Part shown: piece after piece, positions 1 to 64,000 of the stretch | Numbering within the stretch: position 1 is the stretch's first letter | Layout of the letters: each line of letters starts with the position of its first letter | DNA from: Escherichia coli | Lineage (GTDB): Bacteria; Pseudomonadota; Gammaproteobacteria; Enterobacterales; Enterobacteriaceae | Length of the DNA stretch: 64,000 bases | Assembly: GCF_022846255.1 (NCBI RefSeq) | Contig: NZ_AP025682.1 | Direction: 5' to 3' (one strand) | The notes under the pieces: generated by a model | Databases searched by the model: none | Seen by the model: the letters and a program-made list of their open reading frames with translations, nothing else | What the model was told of the DNA's origin: nothing | Position numbers and translations under genes: made by a program

Positions 1-943
1 CCACCGCTTTCACCACCTGGTTCATCTCCGGCGGAAAGCCAGAAAGCAAAATTCCGGTGTTCATTCCCTGAATAATCAGCGCCCCCACCACCGAAAGCAG
101 CAGGTTAAAGCGCCCGCCCATCAGCGATCCGCCGCCAATCACCACTGCAAGAATGGCGTCCAGCTCCAGCCATAAGCCGGCGTTGTTGGCATCGGCACCG
201 CGAATATCCGCCGCCACGATAATGCCCGCAATCGCCGCACATAGCCCGCTCAACACGTAGGTGAGCATGACGATGATCCGCGTGTTTACCCCGGCATTTT
301 TTGCCGCCCGAATGTTGATACCAACGGCTTCGATAAACATCCCCAGTGCCGTTTTGCGGGTCAACAGCCAGAACAGGAGAAGCGTCAGCACCGCAATAAT
401 GACTGGCGTTGGCAGGAACAACAGCGATCCGCTGCCAAACCAGGAGAGATCCGGTGAGTTAAATGTGACGATCTGTCCGGAGGTGATCAGTTGCGCCACG
501 CCGCGCCCGGCGACCATCAGGATCAGGGTGGCGACAAACGGCTGAATTTTGAGGATCGCTACCAGTATGCCGTTCCACAATCCCGCCAGGATGCCAGTGC
601 CGAGGGCGCTTAACAAAACAATTGGCAGGCTGAATCCCGCGACCGTCATCGCAGCCGTTGTGGCTCCGGCGATAGCCATCACCGCCCCTACGGAGAGATC
701 AATCCCACCGGTGGCGATAACCAGCGTCATGCCAATCGCCAGTAGCGCAACGGGGGCCGCACGGTTAAAAATGTCGATAGGGCTACCGAACAAACGCCCA
801 TCCTGAAGCACCACCTGCCAGAAATGCGGGGCCACCAGGCTATCAACCAGCAGCACCAGCAACAGTGCCGCCAGCTGCGGCATTCCTGTTGGCCAGCGAA
901 AACGCCTTTTCGGCGGCGTAGTGTCCGGGAGAGATTGAGGCAT
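1..943 (-). CDS. ytfT: ABC transporter permease YtfT, partial (3' end lies beyond the window start); start codon at 941-943
   Basis: Reverse-strand reading frame open from position 1 to an ATG at 943, 14 bp downstream of ytfR stop; position in ytfQRT operon; hydrophobic translation on + strand antisense ORFs consistent with membrane protein. Confidence 0.8.
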   Translation of the reverse strand, partial: MPQSLPDTTPPKRRFRWPTGMPQLAALLLVLLVDSLVAPHFWQVVLQDGRLFGSPIDIFNRAAPVALLAIGMTLVIATGGIDLSVGAVMAIAGATTAAMTVAGFSLPIVLLSALGTGILAGLWNGILVAILKIQPFVATLILMVAGRGVAQLITSGQIVTFNSPDLSWFGSGSLLFLPTPVIIAVLTLLLFWLLTRKTALGMFIEAVGINIRAAKNAGVNTRIIVMLTYVLSGLCAAIAGIIVAADIRGADANNAGLWLELDAILAVVIGGGSLMGGRFNLLLSVVGALIIQGMNTGILLSGFPPEMNQVVKAV

Positions 944-956
944 CACACTGTTCTCC

Positions 957-2459
957 TTACGCCGCAATGGCGTTCATGATCGCCGGAACGGAAAGCTCTG
1001 CCAGTGGGATCTCCGCTACCTGTTTGCGATCGCGCATGATAATCACCCGGTCGGCATAGCCCACCAGCTCTTCCAGCTCGGAGGAGATCACCAGCAGCGC
1101 CAGCCCATCGGCGCACAGCGTTTCAATCAGGCGGATGATCTCGGCGTGGGCACCAACATCAATTCCGCGCGTTGGCTCGTCGAGAATCAGAAATTGCGGT
1201 CGGGTCAGTAGCCAACGTGAAAGCAACACTTTTTGCTGATTGCCGCCGGAGAGAAATTCAATCGGTTGTTCGGTGGAAGGTGTGCGAATGCCAAGCTGGC
1301 GAATAAAGCGTTCGGCAATCTCTTGCTGCTCTTTGCGGGAAATTGGTCGCAGCCAGCCGCGCTGGGCCTGGAGAGCGAGGATGATATTTTCCCGCACCGA
1401 GGCGGCGGCGATAATGCCATCGGTTTTCCTGTCTTCCGGGCAGAAGCCGATGCCCAGTACCGAAGCCTGATGTGGCGAGCGTAGCGTTTGCAGTTTGCCT
1501 TTGATCAACGCCGTGCCGCTATCAGCAGGTTTGATACCGAAGATCACTTCGGCGGTTTCGGTACGTCCTGATCCCAGCAAGCCTGCCAGACCGACGATCT
1601 CGCCGGGGCGTACTTCGAGATCAAACGGCGCGATCGTTCCTTTTTTGCCGTAATTTTTGAACGCGGCAACAGGTTTGTCGCTCAGCAATGTTCTCCCGGC
1701 ACGCTGAAGCGCGTGGGTGTCCAGTTCACGCCCCAGCATCATTTTTACCAGTTCGATCTGCGGTAGCTCGCGCGTTTCCCGACAGCCTACGAAACTGCCG
1801 TTACGTAAGACGGTGATCCGATCGCTAACCTGATAAACCTGATCGAGAAAATGAGTGACGAAGATCAGACTGACGCCGCGATCGCGAAGTTGACGCATCA
1901 GGCCAAACAGTAACTCTACTTCCTGAGTGTCGAGACTGGCGGTGGGTTCATCGAGGATCAGCACTTTGGCGGAGAGATCGATAGCCCGGCAAATGGCGAC
2001 GATTTGCTGCATCGCGACTGAAAAGCGGTTGAGCGGTTCGCGCACGTCGAGGGAGAAACCGTAAGATGCCATCAGTTCGGTGGCGCGCTTTTCTATCTCT
2101 TTACGGCGTAGAAGGCCGAAACGTTTGGGTTCGCGACCTATGAATAGATTATCAGCGACCGACATATTGGGTAGCAGGTTGACTTCCTGATAGACGGTGC
2201 CGATGCCGAGTTGTTGTGCGTGGGCGGTGTTTTTCGGTGAGATAGCCTGGCCTTCCAGCCAGATAGTGCCGCGATCGGCGTGGTATACACCGGTTAATGC
2301 TTTGATGAGCGTCGATTTTCCCGCCCCGTTTTCACCGAGCAGCGCCATGATTTCACCACGGCGCAGGCTGAAATCAACGTTGTCTAACGCTTTGACACCG
2401 GGGAAAAATTTACTTAATCCTTCGGTGCGGAGGATTTCCTGGTGTTGGTCGGTCGTCAT
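957..2459 (-). CDS. ytfR: Sugar ABC transporter ATP-binding protein YtfR (two fused ABC ATPase domains)
   Basis: 500-aa ORF with two Walker A motifs (GENGAGKST, GLLGSGRT) and ABC signature (LSGGNQQK); synteny with ytfQ. Confidence 0.95.
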   Translation of the reverse strand: MTTDQHQEILRTEGLSKFFPGVKALDNVDFSLRRGEIMALLGENGAGKSTLIKALTGVYHADRGTIWLEGQAISPKNTAHAQQLGIGTVYQEVNLLPNMSVADNLFIGREPKRFGLLRRKEIEKRATELMASYGFSLDVREPLNRFSVAMQQIVAICRAIDLSAKVLILDEPTASLDTQEVELLFGLMRQLRDRGVSLIFVTHFLDQVYQVSDRITVLRNGSFVGCRETRELPQIELVKMMLGRELDTHALQRAGRTLLSDKPVAAFKNYGKKGTIAPFDLEVRPGEIVGLAGLLGSGRTETAEVIFGIKPADSGTALIKGKLQTLRSPHQASVLGIGFCPEDRKTDGIIAAASVRENIILALQAQRGWLRPISRKEQQEIAERFIRQLGIRTPSTEQPIEFLSGGNQQKVLLSRWLLTRPQFLILDEPTRGIDVGAHAEIIRLIETLCADGLALLVISSELEELVGYADRVIIMRDRKQVAEIPLAELSVPAIMNAIAA

Positions 2460-2489
2460 GGTTTCCCCCGGTGTAAAGCGTGCTCCCAG

Positions 2490-2573
2490 TAGGCATGATA
2501 AGACGCGGTAAGCGTCGCATCAGGCTTCAGCGCACAACCGCCGGATGCGGCGCGAGCGCCTTATCCGGCCTAC
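2490..2573. repeat. BIME/REP element (two inverted REP units) in ytfR-ytfQ intergenic region
   Basis: Sequence aggcatgataagacgcggtaagcgtcgcatcaggc followed by gccggatgcggcgcgagcgccttatccggcctac, the characteristic E. coli REP palindromic unit. Confidence 0.8.
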
Positions 2574-2598
2574 GAATCGGCATCAGGCATAGCAACCC

Positions 2599-3555
2599 TC
2601 AATACCCCATATTTTTCTTCTTCTCTAACTCTTCTTTTGCGGTATCAGGCAGATAAAGGGTGGATTTGGTCAGCGTTAGCTTTTCAGGCATGGTGCCGTC
2701 TTTTTTGTATTTCTCCAGCGCGTCGAAAGCAGGACCTGCCATGTTCGGCGTCAGTTCAACGCTGGCGTTCGCTTCGCCATCAATCATCGCTTTGTAGATG
2801 TCCGGCACGCCGTCGATAGAGCCTGTCAGGATATCTTTGCCCGGTTTCAGGCCCGCTTCTTTAATTGCCTGAATTGCACCAATCACCATGTCATCGTTAT
2901 GGGCGTAAACCATGCAGATGTTTTTGCCGTTGTTTTCCGCTTTGATAAAGCTCTCCATCACTTCTTTGCCTTTGCTGCGGGTGAAGTCACCTGACTGCGA
3001 GCGGATAATTTTGATATTTGGCGCATTCTTTATGGCTTCGGCAAAGCCTTTCTTACGGTCAATGGCGACGCTGGCCCCAACGGTGCCCTGTAACTCAACC
3101 ACGTTACATGGTTTGCCGTTAACCTCTTTCACCAGCCAGTCACCGATCAACTTACCTTCGAGGATGTTGTCGGCAGTAACGGTGGTCATATAGAGAGATT
3201 TGTCTTTCACATCGATGGAACGGTCAAGCAAGAAGACCGGGATTTCGGCATCTTTCGCCTCTTTTAATACCGGTTCCCAACCCGTCGCCACCACCGGAGC
3301 GATAAAGATCGCATCCACCCCTTGTGCGACGAAGGAACGTACCGCTTTAATCTGGTTTTCCTGCTTTTGCTGACCATCGGCAATTTTCAGTGTGATACCG
3401 CGTTTTTCGGCTTCACTTTTCGCCACATTGGTTTCTGCGGCGCGCCAGCCGGATTCCGATCCGACCTGCGAAAATCCTACGGTTAATGGAGCGGCCAACG
3501 CCATAGACGACATGGCTGCCGAGACTGCAGAGACTACAAGTAAGCGTTTCCACAT
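2599..3555 (-). CDS. ytfQ: Galactofuranose-binding periplasmic protein YtfQ
   Basis: 318-aa ORF with N-terminal signal peptide (MWKRLLVVSAVSAAMSSMALA) and periplasmic sugar-binding protein fold signature; upstream of ytfR. Confidence 0.93.
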   Translation of the reverse strand: MWKRLLVVSAVSAAMSSMALAAPLTVGFSQVGSESGWRAAETNVAKSEAEKRGITLKIADGQQKQENQIKAVRSFVAQGVDAIFIAPVVATGWEPVLKEAKDAEIPVFLLDRSIDVKDKSLYMTTVTADNILEGKLIGDWLVKEVNGKPCNVVELQGTVGASVAIDRKKGFAEAIKNAPNIKIIRSQSGDFTRSKGKEVMESFIKAENNGKNICMVYAHNDDMVIGAIQAIKEAGLKPGKDILTGSIDGVPDIYKAMIDGEANASVELTPNMAGPAFDALEKYKKDGTMPEKLTLTKSTLYLPDTAKEELEKKKNMGY

Positions 3556-3864
3556 AGGGTTGTCCTCGTCGGGGTAATTATTATTGGTGAAAAGATGTTC
3601 GCGAAAAAACTATAGACAATTCGTTATGTAACGGATTGCGTTACATCACACTTCAAAAAAGTAAATAAAACGTTAATCACAAGTTTGTAATCGCTTTCAT
3701 CTCACTATGAAAAATGCGGCTACGGTTATGGATTTTCCTGCTCTGTATACCGTCTTAAAACTGGCGAAAAAGGAAAATGAAGACGAAAACAAGCGAAGAC
3801 ATTCGGCGCGAGTTGGCTATAATACTCGGCACTTGTTTGCCACATATTTTTAAAGGAAACAGAC

Positions 3865-4395
3865 ATGAGCTTACTCAACGTCCCTGCGGGTAAAGATCTG
3901 CCGGAAGACATCTACGTTGTTATTGAGATCCCGGCTAACGCAGATCCGATCAAATACGAAATCGACAAAGAGAGCGGCGCACTGTTCGTTGACCGCTTCA
4001 TGTCCACCGCGATGTTCTATCCGTGCAACTACGGTTACATCAACCACACTCTGTCTCTGGACGGTGACCCGGTTGACGTACTGGTCCCGACTCCGTACCC
4101 GCTGCAGCCGGGTTCTGTGATCCGCTGCCGTCCGGTTGGCGTACTGAAAATGACCGACGAAGCCGGTGAAGATGCGAAACTGATTGCTGTTCCGCACACC
4201 AAGCTGAGCAAAGAATACGATCACATTAAAGACGTTAACGATCTGCCAGAGCTGCTGAAAGCGCAAATCGCTCACTTCTTCGAGCACTACAAAGACCTCG
4301 AAAAAGGCAAGTGGGTTAAAGTTGAAGGTTGGGAAAACGCAGAAGCCGCTAAAGCTGAAATCGTTGCTTCCTTCGAGCGCGCCAAGAATAAATAA
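3865..4395 (+). CDS. ppa: Inorganic pyrophosphatase
   Basis: 176-aa ORF, translation matches E. coli Ppa ([38 protein letters not shown]...). Confidence 0.97.
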
Positions 4396-4749
4396 GTTCT
4401 TCTGGCGTAATAACCCTGAACGCCGGGCTTCGGTTAGTAGGGGTTTTTTTATGCCCGCAATTTATAAACTCTCTACTCCACTATTATTATTTTCAGCAGT
4501 TTAAAGGCTTGAACGGTAAGAACAAGCTAAACTCGACCACCATTTTGCTGTTCATAGCCACTTGCTGGAAGTTAGCCGGCCTCACTCATACTCACCGTTC
4601 AAAGCGTGTCCCCGTTTTACCCCTGTACATTTGTTAACGCCAGCAGAGTTTTACATGCGTTAACGGATATGGAAAGCGGCTCGGAAGGAAAAGCAAAAGG
4701 CGAGGAAGTTACAAAAAAGAATACGCGTCGTCTCGCAAAAAAATAACGC

Positions 4750-4761
4750 CACCCGCAGGTG
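4750..4761. repeat. IS4 target-site duplication (left copy), cacccgcaggtg
   Basis: 12-bp direct repeat identical to 6188-6199, immediately flanking the IS4 terminal inverted repeats. Confidence 0.85.
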
Positions 4762-6187
4762 TAATGCCGATCAGTTAAGGATCAGTTGACCGATCCAGTG
4801 GCTGTGTAAGAATCCGGAAACGCTCACTTGTTTCCGGATTTTTTTATGCACATTGGACAGGCTCTTGATCTGGTATCCCGTTACGATTCTCTGCGTAACC
4901 CACTGACTTCTCTGGGGGATTACCTCGACCCCGAACTCATCTCTCGTTGCCTTGCCGAATCAGGTACTGTAACGCTACGCAAGCGCCGTCTTCCCCTCGA
5001 AATGATGGTCTGGTGTATTGTTGGCATGGCGCTTGAGCGTAAAGAACCTCTTCACCAGATTGTGAATCGCCTGGACATCATGCTGCCGGGCAATCGCCCC
5101 TTCGTTGCCCCCAGTGCCGTTATTCAGGCCCGCCAGCGCCTGGGAAGTGAGGCTGTCCGCCGCGTGTTCACGAAAACAGCGCAGCTCTGGCATAACGCCA
5201 CGCCGCATCCGCACTGGTGCGGCCTGACCCTGCTGGCCATCGATGGTGTGTTCTGGCGCACACCGGATACACCAGAGAACGATGCAGCCTTCCCCCGCCA
5301 GACACATGCCGGGAACCCGGCGCTCTACCCGCAGGTCAAAATGGTCTGCCAGATGGAACTGACCAGCCATCTGCTGACGGCTGCAGCCTTCGGCACGATG
5401 AAGAACAGCGAAAATGAGCTTGCTGAGCAACTTATAGAACAAACCGGCGATAACACTCTGACGTTAATGGATAAAGGTTATTACTCACTGGGACTGTTAA
5501 ATGCCTGGAGCCTGGCGGGAGAACACCGCCACTGGATGATACCTCTCAGAAAGGGAGCGCAATATGAAGAGATCAGAAAACTGGGTAAAGGCGATCATCT
5601 GGTGAAGCTGAAAACCAGCCCGCAGGCACGAAAAAAGTGGCCGGGACTGGGAAATGAAGTGACAGCCCGCCTGCTGACCGTGACGCGCAAAGGAAAAGTC
5701 TGCCATCTGCTGACGTCGATGACGGACGCCATGCGCTTCCCCGGAGGAGAAATGGCGGATCTGTACAGTCATCGCTGGGAAATCGAACTGGGATACAGGG
5801 AGATAAAACAGACGATGCAACTGAGCAGGCTGACGCTGAGAAGTAAAAAACCGGAGCTTGTGGAGCAAGAGCTGTGGGGTGTCTTACTGGCTTATAATCT
5901 GGTGAGATATCAGATGATTAAAATGGCGGAACATCTGAAAGGTTACTGGCCGAATCAACTGAGTTTCTCAGAATCATGTGGAATGGTGATGAGAATGCTG
6001 ATGACATTGCAGGGCGCTTCACCGGGACGTATACCGGAGCTGATGCGCGATCTTGCAAGTATGGGACAACTTGTGAAATTACCGACAAGAAGGGAAAGGG
6101 CCTTCCCGAGAGTGGTAAAGGAGAGGCCCTGGAAATACCCCACAGCCCCGAAAAAGAGCCAGTCAGTTGCTTAACTGACTGGCATTA
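4762..6187 (+). mobile_element. IS4 insertion sequence, complete (1426 bp) with 18-bp imperfect terminal inverted repeats
   Basis: Left end taatgccgatcagttaag, right end cttaactgactggcatta (reverse complement taatgccagtcagttaag); length 1426 bp equals canonical IS4; encloses the IS4 transposase ORF; flanked by 12-bp direct repeats. Confidence 0.92.
4846..6174 (+). CDS. insG: IS4 transposase (InsG), DDE family
   Basis: Translation from ATG at 4846 ([28 protein letters not shown]...) matches IS4 transposase; ORF track start at 4828 is a TTG extension. Confidence 0.92.
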
Positions 6188-6199
6188 CACCCGCAGGTG
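6188..6199. repeat. IS4 target-site duplication (right copy), cacccgcaggtg
   Basis: Identical to 4750-4761. Confidence 0.85.
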
Positions 6200-6213
6200 G
6201 CGTGCTTTTATTA

Positions 6214-6555
6214 TTACTTATCCCTGTCTAACCAGTCGCCGCTTTCAATTAGCTTTAATCCATCGACGGGTCGTTGATAAACGTACATCCATGCACTCCC
6301 GTACGGCGTCTGAATCAACTGGCGCGCGTATTCACCGCCCCTGGTGCGCAAGGCATCAAGTTCGGCCAGCGTGGCGTTGTCAATACGATAAACTTCACCG
6401 TGTACTGTTCCGTTCCCCGGAACTGCGCCTGGATAGTGGCCCAGGCTATACAACTGGTAGTTATCGATACTGAAATCGCCCAGTAACTGGGCATTGGTCA
6501 TCCAGTGACTGTTGCCTTGTTTGTGGCGTAAACTGCCGTAGACAAATATTCGCAT
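6214..6555 (-). CDS. ytfP: Gamma-glutamylcyclotransferase-family protein YtfP
   Basis: 113-aa ORF (MRIFVYGSLRHKQGNSHWM...) with YGSL motif typical of GGCT/AIG2 fold; downstream of tamB. Confidence 0.93.
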   Translation of the reverse strand: MRIFVYGSLRHKQGNSHWMTNAQLLGDFSIDNYQLYSLGHYPGAVPGNGTVHGEVYRIDNATLAELDALRTRGGEYARQLIQTPYGSAWMYVYQRPVDGLKLIESGDWLDRDK

Positions 6556-6557
6556 TG

Positions 6558-12229
<5,672 letters not shown>

Positions 12230-12273
12230 TTACAACCTTAACCCCAATGACCGATTTTCGGGAGAGCGACACC

Positions 12274-12912
12274 ATGAGTTTATTTGATAAAAAGCATCTG
12301 GTTTCCCCCGCCGATGCCCTGCCTGGACGTAACACCCCGATGCCCGTAGCCACACTGCATGCGGTCAACGGTCACTCAATGACCAATGTACCTGACGGAA
12401 TGGAGATTGCCATTTTTGCGATGGGTTGTTTCTGGGGTGTGGAGCGTCTGTTCTGGCAGTTACCCGGCGTTTACAGCACCGCCGCAGGCTATACCGGTGG
12501 CTATACGCCAAATCCGACTTATCGGGAAGTGTGCTCCGGCGATACTGGCCATGCCGAAGCGGTGCGCATTGTTTACGATCCATCCGTCATCAGCTATGAG
12601 CAGTTGCTACAAGTATTTTGGGAGAATCACGATCCCGCCCAGGGAATGCGTCAGGGCAATGACCACGGCACGCAGTATCGTTCAGCGATTTATCCGCTGA
12701 CCCCAGAACAGGATGCCGCCGCTCGCGCCAGTCTGGAACGTTTTCAGGCGGCGATGCTTGCCGCCGATGACGATCGTCGCATCACCACGGAAATCGCTAA
12801 CGCCACACCGTTTTATTATGCCGAAGATGACCACCAGCAATATCTGCATAAAAACCCGTACGGTTACTGTGGAATTGGCGGAATTGGCGTCTGTCTGCCG
12901 CCGGAAGCATAG
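12274..12912 (+). CDS. msrA: Peptide methionine sulfoxide reductase MsrA
   Basis: 212-aa product from ATG at 12274 ([12 protein letters not shown]...GCFWGVE...) with catalytic GCFWG motif. Confidence 0.95.
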
Positions 12913-12958
12913 CGTTACGGGTACAAATGTAGATTGTTGATAAAGTGCATTTTGTTTA

Positions 12959-13057
12959 TGCCGGATACGGCGTAAACGCCTTGCCAGGCCTACAAAATCG
13001 TCCAAATTCAATATATTGCGGGGACTGCGTAGGCCTGTTCGGCATAGCGCATCAGGC
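12959..13057. repeat. BIME/REP element downstream of msrA
   Basis: tgccggatacggcgtaaacgccttgccaggcctac and gtaggcctgttcggcatagcgcatcaggc, inverted REP units. Confidence 0.75.
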
Positions 13058-13234
13058 AGTTTTTCATTTTTCAGCTGTCTGAATTTTAACCCTCTGGCGG
13101 CTTTACAGTACCTTACGCTATACTAGCCACTGAAAATGCCGGTTCACTTTCTTCGAATCGGCTTTCAATGTGTATTTCACACAAATTAATCAACTTCCCC
13201 TTCCGAGGATCTGGCCTGAAAGGTCGGATAAGAT

Positions 13235-14578
13235 ATGTTAAACAGTATTTTAGTCATACTCTGTTTGATCGCTGTAAGTGCGTTCTTCTCGATGTCCGAG
13301 ATCTCGCTTGCCGCCTCACGCAAAATCAAACTTAAACTGCTGGCTGATGAAGGCAATATAAATGCCCAACGCGTTTTGAATATGCAGGAAAATCCCGGCA
13401 TGTTCTTTACCGTGGTCCAGATCGGTCTGAACGCAGTGGCGATTCTCGGCGGTATCGTCGGTGATGCGGCATTTTCTCCAGCTTTTCACAGCCTGTTCTC
13501 CCGCTATATGTCGGCAGAACTCTCTGAGCAACTGAGCTTTATTCTCTCTTTCTCGTTAGTGACTGGCATGTTTATCCTGTTTGCGGATTTAACCCCGAAA
13601 CGCATCGGTATGATTGCGCCAGAAGCTGTGGCTTTGCGTATCATCAACCCGATGCGCTTCTGCCTGTACGTTTGCACCCCGCTGGTGTGGTTCTTCAACG
13701 GACTGGCGAACATAATCTTCCGTATTTTCAAACTGCCAATGGTACGTAAAGATGACATCACTTCTGATGACATCTACGCGGTAGTGGAAGCCGGTGCGCT
13801 GGCGGGCGTGTTACGTAAACAGGAACACGAGCTGATTGAAAACGTCTTTGAACTAGAATCCCGTACCGTTCCGTCGTCAATGACACCGCGTGAAAACGTG
13901 ATTTGGTTTGATCTCCACGAAGATGAGCAAAGTCTGAAGAATAAGGTGGCGGAACATCCGCACTCTAAGTTCCTCGTCTGTAATGAAGATATTGACCACA
14001 TCATCGGCTATGTCGATTCTAAAGACCTGCTGAACCGCGTGCTGGCTAACCAAAGCCTGGCACTGAACAGCGGCGTACAAATTCGCAACACGCTGATTGT
14101 GCCGGATACGTTAACCCTTTCAGAAGCGTTGGAAAGTTTTAAAACCGCAGGTGAAGACTTCGCGGTGATCATGAACGAGTACGCGCTGGTAGTGGGGATC
14201 ATCACCCTCAACGACGTGATGACCACGCTGATGGGCGATCTGGTCGGTCAGGGGCTGGAAGAGCAGATTGTCGCCCGTGATGAGAACTCATGGCTGATAG
14301 ATGGCGGCACTCCGATTGACGACGTCATGCGCGTGCTGGATATTGACGAGTTCCCGCAGTCGGGCAACTACGAAACCATCGGCGGCTTTATGATGTTTAT
14401 GCTGCGTAAGATCCCGAAACGCACCGATTCGGTGAAATTCGCCGGCTACAAATTTGAAGTGGTGGATATCGATAACTACCGCATCGACCAGCTGCTGGTG
14501 ACCCGAATCGACAGCAAAGCCACCGCCCTTTCGCCAAAACTGCCTGACGCTAAAGATAAAGAAGAAAGCGTCGCATAA
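13235..14578 (+). CDS. ytfL: Inner-membrane CNNM/CorC-family protein YtfL (PaeA), DUF21-CBS-CorC_HlyC
   Basis: 447-aa ORF with N-terminal TM helices and C-terminal CBS/CorC region; matches E. coli YtfL. Confidence 0.93.
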   Translation: MLNSILVILCLIAVSAFFSMSEISLAASRKIKLKLLADEGNINAQRVLNMQENPGMFFTVVQIGLNAVAILGGIVGDAAFSPAFHSLFSRYMSAELSEQLSFILSFSLVTGMFILFADLTPKRIGMIAPEAVALRIINPMRFCLYVCTPLVWFFNGLANIIFRIFKLPMVRKDDITSDDIYAVVEAGALAGVLRKQEHELIENVFELESRTVPSSMTPRENVIWFDLHEDEQSLKNKVAEHPHSKFLVCNEDIDHIIGYVDSKDLLNRVLANQSLALNSGVQIRNTLIVPDTLTLSEALESFKTAGEDFAVIMNEYALVVGIITLNDVMTTLMGDLVGQGLEEQIVARDENSWLIDGGTPIDDVMRVLDIDEFPQSGNYETIGGFMMFMLRKIPKRTDSVKFAGYKFEVVDIDNYRIDQLLVTRIDSKATALSPKLPDAKDKEESVA

Positions 14579-14655
14579 CCCCAGAAACATCAACGGCTCC
14601 TGAATCAGGAGCCGTCTTATTACTGCATAGCACTTTTTACTGCATAGCACTTTGG

Positions 14656-14862
14656 TTAAGCCATCTCTGTTTGCAGACGCATAACCTGACGGTTAACTTC
14701 GGACATCACTGACAAATGCAGCTTATCCTTCACTTTTGGGATAAGAATCTTACCCTTATCAAATTCAAAAGCGCCAACGTCCTTGATGTATAACCGTCCA
14801 CGGAACAGGATCTTTACGTACTTCGCCACCTGAAGTGGGTTGTACCGTTGGAAAATTTTCAT
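14656..14862 (-). CDS. ytfK: Small protein YtfK (DUF1107)
   Basis: 68-aa product from ATG at 14862 ([38 protein letters not shown]...) preceded by AGGAGA. Confidence 0.88.
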
Positions 14863-15186
14863 TGTTATCTCCTGCTGAGTATTACGCCTTTGCGGTGCCA
14901 CAATCGGCCCAACTATTATGAGGCGCAAATTTTAATGCCTAGTGACTATAGACTATCCGGGCAATGTTTCCACCGCGTATAACTTTTTTTACCTAAAGGT
15001 TACAATTATTCAGAATTATCTTTTTACCGAAGCGCGGTCTTCAGTATAAGCATTCATTTTTCATATGATTTGTGCGCTTGACCGCAAACTGGCATCACAC
15101 TTGCGGGAAATTCGATAAATAGCACATATGATTAAAACTCAGACCCAAGTGGTCGGATCACCTGCATATCATAAGAAGGAAACACC

Positions 15187-15744
15187 ATGACCCTACGCAA
15201 GATTCTGGCACTCACCTGCCTGCTGTTGCCGATGATGGCTTCCGCACATCAGTTCGAAACCGGTCAGCGAGTGCCGCCGATTGGCATCACCGATCGTGGC
15301 GAGTTGGTGCTTGATAAAGATCAGTTTAGCTACAAAACCTGGAACAGCGCGCAGTTAGTGGGAAAAGTGCGAGTACTGCAACATATTGCTGGTCGCACCT
15401 CTGCAAAAGAGAAAAACGCGACGCTGATTGAAGCGATTAAATCAGCGAAGTTACCGCACGATCGTTACCAGACCACCACCATTGTTAACACCGACGACGC
15501 GATTCCGGGTTCAGGGATGTTTGTGCGCAGCAGTCTGGAGAGTAATAAAAAGCTTTATCCCTGGTCGCAGTTTATTGTTGATAGCAATGGCGTCGCACGC
15601 GGTGCCTGGCAGCTGGATGAAAAAAGTTCCGCTGTAGTGGTGCTGGATAAAGACGGTCGCGTGCAATGGGCCAAAGACGGGGCACTTACTCAGGAAGAGG
15701 TGCAGCAAGTGATGGACCTGCTGCATAAATTAATTAATAAATAG
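15187..15744 (+). CDS. ytfJ: Periplasmic protein YtfJ (DUF1107/YtfJ_HI0045 family)
   Basis: 185-aa ORF with signal peptide ([20 protein letters not shown]); 3' end overlaps cysQ 3' end by 11 bp (convergent). Confidence 0.9.
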
Positions 15745-16474
15745 ACACTCTGAACCCCGGATTCAGGAACGACTCGCGCGGAGTGTAATCCAGCGGTTTA
15801 CCCTGCCAGTCGTGAACGTGCGCTCCGGCAGCTGCAGCCACAGCATGACCAGCGGCGGTATCCCAAATATTCGTTGGCCCGAAACGCGGGTACAGCTGCG
15901 CCTGTCCTTCCGCCACCAGGCAGAATTTCAGCGAAGAGCCGATGGACGTGGTCTGATGTTCGCCAAGCTGTTGCAGATACTCTTTCAGCTCCGCATCTGC
16001 ATGGGAACGGCTGATCACCACCAGCGGCGGGCGCGCATCGCGGACCTGAATCTGCTTGCGCACACCGCACTCTTCTTTCCAGGCTTTGCCTTCTGCCGCG
16101 CTGTACATTACGTTCATTACCGGCGCATACACCACACCTAAAATCGGTTTACCGTGGTCGATGAGCGCAATGTTAACGGTGAATTCGCCATTACGTTTAA
16201 TAAACTCTTTAGTACCATCCAGCGGGTCTACCAGCCAGTAACGCTGCCAGTGCTGACGGACTTCCCAACCGGGAGGATCTTCTTCAGAAAGGACCGGAAT
16301 ATCCGGTGTCAGCGTACGTAAACCGTCCATGATAACGGTGTGAGCGGCAATATCCGCTGCCGTTACCGGAGAATTGTCCGCTTTGCTGACGACGTCCATC
16401 GGTTTCGTCCCGTCGTAGACCTGCATAATGGCATCGCCTGCATTCCGTGCAAGCTGGCATACTTGATCTAACAT
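15734..16474 (-). CDS. cysQ: 3'(2'),5'-bisphosphate nucleotidase CysQ
   Basis: 246-aa ORF, inositol monophosphatase-family motifs ([15 protein letters not shown]). Confidence 0.95.
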
Positions 16475-16663
16475 TTCTCCACCTCGTCTCTGTGAGCGGT
16501 GTTAACTTATTGTTTTACTTATACCCTATCGTTAATGAATGCGCCAACTGTGATAGTGTCATCATTTTCAAAGCGTAAAATTGTGGCATTCTTCACTGTT
16601 CTATAAGTAAGACGTTTATTCTCCCTTTTCTTTCGTATTCCCGATGATAAAAGGATGTCCCTG

Positions 16664-18607
16664 ATGATTAAGTTTAGCGCAACGCTCCTGGCCACGCTGA
16701 TTGCCGCCAGTGTGAATGCAGCGACGGTCGATCTGCGTATCATGGAAACCACTGATCTGCATAGCAACATGATGGATTTCGATTATTACAAAGACACCGC
16801 CACGGAAAAATTCGGACTGGTACGTACGGCAAGCCTGATTAACGATGCCCGCAATGAAGTGAAAAACAGCGTACTGGTCGATAACGGCGATTTGATTCAG
16901 GGGAGTCCGCTGGCAGATTACATGTCGGCGAAAGGATTAAAAGCAGGTGATATTCACCCGGTCTATAAGGCATTAAATACGCTGGACTATACCGTCGGCA
17001 CGCTTGGCAACCACGAGTTTAACTACGGTCTGGATTATCTGAAAAATGCGCTGGCGGGAGCGAAATTCCCTTATGTAAATGCCAACGTCATTGACGCCAG
17101 AACCAAACAGCCAATGTTTACACCGTATTTAATTAAAGACACCGAAGTGGTCGATAAAGACGGAAAAAAACAGACGCTGAAGATTGGTTATATTGGCGTC
17201 GTCCCGCCACAAATCATGGGCTGGGATAAAGCTAATTTATCCGGGAAAGTGACGGTGAATGATATTACCGAAACCGTGCGCAAATACGTGCCTGAAATGC
17301 GCGAGAAAGGTGCCGATGTCGTTGTCGTTCTGGCGCATTCCGGGCTGTCTGCCGATCCGTATAAAGTGATGGCGGAAAACTCAGTTTATTACCTCAGTGA
17401 AATTCCGGGCGTTAACGCCATTATGTTTGGCCATGCTCACGCCGTTTTCCCAGGTAAAGATTTTGCTGATATCGAAGGGGCTGATATCGCGAAAGGCACG
17501 CTGAATGGTGTTCCGGCGGTAATGCCAGGCATGTGGGGCGATCATCTTGGTGTGGTCGACTTACAACTCAGTAATGACAGCGGTAAATGGCAGGTGACGC
17601 AGGCGAAAGCGGAAGCACGGCCGATTTACGACATCGCGAATAAAAAATCCCTCGCGGCGGAAGACAGCAAGCTGGTAGAAACACTCAAAGCCGATCACGA
17701 TGCCACACGCCAGTTCGTCAGCAAGCCAATCGGTAAATCTGCCGACAATATGTATAGCTATCTGGCGCTTGTGCAGGACGATCCGACCGTGCAGGTGGTG
17801 AACAACGCGCAAAAAGCGTATGTCGAGCATTACATTCAGGGCGATCCGGATCTGGCAAAACTGCCAGTGCTTTCAGCTGCCGCACCGTTTAAAGTTGGTG
17901 GTCGCAAAAATGACCCGGCAAGCTATGTGGAGGTGGAAAAAGGCCAGTTGACCTTCCGTAATGCCGCCGATCTTTATCTCTACCCCAATACGCTGATTGT
18001 GGTGAAAGCCAGCGGTAAAGAGGTGAAAGAGTGGCTGGAGTGCTCCGCCGGACAGTTTAACCAGATTGATCCTAACAGCACGAAACCACAGTCACTCATC
18101 AACTGGGATGGTTTCCGCACCTATAACTTTGATGTTATTGATGGTGTGAATTATCAGATTGATGTTACCCAGCCCGCCCGTTATGACGGCGAGTGCCAGA
18201 TGATTAATGCCAATGCGGAAAGGATTAAGAACCTGACCTTTAACGGCAAGCCGATTGATCCGAACGCCATGTTCCTCGTTGCCACCAATAACTATCGCGC
18301 TTACGGCGGCAAATTTGCCGGTACGGGCGACAGCCATATCGCTTTTGCTTCACCGGATGAGAACCGCTCGGTGCTGGCAGCGTGGATTGCTGATGAGTCG
18401 AAACGTGCGGGGGAAATTCACCCGGCGGCAGATAACAACTGGCGTTTAGCACCAATAGCTGGCGATAAGAAACTGGATATCCGTTTCGAAACCTCTCCGT
18501 CAGATAAAGCCGCAGCGTTTATTAAAGAGAAAGGGCAGTATCCGATGAATAAAGTCGCGACCGATGATATCGGGTTTGCGATTTATCAGGTGGATCTGAG
18601 TAAGTAA
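16664..18607 (+). CDS. cpdB: 2',3'-cyclic-nucleotide 2'-phosphodiesterase/3'-nucleotidase CpdB (periplasmic)
   Basis: 647-aa product from ATG at 16664 ([19 protein letters not shown] signal peptide), metallophosphatase + 5'-nucleotidase C-terminal domain motifs (GNHEFN). Confidence 0.95.
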
Positions 18608-18620
18608 AACACTTCTTTTT

Positions 18621-18735
18621 CGGCCTACAAATCATCAACCGCATCCGGCATTTATTGGCGGATGCGATGCTGACGCATCTTATCCGCCCTACAAGCCATG
18701 AACCGTAGTCCGGATAAGCGCAGCGCATCCGGCAG
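18621..18735. repeat. BIME/REP cluster between cpdB and ytfH
   Basis: Multiple REP-like palindromic units (cggcctacaa..., gcatccggca, cggatgcgatgctgacgcatcttatccgccctac, gtagtccggataagcgcagcgcatccggcag). Confidence 0.75.
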
Positions 18736-19116
18736 TTATGCCGCACGTTCATCCCGCACCGCTAACACCTCGGGCAAATTCAACTCAATCCAGTCCGCCA
18801 GTGCAGCAACCTTTTCGCTCACCTGCTCGCCCAGCGGCGTGAGGCTATATTCCACATGCGGCGGCACCACCGGATACGCGATACGGTTAAGAAAACCATC
18901 CTGCTCTAGCGCCTGTAACGACTGCGCAAGCATCTTTTCACTCACCCCGCCGATTTTGCGCCGCAGGTCGCTAAAGCGATGAGTACCTTCGCGTAGCGCC
19001 ACCAGAATCAACACCCCCCAACGGCTGGTGACGTGTTTCAAAACCTCGCGCGACGGACACTGTTCAGCGAAGAGATTTCCCTCTTTGAGTTGTTGCGACA
19101 GGCTAACCTGACTCAT
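18736..19116 (-). CDS. ytfH: HxlR-family transcriptional regulator YtfH
   Basis: 126-aa product from ATG at 19116 (MSQVSLSQQLKEGNLFAEQCPSREVLKHVTSRWGVLILVAL...), HxlR-type winged helix. Confidence 0.9.
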   Translation of the reverse strand: MSQVSLSQQLKEGNLFAEQCPSREVLKHVTSRWGVLILVALREGTHRFSDLRRKIGGVSEKMLAQSLQALEQDGFLNRIAYPVVPPHVEYSLTPLGEQVSEKVAALADWIELNLPEVLAVRDERAA

Positions 19117-19204
19117 TTCATACTTACCTTTTTGTATGTACTTACTAAAAGTAAGTTTAAGTGTTAGCGTATTTAAACACAAGACAAAACGATGGAGACT
19201 TCCC

Positions 19205-20065
19205 ATGATCGCTATTACTGGTGCCACTGGCCAACTTGGTCACTATGTTATTGAATCCTTGATGAAAACGGTTCCTGCCAGCCAAATAGTGGCTATCGTT
19301 CGTAATCCGGCAAAAGCACAGGTACTGACAGCACAAGGCATTACCGTGCGTCAGGCTGATTACGGCGATGAAGCCGCACTGACATCTGCGCTTCAGGGAG
19401 TGGAAAAACTACTGCTGATCTCTTCCAGCGAAGTGGGTCAACGTGCCCCGCAGCATCGTAATGTTATTAATGCCGCAAAGGCGGCCGACGTGAAATTTAT
19501 CGCTTATACCAGCCTGCTACATGCCGATTCCTCCCCGCTCGGCCTCGCCGATGAGCACATTGAGACGGAGAAAATGCTGGCTGATTCTGGCATCGTTTAC
19601 ACTCTGCTGCGCAACGGCTGGTACACCGAAAACTACCTCGCCAGCGCCCCGGCAGCACTGGAACACGGCGTATTTATCGGTGCCGCGGGCGATGGCAAAA
19701 TTGCCTCAGCAACGCGGGCTGATTATGCGGTAGCTGCGGCGCGCGTAATTAGCGAAGCCGGTCATGAAGGCAAGGTTTACGAACTGGCGGGCGATAGTGC
19801 CTGGACACTGACACAGTTAGCGGCAGAACTCACCAAACAGAGCGGCAAACCGATTACCTATCAAAACCTGAGCGAAGCCGATTTCGCTGCGGCACTGAAA
19901 AGCGTCGGACTGCCTGATGGACTGGCGGATATGCTGGCGGATTCTGACGTTGGCGCATCGAAAGGCGGTCTGTTTGATGACAGCAAAACGCTTAGCAAAT
20001 TGATTGGCCGCCCAACGACAACGTTAGCCGAAAGCGTAAGCCATCTTTTTAATGTTAATAACTAG
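19205..20065 (+). CDS. qorB: NAD(P)H:quinone oxidoreductase QorB (YtfG), NmrA-like
   Basis: 286-aa product from ATG at 19205 (MIAITGATGQLGHYVIESL...) with Rossmann GxxGxxG motif; GGAG RBS. Confidence 0.92.
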   Translation: MIAITGATGQLGHYVIESLMKTVPASQIVAIVRNPAKAQVLTAQGITVRQADYGDEAALTSALQGVEKLLLISSSEVGQRAPQHRNVINAAKAADVKFIAYTSLLHADSSPLGLADEHIETEKMLADSGIVYTLLRNGWYTENYLASAPAALEHGVFIGAAGDGKIASATRADYAVAAARVISEAGHEGKVYELAGDSAWTLTQLAAELTKQSGKPITYQNLSEADFAAALKSVGLPDGLADMLADSDVGASKGGLFDDSKTLSKLIGRPTTTLAESVSHLFNVNN

Positions 20066-20163
20066 TTAATTAAAGTGGCATCCTCCCGCATCCTCTCTGA
20101 TAATGACGGGATGCCGGGAGCAATCATGTCTGCTTCCTGAACTTTCTTCTGACAGACCAATGG

Positions 20164-21138
20164 ATGCCAGTAATGATTAGCGGCGTGCTGTACGCCCTGT
20201 TAGCAGGGTTGATGTGGGGGCTTATTTTTGTCGGGCCGTTGATCGTACCGGAATACCCGGCGATGTTGCAGTCGATGGGGCGTTACCTGGCGCTAGGGTT
20301 AATTGCGCTGCCCATTGCCTGGCTGGGACGCGTGCGTCTGCGTCAGTTGGCGCGTCGCGACTGGCTTACCGCCTTGATGCTCACCATGATGGGCAACCTT
20401 ATCTATTACTTCTGCCTTGCAAGTGCCATTCAACGTACTGGCGCGCCTGTTTCCACGATGATTATCGGCACCCTGCCGGTGGTGATTCCCGTTTTTGCCA
20501 ATCTGCTTTATAGCCAGCGCGACGGCAAACTCGCATGGGGAAAACTCGCCCCGGCACTGGTTTGTATTGGCATCGGCCTGTCGTGTGTGAATATTGCTGA
20601 GTTAAACCACGGACTCCCCGATTTTGACTGGGCACGTTATACCTCAGGCATCGTGCTAGCGTTAGTTTCCGTGGTCTGCTGGGCATGGTATGCCCTGCGC
20701 AACGCCCGCTGGCTGCGGGAAAATCCCGACAAACATCCGATGATGTGGGCGACGGCGCAGGCGCTGGTCACGCTGCCGGTTTCTCTCATCGGCTATCTCG
20801 TCGCCTGTTGCTGGCTGAATATGCAAACGCCGGACTTCTCCTTACCCTTTGGCCCCCGTCCGCTGGTGTTTATTAGTCTGATGGTTGCGATAGCCGTGCT
20901 TTGCTCATGGGTTGGCGCACTCTGCTGGAACGTCGCCAGCCAGAGATTACCGACAGTGATTCTCGGGCCGCTGATTGTTTTCGAAACGCTGGCAGGTTTG
21001 CTGTACACCTTTTTACTCCGCCAGCAAATGCCGCCGCTAATGACGCTGAGCGGTATCGCGCTGTTAGTGATTGGCGTGGTCATCGCGGTCAGAGCAAAAC
21101 CAGAAAAACCTTTAACTGAATCTGTCTCAGAAAGTTGA
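20164..21138 (+). CDS. ytfF: DMT-superfamily inner-membrane transporter YtfF (EamA domains)
   Basis: 324-aa polytopic membrane ORF; true start may be the ATG at 20173 (MISGVLYALLAG...). Confidence 0.88.
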   Translation: MPVMISGVLYALLAGLMWGLIFVGPLIVPEYPAMLQSMGRYLALGLIALPIAWLGRVRLRQLARRDWLTALMLTMMGNLIYYFCLASAIQRTGAPVSTMIIGTLPVVIPVFANLLYSQRDGKLAWGKLAPALVCIGIGLSCVNIAELNHGLPDFDWARYTSGIVLALVSVVCWAWYALRNARWLRENPDKHPMMWATAQALVTLPVSLIGYLVACCWLNMQTPDFSLPFGPRPLVFISLMVAIAVLCSWVGALCWNVASQRLPTVILGPLIVFETLAGLLYTFLLRQQMPPLMTLSGIALLVIGVVIAVRAKPEKPLTESVSES

Positions 21139-21196
21139 CACGCTGGCAGTGAGTTAAATAAGCCTCTGCTACGTAAGGGTTATAGCTTTTGCCTTA

Positions 21197-21219
21197 AAGA
21201 TGCATTTAAAATGCATCTT
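21197..21219. promoter_or_regulatory. NsrR operator upstream of ytfE
   Basis: Inverted repeat aagatgcatttaaaatgcatctt 27 bp upstream of ytfE start; matches the known NsrR binding motif form (AAGATGCATTT-N-AAATGCATCTT). Confidence 0.8.
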
Positions 21220-21245
21220 ATCTTATTAAGAATGAGGTATCAGCT

Positions 21246-21908
21246 ATGGCTTATCGCGACCAACCTTTAGGTGAACTGGCGCTCTCTATTCCTCGCGCTT
21301 CGGCTCTGTTTCGTAAATATGATATGGATTACTGCTGTGGCGGTAAGCAGACGCTGGCGCGCGCGGCGGCACGTAAAGAACTGGATGTTGACGTCATTGA
21401 AGCCGAACTGGCAAAGCTTGCTGAACAACCGATTGAGAAAGACTGGCGTAGCGCCCCGCTGGCGGAAATCATCGACCACATTATTGTGCGCTATCACGAT
21501 CGCCATCGCGAGCAGCTGCCGGAGCTGATCCTGCAAGCGACTAAAGTCGAGCGCGTTCACGCCGACAAACCAAGTGTGCCAAAAGGGCTGACAAAATACC
21601 TGACTATGCTGCATGAAGAGCTTTCCAGCCACATGATGAAAGAAGAGCAAATTCTCTTCCCGATGATTAAACAAGGCATGGGCAGCCAGGCAATGGGGCC
21701 AATCAGCGTAATGGAAAGCGAGCACGATGAAGCGGGCGAACTGCTGGAAGTGATCAAACACACCACCAATAACGTCACACCGCCGCCGGAAGCCTGCACC
21801 ACCTGGAAAGCGATGTATAACGGCATTAATGAACTGATTGATGACCTGATGGAGCACATCAGTCTGGAAAACAATGTACTATTCCCGCGCGCGCTGGCGG
21901 GTGAGTGA
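21246..21908 (+). CDS. ytfE: Iron-sulfur cluster repair di-iron protein YtfE (RIC)
   Basis: 220-aa ORF, ScdA_N plus hemerythrin-like domain; matches E. coli YtfE. Confidence 0.95.
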
Positions 21909-21952
21909 TCTAAAAGCTGGATGGCATTGCGCCATCCAGCATGATAATGCGG

Positions 21953-23365
21953 TTATTTCCGCAGTTCAGCAGCCCGCTTCTTACCAATAAACAGCCAGCC
22001 CAGCCCCAGCGCGATAAACCACAGCGGGGTAACCAGCAGCGCCTGGTGGGTGTCATCTTCCAGTGTCAACAACACCAGAACAAACACAAAGAACGCCATA
22101 CATACCCAGCACATCAGCTTGCCGAGTGGCATCTTGTAGATCGACTTCTCATGCAGATGAGGACGCTGTTTGCGATACACCAGGTACGAGCAAAGGATAA
22201 TCGTCCAGACAAACATAAACAGAATCGCGGAAACGGTTGTAATCATCGTGAACGCGCCAATCACGCTGGGATTCACATACAACATCACCACGCCGCCGAG
22301 CAGACAGATACAAGAGAAGGTCAGCCCTTTCGCGGGTACTGCGCGCTTAGAGAGTTTAGCGAACGCTTTCGGTGCCACACCTTCCTGGGCCAGGCCAAAC
22401 AGCATACGGCTGGTAGAGAAGACACCGCTGTTAGCGGAAGACGCCGCAGAGGTCAGCACCACAAAGTTGATCACGCTGGCAGCCGCAGGCAAACCTACCA
22501 ACACAAACAGTTCAACGAACGGGCTTTTCTCCGGGACTACCGAACTCCACGGCGTCACGGACATAATCACAATCAGCGAGAAGACGTAGAACATAATGAT
22601 ACGGATCGGAATGGAGTTAATCGCGCGTGGCAGTGATTTCTCCGGATCTTTGGTTTCCGCAGCTGTTGTACCTACCAGCTCAATCCCCACGAAAGCGAAA
22701 ACCGCTATCTGGAATCCGGCAAAGAAGCCGCTTAAGCCTTTCGGGAACCAGCCGCCGTCATTCCACAAATGTGTAAATGATGCTTCCACACCGGTCGGTG
22801 ACTGAAAGTGCATCGCCACCATGACCAGGCCGACAACAATCAGCGACACGATGGCGACGATTTTGATCATCGCAAACCAGAACTCCATCTCACCGAACAT
22901 TTTTACCGTGGCGAGGTTTAGAACCAGTAACAGAATGATCACGGATAACGAAGCAACCCAGTCAGAAAGCCCAGGGAACCAGAATTGCGCATAGGCGGTA
23001 ATGGCAACCACATCTGCCATACCGGTTACAACCCAGCAGAACCAGTAAGTCCAGCCGGTGAAATATCCTGCCCACGGCCCGAGTAAATCGGAAGCGAAGT
23101 CACTAAAAGATTTGTATTCCAGATTCGAAAGCAGCAATTCCCCCATTGCCCGCATCACGAAAAAGAGCATAAAACCGATGATCATATAAACGAAAATGAT
23201 CGACGGCCCGGCAAGGCTAATCGTTTTGCCGGACCCCATAAACAACCCTGTACCAATGGCACCGCCAATGGCAATAAGCTGAATATGTCGGTTTGTGAGA
23301 TTGCGCCGTAGCGACTGTTCAGCCGGAGCCTGATCATCGGCAACGACTTTTACCTGATCTACCAT
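21953..23365 (-). CDS. cycA: D-serine/D-alanine/glycine:H+ symporter CycA (APC family)
   Basis: 470-aa 12-TM amino-acid permease; matches CycA. Confidence 0.95.
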   Translation of the reverse strand: MVDQVKVVADDQAPAEQSLRRNLTNRHIQLIAIGGAIGTGLFMGSGKTISLAGPSIIFVYMIIGFMLFFVMRAMGELLLSNLEYKSFSDFASDLLGPWAGYFTGWTYWFCWVVTGMADVVAITAYAQFWFPGLSDWVASLSVIILLLVLNLATVKMFGEMEFWFAMIKIVAIVSLIVVGLVMVAMHFQSPTGVEASFTHLWNDGGWFPKGLSGFFAGFQIAVFAFVGIELVGTTAAETKDPEKSLPRAINSIPIRIIMFYVFSLIVIMSVTPWSSVVPEKSPFVELFVLVGLPAAASVINFVVLTSAASSANSGVFSTSRMLFGLAQEGVAPKAFAKLSKRAVPAKGLTFSCICLLGGVVMLYVNPSVIGAFTMITTVSAILFMFVWTIILCSYLVYRKQRPHLHEKSIYKMPLGKLMCWVCMAFFVFVLVLLTLEDDTHQALLVTPLWFIALGLGWLFIGKKRAAELRK

Positions 23366-23673
23366 GTTTTTTTCTTCCTGTACCTGTCTGTGTTGTTCAG
23401 GCTCTACGGCCTTTAGTCAGTCTATGATACGACGAATCTGTATCGGGACTCATCGATATTAGGTAACAATACGCGGGATGAATACTAAGATTTAGATCTA
23501 ATGTTAATTTTATGTTTAAAGTGAGTGTCATATCACGGTGATAACGCGAAACAGCTCACAAAAATACACGCTTACAGGGGCTTTGCAACATAAAATAGCG
23601 CCGTTTGGCAAACTGAAGGGTTTATTGCTGAATGCCTGCTCCCCTCTGGTTCGAGGGGAACAGAATGCGCTGC

Positions 23674-24294
23674 TTAGAGGATTTCCAGCAGTTCGACTTC
23701 AAACACCAGGGTGCTGAACGGAGGGATGGACGCGCCTGCGCCACGCTCGCCATATGCCAGTTCCTGCGGGATAGTCAGTTCCCATTTAGAACCTACCGGC
23801 ATCAGAGTCAGTGCTTCAATCCAGCCAGGGATCACGCCGTTAACCGGGAATTCAGCTGGCTCGCCGCGAGCAACGGAGCTGTCAAACACGGTGCCGTCGA
23901 TCAGTTTTCCGGTGTAATGAACACGAACGCGGTCGGTACGTGCCGGAATTGCGCCTTCGCCCTGGTTGATCACGCGGAATTGCAGGCCAGATTCGGTGCT
24001 ATTTACACCTTCTTTTTTGGCGTTTTCTTCCAGGTATTTCACACCTTCAGCAGCCATCGCCTGGAAACGCTGACGACGAACGGCATCGGCGCGTTCGTGG
24101 ATTTCACGCAGCGCGCGGTGCACCACATCAACCGGAACAGCCGGATGTTTGCCTTCCAGCGCATCGGCAATGCCTGCAACCAGAGCTTCTGGCAGCAGCC
24201 CTTCCAGGCCAGATTCACTCAGTTGTTGCCCTACCTGCAAACCAATGCCGTAGCTTGCTTGCGCTTCGATGGTGTCAAAAGTTGGGGTGGTCAT
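23674..24294 (-). CDS. fklB: FKBP-type peptidyl-prolyl cis-trans isomerase FklB
   Basis: 206-aa product from ATG at 24294 ([18 protein letters not shown]...) preceded by AGAAAGGAAA; FKBP domain at C-terminus. Confidence 0.93.
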
Positions 24295-24511
24295 CGTATT
24301 TCCTTTCTTAGGGTATAAAGTAGCGGGCAGCATATCAGCCACACTTCTTTGGGTAAAACTTTGTCGCGGGAATGATGACAAATCCCGGGGAAAAAGAAAC
24401 AATAGCAATATCCCGTATGAATATAATAAAGGCGGGTTTACCACGGACATCATAGCGTTAGCTTATTCATAGGCTATGATTGAGGAACAAGACGCGGAGC
24501 AGGAGGAAACC

Positions 24512-25150
24512 ATGCCCGGGCGCTTTGAACTAAAACCAACCCTGGAGAAAGTCTGGCACGCGCCGGACAATTTTCGCTTCATGGACCCGCTGCCGCCGAT
24601 GCATCGTCGGGGGATCATTATTGCCGCCATTGTATTGGTGGTCGGATTTCTGCTTCCATCTGATGATACGCCCAACGCGCCGGTGGTGACGCGTGAAGCG
24701 CAGTTAGATATTCAGTCGCAATCACAACCACCGACAGAAGAACAGCTGCGGGCGCAATTAGTCACGCCACAAAATGATCCTGATCAGGTGGCTCCGGTCG
24801 CTCCAGAACCAATACAGGAAGGCCAACCAGAAGAGCAGCCGCAAACCACCCATACGCAACCATTCCAGCCAGATAGCGGAATTGATAATCAATGGCGCTC
24901 CTATCGTGTCGAACCCGGTAAAACGATGGCGCAGCTGTTCCGCGACCACGGACTGCCCGCTACCGATGTCTATGCCATGGCGCAGGTAGAAGGCGCGGAT
25001 AAGCCACTGAGTAATTTGCAAAACGGGCAGATGGTGAAAATCCGCCAGAACGCCAGCGGCGTGGTGACGGGCTTAACCATTGATACGGGGAATAATCAAC
25101 AGGTCCTGTTTACCCGCCAGCCGGATGGCAGTTTTATTCGCGCGCGGTAG
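24512..25150 (+). CDS. ytfB: Cell-division-associated OapA-domain protein YtfB
   Basis: 212-aa product from ATG at 24512 ([23 protein letters not shown]...) preceded by AGGAGG; single TM, Pro/Gln-rich linker, C-terminal OapA region. Confidence 0.9.
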
Positions 25151-25781
25151 ATGAAGGGTCAACCAAAAGCCAGCTAAGGATCGTCTCTTTGATGACCTTA
25201 CGTCTGGCTTCCAGTGCCTGCGGTGAAACCATACTGATGTGATAAACCAGACCAAGCGTATGCTGGTTGATCAAATAATATCCCCCAAGCGCAGCAATAT
25301 TAATATTCACCTGCAATGGGTCGATATCTGGCTTAAAAATATTGTTTTTCTTCCCTTCATCCAATAAGGATTCCATTAACTGCAAGTGCGCATGGTTAAT
25401 TTCTAAAAGACGCTGTGACTTTGCATAATGCACACCCTTACTTTGATTTTCACTATGCACAATTTTTAAAAACCAGGGATTAGAAATATAATAATCCCAT
25501 GTAAAATCGATTATTTTCTCAATGGCTTTCTGTGGCGGAAGATCTGAGAAATCAAGGGCCTTTTCTTTTTGTCGAATATCGTTCCAGGTATATTCCAGTA
25601 CTTCGATAAATAAATTTTCTTTATTACCAAAGTGGTGATAAACCGTCTGTTTACTGCACCCCGCGGCCTTGACGATATTATCGACTCTGGCCCCTTCGTA
25701 ACCATATTCGGCAAATTCATTAACCGCGCATAACAGCAGCTTTTCTTTCAGGCTCTGTACGTTGCTGGTATCAAGATACAT
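25134..25781 (-). CDS. ytfA: TetR/AcrR-family transcriptional regulator (intact YtfA), divergent from the downstream operon
   Basis: 215-aa product from ATG at 25781 ([58 protein letters not shown]...) with TetR N-terminal HTH signature; 3' end overlaps ytfB 3' end. Confidence 0.85.
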
Positions 25782-25903
25782 AACGCTTCCCCACGACCTC
25801 TTCGTGGTGACTATCATAACCTGATTTGATTTCAGCTTCAGAAAAAAGGGCAAAAACTTGTACTTTCATCAGGTTATCAAATGTCCTGTGATCGCCATCG
25901 CAT

Positions 25904-25925
25904 ATCAACCAACTAGATGGTTGAT
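25904..25925. promoter_or_regulatory. Candidate TetR-type operator: 8-bp inverted repeat with 6-bp spacer (atcaacca-actaga-tggttgat) in ytfA/operon divergent intergenic region
   Basis: Perfect 8/8 inverted repeat located 69 bp upstream of the SDR gene start and within the ytfA upstream region. Confidence 0.5.
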
Positions 25926-25993
25926 CTTTTTATCCTCCAGTCGCAAGCTAATCATCACTAAGGAAACAAAATTCAAAAAAAGAGAGCTATTGT

Positions 25994-26785
25994 ATGAAAT
26001 CCACTCGTCCTGTTGCCGTGATTACCGGAGCCGCACGTGGTATTGGAAAGGGCTGTGCGCTGGAGCTTGCGCGTGGCGGATTTAATCTGCTGATTAATGA
26101 TCGTCCGGATGCGGATAGCGTAGAAAAATTACATGCCACACAACAAGAATGTCTGGCGGAAGGCGTGGAAGTGATTTGCTTCCCTGCTGATGTGGGCGAT
26201 CTCTCCCTGCATGAAGAGATGCTCGACGCAGCGCAAAACCAGTGGGGACGTCTGGACTGCCTGCTCAACAACGCAGGCATTTCAGTGAAAAAACGCGGTG
26301 ACCTTCTCGACCTCGAACCAGACAGCTTCGACCAAAATATTGCCATTAACACCCGCGCACCGTTCTTCCTTGCTCAGGCATTCAGTAAGCGCTTACTGGC
26401 ACAGCCGAAACCGGAAGCAGAACTGCCGCACCGCTCGATTATTTTCGTCAGTTCCATCAACGCCATCATGCTGGCGATGAATCGCGGCGAATATACCATT
26501 GCCAAAACTGCCGTCTCTGCCGCTGCTCGTCTGTTTGCTGCTCGCCTTTGTAATGAACAAATTGGCGTATATGAAGTGCGTCCTGGTCTCATCAAAACCG
26601 ATATGACTATTCCGGCAACGGCCTATTACGACGAACTGATTGCCAAAGGTCTGGTGCCGTGGGGACGTTGGGGTTATCCGGCTGATATTGCTTCCACTGT
26701 CCGCGCGATGGCGGAAGGTAAACTGATTTACACCTGTGGTCAGGCGGTCGCCATCGACGGCGGCTTAAGTATGCCGCGCTTCTGA
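25994..26785 (+). CDS. Short-chain dehydrogenase/reductase (SDR) family oxidoreductase
   Basis: 263-aa ORF with TGAARGIGKG cofactor-binding motif and YTIAK (YxxxK) catalytic motif. Confidence 0.85.
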   Translation: MKSTRPVAVITGAARGIGKGCALELARGGFNLLINDRPDADSVEKLHATQQECLAEGVEVICFPADVGDLSLHEEMLDAAQNQWGRLDCLLNNAGISVKKRGDLLDLEPDSFDQNIAINTRAPFFLAQAFSKRLLAQPKPEAELPHRSIIFVSSINAIMLAMNRGEYTIAKTAVSAAARLFAARLCNEQIGVYEVRPGLIKTDMTIPATAYYDELIAKGLVPWGRWGYPADIASTVRAMAEGKLIYTCGQAVAIDGGLSMPRF

Positions 26786-26794
26786 GGCTGAATC

Positions 26795-27637
26795 ATGAGA
26801 GATCTGTTACAACGCCCGGATTTATTCAGTATCAATACCGCGACACTGGGCTATAAAACGCCGCTGCCCGCCATTATTGATGCCTGCGCCGCACGCGGTA
26901 TTGGCGCCATTGCCCCCTGGCGCAGGGAGTTGCAGGGTGAAGATCTCCAGCAAATCGCCCGCCAGCTTGCTGCCAGTAACATAAACGTTTCCGGTTTGTG
27001 CCGTAGCACCTACTACACCGCACCGACGCTGGCGGAGCGCAAACTGGTGATTGACGATAACCGCCGGGCGCTGGACGACGCCGCTGTACTGAACGCCGCC
27101 TGTTATATGCAGGTGGTTGGCGGTCTGCCAATGGGAACAAAAGATCTGTACGAAGCACGGGAACAAGTGAAACAAGGGATTCGCCAGTTGCTGCCACATT
27201 CGAAAGAGGTCGGCGTGCCAATTGCACTGGAGCCACTGCACCCGATGACTGCTGCCGATCGTTCTTGTCTGTGCACGTTACGTCAGGCGCTGGACTGGTG
27301 TGATGAACTCGATCCCGATGGCGAATTTGGCCTCGGCGTGGCGGTAGATGTCTACCATGTCTGGTGGGACCCGGATCTCGCCAGTCAGATCCTGCGTGCC
27401 GGAAAACGCATCCTCGCGTTTCATGTTTCCGACTGGTTAGTGCCGACCACCGATCTGGTCAATGACCGTGGAATGCCGGGAGATGGTGTCATCAATATTC
27501 CGTCAATTCGTCGGCTGGTTGAAAACGCCGGATTTAATGGCGCTATTGAACTGGAAATATTCTCACCGTACTGGTGGCAGAAAGATATTAACAGCACGCT
27601 GGATATTAGCGTCGATCGCATCGCACATTATTGTTAA
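26795..27637 (+). CDS. Sugar phosphate isomerase/epimerase (xylose-isomerase-like TIM barrel) family protein
   Basis: 280-aa ORF starting 9 bp after SDR stop, GAGG RBS; family assignment by sequence resemblance to AP-endonuclease-2/TIM-barrel isomerases, moderate certainty. Confidence 0.75.
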   Translation: MRDLLQRPDLFSINTATLGYKTPLPAIIDACAARGIGAIAPWRRELQGEDLQQIARQLAASNINVSGLCRSTYYTAPTLAERKLVIDDNRRALDDAAVLNAACYMQVVGGLPMGTKDLYEAREQVKQGIRQLLPHSKEVGVPIALEPLHPMTAADRSCLCTLRQALDWCDELDPDGEFGLGVAVDVYHVWWDPDLASQILRAGKRILAFHVSDWLVPTTDLVNDRGMPGDGVINIPSIRRLVENAGFNGAIELEIFSPYWWQKDINSTLDISVDRIAHYC

Positions 27638-27646
27638 GGAATAATC

Positions 27647-28423
27647 ATGAGTGACCAACCCGTTCTGTTCAGCAGAGCGGCGGCTTCTTGCCGCCTGACA
27701 TTGAACCGTGAAGATAAATGTCATGCTATTAATGAAGAAATGATCGAATCTCTCGACCATTATTTAAATGAAATTGAAAATGACACGGCATTACGCTTAG
27801 TCGAATTAACGGCAACCGGCGATAAATTCTTTTGTGCGGGCGGCGATATTAAATCGTGGTCGGCCTATTCGCCATTAGATATGGGCAGAAAATGGATTAA
27901 ACGCGGTAATGACGTTTTTAATCGCCTGCGCAACTTACCCCAATTAACCGTTGCGAATCTCAACGGTCATACCATCGGTGGCGGTATTGAACTTGCCTTG
28001 TGCTGCGATATTCGTATCGCTCGCCCCGGCGCGAAATTCTCTAACCCGGAAGTGATGCTCGGCATGGTGCCAGGCTGGATGGGCATTGAGCGAGTGCTTA
28101 ATCAGGTTGGTCCTGTGGTCGGTCGCCAGATGCTGATGCTGGGTAAACGCCTGACGGCGCAGGAAGCTCAGACAGCGAATTTAATTGATGAAGTGGTAGA
28201 AAAAGAACAGGTGGAAAGCTGGATGGCGAACCAGTTAGCGCAGCTGGAAAAATGTGGTCCGGTGGCACTGGCACATATTAAGCAACTGATTCTGGCGCTG
28301 GAAAATAAACACGCCGATTACTCCCACCAGTTACTGGCTGGATTAATGTCCGCCACTCAGGATTGCCAACAGGCGACGCACGCATTTGCCGAAAAAGCCG
28401 GCGTGAGCTTCCACAATCAATAA
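27647..28423 (+). CDS. Enoyl-CoA hydratase/isomerase (crotonase-fold) family protein
   Basis: 258-aa ORF with crotonase motifs (FCAGGDIK; NGHTIGGGIELALCCDIRIA); AAGGA RBS. Confidence 0.85.
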   Translation: MSDQPVLFSRAAASCRLTLNREDKCHAINEEMIESLDHYLNEIENDTALRLVELTATGDKFFCAGGDIKSWSAYSPLDMGRKWIKRGNDVFNRLRNLPQLTVANLNGHTIGGGIELALCCDIRIARPGAKFSNPEVMLGMVPGWMGIERVLNQVGPVVGRQMLMLGKRLTAQEAQTANLIDEVVEKEQVESWMANQLAQLEKCGPVALAHIKQLILALENKHADYSHQLLAGLMSATQDCQQATHAFAEKAGVSFHNQ

Positions 28424-28432
28424 GGAAATTGT

Positions 28433-29974
28433 ATGCGTAAGTTATCAACCGCCGAGACACTGGCGGCGCAAATTCAGGACGGCGCAACCATTGCCATTAG
28501 CGGCAACGGCGGCGGTATGGTGGAAGCTGACCATATTCTGGCCGCCATTGAAGCGCGCTTTCTGCAAACCGGACACCCGCGCGATCTGACATTAATCCAC
28601 TCGCTGGGTATTGGCGATCGCGACAGCAAAGGCACTAACCGTTTTGCTCACGCCGAAATGCTCAAACGCATTATTGCCGGACATTTTACCTGGTCGCCCA
28701 AGATGCAGGAACTGGTGAAAAGCAATGCTATTGAAGCCTACTGTTTCCCTGGTGGCGTAATTCAGGCACTGCTGCGGGAGATCGGTGCCGGACGTCCGGG
28801 GCTTTTTACCCACGTTGGGCTGGGATCGTTTGTTGATCCACGCAATGGTGGCGGTAAGTCGAATGAATGCACTACCGACGACCTGGTAGAACTGATTGAA
28901 ATCGACGGTGAGACCAAACTTCGTTATCGCCCTTTCAAAGTGGACTACGCGATTTTGCGCGGCACCTATGCCGATCCGCGTGGCAACGTCAGCCTCGAAG
29001 AAGAGGCGATTGATATGGATAGCTATTCGATGGCGCTGGCAGCACACAACAGCGGCGGCAAAGTGTTCGTACAGGTCCGCGATGTGCTGGAAGCAGGTAC
29101 CATTGAACCACGTCGGGTCAAACTACCAGGAATTCTGGTCGATGGCATCGTTGAGCACCGCGAACAACCGCAAACCTATCTTGGTGGTTACGACCTGACG
29201 ATCAGCGGTCAACATCGCCGTCTAAGTTCTAACGACGCTATTGAACTGGTTAGTCATCCGGTGCGTCGCCTGATTGCCCGTCGGGCAGCGCGGGAACTGG
29301 TGGCAGGCGCTTCAACCAACTTTGGCTTTGGTATTCCCGGCGGTATTCCTGGGGTTGCACTGCGCGAAGGCGTGCCTTATCAAAGTTTGTGGCTGAGTGT
29401 AGAACAGGGTGTACATAACGGCATGATGCTGGATGATGCTCTGTTCGGCTGCGCCCGTAACGCCGATGCCATTATTCCATCACTCGATCAATTCGAATTC
29501 TACAGTGGCGGCGGTATCGATATCACCTTCCTCGGCATGGGAGAGATGGATCGGTACGGTAACGTCAACGTATCCCATCTCAATGGCAATCTCATTGGCC
29601 CCGGCGGCTTCCTCGAAATTGCGCAAAACGCCCGTAAAGTGGTGTTCTGCGGTACGTTTGACGCCAAAGGCAGCAAGATTGATGTAACGCCTGATGGCCT
29701 GCATATCGCCCAGTCAGGTCAAATCCCCAAACTGGTTACCCAGGTGGAAAAAATTACTTTTAGCGCCGCATACGCACAGCAAAGCAGTCAGGAAGTGCTG
29801 TATATCACCGAACGTGCGGTATTCCAGTTAACGGCAGAAGGCGTTGAATTAATTGAGATCGCCCCTGGCGTAGAGATTGACCGCGACATTCTGCCGTATA
29901 TGGCCTTCCGTCCGATTATCAGGCACCCACGCCTGATGGAAAGTAGCCTGTTTACGCCAATGGAGGATGCATGA
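28433..29974 (+). CDS. Family I CoA-transferase, fused alpha/beta type (YdiF-like acyl-CoA:acetate CoA-transferase)
   Basis: 513-aa ORF with glycine-rich N-terminus (ATIAISGNGGGMVEADHIL), resembles E. coli YdiF-type short-chain acyl-CoA transferases; AAGGA RBS. Confidence 0.8.
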   Translation: MRKLSTAETLAAQIQDGATIAISGNGGGMVEADHILAAIEARFLQTGHPRDLTLIHSLGIGDRDSKGTNRFAHAEMLKRIIAGHFTWSPKMQELVKSNAIEAYCFPGGVIQALLREIGAGRPGLFTHVGLGSFVDPRNGGGKSNECTTDDLVELIEIDGETKLRYRPFKVDYAILRGTYADPRGNVSLEEEAIDMDSYSMALAAHNSGGKVFVQVRDVLEAGTIEPRRVKLPGILVDGIVEHREQPQTYLGGYDLTISGQHRRLSSNDAIELVSHPVRRLIARRAARELVAGASTNFGFGIPGGIPGVALREGVPYQSLWLSVEQGVHNGMMLDDALFGCARNADAIIPSLDQFEFYSGGGIDITFLGMGEMDRYGNVNVSHLNGNLIGPGGFLEIAQNARKVVFCGTFDAKGSKIDVTPDGLHIAQSGQIPKLVTQVEKITFSAAYAQQSSQEVLYITERAVFQLTAEGVELIEIAPGVEIDRDILPYMAFRPIIRHPRLMESSLFTPMEDA

Positions 29975-32043
29975 GTCAGCTTGATGAGGCCATCCTTGAT
30001 GCACTGACACACGTTACTTTCCCAAAGGGTTTTGCACAGGCAGAACCCGCATGGGTTGTCACGGTAGACGGTGTTGATTACCCACTCTGGAAAACAGATG
30101 CCCTGGTAGTCGGCAGTGGTGCAGCCGGGCTACGTGCAGCTGTGGAACTTAAACGCCGCCAGCAAAATGTGTTAATCGCCACCGCCGGGTTATATATGGG
30201 GACATCGGCATGTTCTGGCTCTGATAAACAAACACTGTTTACCGCCGCTACCGCGGGCAACGGCGACAACTTCGCCAAACTGGCAGAGGCACTGGCGAGC
30301 GGTGGGGCGATGGATCACGACACCGCTTATGTTGAAGCGGTAGGTTCTCTGCACACTCTTGGCGGGTTGCAATATCTTGGTCTGGAATTACCGGAAGATC
30401 GCTATGGCGCGATTCTTCGTTATCAAACCGACCATGACGAAGCCGGGCGTGCAACCTCGTGTGGGCCGCGTACCTCAAGGTTAATGGTGAAAGTGCTGCT
30501 GGAAGAAGTACAGCGTCTTGCTATCCCAATGTTGGCCAGTGCAACAGTGATTAAACTGCTGCATCAGCGTGACGAAAACGGTGAAGACCGTGTGGCGGGG
30601 GCAATCCTCGCGACCGGTCATCGCGCCCATAACCCATGGGGGCTGGCAATTGTGACTGCGCCCAATGTGGTACTGGCAACAGGCGGGCCTGGCGAGCTTT
30701 ATCGCGACAGTGTGTATCCACACAAATGTTTCGGCTCGCTGGGGCTGGCGCTGGAGGAAGGTCTGACGTTAACGAATCTGACTGAAAGCCAGTTTGGTAT
30801 AGGCACACCGCGCAGCACGTTTCCGTGGAATTTGTCCGGCACCTATGTACAGGTGATCCCATATATCTATTCCGTGGATGCCGGGGGCAACGAGTATAAC
30901 TTCCTCGCGGATTACTATCGCACCACCCAGGAGCTGGCTTCAAACATTTTCCGTAAAGGCTATCAGTGGCCGTTCCACGCCACGCGGGTAATGGATTTTG
31001 GCTCCAGCTTGTTAGATATGGCAGTAGCGCAAGAGCAGCAACATGGTCGTCAGGTATTTATGGATTTCAATCGTAATCCAGAACCTGTGCCGGGTGACCT
31101 ACCGTTCTCATTAGATCGACTGGACGACGACGTTCGCGCGTATCTGGAAAATAACGACGCTCTGGCACCATCGCCCATCGAACGCCTGCAACAAATGAAT
31201 CCTCTGTCTATCTCGCTGTATAAGATGCACGGTTACGATCTCATCACGCAGCCATTGCAGTTTGCCATGAATAATCAGCACATGAATGGCGGCATTGAAG
31301 TCGATATCTGGGGACAAACATCTCTGCCCGGTTGTTTTGCGGTGGGGGAAGTTGCTGGCACACACGGCGTCACCCGACCTGGCGGCGCGGCGTTGAATGC
31401 CGGGCAGGTTTTTGCTGTTCGTCTGGCGCGCTTTATTGGTTGCACGCAAAAGCGGAATATTGATGGAGATATTGCACAGCTGGCAGCTCCGGCACTGGCT
31501 TCTATAAGAGAGATCATTACTCAGGCGCACGATAACGGGTCCGGGATGCCGTTGTCGGTTGTGAGAGAAAAAATTCAGGCACGAATGTCTGACTATGCGG
31601 GATTTATTTGCCATGCCGATAAAGTCCGACGTGCCACTCGTGATGCCCTGCTATTGAACGAATTTGTCCAACGACATGGATTGGCAATCAAACATGTGGG
31701 TGAAGTTGCCGAGCTGTTTATGTGGCGGCATATGGCGCTGACTTCTGCCGCGGTATTAACACAATTAACGCATTATATTGATGCTGGTGGTGGTAGCCGT
31801 GGGGCGCGTATGGTTATTGATCCACAAGGCAAATGCCTACCACAAACTCGTCGCGGCGCAAAAGAAGAATGGCGTTTTCGCTCTGAACTCGCTGAAGACA
31901 AAAATCACAAATTAACAATTCAATATTCGCAAGGTTCTTTTATTACCGAAGTAAAGTCTTTACGTATGCAACCGTGTATTAACGGTATTTACTTTGAAAA
32001 AAACTGGCCAGACTTTTTAAAGGGAGACATTTACACACAATAA
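29971..32043 (+). CDS. FAD-dependent oxidoreductase, fumarate reductase/succinate dehydrogenase/L-aspartate oxidase flavoprotein superfamily, with long C-terminal extension
   Basis: 690-aa ORF; dinucleotide-binding motif (DALVVGSGAAGLRAAVEL) and C-terminal FAD-binding signature (CFAVGEVAGTHGVTRPGGAALNAGQVF); start ATG overlaps upstream stop (ATGA); GGAGG RBS. Confidence 0.8.
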   Translation: MSQLDEAILDALTHVTFPKGFAQAEPAWVVTVDGVDYPLWKTDALVVGSGAAGLRAAVELKRRQQNVLIATAGLYMGTSACSGSDKQTLFTAATAGNGDNFAKLAEALASGGAMDHDTAYVEAVGSLHTLGGLQYLGLELPEDRYGAILRYQTDHDEAGRATSCGPRTSRLMVKVLLEEVQRLAIPMLASATVIKLLHQRDENGEDRVAGAILATGHRAHNPWGLAIVTAPNVVLATGGPGELYRDSVYPHKCFGSLGLALEEGLTLTNLTESQFGIGTPRSTFPWNLSGTYVQVIPYIYSVDAGGNEYNFLADYYRTTQELASNIFRKGYQWPFHATRVMDFGSSLLDMAVAQEQQHGRQVFMDFNRNPEPVPGDLPFSLDRLDDDVRAYLENNDALAPSPIERLQQMNPLSISLYKMHGYDLITQPLQFAMNNQHMNGGIEVDIWGQTSLPGCFAVGEVAGTHGVTRPGGAALNAGQVFAVRLARFIGCTQKRNIDGDIAQLAAPALASIREIITQAHDNGSGMPLSVVREKIQARMSDYAGFICHADKVRRATRDALLLNEFVQRHGLAIKHVGEVAELFMWRHMALTSAAVLTQLTHYIDAGGGSRGARMVIDPQGKCLPQTRRGAKEEWRFRSELAEDKNHKLTIQYSQGSFITEVKSLRMQPCINGIYFEKNWPDFLKGDIYTQ

Positions 32044-32135
32044 TTTTCAATATTTCCTCTGTACCTGATTTTTATTGCCTATTACATGGAAATACCAACA
32101 ACCAGGGTTTATTAATATAATTAAAAGGTTTAAAA

Positions 32136-33413
32136 ATGAATAAAATAAAGAATTATCGATGGCATATGATTGCCCTCGTATGCTTTATCACTGTAATCAA
32201 TTATCTGGACAGAACGGCGTTAGGTATTGCGGCTCCAACGATTATGGAGACAACCGGAATAACCAAAGAACAATATTCATGGATTGTCAGTGCATTCCAG
32301 TTGGCCTATACATTGGGGCAACCGATAATGGGCTTCTTTATTGATACCGTGGGTCTGAAGTTAAGTTTTGCGATATGTGCCGCAATCTGGGGCCTGGCGA
32401 CAATGGGGCATGCCTTGACAGGAACATGGTCAGGTCTGGCATTTATGCGCGCCCTGATGGGTTTCAGCGAAGCATCGGCAATTCCTGCGGGTGTAAAAAC
32501 CGCATCAACATGGTTCCCGGCAAAAGAGCGTGGCGTGGCGACAGGTGTATTCAATATGGGTACCTCACTCGGCGCGATGCTTGCTCCACCGTTGATTGCC
32601 TGGTGCATTATGTTTCATAGCTGGCAATTTGCGTTTATTGTCTCAGGTAGCCTTGCTTTACTCGCGGCTTTATTTTGGTTCTTTTGTTATAAAGATCCAA
32701 AAGATGCTAAACGCCTTTCTGATGAAGAGCGCCACTATATTGAGTCTGGGCAAGAACAGCATCTTAAAACAGATAAGAAAGAAAAAACGTCAATCAAGCA
32801 TATCCTCAGCCAACGTAATTTCTGGGGGATTGGCATCGCGCGTTTTCTCGCTGACCCGGCATGGGGAACCATTAACTTCTGGGTACCGATTTTCTTCGTC
32901 GAAACGCTGCATTTTAGCCTGAAAGAAATTGCCATGTTCGTCTGGCTGCCTTTCCTGCTGGGCGATCTCGGCTGTTTAGCCAGTGGTTTTGTCGCGAAGT
33001 TCTTCCACGATCGCGGCGTGAGTTTAATTAACTCACGAAGAATTACCTTCACTATTGCAGCCGTCATTATGATGACGATTGGTCTGGTGAGTATTGTCGA
33101 AAATCCCTACATCGCCGTATTACTGATTAGCATTGGCGCATTCTCGCATCAATGTCTTTCTACTGTTGCAGCAACTCTGGGCGGTGACCTATTCAAAAAA
33201 GACGAAGTAGCTACCGCTGTGGGTATGGCAGGAGCCTGTGCATGGAGCGGTCAGTTGATTTTCAACCTGTTTATCGGGGCATTCGTTCACATTATTGGCT
33301 TCGCGCCGTTCTTTATTGCCCTGGCTTTCTTTGACATTATTGGCGCCATTGCGCTGTGGATGCTTATCAAAGTTAAAGACGAAGAACCACAAGTACAGTT
33401 AGCGACAAGCTAA
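32136..33413 (+). CDS. MFS transporter, anion:cation symporter (ACS) family (hexuronate/aldonate-type)
   Basis: 425-aa 12-TM ORF with MFS signature (YLDRTALGIAAP; GxLxDRxG-like loop), resembles ExuT/DgoT-type organic anion permeases. Confidence 0.85.
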   Translation: MNKIKNYRWHMIALVCFITVINYLDRTALGIAAPTIMETTGITKEQYSWIVSAFQLAYTLGQPIMGFFIDTVGLKLSFAICAAIWGLATMGHALTGTWSGLAFMRALMGFSEASAIPAGVKTASTWFPAKERGVATGVFNMGTSLGAMLAPPLIAWCIMFHSWQFAFIVSGSLALLAALFWFFCYKDPKDAKRLSDEERHYIESGQEQHLKTDKKEKTSIKHILSQRNFWGIGIARFLADPAWGTINFWVPIFFVETLHFSLKEIAMFVWLPFLLGDLGCLASGFVAKFFHDRGVSLINSRRITFTIAAVIMMTIGLVSIVENPYIAVLLISIGAFSHQCLSTVAATLGGDLFKKDEVATAVGMAGACAWSGQLIFNLFIGAFVHIIGFAPFFIALAFFDIIGAIALWMLIKVKDEEPQVQLATS

Positions 33414-33422
33414 TTATTTTAC

Positions 33423-33464
33423 ATAGAAACGCTATAATTTAGCTTTGTAGCGTTTCTATTTTTC
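33423..33464 (+). terminator. Rho-independent terminator after MFS transporter gene (possibly bidirectional)
   Basis: Perfect 11-bp stem atagaaacgct ... agcgtttctat followed by tttttct. Confidence 0.6.
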
Positions 33465-33555
33465 TCATAAATTAAACGTCTCTTCCAAAACGTTCAGTAT
33501 CTACTGGCATTGCTTCGCAAATTTATGATTTAGCGAATATATCTAAATAACTATT

Positions 33556-34824
33556 CTAAATTGCCCCCCTGAACGCCTCTGCCATTAACTCTTGCTCACG
33601 ACCAGGTAATCGAAGACGCTCGGCAATGATTCGCCACTGACTGACAATCCCTCTAAAATTAGCAATAATGTCATCTGCTTCTGTCAAACCAAGTCGAAAA
33701 TAATCCACAACTTCTCGAGCTAATTCCAAATCAAGTGCATTATCATTTTCTGTAATATTGAGTTTTAGACCGTCAGACCTGGCAACAGGATTCAAATCAT
33801 ATGCCTCAGAAAGCCGCCAACCTTTTCCCGGTATCAAGATATATCCATGATTACGTAAATGGTCATCGGTATTAGAAACAAGAATATTAAAAACAATCCT
33901 GGACCAGAGTTCCTTAAGGTCAGTATTAGTCTGCGCTCCATGTCTGATAAGAACATCTGCTAATTCCAGATAACTCACACCTGTAGAGGCATCTTCACCA
34001 TCCTGATGCCTGGTTAGTGTCATAGCCGAAGCAAAATGCAGACGCCTTCCCGCATTAGTGCGGTCAAAACGACGAACCATAAAACAATGGTAATTGCTGG
34101 CAAATTTATGCGCCTGAGCAGGTGCAACATTCAGTCCACAGCCAACAGCAAGTGCATTAACGACCATTTCCCATCCACCAACATCATACTCATCTTTTAC
34201 ACTGGGAAATTTAGCGATGTAGAGATACCCAGCTTCATCAACAACACTGGCTTTCGGACGTGTCCCCCCTAATGATCCCCCCGGAGCGATTAGCATTCTT
34301 AACCATTTTTGCCCCATTAGCTCTTTATTATCAGGATCTTCTTCAATTGCCCGGCTAGCCCTTTCCAGACTCGCTATTTCGGTAAATGGTGGGGCTGCAA
34401 CATCAATGCGATTATCAAGAAACTCTCCAGCGTCTTCACGTTTGTATCGAAGAGCCCCAACCCGATAAAGATCATGAACACCTAGTAGATAATCAGACTC
34501 ATAAAGGTGGGAGTCTTTATCACATAACCCGTCTCGAATATCCCTCTCAAAACGACGCTTCATTAGCATACGCCCCCAACGATCCGGGCAGGAATCACTA
34601 AATGCACCAAATTTATCCTTTGGAGGAATTGGGTACTGTGCTCCCTCATACAACATTATTTCAGGATCTAACTGAATGAAATTAAGTGAAGGATCTGCAA
34701 GCGCCTTTTTATCGTACTCAAACTCAAATATCTCACGCGTCCGAGTGCGGCGACTGTGTAAATAACCAATCCGCTCCGGACCATCCAGGCCTTCCCAATC
34801 CGCATACACTCCGATTAATGCCAT
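33556..34824 (-). CDS. HipA-family serine/threonine kinase (type II toxin-antitoxin toxin candidate)
   Basis: 422-aa ORF; HipA N-terminal motif (FSDSCPDRWGRMLMKRR resembles HipA FDNLLPDSPIVRDRIVKRY), glycine-rich loop (IAPGGSLGGTRPKASVV), catalytic motif (LVSNTDDHLRNHGYIL); AAGGAAA RBS; starts 2 nt after upstream HTH gene stop. Confidence 0.85.
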   Translation of the reverse strand: MALIGVYADWEGLDGPERIGYLHSRRTRTREIFEFEYDKKALADPSLNFIQLDPEIMLYEGAQYPIPPKDKFGAFSDSCPDRWGRMLMKRRFERDIRDGLCDKDSHLYESDYLLGVHDLYRVGALRYKREDAGEFLDNRIDVAAPPFTEIASLERASRAIEEDPDNKELMGQKWLRMLIAPGGSLGGTRPKASVVDEAGYLYIAKFPSVKDEYDVGGWEMVVNALAVGCGLNVAPAQAHKFASNYHCFMVRRFDRTNAGRRLHFASAMTLTRHQDGEDASTGVSYLELADVLIRHGAQTNTDLKELWSRIVFNILVSNTDDHLRNHGYILIPGKGWRLSEAYDLNPVARSDGLKLNITENDNALDLELAREVVDYFRLGLTEADDIIANFRGIVSQWRIIAERLRLPGREQELMAEAFRGAI

Positions 34825-34826
34825 AA

Positions 34827-35318
34827 TTAATTTCCTTTTAACGGTTTTTTTATCGGTTTTAATAGTGCTGCAAGAGAGGTTGATGTTTCTCCTGTAATAG
34901 ATGGCGTTGAGCCTTCTGCCAGTGCTGTTAAATCCGTGGTGAGTAAACCTTCTTTCTCATACCTCGTTTGAAAAGGGTCTGTCTGAATACCTTCTTCATT
35001 TTTACCTGATGAACGAGAAAGCCCTCTTTTTTTAATCAAACGGGAATCCTGGAGCTGACGCCCTAAGTCGTCTTCAGCTGCAAGCTTATTTAAATCCGTT
35101 TCCAGGCCCAAAACCTGCATCACAGACAAATATGCCCCTATCGTGACCCCTGCACTTCCTGACTCCAGAGAGCGCAATGTTATTGGCGACATCCCAGCAC
35201 GTTCAGCAACTTGCTTTGCGGTAAGCCTGCGTCGTAAACGAGCAAGTTTCAGCCGCTCACCAAATTCACTAAGCATCTGATTCGTATAAGGGAGTAACGG
35301 TGCTGTTTTTTTACCCAT
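34827..35318 (-). CDS. XRE-family HTH protein, HipB-like antitoxin candidate with ~90-aa Ser/Thr-rich C-terminal extension
   Basis: 163-aa ORF; HTH_XRE region ([32 protein letters not shown]); immediately upstream of and co-oriented with the HipA-like gene; no clear SD at the first ATG, alternative start at Met15 (35276) possible. Confidence 0.75.
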
Positions 35319-35338
35319 AGTGATAATATTTTATCTTT

Positions 35339-35359
35339 TTATGGCTATGATAGCCATAA
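35339..35359. promoter_or_regulatory. Candidate operator: perfect 10-1-10 palindrome ttatggctat-g-atagccataa upstream of HipB-like gene
   Basis: Perfect inverted repeat 21-41 bp upstream of the HTH gene start codon in an AT-rich promoter region. Confidence 0.55.
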
Positions 35360-35664
35360 TATTAGCATTTATTGGATTGAACGCACCTGCAAAGCGTTCA
35401 AGATTACGAAAGTGATGATATTTTATCCTTTTATATATAAAAACAATAAAATAACAGCGCATTCATATATAACATATTGTTTTTATTATCATACAAGGGA
35501 GACGATCGCTGTATTGATGCTTTTGTCGTGTTTTACGCGTAAAAAACATGACACGAACTACCAGCGGCGAGGCTGGGGGCCAGGTATGGGTACTGCGAAC
35601 TTTTTATAAAAGGAATAACAAGAGATTTATGGAGGGAACGTCTGTTTCTGCGGTTTTTATCACT

Positions 35665-35697
35665 TAAAAGCAAAACGCCGACCACTGGTCGGCGTTT
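35665..35697 (-). terminator. Rho-independent terminator of rpsF-priB-rpsR-rplI operon
   Basis: Stem aacgccgacca/tggtcggcgtt followed on the minus strand by ttttgctttt, 23 bp downstream of rplI stop. Confidence 0.75.
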
Positions 35698-35719
35698 TTA
35701 CGTCTCGTTGAATAACGAA

Positions 35720-36181
<462 letters not shown>

Positions 36182-36210
36182 TCAAAGTCGTATTAATGGA
36201 CCGTGACCGA

Positions 36211-36757
<547 letters not shown>

Positions 36758-36763
36758 CAGAAA

Positions 36764-37177
<414 letters not shown>

Positions 37178-37486
37178 TTATTCAGCCTCCTGTCTGGGTC
37201 AGCCGAATCCCGGGGAGGCAAGGAACGTGTTAAAGGTCGGCTGAAAAATGACGCGTTATAGTACTGACATACCCCGCTAAACTCAAGGCCAGCCGACAAA
37301 TAAATCTCATCCTTCACCAAATCGTACTAACACGCTGATTTGAAGTTCATCACACTTCATCATGGTGTTTTTTTGAACAACTGCATCAGAAATGGTCACC
37401 ATCCACTTCTTTATCATTGATTAAAATTAAATCAGAAGATCACCACAAGAGGAGAGCACACAAAGTCAGCCGTCGAGGAGGTATCT

Positions 37487-37762
37487 ATGTTCAGCCGTGT
37501 TTTAGCCCTTCTGGCTGTGCTTTTGCTAAGTGCAAATACATGGGCAGCCATTGAAATTAATAACCACCAGGCCAGAAATATGGACGATGTGCAAAGCTTA
37601 GGCGTGATTTATATCAATCATAATTTCGCCACTGAAAGCGAAGCGCGTCAGGCATTAAATGAAGAGACAGATGCGCAGGGCGCAACGTACTACCACGTGA
37701 TTCTGATGCGGGAACCGGGGAGTAACGGCAATATGCACGCCAGCGCGGATATTTATCGCTAG
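37487..37762 (+). CDS. yjfY: DUF1471-family periplasmic small protein YjfY (YdgH/BhsA/McbA-like)
   Basis: 91-aa ORF with signal peptide (MFSRVLALLAVLLLSANTWA). Confidence 0.85.
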   Translation: MFSRVLALLAVLLLSANTWAAIEINNHQARNMDDVQSLGVIYINHNFATESEARQALNEETDAQGATYYHVILMREPGSNGNMHASADIYR

Positions 37763-37890
37763 CACCAGGTATAACCAACGAAACATTGCCATAGTTTGCT
37801 TTGCCCCCTTTTCAGGGGGCTTTTTTTGAAAAACGGCTGCGGACTTAGACCAGTTATCTCCCGAAGAAGGAAATCTCCGCAGCGCGTGTT

Positions 37891-38577
37891 TTACTTCTGC
37901 CCGTAATAGGCGTTGGGACCGTGCTTACGCATGAAGTGTTTATTCATGAGATAGCTGTCGATGTGATTCAGTTGCGGGTTAATGCCGCGGGCAATCCACG
38001 CCATTTTCGCCACTTCTTCCATCACCACCGCGTTATGCACCGCATCGTGAGCATCTTTCCCCCAGGCGAATGGCCCGTGCTGATACACCACAATTCCCGG
38101 CGTATGCAGCGGCTCGGCGTCACCCAGCGTTTCGATAATCACTTTGCCAGTGTTTAGCTCGTATTCCCCCTGCACTTCTTCTTCGCTTAACCCGCGCGTA
38201 CAGGGGATATCGCCAAAGAAGTAGTCAGCGTGCGTGGTGCCTAATGCCGGGATAGCCAGCCCCGCCTGCGCCCATGCGGTGGCATGCGTGGAATGGGTAT
38301 GGACAATGCCGCCAAGCGACGGATAACGGCGGTAGAGTTCAAGATGCGTCGCGGTGTCGGAAGACGGACGATACTCCCCTTCCACCACCTTGCCGCTCAT
38401 ATCAACCACCACCATATCGTCTGCTTTCATGGTTTCGTAGGCAACGCCGCTGGGCTTGATCACCACCAGCCCGCGTTCGCGGTCAATGGCGCTGACGTTG
38501 CCCCAGGTAAAGGTCACCAGCCCGTAGCGCGGCAGATCCATATTGGCTTCAAATACCTGCTGTTTTAGCTTTTGCAT
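37891..38577 (-). CDS. ulaF: L-ribulose-5-phosphate 4-epimerase UlaF
   Basis: 228-aa product from ATG at 38577 ([34 protein letters not shown]...), class II aldolase/adducin fold. Confidence 0.94.
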
Positions 38578-39431
38578 TATGCCGCCTCCACCATGCCGGC
38601 TTTGGCCATGCGCGCTTTCACCCAATCACGCGCTTTCGCCACTTCTGCCGCCGGGTCTTCCGCCGTTTCGCTCCACATCTCAATCAGGTACGGCCCGCAA
38701 TAACCACTCTGTTTGAGCGTTTCGAAGCAACGTTCGAAATCCACTACACCTTCGCCAAACGGGACGTTTTTGAAGACGCCTGGTTTGGTGTCTTTCACAT
38801 GCACCGCGACGATATGCCCGATCCCGGCCTGCAACTCCATCTGCACGTCGTTGTCCCACGCCGACAAGTTGCCGATATCCGGGTAGAGCTGGAACCACGG
38901 GTTGTTAAGATAGTGCGCGTAACCCAGCGCCTTGCTGATGGAGTTCATCAACGGGTAATCCATGATCTCCATCGCCAGCGTCACCTGCGCGCGGCTTGCC
39001 ATCTCAACGCTCTCTTTCAGGCCGTCACGGAAACGACGACGCGTTTCGTTATTGGCTTCCTGATAGTAAACGTCGTAGCCCGCCAGTTGGATCACGCGAA
39101 TACCGACATCCTGGGCGAACTGGATAGCTTTGCGCATAATCTCCAGCCCCTGCGCCCGCACTGCGTCATCTTCGCTGCCCAGCGGGAAACGACGATGAGC
39201 AGAAAGGCACATGGACGGTACGCGCACGCCGGTTTCAACAATCGCGTTCACCAGTGCCAGACGCTGCTCGCAGCTCCAGTCGAGGCGCGAAAGGCGATCG
39301 TCCGTTTCATCTACTGACATCTCGACAAAATCGAAGCCTAACGTTTTTGCCAGTTGCAGTCGTTCCAGCCAGCACTCCCCAGCGGGGAGCGCTTTTTCGT
39401 AGATGCCAAGCGGGATTTGTTTGGACAACAT
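38577..39431 (-). CDS. ulaE: L-ribulose-5-phosphate 3-epimerase UlaE
   Basis: 284-aa ORF matching UlaE; stop overlaps ulaF start by 1 nt. Confidence 0.95.
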
Positions 39432-39440
39432 ATCCGCTCC

Positions 39441-40091
39441 TTAGCCCCACAGTTCAGCGATGGAACGTTTGAACTGACGTGCGGCCTCCACCGGAGAAGC
39501 GGCATCACGAATGCTGCGACCAGCGATAAACACATGAATCGGAATGCCTTTAAACAACGGCAGATCTTCCAGCGCCAGACCACCGGTGACGGTGACTTTG
39601 AAGCCCATATCGGAAAGACGTTTGATCGCGGTGATATCCGCTTCACCCCATGCCACGCCTGCGGCCTGCGCGTCACGGCTGCGGTGATAAACCACCTGCC
39701 CAATGCCTGCGTCGCGCCACTGCTGCGCCTGTTCCCAGGTCCAGTAGCCGGTCAATTCGATCTGCACGTCGCCATTAAACTCTTTTGCCACGTCCAGCGC
39801 GCCTTTGGCGGTGTTGATATCCGCACAGCAAATTACGGTCACCCAGTCAGCGTTGGCTTCGAAGCACATGCGAGAAAGGATTTTGCCTGCATCGGCAATT
39901 TTGGCGTCAGCCAGTACGATTTTGTGCGGGTACAGCGCTTTCAGGTCACGAACCGCACGCACGCCTTCGCCTACGCAAAGAATGGTGCCCACTTCGATAA
40001 TGTCGACTTCTTCGGCAATCAGGCGAGTGGTTTCGTAGGCGCTATCCATAGTCTGGTTGTCCAGCGCGACTTGCAACATCGGTAATGACAT
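39441..40091 (-). CDS. ulaD: 3-keto-L-gulonate-6-phosphate decarboxylase UlaD
   Basis: 216-aa product from ATG at 40091 ([36 protein letters not shown]...). Confidence 0.94.
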
Positions 40092-40104
40092 GTTCAATTC
40101 CTTC

Positions 40105-40569
40105 TTAAGCTGCCGCGTTGGTGCGGTCAATGAGATCCAGTACTTCCTGCTCGGTACGGCAGGCACGTAAACGGTCGAAATTGGCTTCATCTTCAAACAG
40201 GTTGACGATCTGCATGATGCCCACTTCCTGATGCGTGTTGGCATCGACCGCCGCCATGGTGATGAGGATATCCACCGGATCGTTATCTTCGTGGTTGAAC
40301 TCCAGCGGCTTTTTCAGCGTCACCAGCGCAAAACCAGTTTTCTTAACCCCCTCTTCCGGGCGTCCATGCGGCATTGCCAGGCCGGGTGCGAGCACAAAGT
40401 ACGGGCCGTGCTGTTCAACCGCATCCAGAATCGCCTGGTAGTAACGCGGCTCTACCACATCTGCCGCTACCAGCAGATCAACGCCGATTTTCACTGCGTC
40501 CTGCCATGTCTCTGCTTCCGCTTGCAAGCGGATAGATTTATTTTCAGCCAGCGAATCACGTAATTTCAT
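40105..40569 (-). CDS. ulaC: Ascorbate-specific PTS EIIA component UlaC
   Basis: 154-aa ORF matching UlaC ([33 protein letters not shown]...). Confidence 0.95.
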
Positions 40570-40578
40570 GGCGCGTCC

Positions 40579-40884
40579 TTACTTCACGTCCTGCGGGAAA
40601 TGCTCTTTGATCACTTCCAGCAGTTTCGGGCCAAAATCAGCAGGAGAGAGCATGTTGCGCACGCCAACCACATATTTGTTGCCGGTCACGGTGATTTCGC
40701 CCGCAATATGGGTAGAAGCGATGATGATATCCGCACCGCTCAACTCGCTTTTGTATTCGCCAACCGCGCAGCTGTTTACCGTGTGGTCGATGTTCGACTG
40801 GGTTAAAAACTGGTCCACTTTCATTTTCATGATCATGGAACTGCCTTGTCCGTTACCACACACAGCCAGAATACGTACGGTCAT
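40579..40884 (-). CDS. ulaB: Ascorbate-specific PTS EIIB component UlaB
   Basis: 101-aa product ([23 protein letters not shown]...) with phospho-Cys motif CGNG. Confidence 0.94.
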
Positions 40885-40899
40885 AATCAAAACTCCTTA

Positions 40900-42651
<1,752 letters not shown>

Positions 42652-43716
42652 ATGAGTAAAGTGAAAAGTATCACCCGTGAGTCCTGGATCCTGAGCACTT
42701 TCCCGGAGTGGGGTAGCTGGCTGAATGAAGAAATTGAGCAAGAGCAGGTCGCACCTGGCACTTTCGCAATGTGGTGGCTCGGCTGTACCGGGATCTGGTT
42801 GAAATCAGAAGGCGGTGCCAACGTTTGTGTTGATTTTTGGTGCGGTACTGGCAAACAAAGCCACGGTAACCCGTTAATGAAACAGGGTCACCAGATGCAG
42901 CGCATGGCTGGCGTGAAAAAACTGCAGCCAAACCTGCGCACCACCCCGTTTGTTCTTGATCCGTTTGCGATTCGCCAGATCGACGCGGTACTGGCGACTC
43001 ACGATCACAACGATCATATCGACGTTAACGTCGCTGCTGCCGTGATGCAGAACTGTGCTGATGACGTACCGTTCATTGGACCGAAAACCTGCGTTGATTT
43101 GTGGATTGGCTGGGGCGTACCGAAAGAGCGTTGCATCGTCGTTAAACCGGGCGACGTAGTGAAGGTAAAAGACATTGAAATTCATGCACTTGACGCTTTC
43201 GACCGCACGGCACTGATCACCCTGCCTGCCGATCAAAAAGCAGCTGGCGTACTGCCGGACGGCATGGACGATCGCGCGGTGAACTATCTGTTCAAAACCC
43301 CAGGCGGTACCCTGTATCACAGCGGCGATTCCCACTACTCTAACTACTATGCAAAACATGGTAATGAGCATCAGATCGACGTGGCTTTAGGTTCATACGG
43401 CGAAAACCCACGCGGTATTACCGACAAAATGACCAGTGCTGATATCTTGCGTATGGGCGAAGCGCTGAATGCGAAAGTAGTGATCCCGTTCCACCACGAT
43501 ATCTGGTCAAACTTCCAGGCCGATCCGCAAGAGATCCGCGTGCTGTGGGATATGAAAAAAGATCGCCTGAAGTATGGCTTCAAGCCGTTTATCTGGCAGG
43601 TCGGCGGCAAATTTACCTGGCCGCTGGATAAAGACAACTTCGAGTACCACTATCCGCGTGGTTTCGATGATTGCTTCACTATTGAACCAGATCTGCCGTT
43701 CAAGTCGTTCCTGTAA
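42652..43716 (+). CDS. ulaG: L-ascorbate-6-phosphate lactonase UlaG (metallo-beta-lactamase fold)
   Basis: 354-aa product from ATG at 42652 ([21 protein letters not shown]...) with HDHNDH metal-binding motif. Confidence 0.95.
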
Positions 43717-43823
43717 TCTGTCGCTTGTACCGGATAGCGTGGAGATGCTCGCGCTATCCGGCATAGTATTTCCTGGCTATTTCAAATATCATCTAAAAAA
43801 ATCAAATTTTATCGGAATAGCTC

Positions 43824-44579
43824 ATGACTGAAGCACAAAGACATCAAATCCTCCTGGAAATGCTCGCACAATTGGGCTTTGTGACCGTTGAGAAAGTCGT
43901 TGAGCGTCTGGGAATTTCGCCTGCCACTGCACGACGCGATATCAATAAACTTGACGAAAGCGGCAAACTGAAAAAAGTGCGCAATGGCGCAGAAGCTATT
44001 ACCCAACAGCGCCCGCGCTGGACGCCGATGAATCTGCATCAAGCGCAGAATCACGATGAAAAAGTACGTATTGCTAAAGCGGCCTCGCAGCTGGTTAATC
44101 CGGGCGAAAGCGTAGTCATCAACTGCGGCTCCACCGCGTTTCTGCTTGGGCGGGAAATGTGTGGCAAGCCAGTGCAAATCATCACTAATTATCTACCGCT
44201 GGCAAATTACCTGATCGATCAGGAGCATGACAGCGTGATCATTATGGGCGGACAGTACAACAAAAGTCAGTCCATCACTTTAAGCCCGCAAGGCAGCGAA
44301 AACAGTCTCTATGCCGGGCACTGGATGTTTACCAGCGGCAAAGGACTGACAGCAGAAGGGTTGTATAAAACCGATATGCTGACGGCAATGGCAGAGCAGA
44401 AGATGCTGAGCGTGGTAGGGAAACTGGTGGTACTGGTTGATAGCAGTAAGATTGGCGAACGCGCGGGAATGCTTTTTAGCCGTGCCGATCAAATCGATAT
44501 GCTGATCACTGGCAAAAATGCTAACCCGGAAATCCTGCAACAGCTGGAAGCGCAAGGGGTCAGCATTCTGCGTGTTTAA
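43824..44579 (+). CDS. ulaR: DeoR-family transcriptional repressor UlaR
   Basis: 251-aa ORF ([45 protein letters not shown]...) with DeoR HTH. Confidence 0.95.
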
Positions 44580-45325
44580 AGATGCTGGAGGAAAAATGTC
44601 ACGGCAGCATCTAACGCCTCAGGCGTAATGCGGTGACGCACGCCTGGCTGCCATGAACAGGTTAGCAGTTTATCCCGCCCCGTCTCGCTTAAGGCCTGCT
44701 GCAAACGTAGTGATTCGTCGGCAGGCACGACGTCATCGTCAAGGCCATGCCACAGCAGTAGAGGTCTGTCACCAAGTTGTTCCAGGTGGTTTGTCGCTTC
44801 CCACTCTGCCAGCGGCGCGACAATGTTATTGAATTCATTCTGCTGTGCTGCCGTTTCAGGTATCAGCGGTGGAAACAGTGAACGGGCGAGCGATGTAAAA
44901 TAGCCCGATCCCATCATGCTGGCGGTACATTTTACCGTGGGGTGGCGAGCGGTAATTCCCAGTGCCGTCATCGCGCCCATCGACGCGCCACCGACTGCCA
45001 GACGGTCATCACGCAGCCAGTTTTCTTCGGCTATTGCCGCACGTAAGGTAGTGAATTCCTGCATACTTTGTAGCAAGATTTGCCAGAATTGATTTAACCG
45101 CCACGCTGCGTCGCCACTAAAACGGCTACCGTGATCGGGCGCATCCGGCATGATCACCCGCAAACCAGCCTGCGCCAGCGCAACGGAAAAATAGCTATAC
45201 ACCAGACTGGACGAAGTAAAGCCGTGATAAAAAATCACACACGGTAACGGGGTATCTTTTTGCCCGACAGGATAAGCATGAAGAACGGGAATATCTGCCA
45301 GCTCGCGTGATTCTATTTCAATCAT
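44576..45325 (-). CDS. yjfP: Alpha/beta-hydrolase esterase YjfP
   Basis: 249-aa ORF with GxSxG nucleophile elbow (GGASMGA); 3' end overlaps ulaR stop. Confidence 0.92.
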
Positions 45326-45506
45326 CTGTCTCTCCTTTTTGTCTGGTATGACATGAAGAAATCCTTAGCACAAGTTTCTGCTGGCGGTATTAGTTCATAA
45401 TGTTGAGATGTGGGTTACGCTTTCGTCACGTTTTCATTCGAAAATCGCGTACCAGGTAACAATTCGGGAACATTCCCCCAAAGTTAAATTAATAAGGCAC
45501 TACACT

Positions 45507-45836
45507 ATGGTTAGCAGGAAACGTAATAGCGTTATTTACCGGTTTGCCAGTTTATTATTGGTGTTGATGTTAAGTGCCTGTAGCGCACTGCAAGGTACGC
45601 CACAGCCAGCACCGCCAGTAACGGACCATCCGCAAGAGATTCGCCGCGACCAGACGCAAGGGTTACAGCGAATAGGTAGCGTAAGCACGATGGTTCGGGG
45701 TTCTCCGGATGACGCATTAGCAGAAATCAGAGCGAAAGCTGTCGCTGCAAAAGCTGATTATTACGTTGTCGTCATGGTGGACGAAACCATCGTGACAGGA
45801 CAGTGGTATTCACAAGCCATTTTGTACCGTAAATAA
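45507..45836 (+). CDS. bsmA: Biofilm stress and motility lipoprotein BsmA (YjfO)
   Basis: 109-aa product from ATG at 45507 (MVSRKRNSVIYRFASLLLVLMLSACSA...) with lipobox LSAC. Confidence 0.88.
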   Translation: MVSRKRNSVIYRFASLLLVLMLSACSALQGTPQPAPPVTDHPQEIRRDQTQGLQRIGSVSTMVRGSPDDALAEIRAKAVAAKADYYVVVMVDETIVTGQWYSQAILYRK

Positions 45837-45984
45837 ATCAGACAACTTACATAGTCAGCTTTACATTGCTTTGCGTCCCTATGCGTTTACCTGTGCACAA
45901 TAAATTACCGGCTGGAAGCTCGGGCGTTTATTACCGCGATGGAATGCCCTGCAACATGTGGGGAAACGAAAAATGGAGCTGACG

Positions 45985-46260
45985 ATGAAACAATTACTTG
46001 CCTCACCCTCGCTGCAATTAGTGACTTATCCTGCGAGCGCCACGGCACAGTCTGCAGAATTCGCCAGTGCTGACTGCGTGACGGGCCTGAATGAAATAGG
46101 TCAGATCTCAGTTAGCAATATTTCAGGGGATCCGCAGGACGTGGAACGTATCGTGGCGTTAAAGGCCGATGAACAAGGTGCGTCATGGTACCGCATTATT
46201 ACCATGTACGAAGACCAGCAGCCTGATAACTGGCGCGTACAGGCGATACTGTATGCGTGA
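45985..46260 (+). CDS. yjfN: DUF1471-family small periplasmic protein YjfN
   Basis: 91-aa product from ATG at 45985 (MKQLLASPSLQLVTYPASATAQSAEF...). Confidence 0.85.
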   Translation: MKQLLASPSLQLVTYPASATAQSAEFASADCVTGLNEIGQISVSNISGDPQDVERIVALKADEQGASWYRIITMYEDQQPDNWRVQAILYA

Positions 46261-46284
46261 GTGTCATCTACAGCAAATGAACAA

Positions 46285-46319
46285 TGCCGGATGCGGCGCG
46301 AGCGCCTTGTCCGGCCTAC
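46285..46319. repeat. REP element downstream of yjfN
   Basis: tgccggatgcggcgcgagcgccttgtccggcctac. Confidence 0.8.
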
Positions 46320-46376
46320 AATTTTAAAATATTTCATTTAGTTAATCGAAACCAGCGTCGCATCAGTCGTATACGC

Positions 46377-48002
46377 TTACAAACACACTCCTCCCGTCGC
46401 CCGCAGCAATAAATCATTCTGGATCTGCTCTGACAACCGTACGCCGCCGCGCGTATCTAACATCAACTTACACCACGCCTGCGCCATTGGCGGAGAGGCA
46501 TATTTCAACATTTGCGCACCGCAGCCCAGCAGGAATAGCTGATGAGTAATCTCTCGCCCCAATTCTTCAGCTGGCTTACGCAGCTGCTGCTGTAAACGAC
46601 GAACCGCGCGATCAAAATAGCGATCCTGCCCTTTCACTTCCACAAATGCTTCCGACAATAAGTCGTATACGCCCGCTTGCTTATTGAGAACGCGCAGCAC
46701 ATCCAGGCACATAATATTGCCGGAACCTTCCCAAATACTGTTTACCGGCATCTCCCGGTAAAGCCGCGGCAGCTCGCTCTCCTCGCAATAACCAATGCCG
46801 CCCAGCACCTCCATCGCTTCGGCCACAAACGGAATGCCACGTTTGCAGATCACAAATTTCGCCGCAGGCGTAAATAAACGCGCCCACAGAGCTTCTTTGG
46901 CATCGGCGCGCCGGTCCCACGCTCGCGCAAGACGAAACAGCAACGCCGTTTGCCCTTCAAGCTGAAGTGCCATGCGACTTAAGACATGACGCATAAGAGG
47001 CTGTTGGATCAATGGATTACCAAAAACATGGCGTTGATGTGCATGGTAAATCGCCAGCGAAAATGCACGGCGCATCATGGCATGGCTACCCAGGGCACAA
47101 TCAAAACGCGTCATCCCACCCATTTTCAGGATCAGACGAATTCCTTCCCCTTCCTGCCCCAACAACCAGCCAATGGCATCCTGAAACTCCACTTCGCAGC
47201 TGGCGTTAGAGCGATTACCCAGCTTATCTTTCAGCCGCTCGAGGCGAATCGCGTTGCGTTGCCCGTCAGGCAAAAAGCGCGGCACAAAAAAGCAGGACAA
47301 ACCGCCCGCGGTCTGTGCCAGCACCAGATGCGCATCGCTTTGCGGCACCGAGAAAAACCATTTATGCCCCACCAGCCGATAAGAACCATCGTCCAGACGC
47401 TCTGCGCGGGTGGTGTTGCTCATGACATCGGAACCGCCCTGCTTTTCCGTCATTCCCATGCCGATCAACAAGCCACGTTTTTGCCCACCTGGCAATAAGT
47501 GAGAATCGTAGCGATCGCTCAGCAGCGGCGTGGTCCAGTCCTGAAACGGCGCGGGTAACATCTGTAACAACAATGGCGTGGCGGCAAAGGTCATCGTTAT
47601 CGGACATAACGACCCAGCCTCAACCTGCGCATGTAACATAAAACGCGCCGCGCGCGCCACAAATGCGCCGGAGCGAGCGTCTTCTTCCCAGGCAAGATTG
47701 TGCACCCGATTGGTACATAGCGCCTGCATCAGCAGGTGCCAGGCGGGGTGAAAACGCACATCGTCCAGACGGCGTCCTTGCGCATCGTAGCGCAATAATT
47801 CAGGCGGATTCACATTCGCCAGCCGCCCCAGCTCAAGGGATTCAGCCGTTCCTAACTGCTGACCAATACTGGCTAGAAAATCGCTATCCCAGCCAGCACC
47901 TTCACGCGTTACCGCTTCGCAAAGCGCGCCATCAGACAGGTATAAGTTGCTGTTATTTAATGGTATAGGTTGATTAAAAACGGTGTGAGTTTGCCAGTGC
48001 AC
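46377..48002 (-). CDS. aidB: Isovaleryl-CoA dehydrogenase-like adaptive-response protein AidB
   Basis: 541-aa product from in-frame GTG at 48002 (VHWQTHTVFNQPIPLNNSNLYLSDGALCEAV...), acyl-CoA dehydrogenase fold. Confidence 0.92.
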   Translation of the reverse strand: MHWQTHTVFNQPIPLNNSNLYLSDGALCEAVTREGAGWDSDFLASIGQQLGTAESLELGRLANVNPPELLRYDAQGRRLDDVRFHPAWHLLMQALCTNRVHNLAWEEDARSGAFVARAARFMLHAQVEAGSLCPITMTFAATPLLLQMLPAPFQDWTTPLLSDRYDSHLLPGGQKRGLLIGMGMTEKQGGSDVMSNTTRAERLDDGSYRLVGHKWFFSVPQSDAHLVLAQTAGGLSCFFVPRFLPDGQRNAIRLERLKDKLGNRSNASCEVEFQDAIGWLLGQEGEGIRLILKMGGMTRFDCALGSHAMMRRAFSLAIYHAHQRHVFGNPLIQQPLMRHVLSRMALQLEGQTALLFRLARAWDRRADAKEALWARLFTPAAKFVICKRGIPFVAEAMEVLGGIGYCEESELPRLYREMPVNSIWEGSGNIMCLDVLRVLNKQAGVYDLLSEAFVEVKGQDRYFDRAVRRLQQQLRKPAEELGREITHQLFLLGCGAQMLKYASPPMAQAWCKLMLDTRGGVRLSEQIQNDLLLRATGGVCL

Positions 48003-48085
48003 TGTGTCTCCCTCCATCAATGGCAGTCACCCTTAGTATGGTCACTGCCATGGATTCATGACAGAAAGAGATTGCTAAAACATTC

Positions 48086-49249
48086 TTATCCAGCAATGTA
48101 ATGCGGAACGAAACGTGAGGTGTCTTTGGTGATCAACGTGTTATCTTCACGGATCCCCATTCCGCACGCTTCATCATCGACAATCCAGCTACCGATGAGT
48201 GTGTAGCTATCGCCAAATCGCGGCAGAGGTTGAAACGCCTGGTAGATCATCGGTTCATCGGCGTAATCACCATCAGCGTGGTCAACGACGTTATTCTGAC
48301 CGTCGAAAATGGTGACGTTTCCGCCTTCGCGCGAGTAAATCGGTTTACGCACATAGCTTTCGCCAGCGGCAATCTGCGGTTTTTCACCATCGAACCAGGA
48401 TGCAAGAAGGTTAGGATGACCAGGGAAGAAGCGCCAAAGCAGCGGCATTAGCCCTTTATTACTCAAGATACTTTTCCATAACGGCTCCACCCATTGCTCA
48501 CGACGCTTGCGCAGCAGCGGGCCGTTATCGTCACGCATCATCCACTCCAGCGGATACAGCTTAAATGCACGCTGGATGACATTATCATCAAGATCGGTCA
48601 GTACGCCGCCGACGCCCAAACCGAGCTCTTCAATGTAGATAAACCGAGACTCCTGCCCTGCCTGCTGGGCGCAGTCCTGCAAGTACAGCACGGTACTCCT
48701 GTCTTCGTCGGTGTCCTGACAGCAGCAAAAATAAAACGGTTCCCGACTGTAAAGCTCGCTAAAACGTGAAATCAGGCGTTCCTGAATGGCATTGTACTGA
48801 TCGGCATCACGCGGAATAACGCCGCTGCGCCGGGCATCTTCCAGCCACAACCACTGGAAATAAGCCGACTCGTACAATGAAGTTGGCGTATCGGCGTTGT
48901 ACTCCAGCAACTTAACCGGTGCATTACCACACCAGGCAAAATCCATCCGGCCATACAACGAAGGATCGCGTGCGCGCCAGCTTTCGGCGATCACATCCCA
49001 GTACAACGGCGGGATCGCCAGTTGCGTCAGGATCTCTTCATCTTTAACCGCGCGATCCACCACCTCAAGGCACATCTGATGCAGTTCCGCAGTCGGTTTT
49101 TCGATCTGCTCTTCAATCTGGCGCAGAGTAAAACGGTAAGCCCGACTCTCATCCCAATAGATTTCATTGTCGATGATATGAAAGTCAAATCCGTTATCGG
49201 CGGCAATCCGGTCCAGATCCCGCCGCACAGGAACGTTGTGTCTCAGCAT
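48086..49249 (-). CDS. yjfC: Glutathionylspermidine-synthase-like protein YjfC (ATP-grasp)
   Basis: 387-aa product from ATG at 49249 (MLRHNVPVRRDLDRIAADNGFDFHIIDNEIYWDE...) preceded by GGAGG. Confidence 0.9.
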   Translation of the reverse strand: MLRHNVPVRRDLDRIAADNGFDFHIIDNEIYWDESRAYRFTLRQIEEQIEKPTAELHQMCLEVVDRAVKDEEILTQLAIPPLYWDVIAESWRARDPSLYGRMDFAWCGNAPVKLLEYNADTPTSLYESAYFQWLWLEDARRSGVIPRDADQYNAIQERLISRFSELYSREPFYFCCCQDTDEDRSTVLYLQDCAQQAGQESRFIYIEELGLGVGGVLTDLDDNVIQRAFKLYPLEWMMRDDNGPLLRKRREQWVEPLWKSILSNKGLMPLLWRFFPGHPNLLASWFDGEKPQIAAGESYVRKPIYSREGGNVTIFDGQNNVVDHADGDYADEPMIYQAFQPLPRFGDSYTLIGSWIVDDEACGMGIREDNTLITKDTSRFVPHYIAG

Positions 49250-49251
49250 GA

Positions 49252-49890
49252 TTAGCCTCCCCAATGCCCACGGGCGCTGGAAGAACGACCATAGCCGCCG
49301 CGAGAAACGGTTGACGCTTTTTTGGTGGTAAAGCCGCCCGAAGAGTAAGACTCTTTTTTGCCAGAACCGGAGCGCCAGGAGTAATCACCGGAAGTGTTGC
49401 GCCAGACGGGGCGGGAAGCAAATGAGGATCCGCCGCTGTTATAGACGAACGGCTCATCGCGATCTTTACGAATAACCCGGCTTAACAAAAATCCAGAAAC
49501 GACCGGGATCCAACTCTGTTCAACATTGTCGTAGTAGCAATTTTCGTACTTAGACTGACAATTCTGCTGAGTCATATTCTTCGGAACATCGGCATAAAAC
49601 GCCGCTTTGGCGTTGTTCCAGCCATGAGCACAGATATCTGAATTATTACCATCATCAATACAATCCTGCACAGTCGCGTAAAACGTTCCGTCGCCGTCGT
49701 TATCGACATCGCCACTATCGCCACAACCTTTCAATACGAAAAAAGCGGCACCGCTCATTAGTGCCAACGTTAAGTATTTTTGTGCGTAGCGATTGCGGCG
49801 CGGCTCAAAAGGATTATGCGGTCTACCAATGCGACTGATTGCCCCATGTCCGATATTTTTGTTATTTCTGGATTTGCGTTTTCTGGCCAT
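49252..49890 (-). CDS. yjfM: DUF1190-family protein YjfM
   Basis: 212-aa ORF with N-terminal basic stretch, TM segment and Gly/Ser-rich C-terminus. Confidence 0.88.
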   Translation of the reverse strand: MARKRKSRNNKNIGHGAISRIGRPHNPFEPRRNRYAQKYLTLALMSGAAFFVLKGCGDSGDVDNDGDGTFYATVQDCIDDGNNSDICAHGWNNAKAAFYADVPKNMTQQNCQSKYENCYYDNVEQSWIPVVSGFLLSRVIRKDRDEPFVYNSGGSSFASRPVWRNTSGDYSWRSGSGKKESYSSGGFTTKKASTVSRGGYGRSSSARGHWGG

Positions 49891-49899
49891 GATCGTCCA

Positions 49900-50298
49900 T
49901 TACCATGTCATACAAGCTGCGTTAAAAATACCGCCAGCCAGCGCGGCGGTTCCCATAAACATTCCTGCTGCGGTATTGTGATTAATAATTTTTTCGCTTA
50001 ATGCGGGCATATAAAGCCTGACGCCAGCAAAAACGAGTAATTGAATCACCAGAGCAATCCCGCCCCATGCGAAATAGTCTGGAATACTCACCGCATTGAT
50101 TGCCGCACTGGATAAGGGGATCACGTACCCCAACAATGTTCCGCTGAACGCCAGTGCCGCCGCGGTGTTATTGTTTTTGATTAACTGCCATTCGTTGTGC
50201 GGTGTAATTTTGGAGTAGATAAACAGGAAAATAATCACCATCGCCACGCCAATAAAAAAATAAGCGCTAAAGACAAGAAGTGAATCCAGTATATGCAT
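49900..50298 (-). CDS. yjfL: UPF0719 inner-membrane protein YjfL
   Basis: 132-aa product from ATG at 50298 (MHILDSLLVFSAYFFIGVAMVIIFLFIY...) preceded by AAGGA. Confidence 0.88.
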   Translation of the reverse strand: MHILDSLLVFSAYFFIGVAMVIIFLFIYSKITPHNEWQLIKNNNTAAALAFSGTLLGYVIPLSSAAINAVSIPDYFAWGGIALVIQLLVFAGVRLYMPALSEKIINHNTAAGMFMGTAALAGGIFNAACMTW

Positions 50299-50315
50299 CG
50301 TAAACGTCCTTGTAA

Positions 50316-50975
50316 TTAACCAATAATATGAAGTGATGTCAGCGGGATATCGACCCCCAGCGCGCGCGAAAATAACCACTCCGGCTCGCCGAGATCATTA
50401 AAAGATTCCTCACCATTTAACAGCAGATATTCGTAAGTATCTTCGGTCACTTGCCGTTGATAGCCCATGGTAAAATTATGCACTTCCCATTTGGCATGGT
50501 TTTGATTTTCTACTTTTTCCAGCATGTAGACGGGTTCGATATTTCCCGGTTCTTCGCTGTTAAAAAATCGCTGCCAGCGTTTTTCCTGCCAGTTTAAGGT
50601 CATTGCCCCCATCACTTTGGCGTTGATCGCCTCGCGCCAGTGACTCTCTTTACTGATACCGTAGCTCTCTTCATAGACAAAGAGCTTGATATCATCAATG
50701 TCATCAATATCTTCGCCGCCAGTGGTATTGATTTGCAGGAACTCATCGCCCGAAGTGTAGTAACGGAAAATCTGGCTACCCCCGCCCAGATCGATGCAAC
50801 TGACGGCGGCCACGGTATATTCCTCACCCGGCAGCGCAATCAGCAATGCATCTTCCAGCAAACGAAACGCTAACGTATCGAGCGTAAAACCACTATTGAG
50901 ATGCAGACCCAACGGACCGCGAGCGATAGCAGGCTTATTATCCTTGCCAAACAGACGCTGGAAAAAACCAGACAT
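50316..50975 (-). CDS. yjfK: DUF2491-family protein YjfK
   Basis: 219-aa ORF matching YjfK (MSGFFQRLFGKDNKPAIARGPLGLHLNSGFTLDT...). Confidence 0.9.
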   Translation of the reverse strand: MSGFFQRLFGKDNKPAIARGPLGLHLNSGFTLDTLAFRLLEDALLIALPGEEYTVAAVSCIDLGGGSQIFRYYTSGDEFLQINTTGGEDIDDIDDIKLFVYEESYGISKESHWREAINAKVMGAMTLNWQEKRWQRFFNSEEPGNIEPVYMLEKVENQNHAKWEVHNFTMGYQRQVTEDTYEYLLLNGEESFNDLGEPEWLFSRALGVDIPLTSLHIIG

Positions 50976-51024
50976 ATTTTATCCTTAAAATAGTTGCCAG
51001 CCTTGCAGTGAGGCTGGCAAAAAA

Positions 51025-51723
51025 TTACTCGCCCTGTTGGCGTTGCAGTCTTGCTAATACATCCTGGGCGCTACTTTTATTGCTACCGCCAATTCCGGCT
51101 TCCGCCAGCTTTTCATCGAGATCGCGACCGTCTGCGACTTTTTCCAACTGTGCGGCAGCATCCAGGCGAGCCTGACGTTCGGCCTGACGCGTTTGCAGGC
51201 GTTTTAAGGATTCTGCCGCTGTCGAAACGCTGGAAGATGCGCCAACAGTAGAGGTCGTTACAGCCTGTTGTGCACGCTGCATGGCTTCAGTGGCTTTAAC
51301 GACTTCCATTTGCTGCTCAAACTGAGCGATACGCTGCGCTGTCGCTGTAACTGCTTTTTCCACGCCATCACGAGAGACTTCCAGATTCGACAACACTTGC
51401 TCTTCAGCGGTAATGAGATTCTCAAGGCGCGCGATTTCTTCAGCAACTTCGTTAATCAACGACGGATTCACGTTCTTGCTTAACGCTTCCAGCGCACGAG
51501 CTTCCAGACTGGCTTTACGCTCACGTAAATCTTTCAGCTTATCGTGACTTAATTTCACTCGCGCCAGCAGATCAACGCGAGATTTTCCGGCTTTATCGAG
51601 TTCAGTTTTTGCGTCACGAATATGCTGTTCCAGCATGCGCACGCCCTGGTTTTCTTCAATGGACTCTTCCGCCTGGGAGATAAACGATTTCCCCAGCGTA
51701 AATAAACTTTTTAAAATCCCCAT
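51025..51723 (-). CDS. yjfJ: PspA/IM30-family protein YjfJ
   Basis: 232-aa coiled-coil ORF (MGILKSLFTLGKSFISQAEESIEENQGVRMLEQHIRDAK...). Confidence 0.9.
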   Translation of the reverse strand: MGILKSLFTLGKSFISQAEESIEENQGVRMLEQHIRDAKTELDKAGKSRVDLLARVKLSHDKLKDLRERKASLEARALEALSKNVNPSLINEVAEEIARLENLITAEEQVLSNLEVSRDGVEKAVTATAQRIAQFEQQMEVVKATEAMQRAQQAVTTSTVGASSSVSTAAESLKRLQTRQAERQARLDAAAQLEKVADGRDLDEKLAEAGIGGSNKSSAQDVLARLQRQQGE

Positions 51724-51741
51724 AAATACCCGTCCTTGTAA

Positions 51742-52143
51742 TTAGTGTGAATATTCTTCTGTAATTTCAGCCAGATCCAATGCGTTATCTACCAGCGAAG
51801 TTATCTCAAGCAGGATATCTTCAAGAGAAGATTTAAGCGATAACGCACCGAAAACAATGTAATACTCTTCCTGTTGCACGCTGGAGATCCCTACCGATGA
51901 CAACGGCATCATCTTCTGATTTCTTAATAAGAAGGTATTAAATTCATCTGGATTGCTGATACTACTTACCGGACAAATAAAGGTTTCGATAATCATTTGG
52001 CGGGAAGTAAAAAGAATATTGATTTGCAAATCGCCATAATCATTCATTTTAATAATTAATGCGCTTTCGCTATTTGTTACATCAATATTTTGTTCAGGTA
52101 CAGTTTGCAGCGCCGTCGCCAGCGCCAACGGATTCCATGTCAT
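51742..52143 (-). CDS. yjfI: DUF2170-family protein YjfI
   Basis: 133-aa ORF matching YjfI. Confidence 0.88.
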   Translation of the reverse strand: MTWNPLALATALQTVPEQNIDVTNSESALIIKMNDYGDLQINILFTSRQMIIETFICPVSSISNPDEFNTFLLRNQKMMPLSSVGISSVQQEEYYIVFGALSLKSSLEDILLEITSLVDNALDLAEITEEYSH

Positions 52144-52269
52144 ATATTATTCCATATAGATTAAGTTTAAATATTAATAAAATGAATATTTGCAGTACGT
52201 AATTATCTTACCAGCTATAGACAAAAAAAAACCATCCAAATCTGGATGGCTTTTCATAATTCAGAGGAA

Positions 52270-53001
52270 CTAGCTGCGCTGACGAACCGCTTCAAATAAG
52301 CAAATTCCGGTTGCAACCGAAACGTTCAGGGAAGAAACACTTCCTGCCATTGGGATGCTGATCAACTCATCGCAATGTTCACGGGTCAGGCGACGCATAC
52401 CTTCACCTTCCGCGCCCATCACCAGCGCCAGGCGTCCGGTCATTTTGCTCTGATAGAGTGTATGATCCGCCTCGCCTGCCGTACCGACGATCCAGATATT
52501 CTCTTCCTGCAACATACGCATGGTGCGCGCCAGATTAGTCACCCGAATCAGCGGAACGCTTTCTGCCGCACCACAGGCCACTTTTTTCGCCGTGGCGTTG
52601 AGCTGTGCGGAGCGATCTTTCGGCACAATCACCGCATGAACACCAGCGGCGTCCGCGCTACGCAGGCACGCGCCGAGGTTGTGCGGATCGGTTACGCCAT
52701 CGAGGATCAGCAGGAACGGTTGATCGAGCGAAGCGATCAGATCCGGCAGATCGTTTTCCTGATACTGCCGTCCTGGCTTCACACGAGCGATAATGCCCTG
52801 ATGCACGGCACCGTCGCTTTTCTCATCGAGATATTGGCGGTTTGCCAACTGGATAACCACGCCCTGAGACTCAAGGGCGTGAATCAGCGGTAACAGACGT
52901 TTATCTTCACGGCCTTTTAAAATAAAGACTTCCTGAAAACGTTCAGGGGCGCGCTCCAGCAGGGCCTGCACTGCATGGATGCCGTAAATCATTTCGCTCA
53001 T
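52270..53001 (-). CDS. rlmB: 23S rRNA (guanosine2251-2'-O)-methyltransferase RlmB (SpoU family)
   Basis: 243-aa ORF matching RlmB ([33 protein letters not shown]...). Confidence 0.95.
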
Positions 53002-53025
53002 TAATGTACTCGTTGTTTACGTTTT

Positions 53026-53054
53026 GCCGGGAGCGCCACGCTTGCCCGGCCTAC
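53026..53054. repeat. REP-like palindromic unit between rnr and rlmB
   Basis: gccgggagcgccacgcttgcccggcctac. Confidence 0.6.
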
Positions 53055-53091
53055 GGATAATTCACCCTCTTCTGTTTGAAGAGGGTAATGA

Positions 53092-55533
53092 TCACTCTGC
53101 CACTTTTTTCTTCGCCGCACGCTTCGCTTTGGTCGCTGCGGCTATTTTCTGCGTTTTCGCCGATGGCTTTTTCGCTTTTCTCGCGTCTTTCTTCGCTGCT
53201 TTCGGCTTCGGTTTTTTCTCGCCGCGGAAGGCGCTGTCTGGCTCAAAGTTGACCTTTTTGCCGACCTGACGCCGCTTGCCGCCTTTTTTGCCTGCATCGC
53301 CTTTTTTCGCTTTCTCGCGCGCCGTTTTACCGACGTTGCGCGGTGCGCGTTCGCTGGAGATCAGGCTAAAGTCGATTTTGCGCTCGTCCATATTAACCGC
53401 TTCGACGCGAACTTCCACGCGATCGCCCAGGCGATAAGTCTGGCCGCTGGATTCACCCATCAGGCGTTGCCCTACCTGGTCAAAGCGATAGTAGTCATTG
53501 TCCAGCGAAGAGACATGGACCAGACCATCAATGAACAAGTCGTCCAGACGGACGAAGAAGCCAAAGCCAGTGACGCTGGAAATTACGCCTTTAAAGACGT
53601 TACCTACCTGGTCGAGCATGAAGTCACACTTTAGCCAGTCAGACACATCGCGCGTTGCTTCATCGGCACGACGTTCCGCCATCGAACAGTGCTGACCCAG
53701 TTGCAGCATCTCTTCCATCGAATAATGGTAGCCGCCGGTTTCAGTGGTGTTGCCCTGATGCCCCTGCTCTTTCGCCAGCAGATATTTAATGGCGCGGTGC
53801 AACGTCAGGTCAGGATAACGACGAATCGGCGAAGTAAAGTGCGCATAGGACTGCAATGCCAGACCGAAGTGACCACGGTTTTCCGGATCGTAAATCGCCT
53901 GTTTCATCGAGCGCAAAAGCATGGTTTGCAGCATTTCTGCATCAGGACGATCGGCAACCGATTCCAGTAACTCTGCATAGTCGCGCGGTTCCGGCTTGTT
54001 ACCGCCCGGCAATTCCAGCCCCAGCTCCGCCAGCACTGAACGGAAAGAGGTAATCGCTTCGGTGCTCGGCTTGTCGTGAATACGGAACAGTGCCGGTTCT
54101 TTGGCTTTCTCAACGAAACGCGCCGCCGAGATATTCGCCAGAATCATGCACTCTTCAATTAACTTGTGGGCGTCGTTACGCTGAGTCTGTTCGATACGTT
54201 CAATACGGCGTTCAGCGTTGAAAATGAACTTCGCTTCTTCGCTCTCAAATGAGATCCCACCGCGTTCTTCACGGGCTTTATCCAGCACTTTATAGAGGTT
54301 ATGTAACTCTTCGAGATGCTTAACCAGCGGCGCATACTGCTCGCGCAGATCCTGATCGCCTTGCAGTATATGCCAGACTTTGGTGTAGGTCAGACGCGCG
54401 TGAGAACTCATCACCGCTTCGTAGAATTTGTAGCCAGTCAGGCGGCCTTTCGACGAAACCGTCATCTCGCACACCATACACAGGCGGTCTACCTGCGGGT
54501 TGAGCGAGCACAGGCCGTTAGAGAGCACTTCCGGCAGCATCGGGATAACCTGCGAAGGGAAGTACACCGACGTACCACGATTACGCGCTTCTCTGTCCAG
54601 CGGCGTTGGCGGACGCACATAGTAGCTGACGTCGGCAATCGCGACCCATAAACGCCAGCCGCCGCCGCGTTTTTTCTCACAGTAAACTGCATCGTCAAAG
54701 TCACGGGCGTCTTCGCCATCAATGGTGACCAGCGGTAAATCGCGCAGATCGACACGGCCCACTTTTGCTTCTTCCGGCACTTCTTCTTTCAGCCCGGCAA
54801 CCTGTTGCTCAACAGCCTGCGGCCAGATGTACGGAATTTCATGGGTACGCAGAGCAATATCAACCGCCATGCCGGTGCCCATATTATCGCCCAGCACTTC
54901 GACGATTTTACCCACCGCTTTGGTACGGCGAGTCGGGCGTTGAGTCAGTTCAACCACCACCACAAAGCCCATCCGCGCGCCCATGATCTGATCGGGCGGG
55001 ATTAAGATATCGAAGCTCAGACGGCTATCGTCAGGAACCACAAAGCCGACGCCCGCTTCGGTGAAGTAGCGACCAACAATCTGGCTGGTTTTTGGCACCA
55101 GTACGCGGACAATACGCGCTTCACGACGACCTTTACGGTCAGCGCCCAGCGGCTGAGCCAGCACCTGATCGCCATGAATGCAGGTTTTCATCTGCTCGCT
55201 GGAGAGATACAAATCATCTTTACGCCCTTCAACTCGCAGAAAGCCGTAGCCATCACGGTGGCCAATAACGGTACCTTTCACCAGGTCGAGGCGTTCCGGC
55301 AGCGCATAGCACTGACGGCGAGTGAAGACCAGTTGACCATCGCGCTCCATCGCGCGCAGGCGGCGACGCAGGCCTTCAAGCTGCTCTTCGCCTTCAATGT
55401 GCAGTTCTACCGCCAGCTCATCACGGCTGGCCGGTTTTTCACGTTTGGTTAAATGTTCGAGGATAAATTCCCGACTAGGGATGGGATTCGCGTATTTTTC
55501 AGCTTCGCGTTCCTGGAAAGGATCTTGTGACAT
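53092..55533 (-). CDS. rnr: Ribonuclease R (3'-5' exoribonuclease) with Lys-rich C-terminal tail
   Basis: 813-aa product from ATG at 55533 ([28 protein letters not shown]...) preceded by GGAGG; ORF track start at 55575 is an upstream extension. Confidence 0.94.
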
Positions 55534-55571
55534 CTCGGTTCCTCCGTTGTCATCTCTGATGAAGATTTTCG

Positions 55572-55997
55572 TCACTCCACCAGCAATAATTTATAAAGCG
55601 GTTGATTCTCTTCAACCAAATCGGCAAGCGTGTAGTTATCCAGTTCCGTAAGAAAACTTTGCACGGCCTTAGAAAGCGCCTGTTTCAACCGACAGGCAGG
55701 TGTAATGTGGCAAAACTCACTGCTGCAATTCACCAGCGATAAGGGCTCCAGCTCGCGCACCACATCACCAATACGTATTGCACTCGCCGGTTTACCCAAG
55801 CGAATGCCGCCATTTTTTCCACGAACAGCAGTCACGTAGCCGGCACGACTAAGTTGATTGATTATTTTGACCATATGATTACGGGAGACGCCGTAGACGT
55901 CAGTCACTTCAGAAATACTGGTCATCCGCCCTTCTGGCAATGACGCCATGTAGATCAGCGCACGTAATCCGTAATCAGTGAAACTCGTTAACTGCAC
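55572..55997 (-). CDS. nsrR: Nitric-oxide-sensing Rrf2-family repressor NsrR
   Basis: 141-aa ORF ([55 protein letters not shown]...) with three C-terminal Cys ligands. Confidence 0.95.
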
Positions 55998-56201
55998 ATC
56001 AACCTCAAAAGGGAAATCGGGGAAAAATACATTTATATTGATGATAAACCAGCCACAAGCTGTGTCGCTAATTTATTTCAGTTCGGGGAAGGAAAAAAGC
56101 GAGGATTTAACACTGTGTCGGATAGCGTAATGGCTTAACCGACACAGCAATGTATCACACTGTTAGCCCGGCAGGCAAAATATCTGCCAGGCGTACCAGA
56201 A

Positions 56202-57503
<1,302 letters not shown>

Positions 57504-57603
57504 TCAAAATCACCGTTTGCTTAAAAATGGATTCTACCATCGCTTTTTCAGAGTTACAGCACTTTTTGCACTCAAAAATGACCTCGATCAGTCTGTTTTT
57601 TGT

Positions 57604-57801
57604 TCAGCCAATCGTTTTCCTCAACATGTAGTAGACCACAACGCCCGCAACCACAAGTCCACCGCCAAAACGACGTAAAATATTATCGGGCAAATTGGTC
57701 ATCGCAGAGATCATCTTCTTCCATGCCTTCGGGTAAAGCATCGGCCCTAAACCTTCCAGTACCAAAACCAGGGCAAGCGCCAGCCAGATTGTCGAATTCA
57801 T
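57604..57801 (-). CDS. yjeT: DUF2065-family small membrane protein YjeT
   Basis: 65-aa two-TM ORF (MNSTIWLALALVLVLEGLGPMLYPKAWKKMISAMT...). Confidence 0.85.
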   Translation of the reverse strand: MNSTIWLALALVLVLEGLGPMLYPKAWKKMISAMTNLPDNILRRFGGGLVVAGVVVYYMLRKTIG

Positions 57802-57812
57802 TCATTATCCTT

Positions 57813-57856
57813 ATAGAAAAAGAAAACCACCGACATCCCTGAGGATGCGGTGGCTT
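57813..57856 (-). terminator. Rho-independent terminator downstream of hflC (end of hfq-hflXKC transcript)
   Basis: Hairpin ccaccgacatcc/ggatgcggtgg; on the minus strand the stem is followed by ttttctttttct. Confidence 0.7.
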
Positions 57857-57882
57857 TATTGACCTGTACCGCAGTCGTTATA

Positions 57883-58887
57883 TTAACGCGTTGCGGAAGT
57901 CGGCGTCTTCATGTAGCGGAAGAAATCGCTGTCCGGGCTCATGACCATCACGTCCTGATTGCCAGAGAAGCTGTTCTCATAAGCACGCAGGCTACGGATG
58001 AATGCGTAGAAGTCCGGATCTTTACTGAATGCATCAGCAAACAGTTTGGCTGCTTCGGCATCGCCTTCACCACGCATGATGCGGCCCTGACGCTCAGCTT
58101 CTGCCAGCGTTCTGGTCACTTCATAGTCGGCAGTCGCGCGCAGTTTTTCCGCTTCTTCCTGACCTTGTGAACGGTGACGACGCGCTACCGCTTCACGCTC
58201 GGCGCGCATACGGTTGTAGATCGCTTCAGACACTTCGGTCGGCAGGTTGATCTGCTTAATTCGCACATCGACAACTTCAATACCCAGCGCCGCCATACTG
58301 TTCGGGTTGATGACCGGAACTTTACCCTTCGTCTCAGCCGTTACGCGCTCTGCCGCTTCGGCAATGGCGTTATCTGCTGCCGGGGTAGTAACTTCATCTT
58401 CTGTACCCGCAGAACCGGAGTTCAGCGCGTCACGTACTTCGAGGGTCAGACGACCACGGGAATCGGTGACGATGTCTTTCACGTCCAGGCGACCAATTTC
58501 AGAACGCAGACGGTCAGAGAACTTACGTTTCAACAGCACTTCCGCTTGCGAAATGTCGCCACCACCCGTTGCCAGGTAGTAACGGCTGAAATCGCTGATG
58601 CGCCATTTGATGTAAGAGTCGACGATCAGGTCTTTCTTCTCTTTGGTCACAAAGCGGTCGGCCTGGTTGTCCATGGTCTGAATACGTGCGTCGAGCATTT
58701 TCACCGTTTCAATGAACGGTATCTTGAAATGCAGACCCGGCTCATAAACCAGAGGTTTGTTGTCATCGTCACGCAGTACCTTACCAAAACGCAGCGTAAT
58801 ACCGCGCTCACCTTCTTTGACGACAAAGACAGACATGTAAAGCACTACCAGCACGATGATGATAATCGCGATAACTGACTTACGCAT
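57883..58887 (-). CDS. hflC: Modulator of FtsH protease HflC (SPFH/band-7)
   Basis: 334-aa ORF matching HflC. Confidence 0.96.
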   Translation of the reverse strand: MRKSVIAIIIIVLVVLYMSVFVVKEGERGITLRFGKVLRDDDNKPLVYEPGLHFKIPFIETVKMLDARIQTMDNQADRFVTKEKKDLIVDSYIKWRISDFSRYYLATGGGDISQAEVLLKRKFSDRLRSEIGRLDVKDIVTDSRGRLTLEVRDALNSGSAGTEDEVTTPAADNAIAEAAERVTAETKGKVPVINPNSMAALGIEVVDVRIKQINLPTEVSEAIYNRMRAEREAVARRHRSQGQEEAEKLRATADYEVTRTLAEAERQGRIMRGEGDAEAAKLFADAFSKDPDFYAFIRSLRAYENSFSGNQDVMVMSPDSDFFRYMKTPTSATR

Positions 58888-58889
58888 CG

Positions 58890-60149
58890 TTATTCCCCCT
58901 GACGCTGGTAGTCGTTACGCTGCGCGTTGGCGCGGCGTTGGTCCATAATATCGCCCTGACTGGTGGACGACGTGTTGCTTGCTCCACTGGTTGTGGAGGA
59001 AGAGGCTGGCGGCAGACGCAGCAGATTGCTGGCACCGTTATCGCTCTTCGCCGCAGGGGCGTTACCACCTTTCAGCATCTGGTCTAACGGCAGAACCATC
59101 AGGTTGCCACCTTTGTCGTTAACCAGCACTTTGCGGGTGTTGCCCAACACTTTTTCCATCGTCTCGATATACAGACGCTCGCGAGTAATTTCCGGCGCGG
59201 CTTTATATTCCGGCAGAAGTTTAGCAAAGCGCGCCACTTCACCCTGAGCTTCCAGGATGGTCTGGGCCTTGTACGCACGCGCCTCTTCGAGGATACGTTG
59301 CGCCTGACCGTTCGCACGCGGCTGAACTTCGTTGGTATACGCTTCTGCTTCACGAATGTATTGCTGTTCGTTTTCACGCGCGGCAATCGCATCGTCAAAC
59401 GCCGCTTTTACTTCTTCTGGCGGACGAGCTGCCTGGAAGTTGACGTCCAGCAGCGTGATACCCATGTCATACGGACGAATCGTCTCTTCCAGTTCGCGCT
59501 GAGTATCGCTACGAATCACGGTACGACCTTCCGTCAGAATGCGGTCCATGGTGTATTTACCGATAACCCCGCGTAGGGCGCTGTCGGTAGCCTGACGCAG
59601 GCTGTCATCCGGGCTGGTCACGCTATACAGATATTTTTCCGGATCGGTGACGCGGTACTGCACGTTCATCTCAACGCGCACTACGTTCTCGTCCGACGTC
59701 AGCATCACACCAGAAGCTGCCAGTTCACGCACGGCTTCCACGTTCACCGGTTTGACTTCGTCAATAAACGTCGGTTTCCAGTTCAGACCCGGCTCAACCA
59801 GATGGCTGAATTTACCAAAGCGTGTTACCACGCCGCGTTCGGCTTCTTTAATGGTATAGAAACCACTGGCCGCCCAGATAATGACAATCGCTGCCGCTGC
59901 GATGGTAACGACGCGACCGCCAAGCTGCGGGCGCGGGCCTTGCGATGAACTGCCACCGCCAGATCCGGTGCCTTTACCGCCGCCCAGACCACCGAGCTTT
60001 TTGCTCAGTTTGCGGAAGATATCATCTAAATCAGGTGGCCCTTGATCGCGACCGCCTTTGTTTCCATTTCCCTCAGAGTTGCCGCCAGGTTTGCTGCTTC
60101 CCCACGGGTCGCGGTCTTGTCCGTTATTACCGGGCTGATTCCACGCCAT
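58890..60149 (-). CDS. hflK: Modulator of FtsH protease HflK (SPFH/band-7)
   Basis: 419-aa ORF matching HflK with Gly-rich N-terminus. Confidence 0.96.
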   Translation of the reverse strand: MAWNQPGNNGQDRDPWGSSKPGGNSEGNGNKGGRDQGPPDLDDIFRKLSKKLGGLGGGKGTGSGGGSSSQGPRPQLGGRVVTIAAAAIVIIWAASGFYTIKEAERGVVTRFGKFSHLVEPGLNWKPTFIDEVKPVNVEAVRELAASGVMLTSDENVVRVEMNVQYRVTDPEKYLYSVTSPDDSLRQATDSALRGVIGKYTMDRILTEGRTVIRSDTQRELEETIRPYDMGITLLDVNFQAARPPEEVKAAFDDAIAARENEQQYIREAEAYTNEVQPRANGQAQRILEEARAYKAQTILEAQGEVARFAKLLPEYKAAPEITRERLYIETMEKVLGNTRKVLVNDKGGNLMVLPLDQMLKGGNAPAAKSDNGASNLLRLPPASSSTTSGASNTSSTSQGDIMDQRRANAQRNDYQRQGE

Positions 60150-60234
60150 GTTTGTGCTCCATATTTGTTATGCGGTGATCCCTGTTGTCTTTCGACGCCA
60201 GAGGATATGACTCCACGCTTCAGACGCTACGCCG

Positions 60235-61515
60235 TTAGATCAGGTAATCGATCAACGCCGGTTCTTGTTTGCAGAGGCGACGCCAGTCAACGATCGGCAT
60301 ACGAACTTGCAGACTTACGCTGCCGTCCTCCTCCATCCACTCTTTTTCTATTGCCTGAAGCTGATAAAAACGACTTCTCAGGCGCCCTTCCTGCGGCGGC
60401 AGACGCAATGTATGCTGCGCCACCTCGCCGGAAAGACGCTCCGTCAAAGCCTGAAAAAGCTGTGGTATCCCCGCTCCGGTCTGTGCGGAAAGCCAGACAC
60501 GGATCGGTTTGTTCTCTTCATCTCTGTCAATACGCGGTTCGAAATCGTCCAGCATATCGATCTTGTTCATCACCAGCAGGGTTGGGATCTCGTGAGCGTC
60601 GATCTCTTCAAGAACCGTATTCACCGCTTCGATGTTTTCTTGTACACGCACATCCGCCGCGTCAATGACGTGCAGCAGCAATGTGGCTTGCCGCGTCTCT
60701 TGTAACGTGGCTTTAAATGCCGCCACCAGATCATGCGGCAGGTGGCGAATAAACCCTACGGTATCTGCCAACACGGTTTCACCGACATCCGCAACGTCAA
60801 TACGCCGCAACGTCGGGTCGAGGGTGGCAAACAACTGGTCTGCCGCGTAGACCCGCGCTTCGGTGATGCGATTGAAAAGAGTAGATTTACCGGCGTTGGT
60901 ATATCCCACCAGCGAAACAGTAGGAACGTCGGCTTTGATACGCGATTGCCGCCCCTGCTCACGCTGCTTTTCAACTCTTTCCAGGCGCGACTGTATCTGC
61001 ACGATGCGATTACGCAACAAACGACGGTCGGTTTCGAGCTGGGTTTCACCCGGACCACGCAAACCAATCCCGCCTTTCTGTCTTTCAAGGTGGGTCCAGC
61101 CACGCACCAGGCGCGTAGCCAGATGGCGCAACTGCGCCAGCTCAACCTGCAACTTACCCTCATGGGTACGCGCACGTTGGGCGAAAATATCTAAAATAAG
61201 GCCGGTGCGGTCGATGACACGACACTCGCACAAACGTTCCAGGTTACGCTCTTGCGCCGGGCTCAGGGCATGGTCAAAAAGTACGACCGAAGCACCCGTC
61301 GCTTTGACAGCTTCCGCAATTTCAACTGCTTTACCTTCACCTACAAAATACTTTGGGTGCGGCGCTTTACGGCTACCGGTAATCACCTGCAATGCTTCGA
61401 CACCGGCGGAAGAGACCAGAGATTCAAACTCCTGGAGGTCTTCCATATCTTTGTCTTGCGTAAAATAGATGTGTACCAGTACCGCCTGCTCACCAGCATC
61501 ATAACGGTCAAACAA
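60235..61515 (-). CDS. hflX: Ribosome-associated GTPase HflX
   Basis: 426-aa ORF with G1 motif GYTNAGKST. Confidence 0.96.
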
Positions 61516-61590
61516 GCGTATAACCCTCTAAATAGATCAGCGGGGAACGCAGGATCGCTGGCTCCCCGTGTAAAAAAACAGCATGAAACC

Positions 61591-61911
<321 letters not shown>

Positions 61912-61984
61912 TTATATGCTTATTTGTACTTTGAACCTTTCGATTCTGAAAAAATTGCGCACGATACGTCTCAATTGTACACAT

Positions 61985-62935
61985 TCAGCCTGCGATAGCA
62001 CCAACAACCTGTAATACATCGTCACGCGCCTGTTCTGGTTTTTCACTGTCAAGCCAGTGAACCCCTTCCCAACCACGCAGCCAGGTTATCTGCCGCTTCG
62101 CCAACTGTCTCGTGGCGCAAACACCTCGATAAACCATTTCATCGTATGAGATTTCGCCTTCAAGGTAAGACCACATCTGGCGATAACCCACGCAACGAAT
62201 GGAAGGCAAATCCGTATGCAAATCTCCTCGGGCAAAAAGCGCCCGGACTTCTGCTTCAAAACCTGAAGCCAACATCTGATGAAAACGCTGCTCAATTCGT
62301 TGATGGAGCAGTTCACGGCTCGCCGGGGCGATGGCGAACTGATGCACCTGATACGGTAGAGCGTCTCCTGACGTTTGCGTCAGTTCCGTTAAAGTTTTAC
62401 CCGAAATGAAAAAAACTTCCAGTGCCCGGGAAAGCCTTTGTGGATCATTTGGATGAATCCTTGCTGCCGCAACCGGATCGATCTCCTGAAGTTGACGATG
62501 CAATGACTCCCAACCTTGCTCTGCCGCCTGTTGCTCAATTCTGGCCCGTACTTCCGGGTCTGCCGACGGTAGCGGCGACAACCCTTCCAGCAATGCCTTG
62601 AAATACAACATCGTACCGCCCACTAATAGTGGGATCCGCCCCGCCGCGGTGATATCGGCCATTTCCGCCAGCGCATCGCGGCGAAAATCAGCAGCCGAGT
62701 AAGCCTGCGACGGATCGCGAATATTCAGCAATCGGTGCGGCGCGGCGAGTAACTCTTCAGCGTTCGGCTTCGCCGTCCCGATATCCATCCCTTTGTAAAT
62801 AAGGGCAGAATCAACGCTTATCAACTCTACTGGTAAAATTTTACGCAGCTCAATGGCTAACGCCGTTTTACCGGAGGCCGTCGGCCCCATCAAAAAAATC
62901 GCCTTAGGCAGGCTCGCCTTACTGATATCACTCAT
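61985..62935 (-). CDS. miaA: tRNA dimethylallyltransferase MiaA
   Basis: 316-aa ORF with P-loop GPTASGKT. Confidence 0.96.
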
Positions 62936-64000
62936 CTTTCAGGGCTTTTATCGCCGGATGTAAATCAACAGATTGTAACAGACCACCCGGCGGCGTTTTC
63001 ACAAGTTGCGGACATAACCGTTCCACGTCCGCCAGCAGGGTTATGGCCTGTGCCATTGACCACTGCGCATGTTCGCTCATCAGATTTCGTGCAATCCACT
63101 GCGCAATATTGCCAGGTTCGAATACGGACTGCTTCGCCAGGTAGCCTATCAGTTCAGGAATCAAGATTTGTAAATTTTGTTGGCGTAAGGGTAAAGGCAC
63201 GGCCCTGATGGTCACATGCTGCGCATCGGACTGGAAATCAATACCCAGTTCCGCCAGGGCAGACTGCGCTTTTTCTAATGCCGATTTTTCTTCGCCAGAA
63301 ACTTTTAGCCGCAACGGAATAAGCAGCGGTTGGGCGCAAACTGGCACTTCACCCGGCGTCAATTGTGCCTGACGCAGCCAACGTTCTGCCACTGGCAAGG
63401 ATAAAAGTGAAATGTTGCCATCGCGCTCCAGCAACGCACAGTCGGAATGGACGATAGTCAGTACCCGACCAAAACTCTGACTGTTCGCCGCAAGTGCAGG
63501 TTCCTGCGGTTCTGGCGCTTTTGGTTTTTGCATCGGCGCGGGCGTTTGCAAAAGCTGGCGATACACTTCACCTTGCTGTTTCTGGTAACCAGGCTGCGCA
63601 TTCGGCCAGGGGGCAGCCGGACGACTGTCTGAGGCGGGCGCAGGAGAGTAGCGCGGAGCTACCGGCTCACGAACTGCCGGTTCAGCAAAGTGATTGCGCC
63701 CCGCCGCCACGCGATTTTCCGGAATGGCACGCGGTGCAGGTTGTGGTTCATCGTCCAGCGGTAGCGGCGTTTCCAGTTGCTGTTGTAGCACGCTCAGCAC
63801 GCCCTGATAGATAAAGTCATGCACCAGACGCGACTGATGGAAACGCACTTCGTGTTTGGCAGGGTGCACGTTGACGTCCACCTGATGCGGGTCGATCTCC
63901 AGATACAACACAAATGCCGGTTGCTGATCGGCCCCCAGTTTGTCTTCGCAGGCCTGGCGGATCGCGTGATTGATCAGGCGATCGCGCATCATGCGACCGT
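62928..64000 (-). CDS. mutL: DNA mismatch repair protein MutL, C-terminal part (5' end beyond window)
   Basis: Open reading frame continues to window end; translation matches MutL C-terminal dimerisation region; stop overlaps miaA start by 8 bp. Confidence 0.9.

Follow-up and report, generated by a model that had tools for sequence, protein, structure and literature searches.

Organization and control of the operon

The window analyzed here is a 64,000-nucleotide stretch of Escherichia coli DNA. At 25994-33413 it carries six plus-strand genes, which encode a short-chain dehydrogenase/reductase (SDR), a TIM-barrel protein (TIM), a crotonase (ECH), a CoA-transferase (CoAT), a flavoprotein, and an MFS transporter (Table 1). 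The original prediction described these genes as closely packed, each with its own Shine-Dalgarno sequence. Both points held: all six open reading frames were recovered, and GAGG, AAGGA or GGAGG precedes every start. The genes were also said to be separated by 9-bp gaps or by overlapping start and stop codons. This is true of four junctions (three gaps of 9 bp, followed by an ATGA overlap of 4 bp [-4 bp] between the CoA-transferase stop and the flavoprotein start) but not of the last, where 92 bp separate the flavoprotein gene from the MFS start. The expected terminal hairpin is present and is followed by a T-run, with G-C in only 4 of its 15 stem pairs. Judged from sequence, the six-gene operon is real, and the gene spacing suggests that it is co-transcribed.

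Table 1. Genes and sequence elements of the locus (window coordinates)
Feature	Position	Strand	Evidence or detail
TetR/AcrR-family regulator (TetR_N + TetR_C_29)	25134..25781	-	ORF; Pfam domains on orthologues
CRP-like candidate site TGTGATCGCCATCGCA, TGTGA-N6-TCACA type	25887..25902		Read from sequence
Inverted repeat ATCAACCA-N6-TGGTTGAT, candidate TetR operator	25904..25925		Detected as hairpin
SDR, 263 aa, PRK12745 family, named "3-ketoacyl-ACP reductase"	25994..26785	+	NF009386, 420 bits
Xylose-isomerase-like TIM-barrel protein (AP_endonuc_2), 280 aa	26795..27637	+	PF01261, E 6e-37
Crotonase-fold enoyl-CoA hydratase/dehydratase, 258 aa	27647..28423	+	NCBIfam short-chain ECH families, E 1e-44
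Fused alpha/beta family I CoA-transferase, 513 aa, YdiF/Pct type	28433..29974	+	YdiF 2AHU, E 5e-114
Soluble flavoprotein, SdhA/FrdA fold, 690 aa	29971..32043	+	PF00890 (FAD_binding_2), E 1e-24
ExuT-like ACS-family MFS transporter, 425 aa	32136..33413	+	47% full-length identity to K-12 ExuT, E 2e-150
Intrinsic-terminator-like hairpin	33423..33459	+	15-bp stem, 7-nt loop, TTTTTCTC tail, T-run 3'

The TetR gene, whose start follows the one annotated by RefSeq in strain 536, is divergent from the operon and overlaps ytfB at the 3' ends. The control region common to the TetR gene and the operon contains both the CRP-like site and the operator-like palindrome. The CRP-like site is kept in the intergenic regions of E. 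coli, Klebsiella, Salmonella, Sodalis and Brenneria, and the ACCAAC...GTTGA core of the palindrome is invariant in five genera. A divergent TetR gene together with a conserved CRP-like site would fit a catabolic operon.

The cluster is not rare within E. coli: of 5426 complete genomes, 3114 (57%) carry its five enzyme genes, and the same locus holds the cluster in Klebsiella and Salmonella. The original prediction did not place it in K-12, where it put yjfZ near this position, and this is correct: in MG1655 the rplI-ytfB interval is occupied by yjfZ and the ytfA pseudogene. K-12 retains scars only, ytfA being a 3' remnant of the TetR gene. We conclude that this site carried the cluster ancestrally and that K-12 lost it by deletion.

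Database names of the products are all generic (for example, acyl CoA:acetate/3-ketoacid CoA transferase, 3-ketoacyl-ACP reductase and enoyl-CoA hydratase). Across NCBIfam, source names and the literature searched, we found neither a characterized homologue nor a named E. coli pathway, in agreement with the earlier statement that the cluster matches no pathway that could be named. The sole paper found, a comparative study from 2010, lists CFT073 c5298-c5303 as an uncharacterized "3-ketoacid metabolism" set (PMC2831201); by our presumed mapping of the c-numbers, this is apparently the present cluster. New here are the assignment of the MFS as an ExuT paralogue, a TRAP-bearing allele, and the recurrence of the enzymes as modules in other loci.

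Enzymes, transporters and their neighborhoods

The best PDB matches of the SDR (4DA9 and 4ONE) are uncharacterized SDRs; in loci from Pseudovibrio and from peat metagenomes, orthologues with 54-57% identity lie directly 5' of ECH-CoAT. The TIM barrel matches 3QC0/3JU2 (SMc04130, function unknown; E 7e-85) and in NCBIfam gives only a faint match to IolO. The third product is a crotonase-type enoyl-CoA hydratase, with the ECH_1 fold and both catalytic Glu motifs (GGGIELALCCD and FSNPE), whose Glu residues we take to be the equivalents of rat ECH Glu144 and Glu164. Its best PDB match is a 3-hydroxypropionyl-CoA dehydratase (5ZAI, E 4e-40). The CoA-transferase has fused alpha and beta domains (PF01144 on orthologues) and matches YdiF over its full length; within its SxEQGxHNG motif, S322, E324, Q325 and G326 are invariant in 12 orthologues of 61-88% identity, and Glu324, a candidate counterpart of YdiF Glu333, is presumably the catalytic residue that would form the enzyme-CoA thioester. 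Family membership, gene content, sequence conservation, the affinities of the transporters and the conservation of the control sites are shown here. Because none of the operon's enzymes has a characterized orthologue, we infer every step, and likewise the substrate class, the step order, the product and each single reaction.

The flavoprotein had been called fumarate-reductase-like, a description that stands for its fold but not for its catalytic residues. Its AlphaFold model (pLDDT 88.5) contains FAD_binding_2, capping and C-terminal helical domains, and Foldseek placed SdhA/FrdA at the top (TM 0.63-0.66, 14-18% identity). With FrdA/SdhA and NadB (L-aspartate oxidase) it shares fold, FAD-binding motifs and an Arg390 equivalent, yet it is only 14-22% identical to them and has an extra N-terminal extension of about 40 residues and invariant motifs of its own. 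The His that carries covalent 8-alpha-FAD (FrdA His44) is missing from the aligned stretch, GTSACSGS, and the FAD is predicted to be non-covalent. In FrdA, dicarboxylate binding and proton shuttling involve His232, Thr244, Glu245, Arg287, His355 and Arg390. The Arg390 equivalent is kept (R469), along with neighboring Q436-H437, but in the active-site comparison His232, Thr244, Glu245 and Arg287 are all replaced; family-specific invariant W, N, S, Y, Q and K motifs (WNLSGTY, KGYQWP) stand where the fumarate-binding residues were. Genes for an Fe-S subunit or a membrane anchor are found neither in nor beside the operon. The flavoprotein is not a functional fumarate reductase. The family comprises 411 representative clusters at E<=1e-30.

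By sequence, the MFS is an ExuT-type transporter and an ExuT paralogue, whereas its identity to GudP, DgoT and LgoT is only 24-28%. Since GudP and DgoT are 43% identical and yet carry different sugar acids, 47% identity to ExuT is insufficient to fix the substrate. In Klebsiella, Salmonella and Sodalis, the corresponding place in the operon belongs to a distinct ExuT-like lineage (46-48%), and a further ExuT-like gene adjoins ECH-CoAT-DUF993-TIM in Azospirillum. In a second E. coli allele, found in 1446 genomes, DctQMP (TRAP) stands in place of the MFS. The best PDB matches of its DctP include 4N15, 4N91 and 4MHF, which bind glucuronate and/or galacturonate (PMC7660916), and 6 of 7 glucuronate-contact residues are kept at a constant offset. 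In the Brenneria and Pseudescherichia relatives, the MFS genes are of aromatic-acid type rather than ExuT-like.

Comparison of gene neighborhoods, which the original prediction had proposed, revealed SDR-TIM-flavoprotein and ECH-CoAT modules recurring across relatives. The SDR-TIM-flavoprotein core recurs beside Gfo/Idh/MocA dehydrogenases, and the flavoprotein family with KDG-kinase-like PfkB, Eda-like aldolase, LacI regulators and sugar ABC transporters, mostly without CoA enzymes. ECH and CoAT genes are adjacent in every examined locus with a CoAT orthologue of 62-79% identity, often joined by SDR and/or TIM genes. Peat and soil loci carry SDR-ECH-CoAT without any sugar-related neighbor. 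At two further loci, L017 and L077, CoAT-ECH and an acryloyl-CoA-reductase-like ACAD (with EtfAB in L017) lie beside the flavoprotein gene.

Comparison with known pathways

The Ashwell pathway (UxaC, UxaB/UxuB, UxaA/UxuA) with its KduI/KduD branch shares with the operon an ExuT-subfamily transporter and a CRP-type control site, and KDG is the expected end point of the operon; flavoprotein relatives adjoin KDG-kinase and Eda-like genes. However, NCBIfam gave no homologue of UxaC, of mannonate/altronate oxidoreductases or dehydratases, or of cupin KduI among the five enzymes, and described uronate routes have no counterpart to the CoA-transferase or crotonase. YdiF, an acyl-CoA:acetate CoA-transferase, has the same fused family I architecture as the operon transferase and, in ydiF-ydiO-ydiQRST, likewise adjoins redox flavoproteins whose physiological substrate is unassigned. 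The operon transferase nevertheless forms a separate, tightly conserved subfamily, with orthologues in other phyla always beside a crotonase, and its operon in E. coli lacks an ACAD or ETF. Two-subunit AtoDA, the thiolase AtoB and AtoE of the ato system are not in the operon, whose transferase is fused.

Anaerostipes rhamnosivorans converts 3-oxopropionate to propionate by means of oxcT-ecdH-acaD and AcaD-Etf (PMC8355322). By enzyme kind, the E. coli operon has the transferase, ECH and dehydrogenase of this thiolase-free CoA cycle on a sugar/cyclitol pathway, which comprises a Pct-type transferase, ECH, dehydrogenase and enoyl-CoA reductase. It lacks ACAD/Etf, the reductase of Anaerostipes; an FrdA-fold flavoprotein would take that part, and neither a TIM barrel nor an ExuT-like transporter is encoded in the Anaerostipes operon. 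The cai operon (carnitine to gamma-butyrobetaine), already set aside in the original prediction, has the same logic of CoA-transferase, crotonase dehydration, flavoprotein reduction, CoA recycling to the next substrate and an external low-potential electron donor, but CaiB is a family III transferase, CaiA an ACAD, the substrate a betaine and the transporter of BCCT type. The deoxyribonate pathway of Klebsiella michiganensis offers an Enterobacteriaceae precedent for a sugar acid taken up by an MFS and degraded as a CoA thioester (PMC6365646). Its cluster, as listed there, encodes a CoA synthetase, beta-hydroxyacyl-CoA dehydrogenase, thiolase, glycerate kinase and lactonase, and no TIM barrel, crotonase or FrdA-fold flavoprotein; by ORFs and NCBIfam, this gene set is absent from the window region.

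Candidate substrates and proposed mechanism

Our best, tentative reading is that the operon serves to take up a hexuronate-type sugar acid and to degrade it through CoA thioesters, under catabolite control and TetR repression. The substrate would be glucuronate-like or a close analogue not handled by the classical UxaC route. A hexuronate-type acid is the most likely import because the MFS is a paralogue of ExuT and the other allele has a hexuronate-type TRAP system in its place. The ExuT paralogue, or that TRAP system, would import the acid, and the YdiF/Pct-type transferase would convert its carboxylate to a CoA thioester. Because the thioester acidifies the neighboring C-H, the two-Glu crotonase could add or remove water at alpha,beta (C5-C4). 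The SDR would interconvert beta-hydroxy and beta-keto forms or reduce the resulting keto-sugar acid. CoA would be handed to the next substrate molecule, which would account for the absence of a ligase or thiolase from the operon. The TIM-barrel enzyme may perform a KduI- or OtnI-like ketol isomerization of a keto-deoxy sugar acid, and the flavoprotein a two-electron step beside the carboxylate (C=C reduction or formation, or alpha-C-H oxidation), with flavodoxin, whose gene lies 3' of the operon in Sodalis ligni, as its likely partner. The product probably enters the KDG, KdgK, Eda route, whose genes lie outside the operon at other places in the genome. The predicted succession of import, CoA activation, (de)hydration and redox chemistry fits every family assignment.

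Several observations sit poorly with a hexuronate. Crotonases normally act on an alpha-CH2 acyl-CoA, whereas hexuronyl-CoA has an alpha-hydroxyl or ring oxygen; the literature searched contained no mention of uronyl-CoA species. The closest structural match of the ECH acts on a C3 compound, the peat and soil loci lack sugar-related neighbors, relatives in Brenneria and Pseudescherichia use aromatic-acid-type MFS genes, and E. coli is already equipped with a full hexuronate pathway. A rival reading, which we consider unlikely, is a reductive, acrylate-type electron sink fed by a short 3-oxo or 3-hydroxy acid (for example, 3-oxopropionate, 3-hydroxypropionate or acrylate). Here the CoA-transferase would activate the acid, the SDR reduce 3-oxo to 3-hydroxy, the crotonase dehydrate, the flavoprotein reduce the enoyl-CoA and the transferase free the saturated acid; Anaerostipes OxcT-EcdH-AcaD/Etf and the cai operon follow this scheme. 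The enzyme kinds of the Anaerostipes branch, the 5ZAI match, the labelling of several CoAT orthologues as propionate CoA-transferase by JGI, stand-alone SDR-ECH-CoAT triads under TetR in soil bacteria, a weak match of the TetR protein to AcuR (NCBIfam), the Sodalis flavodoxin and the ACAD loci L017 and L077 all point this way. But the last also contain the flavoprotein, and the two proteins are therefore probably not equivalent. Moreover, the TIM-barrel gene would have no role despite its tight ECH-CoAT linkage, three independent hexuronate-type transporters at the operon end would go unexplained, and the flavoprotein family mostly occurs near KDG-kinase and Eda genes rather than CoA enzymes.

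Catabolism of a deoxy sugar acid (for example, 2-deoxyribonate, 2-deoxygluconate or 5-deoxyglucuronate) would suit a canonical crotonase, since these acids carry the alpha-CH2/beta-OH pattern that is the usual substrate form for a CoA-transferase, a crotonase and a 3-hydroxyacyl-CoA-type SDR. One peat locus has thymidine phosphorylase and NupC genes beside SDR-ECH-CoAT, and models of IolC (5-dehydro-2-deoxygluconokinase) also match PfkB neighbors of the flavoprotein family. Yet the genes of the Klebsiella deoxyribonate cluster differ, the operon has no thiolase or aldolase, and the residues kept in the TRAP binding protein match glucuronate binders, so that we regard this reading as quite improbable. 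Beta-oxidation-like breakdown of a hydroaromatic or alicyclic acid (for example, quinate, shikimate or cyclohexanecarboxylate) is very improbable. AP_endonuc_2 TIM barrels do include dehydroshikimate dehydratases, a PcaK-like aromatic-acid MFS lies beside SDR-TIM-flavoprotein in Brenneria, and the L017 and L077 ACADs also score on cyclohexane-1-carbonyl-CoA dehydrogenase models. However, the clusters of E. coli, Klebsiella, Salmonella, Sodalis and Azospirillum have ExuT-like or uronate-type TRAP transporters and not aromatic-acid ones, there is no ring-cleaving hydrolase, and no specific NCBIfam match above cut-off to enzymes of such pathways was obtained. Ordinary short-chain fatty-acid or ketone-body metabolism draws on the generic names of the CoA transferase, ACP reductase and hydratase and on the label in PMC2831201. 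We give it hardly any credence: a thiolase and an AtoE- or FadL-type transporter are missing, the TIM barrel of the cluster is sugar-type and its transporter ExuT-like, and relatives have sugar-catabolic neighbors.

If the hexuronate reading is true, the operon would represent uronate-type sugar catabolism through CoA thioesters, a route undescribed for such sugars.

Gene content and control region

The original prediction, a six-gene CoA-dependent catabolic operon of unspecified substrate, described six plus-strand reading frames, and all six were found exactly as described (see the table). In gene order, they are separated by gaps of 9, 9 and 9 bp, a 4-bp ATGA overlap and a gap of 92 bp, and a GAGG, AAGGA or GGAGG motif precedes every start. 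Between the operon and the divergent TetR/AcrR gene lie a predicted CRP-type site and an inverted repeat, both of which are kept in Klebsiella, Salmonella, Sodalis and Brenneria. This is the layout expected of a repressible, catabolite-controlled catabolic operon, and we predict such control, and co-transcription of the six genes, here. A promoter scan found no sigma-70-like promoter on the operon strand of this region. At the other end of the TetR gene, its 3' end overlaps that of ytfB (plus strand) by 17 bp.

Coordinates and products of the features discussed (SDR, short-chain dehydrogenase; TIM, TIM barrel; ECH, crotonase; CoAT, CoA-transferase; FAD, flavoprotein; L numbers, loci from other genomes or metagenomes)
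Feature	Sequence	Coordinates	Strand	Length	Description
TetR/AcrR gene	window	25134-25781	minus		divergent from operon
Overlap of ytfB and TetR gene	window	25134-25150		17 bp	3' ends
CRP-type site (predicted)	window	25887-25902			TetR/operon control region
Inverted repeat	window	25904-25925			TetR/operon control region
Operon	window	25994-33413	plus		six genes, in the order of the next six rows
SDR	window		plus	263 aa	NF009386/PRK12745, 420 bits
TIM	window		plus	280 aa	AP_endonuc_2, PF01261, E 6e-37
ECH	window		plus	258 aa
CoAT	window		plus	513 aa	fused family I, E 5e-114 to YdiF, PDB 2AHU
FAD	window		plus	690 aa	FAD_binding_2 flavoprotein
MFS	window		plus	425 aa	ACS family
Hairpin and T-run	window	33423-33459			3' of operon
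HipA-family toxin gene (intact) and HTH antitoxin-like gene	window	33556-35318	minus	422 aa; 163 aa	between operon and rplI
Match to K-12 ytfA	window	25134-25536			3' part of TetR gene
Match to K-12 SDR remnant	window	26083-26184		102 bp
TetR and SDR remnants	L099 (K-12)	3088-3596
TRAP-allele examples	L010; L100	12103-14946; 9014-11858
Altered TRAP-allele contig type	L101 (E. coli/Shigella)	9001-11960			TIM shortened to 207 aa; CoAT split into ORFs of 151 and 339 aa
Flavodoxin gene	L095 (Sodalis ligni)	13987-14436			directly after operon's MFS gene
FAD locus	L035; L058 (Rhodobacteraceae, Rhizobiales)	48-12043; 234-13049			downstream of sugar ABC transporter, one or two GMC oxidoreductases, LacI and levoglucosan-dehydrogenase-like Gfo/Idh/MocA; Dabb protein in L035 only; KdgK-like kinase after FAD in L058
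Conserved FAD block	L071; L087 (Phycisphaerae)	6809-13206; 6720-14223			OYE/GltD-type fusion oxidoreductase, SDR, Eda-like aldolase, BNR_4 beta-propeller, FAD, PfkB (L087 only), MtnA-like isomerase
Pyrimidine-nucleoside phosphorylase and NupC	L178 (peat contig)	10655-13206			just downstream of SDR-ECH-CoAT

Has an equivalent of this operon already been characterised? RefSeq, UniRef, JGI and NCBIfam hold only generic functional names for the six proteins. Six genes of CFT073, c5298-c5303, appear in a 2010 synteny study as an uncharacterised set labelled '3-ketoacid metabolism', found in UPEC and many other strains and not in K-12 or O157 (PMC2831201); from its position, gene number and label, we infer that this set is the same operon. 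It was the sole mention that we found in the full-text literature. Searches on the operon's gene combinations and uronyl-CoA returned nothing relevant, and PMC9881135 overlapped with the operon's terms only through a generic table. Those on PDB 7VPF, SMc04130 and DUF993 yielded nothing useful, the only paper naming 7VPF being unrelated. The deoxyribonate acyl-CoA cluster of Klebsiella michiganensis was rejected as a match, as its gene set is different (PMC6365646). A characterised equivalent turned up neither in these databases nor in the literature searched, in line with the original prediction, which matched the operon to no named E. coli pathway.

Distribution, alleles and loss from K-12

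The five enzyme genes, at a coverage of at least 80%, are present in 3114 of 5426 complete E. coli genomes, which places the operon in more than half of sequenced E. coli, though not in the K-12 laboratory strain. Two alleles occur. The window carries the MFS form, in which a HipBA-like pair follows the MFS gene; 1654 genomes match it, the top matches being uropathogenic strains 536 and F11. In the other, carried by 1446 complete E. coli genomes, DctQ-DctM-DctP genes of a TRAP system replace MFS and HipBA. Enzyme genes of the two alleles share 90 to 95% DNA identity, and the flavoprotein gene also differs between them over its last ~230 bp. G+C content is 0.42 to 0.45 over the MFS and HipBA genes (window 31500-35500), 0.42 over the TetR gene and 0.49 to 0.56 over the enzyme genes; the low value at the MFS/HipBA end fits a replaced transporter end of the operon. 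In strain 536, the annotation marks the HipA gene as frameshifted; Klebsiella and Salmonella have an EamA gene in place of the pair, and the TRAP allele has neither. The shortened TIM-barrel gene and split transferase of some E. coli and Shigella contigs suggest that the operon is decaying in some TRAP-allele lineages.

Klebsiella oxytoca and some Salmonella carry the same cluster, likewise between ytfB and rplI. In MG1655, this site holds yjfZ and the pseudogene ytfA, in agreement with the original prediction that K-12 lacks the operon and has yjfZ nearby. BLASTN identifies ytfA as what is left of the TetR gene's 3' part, at 98% identity, and a 79% identical remnant of the SDR gene adjoins it. 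The shared site and these remnants indicate that the operon is ancestral between ytfB and rplI and was deleted from K-12, where yjfZ now occupies the site. They also rule out an island gained by pathogens.

Transporters, enzymes and their relatives

The window's MFS protein is 47% identical to K-12 ExuT over its full length and only 24 to 28% identical to GudP, DgoT and LgoT. Its counterparts at the same operon position in Klebsiella, Salmonella and Sodalis are only ~50% identical to it, and they too are ExuT-like (46 to 48%), as is the MFS of Azospirillum. Among the best PDB matches of the TRAP-allele binding protein, DctP, are 4N15, 4N91 and 4MHF, which are binders of D-glucuronate or of glucuronate and galacturonate (Herman et al., PMC7660916). 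Direct STM3169 ligand-residue numbering did not match DctP. With a constant offset of -4, a positional check and not a structural alignment, DctP has N, Q, R, R, N and D at six of the seven listed glucuronate-contact positions, the sole change being Glu74 to Gln. The operon's transporter position has thus been filled by three unrelated solutions, and all of them point to a C6 sugar acid resembling glucuronate. GudP and DgoT are 43% identical yet differ in substrate, so the argument reaches a substrate class and not a compound.

The crotonase has both catalytic glutamates and should therefore be a true hydratase or dehydratase; the transferase keeps an invariant Glu in SxEQGxHNG. Close relatives of the TIM barrel are structural-genomics proteins of unknown function (3QC0/3JU2, 7VPF). 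A confident model of the flavoprotein (pLDDT 88.5, pTM 0.92) superposes on SdhA/FrdA with TM scores of 0.63 to 0.66 at 14 to 18% identity, and Foldseek found no closer structure. Aligned with FrdA and NadB, the protein lacks the covalent-FAD histidine and equivalents of His232, Thr244, Glu245 and Arg287; R469 is the retained equivalent of Arg390. Its family has invariant motifs of its own, rich in Trp, Asn, Ser, Tyr, Gln and Lys. The alignment indicates that the flavoprotein has a function other than fumarate reduction; a mono-carboxylate, perhaps a sugar acid, is the better candidate substrate. In Sodalis ligni, the gene directly after the operon's MFS gene encodes a flavodoxin, which could serve the flavoprotein as redox partner.

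A flavoprotein profile search over 100,044 species genomes led on to tblastn and neighbour clustering, and contexts of CoA-transferase orthologues were looked up separately. The flavoprotein family comprises 411 representative clusters at E<=1e-30, and no member returned bears a functional name. It adjoins sugar-acid genes in Planctomycetota, Verrucomicrobiota, Rhizobiales and Rhodobacteraceae. The gene lies with SDR, TIM and Gfo/Idh/MocA genes in Brenneria, Pseudescherichia, Phytobacter, Lentisphaeria and Opitutia; with two GMC oxidoreductases, a levoglucosan-dehydrogenase-like Gfo, LacI, a sugar ABC transporter and a KdgK-like kinase in Rhizobiales and Rhodobacteraceae; and with SDR, Eda-like aldolase, BNR_4 propeller and PfkB kinase genes in Phycisphaerae. 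The most distant relatives lie on short metagenome contigs with little context.

ECH and CoAT are adjacent in every examined locus with a transferase orthologue of 62 to 79% identity. Their contexts include TetR / SDR-TIM-ECH-CoAT in Pseudovibrio, (TetR)-SDR-ECH-CoAT on peat Acidobacteria-like contigs, Gfo/Idh/MocA-ECH-CoAT in an acidobacterium, ECH-CoAT-DUF993-TIM with SDR, LacI and the ExuT-like MFS gene in Azospirillum, and TIM-ECH-CoAT-TetR-SDR-FAD-SDR between TRAP systems on a metagenome scaffold. The nucleoside genes beside the triad on one peat contig are a single case and may be there by chance. A transferase profile scan of metagenomes returned mostly E. coli contigs and only 15 diverse loci, with largely uninformative neighbours. 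Across taxa, the operon's genes act as modules: SDR-TIM can accompany FAD only, ECH-CoAT only or, as in E. coli, Klebsiella, Salmonella and Sodalis, the two together. The recurrent neighbours are sugar and sugar-acid genes and not fatty-acid genes.

A candidate uronyl-CoA pathway

What might such an enzyme set do? Gene content, conservation, transporter affinities and control sites are observed, and every reaction is predicted. In the account that has the best support, a hexuronate-type acid would be imported and turned into a CoA thioester. The crotonase would then dehydrate or hydrate across the carbons adjoining the thioester, the SDR would interconvert hydroxy and keto groups, the TIM-barrel enzyme would isomerise, and the flavoprotein would carry out one flavin-dependent two-electron step. 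The transferase would recycle CoA, and the product would probably enter the route through KDG, KdgK and Eda. We put forward a hexuronate-type substrate combined with CoA chemistry tentatively, as a real possibility that falls somewhat short of an even chance. A fuller version is speculative and, as it stands, rather unlikely: that hexuronates, or epimeric or modified uronic acids unusable by UxaC, are catabolised via uronyl-CoA thioesters, with CoA-transferase and crotonase performing the C4-C5 elimination or hydration for which polysaccharide lyases or metal-dependent dehydratases are otherwise required, and with a new FrdA-fold flavoprotein family acting on sugar acids.

Chief among the rivals is a reductive 'acrylate-type' cycle of C3/C4 acids that resembles the 3-oxopropionate branch of Anaerostipes (PMC8355322). 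The crotonase's nearest relatives speak for it, the nearest solved one being a 3-hydroxypropionyl-CoA dehydratase, as do stand-alone SDR-ECH-CoAT triads in soil and an ACAD beside relatives at two other loci (L017 and L077), in L017 together with EtfAB. Such a cycle leaves the TIM barrel and the transporters unexplained, and we regard it as improbable. Deoxy sugar acids and plain 3-ketoacid metabolism are weaker alternatives. Conversion of the hydroaromatic acids shikimate or quinate to cyclohexanecarboxyl-CoA (ansJKLM/chcA-like) remains no more than a weak rival, since the transporters point in another direction.

We interpret the cluster as a sugar-acid catabolic operon of an uncharacterised variant type, whose enzyme set is without precedent for uronates. 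The original reading stands, in sharper form. Uronyl-CoA chemistry, if confirmed, would constitute a new type of sugar-acid pathway, so far undescribed and widespread among Enterobacteriaceae of the gut and among bacteria of soil and sea. The operon has escaped genetics because the laboratory strain K-12 lacks it. The tight CoA-transferase-crotonase pair is as widespread as the flavoprotein family, and a function assigned to either one would carry over to thousands of genes. In the gut and the urinary tract, host and diet supply glucuronate and related uronic acids as major carbon sources. If uronic acids had a second route with a different chemistry, metabolic models of commensal and pathogenic E. 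coli would change, and such a route could account for niche differences between lineages.

Follow-up and report, generated by a model that had tools for sequence, protein, structure and literature searches.

Within the stretch of Escherichia coli DNA analysed here (the window, 64,000 nucleotides of contig NZ_AP025682.1), a seven-gene operon harbors a stand-alone flavoprotein, and its features are compiled in Table 1. The source names of all six operon proteins are generic.

Table 1. Features of the flavoprotein operon (positions are those of the window)
Feature	Position	Strand	Remarks
TetR/AcrR-family regulator	25134..25781	-	divergent from operon; mechanical ORF to 25853; RefSeq CDS 215 aa
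22-bp palindrome ATCAACCAACT/AGATGGTTGAT	25904..25925		TetR-SDR intergenic region
PRK12745-type SDR	25994..26785	+	263 aa; NCBIfam NF009386 420 bits vs cut-off 250
Xylose-isomerase-like TIM barrel (AP_endonuc_2)	26795..27637	+	280 aa; Pfam AP_endonuc_2 on orthologues
Enoyl-CoA hydratase (crotonase)	27647..28423	+	258 aa; NCBIfam crotonase families 1e-44 and below
Family I CoA-transferase (YdiF/FadX type)	28433..29974	+	513 aa; stop overlaps flavoprotein start
Flavoprotein ORF	29971..32043	+	690 aa; SdhA/FrdA/NadB fold, stand-alone; FAD probably non-covalent; remodelled capping domain
MFS transporter, anion:cation symporter family	32136..33413	+	425 aa; hexuronate/galactonate-transporter-like
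Intrinsic-terminator-like hairpin	33423..33459	+	15-bp stem then T-run; operon end (terminator scan)

The regulator corresponds to RefSeq WP_001298021.1 in strain 536, and its Klebsiella and Salmonella orthologues carry Pfam TetR_N and TetR_C_29. The adjacent palindrome, an inverted repeat with 11-nt arms that are 91% complementary and without spacer, is a candidate TetR operator and was also picked up as a stem in the terminator scan. The nearest PDB entries of the SDR (4DA9 and 4ONE) are structural-genomics entries without function, while its closest named families in NCBIfam are the 3-oxoacyl reductases. The TIM barrel matches 3QC0/3JU2 (S. meliloti SMc04130, E 7e-85) and 7VPF (2e-61), neither with a stated function, and only weakly the NCBIfam families IolO, hydroxypyruvate isomerase and others; a PADLOC search with it was empty, and by type it would be a metal-dependent isomerase, epimerase or beta-eliminase. 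The hydratase translation displays both catalytic-glutamate motifs (GGGIEL and NPEVMLG), and its top PDB match is the 3-hydroxypropionyl-CoA dehydratase 5ZAI (4e-40). The CoA-transferase, which matches E. coli YdiF (PDB 2AHU, E 5e-114) and reaches 381 bits, under the cut-off, with NCBIfam FadX, is apparently active, the catalytic Glu333 of YdiF being represented by E324. The transporter scores 314 bits with NCBIfam TIGR00893 (cut-off 395) and is named 'ACS family hexuronate transporter-like' by one source.

The RefSeq CDS of the flavoprotein is identical to the 690-aa call, whose ATG shares the tetranucleotide ATGA with the TGA of the CoA-transferase, as the original prediction had stated, and a Shine-Dalgarno sequence GGAGGA located 5 nt upstream provides a strong ribosome-binding site. 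The two predicted FAD signatures were recovered as well, since the N-terminal dinucleotide fold GSGAAG (residues 48-53) and the C-terminal motif GEVAGTHGVTRPGG align with NadB and FrdA, and Pfam FAD_binding_2 (PF00890) spans residues 43-475 (E 1e-24) as the sole Pfam domain. The proposed N-terminal lead-in also proved genuine, comprising 37 residues, with I8, L9, L12, T13, V15 and P18 identical throughout four phyla. The C-terminal 200 residues were formerly taken for an extension, whereas profile and fold comparison identified them as the ordinary SdhA/FrdA/NadB helical and C-terminal domain, which is missed by Pfam (no match to Succ_DH_flav_C even at E<=10). The FAD, capping and helical domains and the C-terminal region, that is, the four-part architecture of FrdA/SdhA (PDB 1KF6, 1NEK, 8DYD), are present over the full length, including the helical-domain 'SRG' motif, where FrdA 'ESRGAH' pairs with the invariant S609-R610-G611 at the profile and fold level only. 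Judged from its sequence, the flavoprotein is a structural member of the SdhA/FrdA/NadB/AprA superfamily.

The length of the protein, once considered unusually large, is neither exceptional nor an annotation artefact, because thousands of relatives measure 620-700 aa; the RefSeq call agrees. These relatives form about 410 clusters at 50% identity, all within that range, and constitute a large family without a name or an assigned reaction, a branch of the SdhA/FrdA/NadB fold. The branch is found in about 30% of complete E. coli genomes as well as in Klebsiella, Salmonella, rhizobia, marine Rhodobacteraceae, Planctomycetes, Verrucomicrobia and gut Firmicutes, and strict anaerobes frequently carry it (Clostridia, Phycisphaerae, Desulfobacterales and an Asgard archaeon). 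No characterised member was found in any library searched, an AFDB50 fold search returned only unnamed 'FAD-binding protein' relatives, and a full-text search found no literature on the family or its operon. The only analogies in the literature were the Anaerostipes OxcT/EcdH system and the Vibrio acrylate reductase.

The operon itself is an old enterobacterial locus. All seven genes occupy the same site in Klebsiella and Salmonella, with a transporter at the same position that is only 51% identical to that of E. coli, and E. coli K-12 has deleted the locus, leaving the 3' 402 bp of the TetR gene as the pseudogene ytfA.

With regard to the cofactor, the histidine that binds FAD covalently in FrdA (H44) aligns to G77/S79, and no histidine occurs in residues 75-81 (YMGTSAC), which points to non-covalent FAD. 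In the substrate pocket, the carboxylate-binding pair of FrdA (H355 and R390; NadB H351 and R386) is kept as the invariant H437 and R469, while the second-carboxylate histidine (FrdA H232 of 'QYHPT', NadB H244) gives way to G276, a residue without variation in 40 sequences. FrdA R287 (NadB R290) lies opposite S345 at a predicted helix N-terminus, so the proton-donor arginine is probably lost; this loss is not secure, because the alignment of the capping domain is of low confidence, and against NadB this domain could not be aligned by sequence at all. The family invariants further include G48, G50, S79, S84, D85, T88, S289, G290, Y292, W333, S346, D349 and K329, the last of which is a candidate proton donor. 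The alignments indicate that the pocket is rebuilt relative to those of fumarate reductase and aspartate oxidase. In soluble FAD_binding_2 reductases, exchange of the H232 equivalent makes monocarboxylic enoates such as acrylate the preferred substrates instead of fumarate, with the His/Arg pair retained (bioRxiv 10.1101/2022.01.20.477176).

In about 80 genomes, the steady partners of the flavoprotein are PRK12745-type SDRs, xylose-isomerase-like TIM barrels, Gfo/Idh/MocA dehydrogenases, OYE proteins, KdgK-like kinases and Eda. Counted over some 75 non-Escherichia loci, with crude gene calls in the high-GC ones, the SDR is the most constant partner across phyla (27 loci). GMC oxidoreductases occur in about 20, a KdgK-like kinase directly downstream in 17, a levoglucosan-dehydrogenase-like Gfo/Idh/MocA protein directly upstream in 15, Eda and OYE (or OYE-GltD) in 13 each, and the TIM barrel in at least eight. 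Cassettes of SDR, TIM barrel and flavoprotein at 57-59% identity were found in Brenneria, Pseudescherichia, Mangrovibacter, Phytobacter and a Lentisphaeria genome; in Lentisphaeria, the four-gene order TIM-Gfo-SDR-FAD stands amid housekeeping genes. In Subdoligranulum, the order TIM-OYE-ZnADH-SDR-FAD adjoins an IlvD-type sugar-acid dehydratase, and its SDR also passes NF009386. The Rhizobium operon encodes a glucose-type binding protein (4R2B, 1e-165). Transporters differ among the relatives (ACS, AAHS-type MFS and sugar ABC), which implies that substrates may vary within the family.

Taking the pocket and the neighbourhoods together, we tentatively prefer the assignment of the flavoprotein as a soluble, non-covalent-FAD C=C (enoate-type) oxidoreductase that acts on a free, sugar-acid-like monocarboxylate, with enoyl-CoA as a less likely substrate. 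As a cytoplasmic stand-alone enzyme, it would add or remove two hydrogens across the C-C bond beside the carboxylate (reduction or desaturation) of a hydroxylated monocarboxylic acid similar to a sugar acid or cyclitol acid, thereby serving as the flavin step in an 'oxidise, eliminate, reduce' sequence. In this sequence, a ketone would be made by the SDR or a Gfo/Idh/MocA dehydrogenase, the TIM barrel would then enolise or eliminate, and the resulting conjugated double bond would be handled by the flavoprotein. In Escherichia, Klebsiella and Salmonella, the acid would be imported via the MFS anion transporter, the YdiF-type CoA-transferase and the hydratase may take on an acid product of the pathway, and the TetR protein would control the operon as a repressor. 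In anaerobes, electrons from NAD(P)H probably reach the flavoprotein through an OYE protein encoded next to it or fused to it. If the R287 counterpart is indeed gone, the chemistry could be another one, such as a NadB-like oxidation of C-O or C-N, or conceivably no redox reaction at all.

Several individual substrates were considered and set aside. Quinate/shikimate-type hydroaromatic acids were suggested by a PcaK-like transporter in Brenneria, but the KdgK/Eda and glucose-type binding-protein contexts oppose them; for myo-/scyllo-inositol variants, the IolG-, IolM-, IolO- and IolC-like neighbours all fall far under the family cut-offs. The 3-hydroxypropionyl-CoA dehydratase match of the hydratase was insufficient for adopting 3-oxopropionate or acrylate, and ketogluconates and unsaturated uronates were not adopted, no evidence being at hand for either.

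The original prediction suggested that the flavoprotein acts on the CoA-activated substrate as an enoate or enoyl-CoA reductase or dehydrogenase. In such a model, it would reduce an enoyl-CoA or desaturate an acyl-CoA at the alpha,beta position, using the thioester from the upstream transferase, and would complete a beta-oxidation-like cycle with the hydratase and the FabG-like SDR for an imported acid. This is unlikely, despite the translational coupling to an apparently active transferase with a conserved catalytic Glu, the intact glutamate motifs of the hydratase, the affinity of the SDR to 3-oxoacyl reductases, and the fact that the Escherichia operon is only a desaturase short of such a set. 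The idea retains some probability because the CoA-transferase and hydratase pair reappears near the flavoprotein in several lineages, adjoining it or sharing its operon in at least four unrelated arrangements (a Rhizobium plasmid operon, Rhodobacteraceae such as Rhodobacter/Rubellimicrobium, Devosia and a Desulfobacterales genome), albeit in a minority of genomes. It is opposed by the 57-59% identity cassettes, near which no CoA enzyme was found within 8-10 kb, with the SDR-flavoprotein pair, usually accompanied by the TIM barrel, lacking CoA enzymes at this distance in many lineages, and by the sugar-acid-type partners. In alpha-proteobacteria, moreover, a Gfo/Idh/MocA dehydrogenase gene and a sugar kinase gene closely flank the flavoprotein, and the CoA genes lie roughly 10 kb away. 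The Desulfobacterales locus already possesses acyl-CoA dehydrogenases of its own, and the ligand of the retained His/Arg pair in FrdA and NadB is a free carboxylate.

Next in plausibility, and improbable, is a NadB-like dehydrogenase or oxidase that would oxidise the carbon beside the carboxylate at its C-O or C-N bond (converting an aldonic acid to its 2-keto acid, for example, or using a 2-amino sugar acid or a carboxylate-flanking ether) and pass electrons to O2, quinone or fumarate. The fold is shared with NadB (PDB 1KNR, 1CHU, 2E5V), but identity is about 21%, the nadB model TIGR00551 gives 99 bits against a cut-off of 453, the substrate residues H244 and R290 are not retained (Gly and probably Ser, respectively), and the flavoprotein has the N-terminal lead-in as an additional hairpin and a longer C-terminal beta-subdomain. 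In contrast with the NAD-biosynthetic context of NadB, the context here is catabolic. An oxidase is also unlikely in the strict anaerobes where the family is common, and the flavoprotein is repeatedly located beside or fused to NAD(P)H-flavin proteins of the OYE type; where such systems are known, these proteins supply electrons to a reductase (bioRxiv 10.1101/2022.01.20.477176).

That the flavoprotein is a true soluble fumarate reductase, a succinate dehydrogenase flavoprotein or an L-aspartate oxidase paralogue is hardly credible and effectively refuted by the sequence, although the overall fold suggests it, as do the labels that databases give to certain homologues ('succinate dehydrogenase flavoprotein subunit', 'L-aspartate oxidase'). 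Of the four residues that bind the dicarboxylate or take part in catalysis in FrdA/SdhA, two are absent, H232 being replaced by G276 and R287 probably by S345. The covalent-FAD histidine is missing, identity to solved members is 15-21% (15-18% to FrdA/SdhA), and the NCBIfam SdhA/FrdA/NadB/TfrA models are all 5- to 20-fold under their cut-offs (TIGR01812, 83 bits versus 567; PRK09231, 44 versus 854). No Fe-S (FrdB/SdhB), haem or membrane-anchor gene exists among the ORFs in 25.1-33.5 kb, in line with the original prediction as regards Fe-S and haem partners.

A kinship with TcuA tricarballylate dehydrogenase or KstD 3-ketosteroid dehydrogenase was also looked for, and the flavoprotein is not nearer to these than to SdhA/NadB in sequence or fold. 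The preferred enoate-type assignment finds its closest counterparts in the soluble NADH-dependent enoate reductases (Klebsiella NADH:fumarate reductase, Vibrio harveyi ARD and urocanate reductase, PDB 6T85), with which the flavoprotein shares the retained His/Arg motif, the replaced second-carboxylate His and, presumably, non-covalent FAD. The E. coli protein differs from them in having no OYE-like or FMN_bind domain in the same polypeptide (Pfam), whereas its relatives adjoin or fuse with OYE domains, as exemplified by a natural OYE-flavoprotein fusion (P0149) without FMN_bind. The SdhA/FrdA/NadB fold is textbook knowledge, and soluble relatives have recently been found to reduce a range of non-fumarate substrates. 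To call the present case an unusual use of this fold was an overstatement, since acrylate reductase exemplifies FAD_binding_2 enzymes that reduce a non-fumarate enoate (bioRxiv 10.1101/2022.01.20.477176). The PDB matches likewise include a urocanate reductase, a cyclohexanone dehydrogenase and ketosteroid dehydrogenases.

A wider proposal, which we regard as more speculative than the enzyme assignment and somewhat doubtful, is that the family supplies the flavin enzyme of a catabolic route, widespread and not yet described, whose core consists of an SDR, a TIM barrel and an FrdA-like flavoprotein, with Gfo/Idh/MocA or OYE proteins as variable parts. The route would deoxygenate or rearrange a common sugar- or cyclitol-type acid and lead to KdgK/Eda-type cleavage in many phyla and, in Enterobacteriaceae and Rhizobiales, to a CoA-transferase/hydratase branch. 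Escherichia, Klebsiella and Salmonella would have inherited the trait from their common ancestor, and its deletion from K-12 would be the reason why it has escaped study. Both the substrate and the chemistry are directly testable, since the operon is compact, TetR-controlled and located in a tractable E. coli with K-12 as a natural deletion background. Once they are solved, a new enzyme activity would receive a name and partner families with orphan crystal structures, the PRK12745 SDR and the SMc04130-type TIM barrel, would be annotated; a difference in metabolism among lineages of E. coli might find its explanation as well.

In bai-type operons, an SDR, a flavoprotein, a dehydratase, a CoA-transferase and an MFS transporter accomplish the reductive dehydroxylation of a hydroxy acid. 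Nothing points to bile acids here, and the folds of the dehydratase, the transferase (type III versus family I) and mostly the flavoproteins differ, yet the same functional classes are gathered in one operon. The class I fructose-bisphosphate aldolase encoded beside the Rhizobium operon probably serves a housekeeping function.

The flavoprotein ORF proposed in the original prediction proved to be real, and its ATG shares the tetranucleotide ATGA with the TGA of the 513-aa CoA-transferase ORF just before it, while a ribosome-binding site (GGAGGA) is placed 5 nt 5' of this ATG. The region is 99.2% identical to that of E. coli strain 536, in which the same CDS is named by RefSeq as 'FAD-dependent oxidoreductase' (WP_000080375.1). 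Six genes run in the same direction here, with the flavoprotein gene in fifth place; a divergent TetR gene lies ahead of the run, a strong terminator-like hairpin comes after it, and the palindrome between the TetR and SDR genes is a plausible candidate for the TetR operator. Three long antisense ORFs, two of them inside the flavoprotein gene and one opposite fklB, have no annotation support and are most likely chance ORFs. In some E. coli records the CoA-transferase and the flavoprotein are joined in a single ORF, as in the proteins P0005 (1078 aa, 11 member sequences, Pfam CoA_trans plus FAD_binding_2) and P0030 (1043 aa), which, unless they are sequencing errors, presumably arose from a shift of frame where the two genes overlap at ATGA.

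Positions of the operon features and neighbouring elements in the window
Feature	Position	Strand	Remark
Segment replaced by yjfZ in K-12 MG1655	25537-35666		~10.1 kb
ORF opposite fklB	23632-24318	+	228 aa
Palindrome ATCAACCAACT/AGATGGTTGAT	25904-25925		22 bp, near-perfect; between divergent TetR and SDR genes
Six-gene run	25994-33413
SDR gene	25994-26785
TIM-barrel gene	26795-27637
Span of joined CoA-transferase/flavoprotein ORF	28433-32043
Flavoprotein ORF	29971-32043	+	690 aa
Antisense ORF	30551-30943	-	130 aa; inside flavoprotein gene
Antisense ORF	31111-31614	-	167 aa; inside flavoprotein gene
Segment of lowered GC	~31400-33413		39-47%
Terminator-like hairpin	33423-33459		3' of operon
HipA-family toxin ORF, intact	33556-34824	-	422 aa; between operon and rplI
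HTH partner	34827-35318	-	163 aa

The flavoprotein had been considered unusually large, with a C-terminal extension of 200 aa, an impression explained by the silence of Pfam, which assigns FAD_binding_2 alone (residues 43-475) and has no match on the C-terminal 215 residues. A confident AlphaFold model derived from 40 family members (pLDDT 92.7) matched SdhA/FrdA chains from end to end (Foldseek E ~1e-32, 650-700 columns), and a profile comparison with E. coli FrdA (probability 99.3) set FrdA 2-541 against flavoprotein residues 38-621, placing the helical-domain motif 'ESRGAH' of FrdA opposite the family-invariant S609-R610-G611. What had been taken for an extension is thus the helical and C-terminal domain usual in the superfamily, and the claim of large size reflects a Pfam blind spot; FrdA itself has 602 aa, the matched SdhA/FrdA chains reach 655 residues, and the family is uniform in length (620-700 aa). 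Only the conserved N-terminal 37 residues, which are predicted to form a helix and a beta-hairpin, constitute a genuine addition.

When 1.84 billion representatives were searched exhaustively, 411 clusters at 50% identity, almost all of full length, passed E<=1e-30; scanning a single genome per species gave more than 590 loci, of which 80 were retained. The latter are distributed over Enterobacterales, Rhizobiales, Rhodobacterales, Planctomycetota, Verrucomicrobiota/Lentisphaerota, Bacillota, Desulfobacterales and others, and gut Clostridia and an Asgard archaeon are among the relatives in AFDB. All names among the database relatives are generic. The gene offers a tractable way into an uncharacterised and widespread enzyme family.

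ORFs called within 8 kb of the gene at ~75 non-Escherichia loci were clustered and the clusters named by NCBIfam. A PRK12745-type SDR was found at 27 loci in many phyla, often directly adjacent to the flavoprotein gene. Next in frequency were, in alpha-proteobacteria, a pair of GMC oxidoreductases together with a CUT1 sugar ABC system (~20 loci), a KdgK-like PfkB kinase (17 loci, immediately downstream in most), a levoglucosan-dehydrogenase-like Gfo/Idh/MocA enzyme immediately upstream (15 loci), an Eda-type aldolase (13 loci), OYE or OYE-GltD proteins (13 loci), and TIM barrels of the same type as in the query (8 loci), with a second TIM type in others. A Lentisphaeria genome carries a bare four-gene cassette, TIM-Gfo-SDR-FAD, amid tig, clpPX and ksgA, and Subdoligranulum has LacI-TIM-OYE-ZnADH-SDR-FAD adjoining an IlvD-type dehydratase. 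A fully annotated Rhizobium plasmid operon comprises, in this order, LacI, Gfo, CoA-transferase, enoyl-CoA hydratase, aldehyde dehydrogenase, sugar ABC, GMC, GMC, Gfo, FAD and sugar kinase genes; it has a glucose-type binding protein (4R2B, E 1e-165), and the nearest relatives of its Gfo enzyme are levoglucosan and scyllo-inositol/L-glucose dehydrogenases. These counts and cassettes place the family within the catabolism of sugars, sugar acids or cyclitols. A conserved block of the Planctomycetota loci L072, L075, L052, L061 and L079 consists, in this order, of UvrA, an OYE-GltD fusion, SDR, Eda, a secreted 512-aa protein with no NCBIfam name, the flavoprotein, a KdgK-like kinase and MtnA. Close crystal structures from structural genomics, all without assigned function, exist for the TIM barrel (3QC0/3JU2, SMc04130; 7VPF) and the SDR (4DA9, 4ONE/5VN2), and these would be annotated once the operon function is solved.

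In the active site, the covalent-FAD H44 of FrdA aligns to G77/S79 with no histidine nearby, FrdA H355 and R390 (NadB H351 and R386) correspond to the invariant H437 and R469, and FrdA H232 (NadB H244, 'QFHPT') is replaced by the invariant glycine G276. The proton donor R287 of FrdA apparently corresponds to S345 at a predicted helix N-terminus, where the alignment is weak, and the capping-domain invariants are S289, G290, Y292, K329, G330, W333, P334, S345, S346 and D349. Soluble FAD_binding_2 reductases display the same motifs, with a conserved His/Arg group holding one carboxylate and the H232-equivalent histidine holding the other, the replacement of which accompanies a switch to monocarboxylic enoates such as acrylate (Bertsova et al., bioRxiv 10.1101/2022.01.20.477176). 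By analogy, with H437/R469 kept and G276 in place of the histidine, the family most probably holds a single carboxylate, and the opposite end of its substrate would carry a non-carboxylate group.

The preferred reading, which is tentative, is that the SDR or Gfo enzyme would make a ketone from a hydroxyl by oxidation, the metal-dependent TIM barrel would then enolise, epimerise or beta-eliminate, and the flavoprotein would reduce, or in reverse introduce, a double bond conjugated to the carboxylate gripped by H437/R469. An OYE partner probably supplies the electrons in anaerobes; P0149 (1084 aa, metagenomic) is a natural fusion of an Oxidored_FMN part of OYE type (residues 34-240 and beyond) with a full family flavoprotein, and, unlike the known NADH:fumarate and NADH:acrylate reductases, it has no FMN_bind between the two. 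The E. coli operon contains no redox-partner gene.

The original prediction had seen an unassigned, partner-less representative of the FRD/SDH/NadB fold within an operon that contains CoA genes, and in this it is right. No curated family claims the protein, the best NCBIfam matches lying far under their cut-offs (TfrA 124 bits vs 718, NadB 99 vs 453, SdhA/FrdA 83 vs 567), and the nearest solved sequence is NadB (E 1e-8). Its further proposal, that the flavoprotein acts on a CoA thioester, is probably wrong and is here regarded as unlikely. The window CoA-transferase is a YdiF homologue with a conserved catalytic glutamate (E324) and the hydratase retains both catalytic-glutamate motifs, so that a thioester intermediate exists in the operon; the pair also occurs in Rhizobium, ~11 kb upstream of the flavoprotein gene (outside the 10-kb flanks), in Rhodobacter/Rubellimicrobium, in Devosia and in a Desulfobacterales genome. 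However, CoA genes are absent from the SDR-(Gfo)-TIM-FAD-MFS operons of the relatives with 57-59% identity (Brenneria, Pseudescherichia, Mangrovibacter, Phytobacter), and from beside the flavoprotein in most other lineages surveyed. Since the order is SDR-TIM-FAD-MFS in Brenneria and SDR-TIM-[hydratase-transferase]-FAD-MFS in Escherichia, the CoA pair looks like a module put into an older core. A free acid is the more probable substrate of the flavoprotein itself, with the CoA enzymes acting on a product or a side-branch, for which the OxcT/EcdH pair of Anaerostipes, treating 3-oxopropionate downstream of inositol catabolism, is a published precedent (PMC8355322). An NadB-like oxidation of a C-O or C-N bond is judged slightly less likely than the thioester substrate. 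A true fumarate or aspartate enzyme is highly improbable, the active-site residues marking the family as not acting on fumarate, succinate or aspartate. A share of the probability is given to none of these readings.

The same seven genes occupy the same place, between ytfB and rplI, in Klebsiella oxytoca and Salmonella enterica, which makes the locus an ancestral one and not an island acquired recently. Compared with E. coli, their enzymes are 87-93% identical, the flavoprotein only 78-79%, and the transporter 51%. E. coli flavoprotein alleles (87-92% overall identity) are near-identical to about residue 495 and diverge sharply over the C-terminal ~190 residues (~500-690), and the GC content falls from ~54% to 39-47% from ~31.4 kb onward; with the transporter identity, this points to recombination with a breakpoint within the 3' third of the flavoprotein gene, by which the transporter was probably exchanged. 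The operon is at least 80% present in 1660 of 5426 complete E. coli genomes. K-12 MG1655 lacks the whole operon and the hipA/HTH pair; of its TetR gene the 3' 402 bp survive as the pseudogene ytfA, with 98% identity up to the breakpoint. The hipA homologue of strain 536 is annotated as frameshifted, and in Klebsiella and Salmonella an EamA transporter gene is located where the hipA/HTH pair sits in the window.

Follow-up and report, generated by a model that had tools for sequence, protein, structure and literature searches.

A putative HipBA-class toxin-antitoxin operon beside rplI in phylogroup B2 Escherichia coli, with a conserved motif at the end of a disordered antitoxin tail

Results

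Organization of the operon and its operator-like sites

The window analysed here is a 64,000-nt stretch of a phylogroup B2, LF82-like Escherichia coli genome, and the two genes of interest lie on its minus strand (Table 1). The gene for a 163-aa XRE-HTH protein (hipB-like) is located 2 nt upstream of the gene for a 422-aa HipA_C kinase (hipA-like). The junction reads TAA (34829-34827)-TT-ATG (34824-34822), and a Shine-Dalgarno-like AAGGA is present at 34837-34833, ahead of the ATG of the hipA-like gene. The ORFs, this junction and the Pfam domains on both proteins bear out the original prediction of an antitoxin-first, hipBA-like pair with a 2-nt gap.

Three operator-like palindromes were found upstream of hipB. 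The first and third of them belong to a 24-nt direct repeat (35319-35342 and 35411-35434, 92% identical). The operator pattern matched six times in the whole window, and three of the six matches were within 105 nt upstream of hipB, including the only matches with zero and one mismatch. Equivalent palindromes abut the hipB ATG in 22 loci of other genera (Serratia, Erwinia, Burkholderia, Pseudomonas and others), and no Shine-Dalgarno element was found in those 22 loci. A sigma-70 consensus scan detected no minus-strand promoter upstream of hipB, and an Rfam scan of 33300-35800 gave no match above the gathering score.

Table 1. Positions of the genes, protein segments and regulatory sites in the window
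Feature	Position	Strand	Evidence or remark
hipA-like Ser/Thr kinase gene, 422 aa, intact	33556..34824	-	ORF; Pfam HipA_C; Foldseek fold; LF82 identity
Y342-DLNP-346 with Mg-binding D343	33787..33801	-	D343 and N345 invariant (A2); aligns with HipA D332
Catalytic loop N318-G327 (NTDDHLRNHG)	33844..33873	-	aligns with HipA TDGHAKN
P-loop A180-PGGSLGGTRPKA-192, codons A180-A192 (APGGSLGGTRPKA)	34249..34287	-	L185, G186, G187, R189, P190 and K191 invariant (A2)
hipB-like antitoxin/repressor gene, 163 aa	34827..35318	-	ORF; Pfam HTH_31/HTH_3
Conserved C-terminal motif of HipB, T142-K158	34845..34895	-	mean identity 50% (linker, 12%); predicted kinase docking
Disordered hypervariable linker of HipB, residues 96-141	34896..35033	-	12% mean pairwise identity; pLDDT below 50 in both AF2 models
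Conserved core of HipB, residues 1-95	35034..35318	-	N-terminal helix, HTH (18-75), post-HTH helices with LGLExDLxxxAxxDxLGRxLQD
Proximal operator-like 14-bp palindrome GATAATATTTTATC	35322..35335	.	ends 3 nt before the hipB ATG; match to GMTAAWATWTTAKC with 0 mismatches
Second operator-like palindrome	35353..35366	.	overlaps a perfect 10+1+10 inverted repeat at 35339-35359
Third operator-like site	35414..35427	.	within the 24-nt direct repeat of the proximal site
rplI intrinsic terminator	35672..35698	-	12-bp stem followed by a T-run

The kinase

Pfam HipA_C (PF07804) matched residues 184-397 of the larger protein with an E-value of 5.4e-45, covering model positions 2-213 of 213. The motifs were read from a 28-member family alignment (A2), and the HipA equivalences were taken from pairwise alignment. 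S184, within the SLGGxRPK loop that the family conserves, aligns with HipA S150 and is a candidate autophosphorylation serine. A run of six G residues spans the P-loop codons 186-187, and K205 sits in the sequence IAKFPS. In the catalytic loop, D320 (the catalytic Asp) and N325 align with HipA D309 and N314; N318 and N325 are invariant in A2, while conservation reaches at least 90% at D320, D321 and H322. The glycine-rich loop and the D-H-x-x-N motif that had been proposed for this protein are thus confirmed by the family alignment, with the catalytic Asp in place, and all kinase motifs are intact in the window copy.

The AF2 model of the kinase matched full-length E. coli HipA (3dnt/3tpt) in Foldseek with TM values of 0.68-0.73 over about 455 aligned columns. 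The Pfam Couple_hipA match of the kinase had an E-value of just 0.25, so that sequence alone gives no support for the N-terminal subdomain; the predicted structure indicates that the kinase keeps this HipA subdomain ahead of the core.

The antitoxin and its tail

Residues 18-75 of the small protein matched HTH_31 (6.6e-11) and HTH_3 (2e-6). The HipB N-terminus is conserved across genera, and therefore the tail-bearing frame is the translated one; the start at the ATG at 35318, on which the prediction of a long antitoxin depended, was upheld with the tail in frame. Among 70 non-redundant homologues, the mean pairwise identity of the core was 74% for residues 1-17, 85% for 18-75 and 68% for 76-95. 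The HTH is followed by helices at 72-82 and 88-91, the pLDDT of the core was 75-89 in AF2, and this core is also kept in the short-form antitoxins.

A low-complexity tail of about 90 residues had been described. The long tail does exist, but it comprises about 68 residues, as the core extends to about residue 95, and it is not of low complexity throughout, its last 17 or so residues forming a conserved motif. The linker that precedes this motif varies in length by about 45-80 aa among homologues. The motif consensus (142-155) is T-[ST]-[SA]-x-x-L-A-x-L-L-K-P, and in alignment A1 L149, L152, L153 and P155 do not vary, with conservation of at least 90% at T145, A150 and K154. The length of 88 aa given for canonical K-12 HipB proved correct (267-nt CDS), and the present protein is atypically long in relation to it; within its own clade, however, the long form is typical of the beta/gamma-proteobacterial half. 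Bacteroidota relatives have short antitoxins without the tail.

Prediction of tail docking on the kinase

In the AF2 model of HipB-GS30-HipA, the motif had pLDDT values of 75-85, and in the model of HipA-GS30-tail, which has no HTH and the reversed chain order, the values were 93/77. The two models agree on a beta-bridge at E144-T145 and a helix at 146-150, with the flanking linker below 50. Because the motif was placed confidently in two fusion constructs, of which one lacks the HTH, it is predicted to dock on the kinase, which gives in silico support to the earlier suggestion of a kinase-docking tail. The evidence for docking consists entirely of AF2 confidence values and DSSP strings, with a tail alignment of only about 20 sequences, and a putative docking site at A62-Q63 of the kinase was deduced from the isolated beta-bridge residues common to both models. 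A comparison of kinases with long and short antitoxins gave 24 specificity-determining positions, which were scattered and showed no enrichment near the suspected docking loop. The Bacteroidota relatives presumably neutralise their kinases without a tail, so that the basic mechanism cannot depend on it.

Genomic setting and decay of the kinase in E. coli lineages

Of 5426 complete E. coli genomes, about 1044 carry the module beside rplI and the other 4382 lack it, in agreement with the suggestion that K-12 does not have it at this locus. In E. coli it is flanked by rplI on one side and by a metabolic island on the other, and the rplI terminator insulates it from the upstream ribosomal-protein operon. 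The genomes without the module share just one stretch of the query, namely 34 nt at the rplI terminator. Among the carriers are the clinically relevant B2 strains LF82 and NRG857c; the LF82 locus is 99.8% identical in DNA to the window copy, and its kinase is named 'type II toxin-antitoxin system HipA family toxin' in RefSeq (WP_001173917.1).

Of the 1044 E. coli carriers, at least 664 (64%) have a frameshifted kinase gene; these are ST131-like and CFT073/Nissle-like. A -1 frameshift followed by a stop after residue 168 was found in 545 genomes, and a +1 frameshift in the G-run of the P-loop in 119 genomes, including CFT073, 536, ABU 83972, Nissle 1917 and ATCC 25922. About 36% of the carriers are intact at both sites tested. 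The two inactivating frameshifts are independent, and each is fixed in a large lineage. In the representatives of the frameshift lineages that were examined, hipB is a full 163-aa ORF; loss of the toxin with retention of hipB is what is expected if antitoxin loss is lethal and toxin loss is tolerated. Since 64% of the E. coli carriers are kinase-dead, the module may contribute little in E. coli.

Frameshifted hipB alleles of 129 aa (GenBank RS218) and 117 aa (Logan assemblies) were considered as natural tail-less antitoxins and rejected: neither has an exact match in any of the about 1044 RefSeq carriers, and they are therefore rare or errors. A 'hipAB' of Nissle 1917 was reportedly studied by Xu et al. 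in 2020; it was probably the canonical pair, as the Nissle kinase is frameshifted at the present locus.

Placement in the HipA superfamily

The kinase is 27% identical to K-12 HipA over 132 aa, and a PDB sequence search with it at E<=0.01 returned no HipA match. HipH/YjjJ (NF007297) was its best NCBIfam equivalog, at 37.1 bits where the cut-off is 401; there was no HipA equivalog model among its matches, and the small protein scored 16.5 bits with the HipB equivalog PRK09726 against a cut-off of 79. The suggestion that the pair belongs to a less-characterised HipA family thus holds, no equivalog cut-off having been reached. We found no experimental paper on this clade. In the Hip Tree of Gerdes et al. 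2021, clades II and IV-VIII are uncharacterised hipBA clades, and the motifs of the present kinase and HipB did not occur in the part of Table S1 of that study that was covered.

Clustered at 50% identity, the family numbers 6733 clusters at a threshold of E<=1e-3 and 704 at E<=1e-30, and it occurs in at least 593 species genomes. It is a very large HipA branch remote from K-12 HipA, HipT and HipH. Of 80 related loci, 78 showed a co-oriented ORF of at least 40 aa ahead of the kinase gene, and the HipB core was present in all 76 that were translated; 112 plasmid records, 48 of them conjugative, carry the family. In different phyla, and on plasmids as well, this kinase type is strictly paired with a co-oriented HTH gene upstream of it.

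Several named identities were rejected. HipH/YjjJ is monocistronic with a fused N-terminal HTH, whereas the HTH gene is separate here; HipT of HipBST does not fit a two-gene locus with a full-length kinase; and HipE (hipEB), which is defined by the reversed, kinase-first order (PMC8262856), differs from the antitoxin-first order of this operon. BPSS0390, a candidate for a validated B. pseudomallei HipBA in the family, was dropped because it is HicA.

Discussion

Proposed mechanism and alternatives

We consider it reasonably probable that the locus is a chromosomal, autoregulated type II toxin-antitoxin operon of the HipBA class, from a HipA branch without experimental characterisation. A HipB dimer would bind the 14-bp palindromes and repress a bicistronic mRNA that is probably leaderless or nearly so, and translation of hipA would be coupled to that of hipB through the 2-nt junction and the internal Shine-Dalgarno element. 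Free kinase would phosphorylate an essential target and cause growth arrest; as with HipA and HipT, this may be an aminoacyl-tRNA synthetase. HipB would neutralise the kinase by its conserved core together with the C-terminal motif (142-158), the disordered tether of about 45 residues giving the motif enough reach to attach to the kinase, where the N-terminal subdomain close to the E60-GAQYP-65 loop is the probable site. Such docking would raise the affinity through bivalent binding, and it may shield the flexible C-terminus from proteases, as in S. oneidensis HipB.

The tail could instead serve mainly as a protease degron, through which Lon or ClpXP would degrade HipB and free the kinase, the AF2 placement being incidental; we regard this as possible but rather doubtful. 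The linker is disordered in both AF2 models and in the 9u9g crystal described below, and the LAALL hydrophobic core followed by basic residues presumably resembles degron chemistry. The disordered C-terminus of K-12 HipB is the Lon recognition element (PMC3376134), which also counts for this reading. A specific 12-residue motif conserved across gamma- and beta-proteobacteria is, however, needless for a pure degron, and a placement on the kinase at pLDDT 93 in two constructs is not expected from it. The two roles are compatible, and docking could mask a degron.

It is unlikely that the E. coli module is a remnant without current toxin-antitoxin function, with a window copy that has not yet decayed and a HipB that is only a transcription factor. 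The 545 and 119 genomes with a frameshifted kinase beside a full-length hipB in the representatives point in this direction, and the TADB-based lists for LF82 and NRG857c omit the locus. Set against this, no conserved position is damaged in the window copy, about 36% of the carriers are intact at both frameshift sites, different phyla and conjugative plasmids keep the pair, and recurrent toxin-only loss is itself typical of active toxin-antitoxin modules.

The high conservation of T145, the near-constant Ser/Thr/Ala at positions 146-147 and the predicted contact of the motif with the kinase would also suit a pseudo-substrate or a real substrate, with T145, S146, T147 or S148 in the active site, where it would act as a block or as a phosphorylation target that tunes the complex. 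We think this quite unlikely, since the beta-bridge partner shared by the models, A62-Q63, would lie in the N-terminal subdomain and not at the catalytic loop, and since several homologues have Ala or Asp at the hydroxyl positions (e.g., TTAADL, FADADAL), so that no single hydroxyl of the motif is invariant. An abortive-infection or phage-defence kinase system in place of a persistence or addiction module is very unlikely: toxin-antitoxin modules are often defence elements (PMC8262856) and the family is mobile on plasmids, but PADLOC gave no significant match for the kinase (best E 0.006, 14 bits) and only generic HTH matches for HipB, the neighbours of the locus in E. coli are rplI and a metabolic island and not defence genes, and a defence role would in any case be compatible with a toxin-antitoxin mechanism.

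Significance

HipA kinases are the founding persistence toxins. To our knowledge, the targets and neutralisation mechanisms are known for only three branches, HipA clade I, HipT and HipH. The present locus is an E. coli representative of a very large branch found in at least 593 species, and it offers a structural hypothesis, in which a disordered tether carries a docking peptide of 17 residues and for which nature provides controls in the tail-less Bacteroidota antitoxins and in the kinase-dead alleles fixed in the ST131-like and CFT073/Nissle-like lineages. If the peptide binds the kinase, it would be a minimal inhibitor or activator handle for the toxin family. A bolder version seems improbable to us: that the tethered motif is a distinct, general mode of kinase control in a large HipBA subfamily (a 'fly-casting' lock of the N-terminal lid, or a pseudo-substrate), that the kinase is switched on when this motif is released or proteolysed rather than when the HTH core dissociates, and that kinase loss with an orphan HipB in the pandemic ExPEC lineages ST131 and ST73 has phenotypic effects. 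If this were true, B2 lineages might differ in persistence or regulation after losing the kinase.

Comparison with known Hip systems

The operon shares with K-12 HipBA (hipB b1508/hipA b1507) the antitoxin-first bicistronic order, an XRE-HTH protein as the putative antitoxin/repressor and palindromes that are here operator-like, and the kinase shares with K-12 HipA the full-length fold, the N-subdomain, the P-loop serine, the D-x-H-x-x-N loop and the Mg-binding Asp. The antitoxin C-terminus is disordered in both systems. The operator sequence (TATCCN8GGATA for K-12 HipB) and the chromosomal locus differ, and the present HipB has 163 aa against 88 aa in K-12 and lacks the C-terminal Trp. No docking motif on a long tether is known to us from K-12 HipB.

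HipBST of E. coli O127:H6 and Legionella pneumophila also contains a HipA-superfamily kinase and gave the best PDB sequence match to the kinase core (7ab4, 2.5e-8). It consists of three genes, in which HipT lacks the N-subdomain, HipS supplies it in trans and HipB is not the antitoxin (PMC8262856), whereas the present system has two genes and its kinase retains the N-subdomain.

The only solved relative of this clade is HipB of P. fluorescens 2P24 (PDB 9u9g, released 2026-04-01), a 153-aa long form of the same antitoxin family. Residues 1-97 of the present HipB matched it with an E-value of 1.4e-30 and with 62-63% identity in Foldseek, and in the crystal 77-85 of 153 residues are modelled and the tail is disordered. 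It comes from another genus and is an antitoxin-only structure, and we found no paper on 9u9g or on P. fluorescens 2P24 HipBA.

In HipBA of S. oneidensis MR-1 (PDB 4pu3/4pu4), the flexible C-terminus of free HipB is disordered, and in the complex it becomes ordered, sequestered by a hydrophobic pocket of HipA (PMC4150777). Such ordering of the tail on the kinase is also what is predicted for residues 142-158 of the present HipB, and the Foldseek match to S. oneidensis 4pu5 had a TM of 0.62 at 17% identity. The S. oneidensis tail has about 10 residues, of which the last three (G-W-Y) dock, whereas the present HipB has a hypervariable tether of 45-80 residues, then an internal amphipathic motif and then a basic tail. 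Because Shewanella HipB already shows sequestration of a C-terminal tail, the docking tail is not a new principle, and the system described here extends a known theme rather than being a new kind of system.

Gene organization and kinase motifs

The two co-oriented ORFs of the module are joined by TAA-TT-ATG, and the Pfam search assigned HipB residues 18-75 to HTH_31/HTH_3 and kinase residues 184-397 to HipA_C (E 5.4e-45). The original prediction of two minus-strand genes 2 nt apart, encoding an HTH protein and then a HipA-family kinase with a glycine-rich loop and a catalytic motif, was confirmed by these analyses. Motif conservation was judged from a family alignment of 28 members, and all of the conserved kinase elements were intact in the window copy. 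An AAGGA element, as read from the sequence, lies within the final hipB codons, 9-13 nt 5' of the kinase ATG, which makes translational coupling of hipA to hipB plausible. The module is a genuine HipBA-class system, intact in the window strain.

Features of the module and its surroundings. Positions are nucleotides of the window or residues of the proteins; kinase motifs refer to the 28-member alignment, and HipB identities are pairwise means over 70 non-redundant long forms.
Feature	Position	Strand	Remarks
hipB-like ORF	34827-35318	-	163 aa, upstream partner
hipA-like kinase ORF	33556-34824	-	422 aa, downstream partner
DSxPDRWGR	kinase 77-85		intact
P-loop APGGSLGGTRPKA	kinase 180-192		S184; intact
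IAKFPS	kinase		K205; intact
RFDR	kinase 252-255		intact
NTDDHLRNHG	kinase 318-327		D320, N325; intact
YDLNP	kinase		D343; intact
HipB conserved core	HipB 1-17 / 18-75 / 76-95		74% / 85% / 68%
HipB linker	HipB 96-141		12%; sequence and length both variable
HipB motif T-[ST]-[SA]-x-x-L-[AVS]-x-L-[LI]-K-P	HipB 142-155		50%
HipB basic tail	HipB 156-163		21%
Metabolic island	about 24400-33413		735-9014 of the LF82 locus (L001); between ytfB and rplI, abuts module
Hairpin	33423-33459		15-bp palindromic stem, between convergent MFS transporter and hipA-like genes
Operator-like 14-bp palindrome	35322-35335		upstream of hipB, pattern match
Perfect 10+1+10 inverted repeat	35339-35359		upstream of hipB
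Operator-like 14-bp palindrome	35353-35366		upstream of hipB, pattern match
Operator-like 14-bp palindrome	35414-35427		upstream of hipB, pattern match
rplI terminator	35672-35698		sets module apart from ribosomal operon

Placement of the kinase

The kinase is remote from all three characterised branches, HipA, HipT and HipH. Its identity to K-12 HipA was 27% over 132 aa; HipA was absent from the PDB sequence-search matches at E<=0.01, where HipT was the top match (2.5e-8), and the top NCBIfam match, HipH/YjjJ, scored 37 bits, below the cut-off of 401. Assignment of the pair to HipT, HipH or HipE was rejected, because its gene organization matches none of the three. By this organization the pair seems to fit one of the uncharacterised hipBA clades, as anticipated when a less-characterised HipA-homologue family was proposed. 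The AF2 model of the kinase aligned with full-length E. coli HipA (3dnt, 3tpt) over about 455 columns with TM 0.68-0.73 (Foldseek). This extent of alignment argues that the N-terminal subdomain is kept, and that the kinase, as modelled, is structurally a full-length HipA.

The clade comprised 6733 clusters (50% identity) at E<=1e-3 and 704 at E<=1e-30, and was found in at least 593 species genomes of gamma- and beta-proteobacteria, Bacteroidota, Ignavibacteria and Spirochaetes. It was also found on 112 plasmid records, of which 48 are conjugative. This HipA clade is very large, mobile and experimentally unexplored.

Distribution and kinase loss in E. coli

E. coli LF82 and NRG857c, both of phylogroup B2, match the region at 99.8% identity. 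Of 5426 complete E. coli genomes, about 1044 carry the module, always on the chromosome; in the remainder, the sole stretch in common with the region is the 34-nt rplI terminator, in agreement with the original suggestion that the module is absent from this locus in K-12. The module is flanked by this terminator on one side and by an accessory metabolic island ending at ytfB on the other. The gene products of the island are a TetR regulator, a 3-ketoacyl-ACP reductase, a sugar-phosphate isomerase, an enoyl-CoA hydratase, a CoA-transferase, an FAD oxidoreductase of 690 aa and an MFS transporter; no integrase or transposase is annotated in it. The hairpin between the convergent genes may be a shared bidirectional terminator. 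RefSeq labels the pair 'type II toxin-antitoxin system HipA family toxin' and 'helix-turn-helix domain-containing protein', and in the TADB-derived lists of a 2024 review, canonical hipBA is the sole hipBA entry for LF82 and NRG857c.

The kinase allele of the window is intact, while the majority of E. coli carriers have lost the kinase. Deletion of G34320 (-1; locus L088), which changes E168-L169 to E168-stop at codon 169, was found exactly in 545 of the about 1044 carriers, including 81009, H105 and Z247, which we take to be ST131; RefSeq marks the gene 'frameshifted' in strain Ecol_244, which has this allele. An independent +1 (plus-strand T+C6 to C8; locus L089) lies in a G6 run over codons 186-188, the P-loop glycines (34257-34269), and was exact in 119 genomes, including CFT073, 536, ABU 83972, Nissle 1917 and ATCC 25922. 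This slippage-prone run could switch the toxin on and off. The examined representatives of both frameshift lineages have the full 163-aa hipB ORF, and two hipB frameshift alleles from other databases had no exact match among the about 1044 RefSeq carriers. A functional, costly toxin would be expected to be lost repeatedly while its antitoxin is kept, and this pattern would also fit a dispensable module in decay.

Comparison of the two main hipB alleles showed no difference in codons 1-97, differences at 18 nt and 9 aa (dN 0.21, dS 0.33) in codons 98-127 (34938-35027), and two differences, both synonymous, in codons 128-163. Because the differences cluster between near-identical flanks, the linker block looks recombinant, and the pattern looks like mosaic recombination rather than uniform divergence, with the motif preserved. 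Differences in hipA cluster similarly (33676-33876 and 34740-34777).

Operators and leader of hipB

Six matches to the palindrome pattern were found in the 64-kb window; three are upstream of hipB, including the only ones with 0 and 1 mismatch. In 22 long-form loci of other genera, the proximal palindrome stops 1-4 nt ahead of the hipB ATG, and none of the 22 has a Shine-Dalgarno element there. This recurrent arrangement suggests that HipB represses its own operon, and that its mRNA is leaderless or near-leaderless across genera.

Long and short antitoxins

A search found 2362 HipB homologues. In the kinase clade, the kinases are paired with two antitoxin forms. Long forms (144-227 aa) occur in beta- and gamma-proteobacteria with kinases that share about 58% identity or more with the query, while short forms (about 96-136 aa) occur in Bacteroidota and others with kinases ~50% identical, and terminate with ...LQDAxLxxKERAPKK shortly after the core. 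Since the forms follow kinase subgroup and taxon, the long antitoxin is a lineage-specific elaboration, not an oddity of this locus. The original description of an atypically long antitoxin with a low-complexity tail holds for the long tail, but the tail is not uniformly of low complexity, as it consists of a tether and a conserved motif, and is not atypical in these proteobacteria. The post-HTH part of the core forms two helices with LGLExDLxxxAxxDxLGRxLQD; L149, L152, L153 and P155 of the motif are invariant in the hipB-type family alignment. The short-form loci (L025-L084; Bacteroidota, Ignavibacteria and some gamma-proteobacteria) share the core including these helices, and their antitoxins have the basic ...KERAPKK end without linker or motif. 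They provide a natural comparison group lacking the tail.

A long form of 153 aa from P. fluorescens 2P24 (PDB 9u9g, released April 2026; no paper was found in a literature search) aligns to HipB residues 1-97 (E 1.4e-30; identity 62-63%, Foldseek). Its ordered residues number 77-85 of 153, which agrees with a disordered tail.

Predicted docking of the antitoxin tail

AlphaFold2 was run on two fusion constructs with paired alignments from loci encoding both genes, in which the tail alignment is shallow. Model 1, HipB-(GGGGS)6-HipA (29 rows), gave mean pLDDT 76.8 and pTM 0.72; HipB 10-87 was confident, both the artificial linker and HipB 88-141 fell below 50, and residues 142-158 rose to 75-85 and formed a beta-bridge (E144-T145) and a helix (146-150). 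Model 2, HipA-(GGGGS)6-HipB(124-163) (47 rows), omits the HTH domain and reverses the chain order; it gave mean pLDDT 87 and pTM 0.86, with the linker below 50, the motif at 93 (142-151) and 77 (152-161), and the same bridge and helix. Flanked by disorder, a peptide of 17 residues is seldom so confident unless packed on a folded surface. Because the kinase is the only folded partner in model 2, the motif is predicted to dock on it, and the kinase-docking role first proposed for the tail gains support in silico from both constructs. The likely contact is the conserved EGxQYP loop in the N-terminal subdomain, at A62-Q63, since isolated bridges at these residues, without an obvious partner within the kinase, are common to both models. 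The long antitoxin thus comprises a conserved core, a disordered tether and a conserved peptide predicted to dock on the kinase; candidate roles of the tail are an affinity clamp, a masked degron or a pseudo-substrate. The observation and interpretation of the original prediction were essentially right.

In an excerpt of Table S1 of PMC8262856, many short clade-I HipB proteins carry a similar small amphipathic end beyond the HTH, such as ...IDIDAIVDAARKPR, ...LDLDALMEDY and ...ELRDLASLIESYERGDE; the third of these is similar to the motif ...ADALAGLIESP in long forms from beta-proteobacteria. From the entries of this excerpt, a C-terminal docking peptide may be widespread among HipB proteins. 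S. oneidensis offers a precedent for such docking: the C-terminal segment of its HipB lacks order in the free protein, and HipA sequesters this segment in a hydrophobic pocket when the two are bound (PMC4150777). What is new here is a variation on this Shewanella theme of a sequestered HipB C-terminus, within a kind of system already known.

Follow-up and report, generated by a model that had tools for sequence, protein, structure and literature searches.

We found that the antitoxin of a chromosomal hipBA-type locus in Escherichia coli ends in a short motif that is conserved across a very large protein family, and structure prediction suggests that this HipB is probably built of three parts: an HTH (helix-turn-helix) domain, a disordered tether, and a conserved C-terminal motif that docks on the HipA kinase. 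Because the terminal motif is conserved across so large a family, the tail of HipB is not an inert appendage. From the predicted docking we infer that the motif would bind HipA in vivo and thereby neutralise the kinase.

The locus was analysed in a window of 64,000 nucleotides (the whole stretch of DNA under study) from a chromosome of the E. coli B2/LF82 type, and it is 99.8% identical to the locus of LF82. The hipB-like antitoxin ORF (34827..35318, minus strand) encodes an XRE/HTH protein of 163 amino acids, and its stop codon (34827..34829, minus strand) is located 2 nt ahead of the start codon of a gene for a 422-amino-acid HipA-family Ser/Thr kinase toxin (33556..34824, minus strand; Pfam HipA_C, 5.4e-45). 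In RefSeq the two products are labelled ‘helix-turn-helix domain-containing protein’ and ‘type II toxin-antitoxin system HipA family toxin’, and the pair is flanked by an MFS transporter gene and rplI. The first-pass annotation of this region had reported the ORF, several peptides in its product and a HipA-like neighbour, all of which are present at the locus; the range it gave for the C-terminal half of the protein (34827-35100) is one base off the codon register, as residue 74 begins at 35099. By gene order, domains and fold, the locus is a bicistronic hipBA-type toxin-antitoxin module, with the fold part of this assignment resting on predicted structure. The module has two genes, with hipS absent, and its kinase has kept the N-terminal domain, so that an assignment to the HipBST modules was rejected. 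The PADLOC defence models gave no meaningful match.

The hipBA locus was found in 1047 of 5426 complete E. coli genomes (about 19%), chromosomal in every case, and its carriers include the AIEC strain LF82 and uropathogenic strains. As far as the searchable literature goes, the clade to which it belongs appears to be uncharacterised: no paper with experiments on this clade was found there, and its accessions are absent from the supplements of the Gerdes et al. (2021) Hip phylogeny. That phylogeny has several hipBA clades without an experimentally analysed member (PMC8262856). It was also observed that the pair forms the edge of an accessory cluster (29971-33413 and upstream) adjoining the rpsF-priB-rpsR-rplI operon. 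The cluster has genes for a sugar-phosphate isomerase, an enoyl-CoA hydratase, a CoA transferase, an FAD-dependent oxidoreductase and an MFS transporter, and no more than roughly one in five complete E. coli genomes carries it. The hipBA module may stabilise this accessory island.

The N-terminal domain of HipB (residues 1-94; 35037..35318, minus strand) is an XRE/HTH DNA-binding domain on the evidence of Pfam, PDB, AF2 and alignment. Its HTH at residues 18-75 matches Pfam HTH_31 (6.6e-11) and HTH_3 (2e-6), and residues 1-97 match PDB 9u9g, the HipB of Pseudomonas fluorescens 2P24, at 1.4e-30. In Foldseek, the model of the HTH domain superimposes on 9u9g with a TM of 0.87 and 62-63% identity, and AF2 predicts the domain as six helices with a pLDDT of 80-92. 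The P. fluorescens protein belongs to the same family and, at 153 amino acids, also has a long C-terminal extension, but the model in 9u9g (released 2026-04-01) covers no more than the HTH domain, at 77-85 residues. That the tail is missing from it is consistent with disorder of this part in free HipB. No paper on 9u9g was found in the searchable literature, and the PDB copy searched contained no kinase chain of the family of this HipA. Against the K-12-type HipB equivalog model NF007271 and the Y4mF-type antitoxin model TIGR03070, HipB scored 16.5 bits (cut-off 79) and 30.3 bits (cut-off 71.65), respectively.

The partner kinase is predicted to have the full-length HipA architecture, with N-terminal subdomains and a kinase core. 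Its AF2 model superimposes on full-length K-12 HipA (PDB 3dnt) with a TM of 0.71 and 16-18% identity (Foldseek), and its alignments with the HipA proteins of K-12 and Shewanella oneidensis span 455-472 columns at a target TM of 0.63-0.73. In 63 kinase orthologues, the Gly-rich loop LIAPGGS184LGGxRPKASV, the catalytic segment SNTD320DHLRNH and the segment AYD343xN345P are invariant, including S184, D320/D321, N325 and D343/N345. Thus, the kinases of this clade are under purifying selection.

The module therefore shares with K-12 HipBA (HipB 88 aa, HipA 440 aa; PDB 3dnt, 3dnv, 2wiu, 4yg7) the bicistronic hipB-hipA order, an XRE/HTH antitoxin, and a kinase of full-length fold with the Ser of the Gly-rich loop and the catalytic Asp. 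The two kinases are nevertheless remote in sequence, with no match at E < 0.01. The antitoxins differ in the tail, which is short in K-12 HipB, whereas the HipB studied here is almost twice as long and has a disordered linker of about 48 amino acids followed by a terminal motif of the LxxLL type. K-12 HipB is described as using its folded domain to bind HipA at a distance from the active site (PMC7758455), and its very C terminus contacts HipA (PMC8262856). The best direct PDB sequence match of the kinase is HipT (2.5e-8), the Hip-family kinase of the HipBST modules of E. coli O127 and Legionella (PDB 7ab3-5, 8ezr). Those modules have a separate hipS and an N-terminally truncated HipT, while here two genes encode the whole module and the 422-amino-acid kinase retains its N-terminal subdomain. 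In HipBST the kinase is likewise neutralised by something other than the HTH domain of HipB, as is predicted here.

Alignments of homologues divide HipB into three zones: a nearly invariant one (residues 1-94), one that resists alignment (residues 95 to about 142), and a strongly conserved end of roughly 20 residues. The middle zone (residues 95-142; 34893..35036, minus strand) is a hypervariable Ser/Thr-rich linker that is disordered according to AF2 and the alignments. The first-pass annotation had drawn attention to clustered Ser/Thr residues in the tail, and the abundance of these residues is real as a compositional enrichment. Residues 95-163 contain 16 Ser/Thr in 69 residues (23%) versus 10.7% in the ordinary long ORFs of the window, where only 1.0% of 69-residue windows have 16 or more. 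In 179 homologues the equivalent linker has a mean of 21.8% Ser+Thr (sd 6%); it also contains much Ala, Lys, Arg and Pro but hardly any aromatic residues. The linker ranges from 35 to 164 amino acids in length among these homologues. The Ser/Thr enrichment is thus compositional rather than positional, and is typical of a disordered region.

The same annotation had proposed that the Ser/Thr clusters serve as a phospho-acceptor decoy or substrate for the kinase. Two of its clusters, SRSSG (residues 101-105) and GSTPSIT, fall within the hypervariable linker, and neither the homologue alignments nor the E. coli alleles conserve individual clusters, which speaks against this proposal; the conspicuous clusters most likely just reflect linker composition. 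HipB alleles from E. coli and its nearest relatives differ almost solely within residues 96-127. A further peptide quoted in that annotation covers residues 136-148. Of the basic patches, KPIKKPLK (residues 154-161) belongs to the conserved C-terminal motif, and LIKKRGL (residues 94-100) is the end of the last HTH-domain helix and the start of the linker. It had also held that poor conservation of the tail in homologues would imply a disordered linker only; this describes the Ser/Thr clusters, but the terminal motif is conserved family-wide.

Variation in the linker was also observed at a finer scale. E. coli has at least two linker haplotypes with about 10 differences within residues 102-125, the remainder of HipB being identical (P0005-P0008), and two alleles (P0004 and P0008) stop early at ...KPIKNR and thereby lack the final part of their basic end. 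In a Rhodocyclaceae MAG (L072:3001-3843) and in Ramlibacter (L078:3001-3714), the HipB linkers are enlarged to about 100-180 amino acids by tandem 12-residue repeats (EALPxEQLRKAI-like), and both proteins keep the terminal GGF-[AS]-S-x-[DE]-x-L-A-x-L-I despite the long linkers. These two proteins are evidence from nature that the length of the linker is free.

The conserved C-terminal motif corresponds to residues 143-163 of HipB (34830..34892, minus strand; defined by the homologue census and AF2, with the translation checked), and its 11-residue core lies at 34854-34886 on the same strand. A homologue search of 5.8 billion proteins returned 2362 matches at E <= 1e-5, and full-length relatives of 150-175 amino acids were found in Enterobacterales, Pseudomonas, Burkholderia, Azotobacter, Stenotrophomonas and others. 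An alignment of 26 sequences shows no variation at L149, L152, L153 or P155 and a conservation of at least 90% at T145, A150 and K154. The core can be written as [T/S/N](-4)-[S/T/A](-3)-x-[S/D/A/E](-1)-L(0)-[A/S/V]-x-L(+3)-[L/I/F](+4), followed by a K/P-rich run. It is present in 179 of 185 distinct close homologues, with the Leu at +3 invariant, and the six without it look truncated, frameshifted or diverged. The conserved determinants are hydrophobic (L149, L152 and L153) and Pro/basic (K154, P155, K157 and K158). A profile search of 1.84 billion representatives at 50% identity gave 1178 proteins at E <= 1e-10, and most of the full-length ones end in a similar motif, for example GGF-[AST]-S-[SA]-[DE]-x-L-A-x-L-[IL] … KK(R).

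AF2 was run on HipB by itself and on a fusion with the kinase. With HipB alone (65-sequence alignment), residues 106-140 had a pLDDT below 50, and the blocks within residues 141-160 had values of 63 and 66 with a five-residue helix. When HipA was joined to HipB in a HipA-(G4S)8-HipB fusion, the pTM was 0.73 and the kinase was well folded; the HipB linker was still below 50, and the L149-K158 block reached a pLDDT of 91. The fused model has a β-bridge at E144-T145 and a helix at S146-A150. This was one run with a shallow alignment of 106 rows, all at least 50% identical to the query, of which 12 were paired homologue fusions and the others unpaired halves. The motif gained about 25 pLDDT points only with the kinase fused, and we read this gain as predicted docking on HipA. 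An exposed amphipathic helix can, on the other hand, gain AF2 confidence by packing on any hydrophobic patch. The model thus predicts a tail that lacks order in free HipB and contains a conserved stretch that would become ordered on the toxin. The first-pass annotation had suggested that this antitoxin engages its kinase differently from canonical HipB, and the motif being ordered in AF2 only with the kinase indicates that engagement is probably unlike that of the compact 88-amino-acid K-12 HipB.

The same docking could be read in another way, in which the motif enters the substrate cleft of the kinase as a substrate or pseudosubstrate, with T145/S146 (or S148) phosphorylated or held at the acceptor position, and in which phosphorylation of the antitoxin tunes its release or its neutralising activity. 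We regard this as unlikely, although several observations are in its favor. T145 (-4) and S146 (-3) are the only conserved Ser/Thr residues of the tail, and they are located where the predicted helix begins. Among the 179 close homologues, position -4 is Thr in 122, Asn in 33 and Ser in 20, and position -3 is Ser in 103, Thr in 39 and Ala in 36. A set of 102 family representatives, chosen without using positions -4 and -3, has Ser in 51, Thr in 22, Asn in 9 and Asp in 4 at -4, and Ser in 44, Ala in 28 and Thr in 18 at -3, with positions -2 and -1 rich in Glu/Asp. A hydroxyl at -4 or -3 is found in 88 of these 102 (86%) and in all alignment rows viewed by eye. Position -1 alternates between Ser and Asp/Glu in the close homologues (Ser in 85, Asp in 53, Glu in 10), which is readable as phosphomimetic. 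HipT of Legionella (HipT(Lp)) has been suspected, in a speculative remark, of promiscuously phosphorylating its HipB (PMC10653801).

The distribution of these residues nevertheless argues against an obligatory acceptor. Fourteen of the 102 representatives have Ser/Thr at neither position, -4 is Asn or Asp in 13 of the 102, and -3 is Ala in 20-27% of sequences. Besides, a residue of the set [S/T/N/D] followed by acidic or small residues ahead of a helix, here [S/T/N/D]-x-[E/D]-[D/E/S/A], is the classic N-cap/first-turn pattern, and the AF2 helix starts at S146. The conservation of T145/S146 is therefore explicable without phosphorylation, and helix capping would fit it better than an obligatory phospho-acceptor. 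The docked residues with the highest confidence are L149-K158 rather than the Ser/Thr run, and the other Ser/Thr clusters of the tail are unconserved. No paper reporting HipB as a substrate of a Hip kinase was found in the searchable literature.

Two likenesses were considered in this connection. KLSKR/KMSKS loops are the sites phosphorylated by HipA and HipT, and the K154-P-I-K-K segment was compared with them; the pattern K..K[KR] occurs 7 times across the 102 representatives versus 6.8 expected from shuffles, so that the likeness is at chance level and KMSKS mimicry was rejected as a family feature. The tail sequence S-L-A-A is loosely like the G-G-S184-L-G-G loop of the kinase, a point in favor of mimicry, but the two share only two identities and -1 is not conserved as Ser, and we keep this as a weak note. 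It was separately observed that a minority of the family ends in S-K-[KR] (11 of 102 representatives versus 4.3 expected from shuffles; among them P0246, P0251, P0256, P0263, P0285, P0336 and P0375), which superficially recalls the S-K-R/S of the KMSKS loops of aminoacyl-tRNA synthetases, targets of Hip kinases. The E. coli protein does not have this ending.

A partner scan of 80 hipB-like loci, with one genome per species, showed an intact hipA of about 422 amino acids directly downstream of hipB in 62 loci, mostly with a 4-nt overlap (ATGA). Five loci were cut off by contig ends, and in 12 the kinase was lost or a remnant: it was missing at L006, L045, L052, L057, L063, L064 and L080, and present as remnants or frameshifted at L016, L024, L058, L059 and L073. 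A different toxin partner at the kinase-less loci was rejected, since the downstream ORFs there are either remnants of the kinase or genes with unrelated housekeeping or transport functions. These loci are modules that have been orphaned or have decayed, and they do not represent new pairings. The terminal motif is absent from 2 of the 12 kinase-less loci versus 0 of the 62 intact pairs, the only losers being L063, whose C terminus has diverged, and L024, where hipB is truncated. The association of motif and kinase is weak (p roughly 0.02, uncorrected for phylogeny), and 10 of the 12 kinase-less loci still carry the motif.

That the motif is mostly kept where the kinase is gone would suit a degradation signal. 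The hydrophobic/basic motif could be mainly a Lon/ClpXP signal that destabilises free HipB, with kinase contact secondary, for example as shielding of the signal. In K-12 HipB, whose C-terminal tail is unstructured, the C-terminal 16 residues are needed for degradation by Lon. In the present protein, the tail is also predicted to be disordered in HipB alone, and an LAA-like tripeptide occurs in the motif, which is hydrophobic. The LAA is not C-terminal, however, as ssrA-type recognition by ClpX would need, and the strict conservation of the motif across very different hosts, with a helix-capping pattern and a Pro/basic extension, goes beyond what a degron usually needs. The rise of the AF2 confidence to 91 specifically with the kinase likewise favors a docking function. 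We therefore consider it improbable that the motif is mainly a degron.

A third possibility is that the basic end of the tail (KPIKKPLK), together with a Lys/Arg-rich linker, touches DNA flanking the operator, as a contact or spacer without direct control of the kinase. The tail is attached to a DNA-binding domain, most members of the family have a basic cluster at its end, and the homologue linkers contain 18% Lys+Arg versus 10% Asp+Glu. In contrast, the linker of E. coli HipB itself is not basic, and the invariant positions of the motif are leucines, which would not be expected of a DNA contact. Moreover, the motif is not predicted to become ordered alone or against the HTH domain, but does so with the kinase. 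A role of the tail purely in DNA contact is thus very improbable, more so than a degron or a substrate mimic, and a kinase-docking motif remains our preferred reading.

The region upstream of hipB contains a perfect 10-1-10 palindrome of 21 bp, TTATGGCTAT-G-ATAGCCATAA (35339..35359, no strand assigned), 20 bp 5’ of the hipB start codon, which is a tentative candidate for the HipB operator as judged from the sequence. The assignment is tentative because the upstream regions of hipB in the 80 related loci share no common palindrome. Other elements were observed in the vicinity. The hipB-rplI intergenic region (35317-35422) has a 14-nt direct repeat in three copies (ATAGTGATAATATT-like), also candidate HipB operators, and several Pseudomonas loci have AGTGCTATTATT-like elements. 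A strong intrinsic-terminator-like hairpin lies just 3’ of rplI (35672-35698, minus strand); it has a 12-bp stem with 7 G-C pairs, followed by a T-rich tract (6 T per 8 bases), and sits between the ribosomal-protein operon and the hipBA promoter region.

Based on these results, we propose a model of how the antitoxin probably works. The HTH domain (residues 1-94) would dimerise and repress the operon, by analogy with other HipB proteins. The linker of about 48 residues, in which a composition rich in Ser, Thr, Ala, Pro, Lys and Arg is maintained while sequence and length drift, would be a flexible tether, allowing the HTH dimer to sit on DNA while each tail holds one kinase molecule. The short linear motif T145-S-T-S-L149-A-A-L152-L153-K-P-I-K-K would form a capped helical turn and an extended Pro/Lys segment on the HipA surface, with T145 and S146 most likely placed at the N-cap and in the first turn of this docking helix. 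Capture of the kinase by the tail could result in neutralisation, in recruitment of the kinase to the operator, or both.

Such an arrangement has parallels among other type II antitoxins. AtaR, for example, neutralises its toxin via a disordered C-terminal region (PMC7758455), and AtaR, Phd and CcdA all combine an N-terminal DNA-binding domain with a disordered region behind it, in which a conserved segment, as predicted here, folds on the toxin. Their folds and toxins are unrelated to those of the present module, in which a very short terminal motif is carried on a long tether of variable length and its binding is predicted.

The clade of this hipBA locus has thousands of members across Proteobacteria. 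A bolder version of the substrate idea is that the terminal motif is the neutralising element itself, plugging the substrate-binding region of the kinase with its Thr/Ser as substrate or pseudosubstrate, so that the toxin phosphorylates its own antitoxin. We think this unlikely to be correct; if it were, phosphorylation of the antitoxin would set the threshold of release, a self-tuning kinase/antitoxin switch that has been described for no Hip system. On the docking reading, which we favor, if the tethered motif holds the kinase, the clade would follow the disordered C-terminal toxin-binding logic of type II antitoxins, unlike the domain-mediated distal binding of K-12 HipB, and the modelling of neutralisation, conditional release and operator occupancy would change for it. 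At 11-16 residues, the motif is small and precise enough to be targeted by mutagenesis, or by competing peptides directed at a persistence-type kinase of pathogenic E. coli.

Follow-up and report, generated by a model that had tools for sequence, protein, structure and literature searches.

Two conserved 49-bp units form a putative autoregulatory region ahead of a probable HipBA-like operon adjoining rplI in Escherichia coli

HipB proteins regulate their own synthesis through four palindromic operators (PMC4150777; PMC8262856). In Escherichia coli K-12 these are four copies of TATCC-N8-GGATA separated by gaps of 10, 21 and 10 bp (PMC4150777); they overlap the hipBA promoter, which is autorepressed by HipB or by HipB-HipA complexes (PMC8262856). 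The four operators of HipB from Shewanella oneidensis read GTGTA-N6-TACAC and are evenly spaced at 34 bp, the last of them lying inside hipB (PMC4150777). A further system is HipBA from Acidovorax citrulli (Aave_4519/4520), in which HipB binds its own promoter in EMSA and is co-transcribed with hipA (PMC11990009).

The window analysed here is the whole 64,000-nt stretch of E. coli DNA. Its locus is of the LF82/NRG857c-type chromosome, B2-type, with 99.8% identity over 33400-35760. In minus-strand order, rplI is followed by its terminator, a 401-bp intergenic region, a gene for a 163-aa HTH protein and a gene for a 422-aa kinase:

35720-36169, minus strand: rplI, the first gene in this order
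35672-35698, minus strand: intrinsic terminator of rplI (terminator scan)
34827..35318, minus strand: HTH (XRE-family) gene, 163 aa (Pfam HTH_31, 6.6e-11)
33556..34824, minus strand: HipA-family kinase gene, 422 aa (Pfam HipA_C, 5.4e-45)

The two genes of the module are co-oriented with the HTH gene first; the kinase gene begins 2 nt past the HTH stop codon, and the module shares the strand of rplI, whose terminator lies 350 bp upstream. The initial annotation had taken the DNA ahead of the HTH gene for the control region of an operon encoding an HTH protein and a HipA-family kinase, and the Pfam matches and the gene order bear this out. RefSeq names the kinase 'type II toxin-antitoxin system HipA family toxin', and the pairing of an HTH protein with a HipA_C kinase recurs in Salmonella, Enterobacter, Klebsiella-type and E. 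albertii loci; an HTH gene so arranged with a HipA_C kinase gene is the composition of a HipBA-like toxin-antitoxin module in the broad sense (Gerdes et al. 2021). Of 5426 complete E. coli genomes, 1041-1046, about one fifth, carry the module, LF82-like strains included. In E. coli genomes that lack it, homology ends at ~35666, just beyond the rplI terminator, so that the entire intergenic control region belongs to the variable island, and the operon appears to be located on a strain-variable island adjoining rplI. A comparative study has placed hipA gain in the sublineage containing phylogroup B2 (PMC6896753). For the E. coli carrying it, the module is a second HipA-family kinase module. The literature searched yielded no published experiments on this HTH/kinase family, no account of the module's control, and no binding, footprint or transcription-start results for the HTH family.

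The HTH protein belongs to a family of 2362 database proteins (E <= 1e-5). In alignment, its members share the N-terminus M[AG]KKTAPLLP and a C-terminal LAALLKPxKK motif, both conserved, with the HTH domain and then a variable linker of low complexity between them; the conservation of the N-terminus sets the start codon at 35318. The protein is not an orthologue of HipB, scoring 16.5 bits against NCBIfam PRK09726 (HipB; cut-off 79), and it also falls under the couple_hipB threshold (TIGR03070, 30.3 bits vs 71.65). It is much longer than K-12 HipB (163 aa vs 88 aa). The HipB of A. citrulli, encoded by a 507-bp gene, is likewise long; the HipA of that system, in contrast, has 440 aa, among which a Couple_hipA domain is recognisable, and the operator there is undefined (PMC11990009). 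A structure of four chains is available for one member of the family, a protein of 153 aa from another organism (PDB 9U9G, deposited as 'XRE family transcriptional regulator, HipB'); it aligns end to end with residues 1-97 of the HTH protein (E = 1.4e-30), MxKKTAPLxP N-terminus and HTH domain included; neither a publication nor a DNA complex for this entry was found in the literature searched. An AlphaFold2 model of the HTH protein built on a 15-sequence alignment has a mean pLDDT of 54.5, too low for a fold search, and was used just for the secondary-structure layout.

Nor is the kinase an orthologue of K-12 HipA. Against PDB sequences it matches no canonical HipA chain at E <= 1e-3 and HipT chains only (E ~1e-8 over ~100 residues). 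Its translation shows DDHLRNHG and YDLNP aligned to HipT, which, from established knowledge of HipA, we take to be the catalytic loop and the Mg-binding Asp. PADLOC returned no match for the kinase and only generic HTH matches for the regulator, and the kinase accessions are absent from the supplements of Gerdes et al. (PMC8262856), which gives no clade placement. Judged from these comparisons, the locus is most likely a HipBA-like toxin-antitoxin operon made up of a long XRE/HTH protein and a divergent HipA_C kinase.

The comparison took in the DNA preceding the HTH start codon at 80 orthologous loci of species-representative genomes and at 13 loci of closer relatives, covering Enterobacterales, Pseudomonas, Burkholderia, Achromobacter and others. 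A cis-element is conserved across 80+ loci, a 49-bp unit with the consensus GTGCTAWTATT-N27-AATAWTAGCAC. In nearly all loci the left core stands at -50 (or -49/-54) and its reverse complement at -12 (or -11/-16), so that this proximal unit ends 2 nt ahead of the ATG; the same cores with N27 at -50/-49/-54 from the start codon are present in 68 of the 80 fetched loci, and the window is alike. The inter-core spacer measures 27 bp in 110 of 119 pairs. In most loci a second unit of the same internal geometry lies 71-155 bp upstream of the proximal copy, these distances having no common phase that would suggest helical phasing of the two units. Under a tolerant definition, control regions hold two units in 42/81 cases, one in 28/81 and none in 11/81. 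Of the unit matches, 115 fall in the 300 nt ahead of the HTH genes and 2 in the other 375 kb of the loci; within the 64-kb window they occur only at 35320 and 35412.

The position-specific profile of the unit is strongly conserved at positions 2-11, 13-16, 34 and 39-47, the cores and the inner TGGC being conserved, while positions 18-32 are unconserved save for flanking T- and A-runs. Each half of the unit is itself dyad-symmetric around position 9.5 (3.3-3.5 of 6 pairs, vs ~1.5 at other centres), with the dyad consensus GTGCWA-N6-TRGCAC. Symmetry varies among the Pseudomonas loci: the inner dyad is perfect in one subgroup (L055/L058, AAGTGC-N-GCACTT), and the inner half-sites of O4-type sites show poor symmetry, so that one dimer per 18-bp half is a tentative reading. 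The architecture read from these alignments appears to be one of four ~18-bp sites, O1 to O4, of a size and symmetry typical for HTH dimers and arranged in two inverted pairs. Site centres within each pair are 31 bp apart, about three helical turns, which would place both sites of a unit on the same face of the DNA. The window carries these sites as follows, together with a perfect palindrome that overlaps the proximal unit:

35320..35368, minus strand: proximal 49-bp unit, ATGCTAATATT-N27-AATATTATCAC in gene orientation (conserved cores and spacing)
35320..35337, minus strand: O4, 18-bp dyad, GTGATAATATTTTATCTT on the plus strand, containing GATA-N6-TATC and adjoining the start codon
35351..35368, minus strand: O3, 18-bp dyad matching the family profile, ATGCTAATATTATGGCTA in gene orientation (TGCTA-N6-TGGCT)
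35412..35460, minus strand: distal 49-bp unit, GCGCTGTTATT-N27-AATATCATCAC (unit search and independent repeat search)
35412..35429, minus strand: O2, 18-bp site, GTGATGATATTTTATCCT on the plus strand
35443..35460, minus strand: O1, 18-bp site, degenerate in Escherichia, GCGCTGTTATTTTATTGT in gene orientation
35339..35359, no strand: perfect 10-1-10 palindrome, TTATGGCTAT-G-ATAGCCATAA, unit positions 10-30

The paired cores of the proximal unit read GTGCTAATATT and AATATTATCAC. O3 covers the most conserved positions of the family profile. The distal unit of the window is weaker than the proximal one, with 3+2 core mismatches.

The initial annotation described two AT-rich direct copies about 90 bp apart; the repeat is real and the copies are 92 bp apart start to start, but it is longer than was thought, with 22 of 24 nt identical (92%) between 35319-35342 and 35411-35434, and within it the second of the copies originally named ends at 35427 (35413-35427, not 35413-35428). 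The 22-nt pattern GTGATRATATTTTATCYTTTTA occurs at those two places only in 64 kb, with 0 expected from shuffles. Read against the family alignment, the direct repeats are O4 and O2, the ATG-proximal halves of the two units. The suggestion that the region holds an operator set therefore survives in part: the repeats belong to the operator-like architecture conserved across the loci, while the palindrome does not hold the central place that it had been given.

We propose, with a probability of about three in four, that 35320-35460 is a self-regulatory region in which the four dyads of the two 49-bp units act as operators; the function most likely to be served, as far as the sequence allows a judgement, would be HipB-like autorepression of a promoter embedded in O3/O4. 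As at K-12 hipBA, the HTH gene comes first with the HipA-family kinase behind it, and four dyads, set as two close pairs, lie upstream of the HTH gene and overlap the promoter, here a predicted one. The sites themselves differ. The region had been described as unlike the canonical TATCC-N8-GGATA operator, and the best match to it within 35300-35480 indeed has 3/10 mismatches; the half-site sequence is unrelated, the dyad is 5/6-N6-5/6 here and 5-N8-5 in K-12, paired sites stand 13 bp from each other (31 bp between centres), the two pairs are set 71-155 bp from one another depending on the locus, and the last site here adjoins the ATG. This shared logic without shared sequence, spacing or orthology suggests that the region works in a hipBA-like way and stands outside the canonical operator family. 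The 5-N6-5 format of the dyads and the number of four sites recall Shewanella hipAB, as does the position of O4 next to the start codon; the Shewanella-type operator itself has no better match here than one with 4/10 mismatches, and two tight inverted pairs at a variable mutual distance take the place of the even 34-bp spacing. In kind, the region is otherwise of the type expected for toxin-antitoxin autoregulation, an uncharacterised member of a well-known class.

Two inverted cores that end by a start codon might act as RNA, in a 5'-UTR hairpin by the AUG that controls translation. The arms of the 49-bp inverted repeat are complementary, the right arm stops 2 nt short of the AUG, the minimum-free-energy fold of the E. 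albertii sequence uses core-core pairing, and there is one symmetric double change, at pair 12-38, which is C-G in 39 elements and T-A in 11. In both Gamma- and Betaproteobacteria, however, conservation bears on base identity and not just on pairing: among 60 proximal elements, pair 8-42 never varies, and 59 retain pairs 9-41, 10-40 and 11-39; fixed combinations that do not pair are tolerated (G/A at 14-36 and 15-35 in 40-41/60) and pair 7-43 is mismatched in 29/60. Moreover, each half has an internal dyad of its own, and the distal copy adjoins no start codon. A search of Rfam at a permissive E-value gave sub-threshold matches only, at the rplI terminator. We consider this RNA reading highly improbable and retain that of DNA operators.

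No promoter was found on the gene strand by a plain sigma-70 consensus scan. A weight matrix, good for an indicative ranking only, singled out two arrangements, models a and b:

35351..35356, minus strand: candidate -35 TGGCTA of model a (weight matrix)
35328..35333, minus strand: candidate -10 TAAAAT of model a (weight matrix)
35359..35367, minus strand: candidate extended -10 TGCTAATAT of model b (weight matrix and family conservation)

TGGCTA-N17-TAAAAT (model a) scores top in the window and in the Serratia, Erwinia and Atlantibacter loci, and would place the start near 35321, with a leader of ~3 nt and hence a nearly leaderless mRNA. No Shine-Dalgarno-like sequence is seen before the HTH ATG on reading the sequence, and a near-leaderless transcript fits both this absence and the fixed distance from O4 to the ATG. 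Model b has the top mean -10 score over all loci in the same indicative ranking (7.6 vs 4.3 for the alternative); its TGnTAWTAT occupies strongly conserved left-core positions family-wide, conserved because it is the core of O3, and it predicts a start near 35352 with a leader of ~33 nt. The two models disagree on the start, and both candidates fall inside O3/O4, the proximal unit. A sigma-54 reading of TGGC-N7-GCC was discarded: sigma-54 promoters have a GG-to-GC spacing of 10 nt, and that found here is 8 nt. A 43-aa ORF that crosses the control region (35331-35462, minus strand) was judged spurious, as its ATG is not preserved in frame in E. albertii.

In the mechanism that we propose, dimers of the HTH protein would occupy each of O1-O4, and within a unit the two dimers would form part of a rigid assembly of higher order, be it an HTH tetramer or a complex bridged by the kinase, as in K-12 HipBA; such a rigid multi-dimer complex would explain the invariant N27 spacing. 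HipA-bridged complexes on operator pairs have reportedly been seen in structural work on the K-12 HipBA-promoter assembly. Occupancy of O3/O4 would block RNA polymerase and switch the promoter off under either promoter model, and the distal unit would contribute cooperativity or a second layer of control.

The palindrome is the most conspicuous feature of the region, and the initial annotation had it immediately upstream of the HTH gene. It is exact at 35339-35359, with 10/10 complementary arms; 'immediately upstream' holds loosely, the repeat copy O4 lying between it and the ATG at 35318. It is unique in the 64-kb window even at 3 mismatches (0 expected), and of 4000 simulated 401-nt regions with matched dinucleotides, 22 contained a perfect inverted repeat with arms >= 10 nt and loop <= 5 nt. 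Neither the palindrome nor the direct repeat is due to chance. This perfect, non-random symmetry, the overlap with the candidate -35 and the E. albertii version of the palindrome, which keeps the outer 8-bp arms (8-5-8) and has two changes, both central, would all suit a main operator for an HTH dimer, with the AT-rich direct repeats as auxiliary sites. The comparison of loci, however, argues against that assignment. All six E. coli lineages compared (the window and five others) have the palindrome in perfect form, and only 1-5 of its 10 pairs are found in the Salmonella, Klebsiella-type island, Enterobacter, Atlantibacter and Serratia loci; in the enterobacterial loci without it, O3/O4 are identical or nearly so and the recognition helices differ by at most two residues from that of the window. 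The left arm of the palindrome is the inner half-site of O3 and is conserved only as such; the right arm falls in the O3-O4 spacer, which is not conserved. An exact reverse complement of the inner half-site is present in the spacer of just 5 of 60 distinct proximal units vs 1.6 expected, a count reached by 22 of 1000 shuffles and contributed in 4 of the 5 cases by related Pseudomonas loci; on the same figures the palindrome core, TGGC-N7-GCCA, was rejected as a third site conserved in the spacer across the family. Compared with the family dyad, moreover, the half-sites of the palindrome face away from each other and their spacing is N5 instead of N6; a dimer bound in the manner of O1-O4 could make no use of them. 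It is thus quite improbable that the palindrome is the main operator, and we regard it as a derived feature that appears specific to Escherichia and not as a family operator; for mutation of the region, it is the wrong first target.

An Escherichia-specific gain of function might nevertheless lie in the palindrome, as the site of a host protein, as a means of tuning the -35 or spacer, or, at the RNA level, as a hairpin in transcripts that enter from the rpsF-priB-rpsR-rplI operon by read-through or start at a distal promoter. The predicted hairpin is stable (-9.9 kcal/mol, z = -3.3), E. albertii changes its loop only and keeps the stem, the palindrome is SNP-free across the sampled E. coli lineages, and the module lies on the same strand as rplI, 350 bp past its terminator. 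Against such a gain, E. coli and E. albertii differ at just 2 of the 21 positions with no compensatory changes, and with so few differences the retention in E. albertii may simply reflect shared ancestry. The hairpin has no T-run and hence is not a terminator, the only terminator-like site being that of rplI; there is no Rfam match at the gathering score, and the palindrome matches neither Fur (7/19 mismatches) nor IHF patterns. Its left arm would be untranscribed from a start at either of the two predicted sites. A gain of this kind is unlikely on balance. The palindrome arose most probably by a local template switch (a quasi-palindrome event) that copied the inner half-site of O3 in inverted orientation, and its role is most likely secondary at most, for example through an effect on the candidate -35.

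The invariance of N27 and an operator that ends 2 nt before the ATG suggest a bolder version of the autorepression model, in which a near-leaderless promoter is clamped. The rigid repressor, whether an HTH tetramer or kinase-bridged dimers, would clamp the promoter of a leaderless or near-leaderless antitoxin mRNA, and in Escherichia the palindrome would supply one more half-site, the fifth, everted and exactly one helical turn away from O3, which retunes the switch or recruits a host factor. We hold this version to be distinctly unlikely as a whole. If it were true, it would mean that a persistence-type kinase module has been rewired in one lineage, B2 (ExPEC/AIEC) E. coli.

Returning to the four operators of the main reading, we infer that the HTH protein is their probable ligand. 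The loci were picked with the peptide pattern MTLRSLE[AS]G, so the sample is skewed to one recognition helix and the co-variation test amounts to one outlying subgroup, L080/L081, where the recognition helix differs (ISRTSLYKVE vs MSPMTLRSLE) and so does the inverted repeat found at this position, TCTATTATGGACA-N14-TGTCCATAATAGA. Minor helix variants elsewhere accompany A7T or T5A changes in the core. Fur was considered for O4 and rejected, the Fur box (GATAATGATAATCATTATC, or the 7-1-7 form TGATAAT-N-ATTATCA) having 7/19 and 5/14 mismatches there, and other genera have GCCA/GCTA in place of the GATA-type half-sites; the IHF core pattern has no match in the control region.

What the comparison provides is an operator map of four sites with one consensus, one invariant spacing and two predictions of the transcription start. 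The segment 35320-35368 is SNP-free among the window and the five other E. coli lineages, and identity between E. coli and E. albertii is 100% at O4 and 94% at O3, compared with 74% in the segment between the units and 72-83% at O1 and O2 (72% at O1). In 4 of the 5 other E. coli lineages position 35428 in O2 is T, which brings O2 closer to O4, and O1 reads GTGCTG, likewise in 4 of the 5.

Two other E. coli lineages with a module at the same rplI site have a disrupted HipA-family kinase gene: in one (L084, 2995-4262) it is broken into ORFs of 168 and 253 aa, and in the other (L085, 2981-4392) the kinase region is without any called ORF. Both lineages have an intact HTH gene and an intact proximal operator-like unit despite the kinase disruption, and from these sequences the toxin gene appears to be undergoing decay in part of E. 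coli. Variation is also present in O1 and O2, the putative dyad operator sites of the distal 49-bp inverted-repeat unit. The window carries C at 35428 (inside O2) and G at 35459 (inside O1). Five other E. coli lineages were compared with it, and four of them have T and A, respectively, instead; at both positions the window's base is the one farther from the operator consensus.

The HTH protein (gene 34827-35318, - strand) has two distinct regions after about residue 95:
Residues about 95-145, variable linker, probably disordered
Residues 146-163, conserved C-terminal motif T[ST]AxLAALLKPxKK
The motif is reminiscent of the C-terminus of K-12 HipB, which docks into HipA, and the Ser/Thr residues beside it could be substrates of the kinase.

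The HTH-kinase module is carried by different mobile islands. Among Enterobacterales other than E. coli, a phage-type integrase adjoins it at one locus (L094, 1-123), and at another (L082) it is flanked by an autotransporter gene and AcaB/DUF3158 genes (1-2161 and 4455-5486), the latter being typical of integrative elements. On an Enterobacter cloacae chromosome (L093, 1-182), a gene encoding a 333-aa class-I tRNA synthetase lies immediately upstream of the orthologous pair; its product matches Pfam tRNA-synt_1b (TrpS/TyrS type), and its length is compatible with TrpS. Because TrpS is a target of HipT-type kinases, this adjacency could hint at the kinase target, or it could just reflect the insertion site.

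Extra copies of the 49-bp unit were found at two loci, in both cases outside the usual position. In Paraburkholderia phenazinium (L010, 1832-1880) the extra copy is a third unit, located upstream of the HTH gene at a distance of about 670 bp. In a Pseudomonas locus (L076, 4388-4436) it lies downstream, about 1.9 kb from the HTH start, and may be the marker of a second module.

Away from the HTH promoter region, the window contains four further inverted repeats whose 10-11-nt arms match perfectly, compared with about 0.27 expected in a sequence of this size:
6158-6183, perfect inverted repeat
14593-14615, perfect inverted repeat
21197-21219, perfect inverted repeat, AAGATGCATTT-A-AAATGCATCTT
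21916-21940, perfect inverted repeat
These four may be terminators or operator sites.

One small ORF spans the putative operator sites from O1 to O4:
35331-35462, - strand, 43-aa ORF
It is probably spurious, since E. albertii does not keep its start codon in frame.
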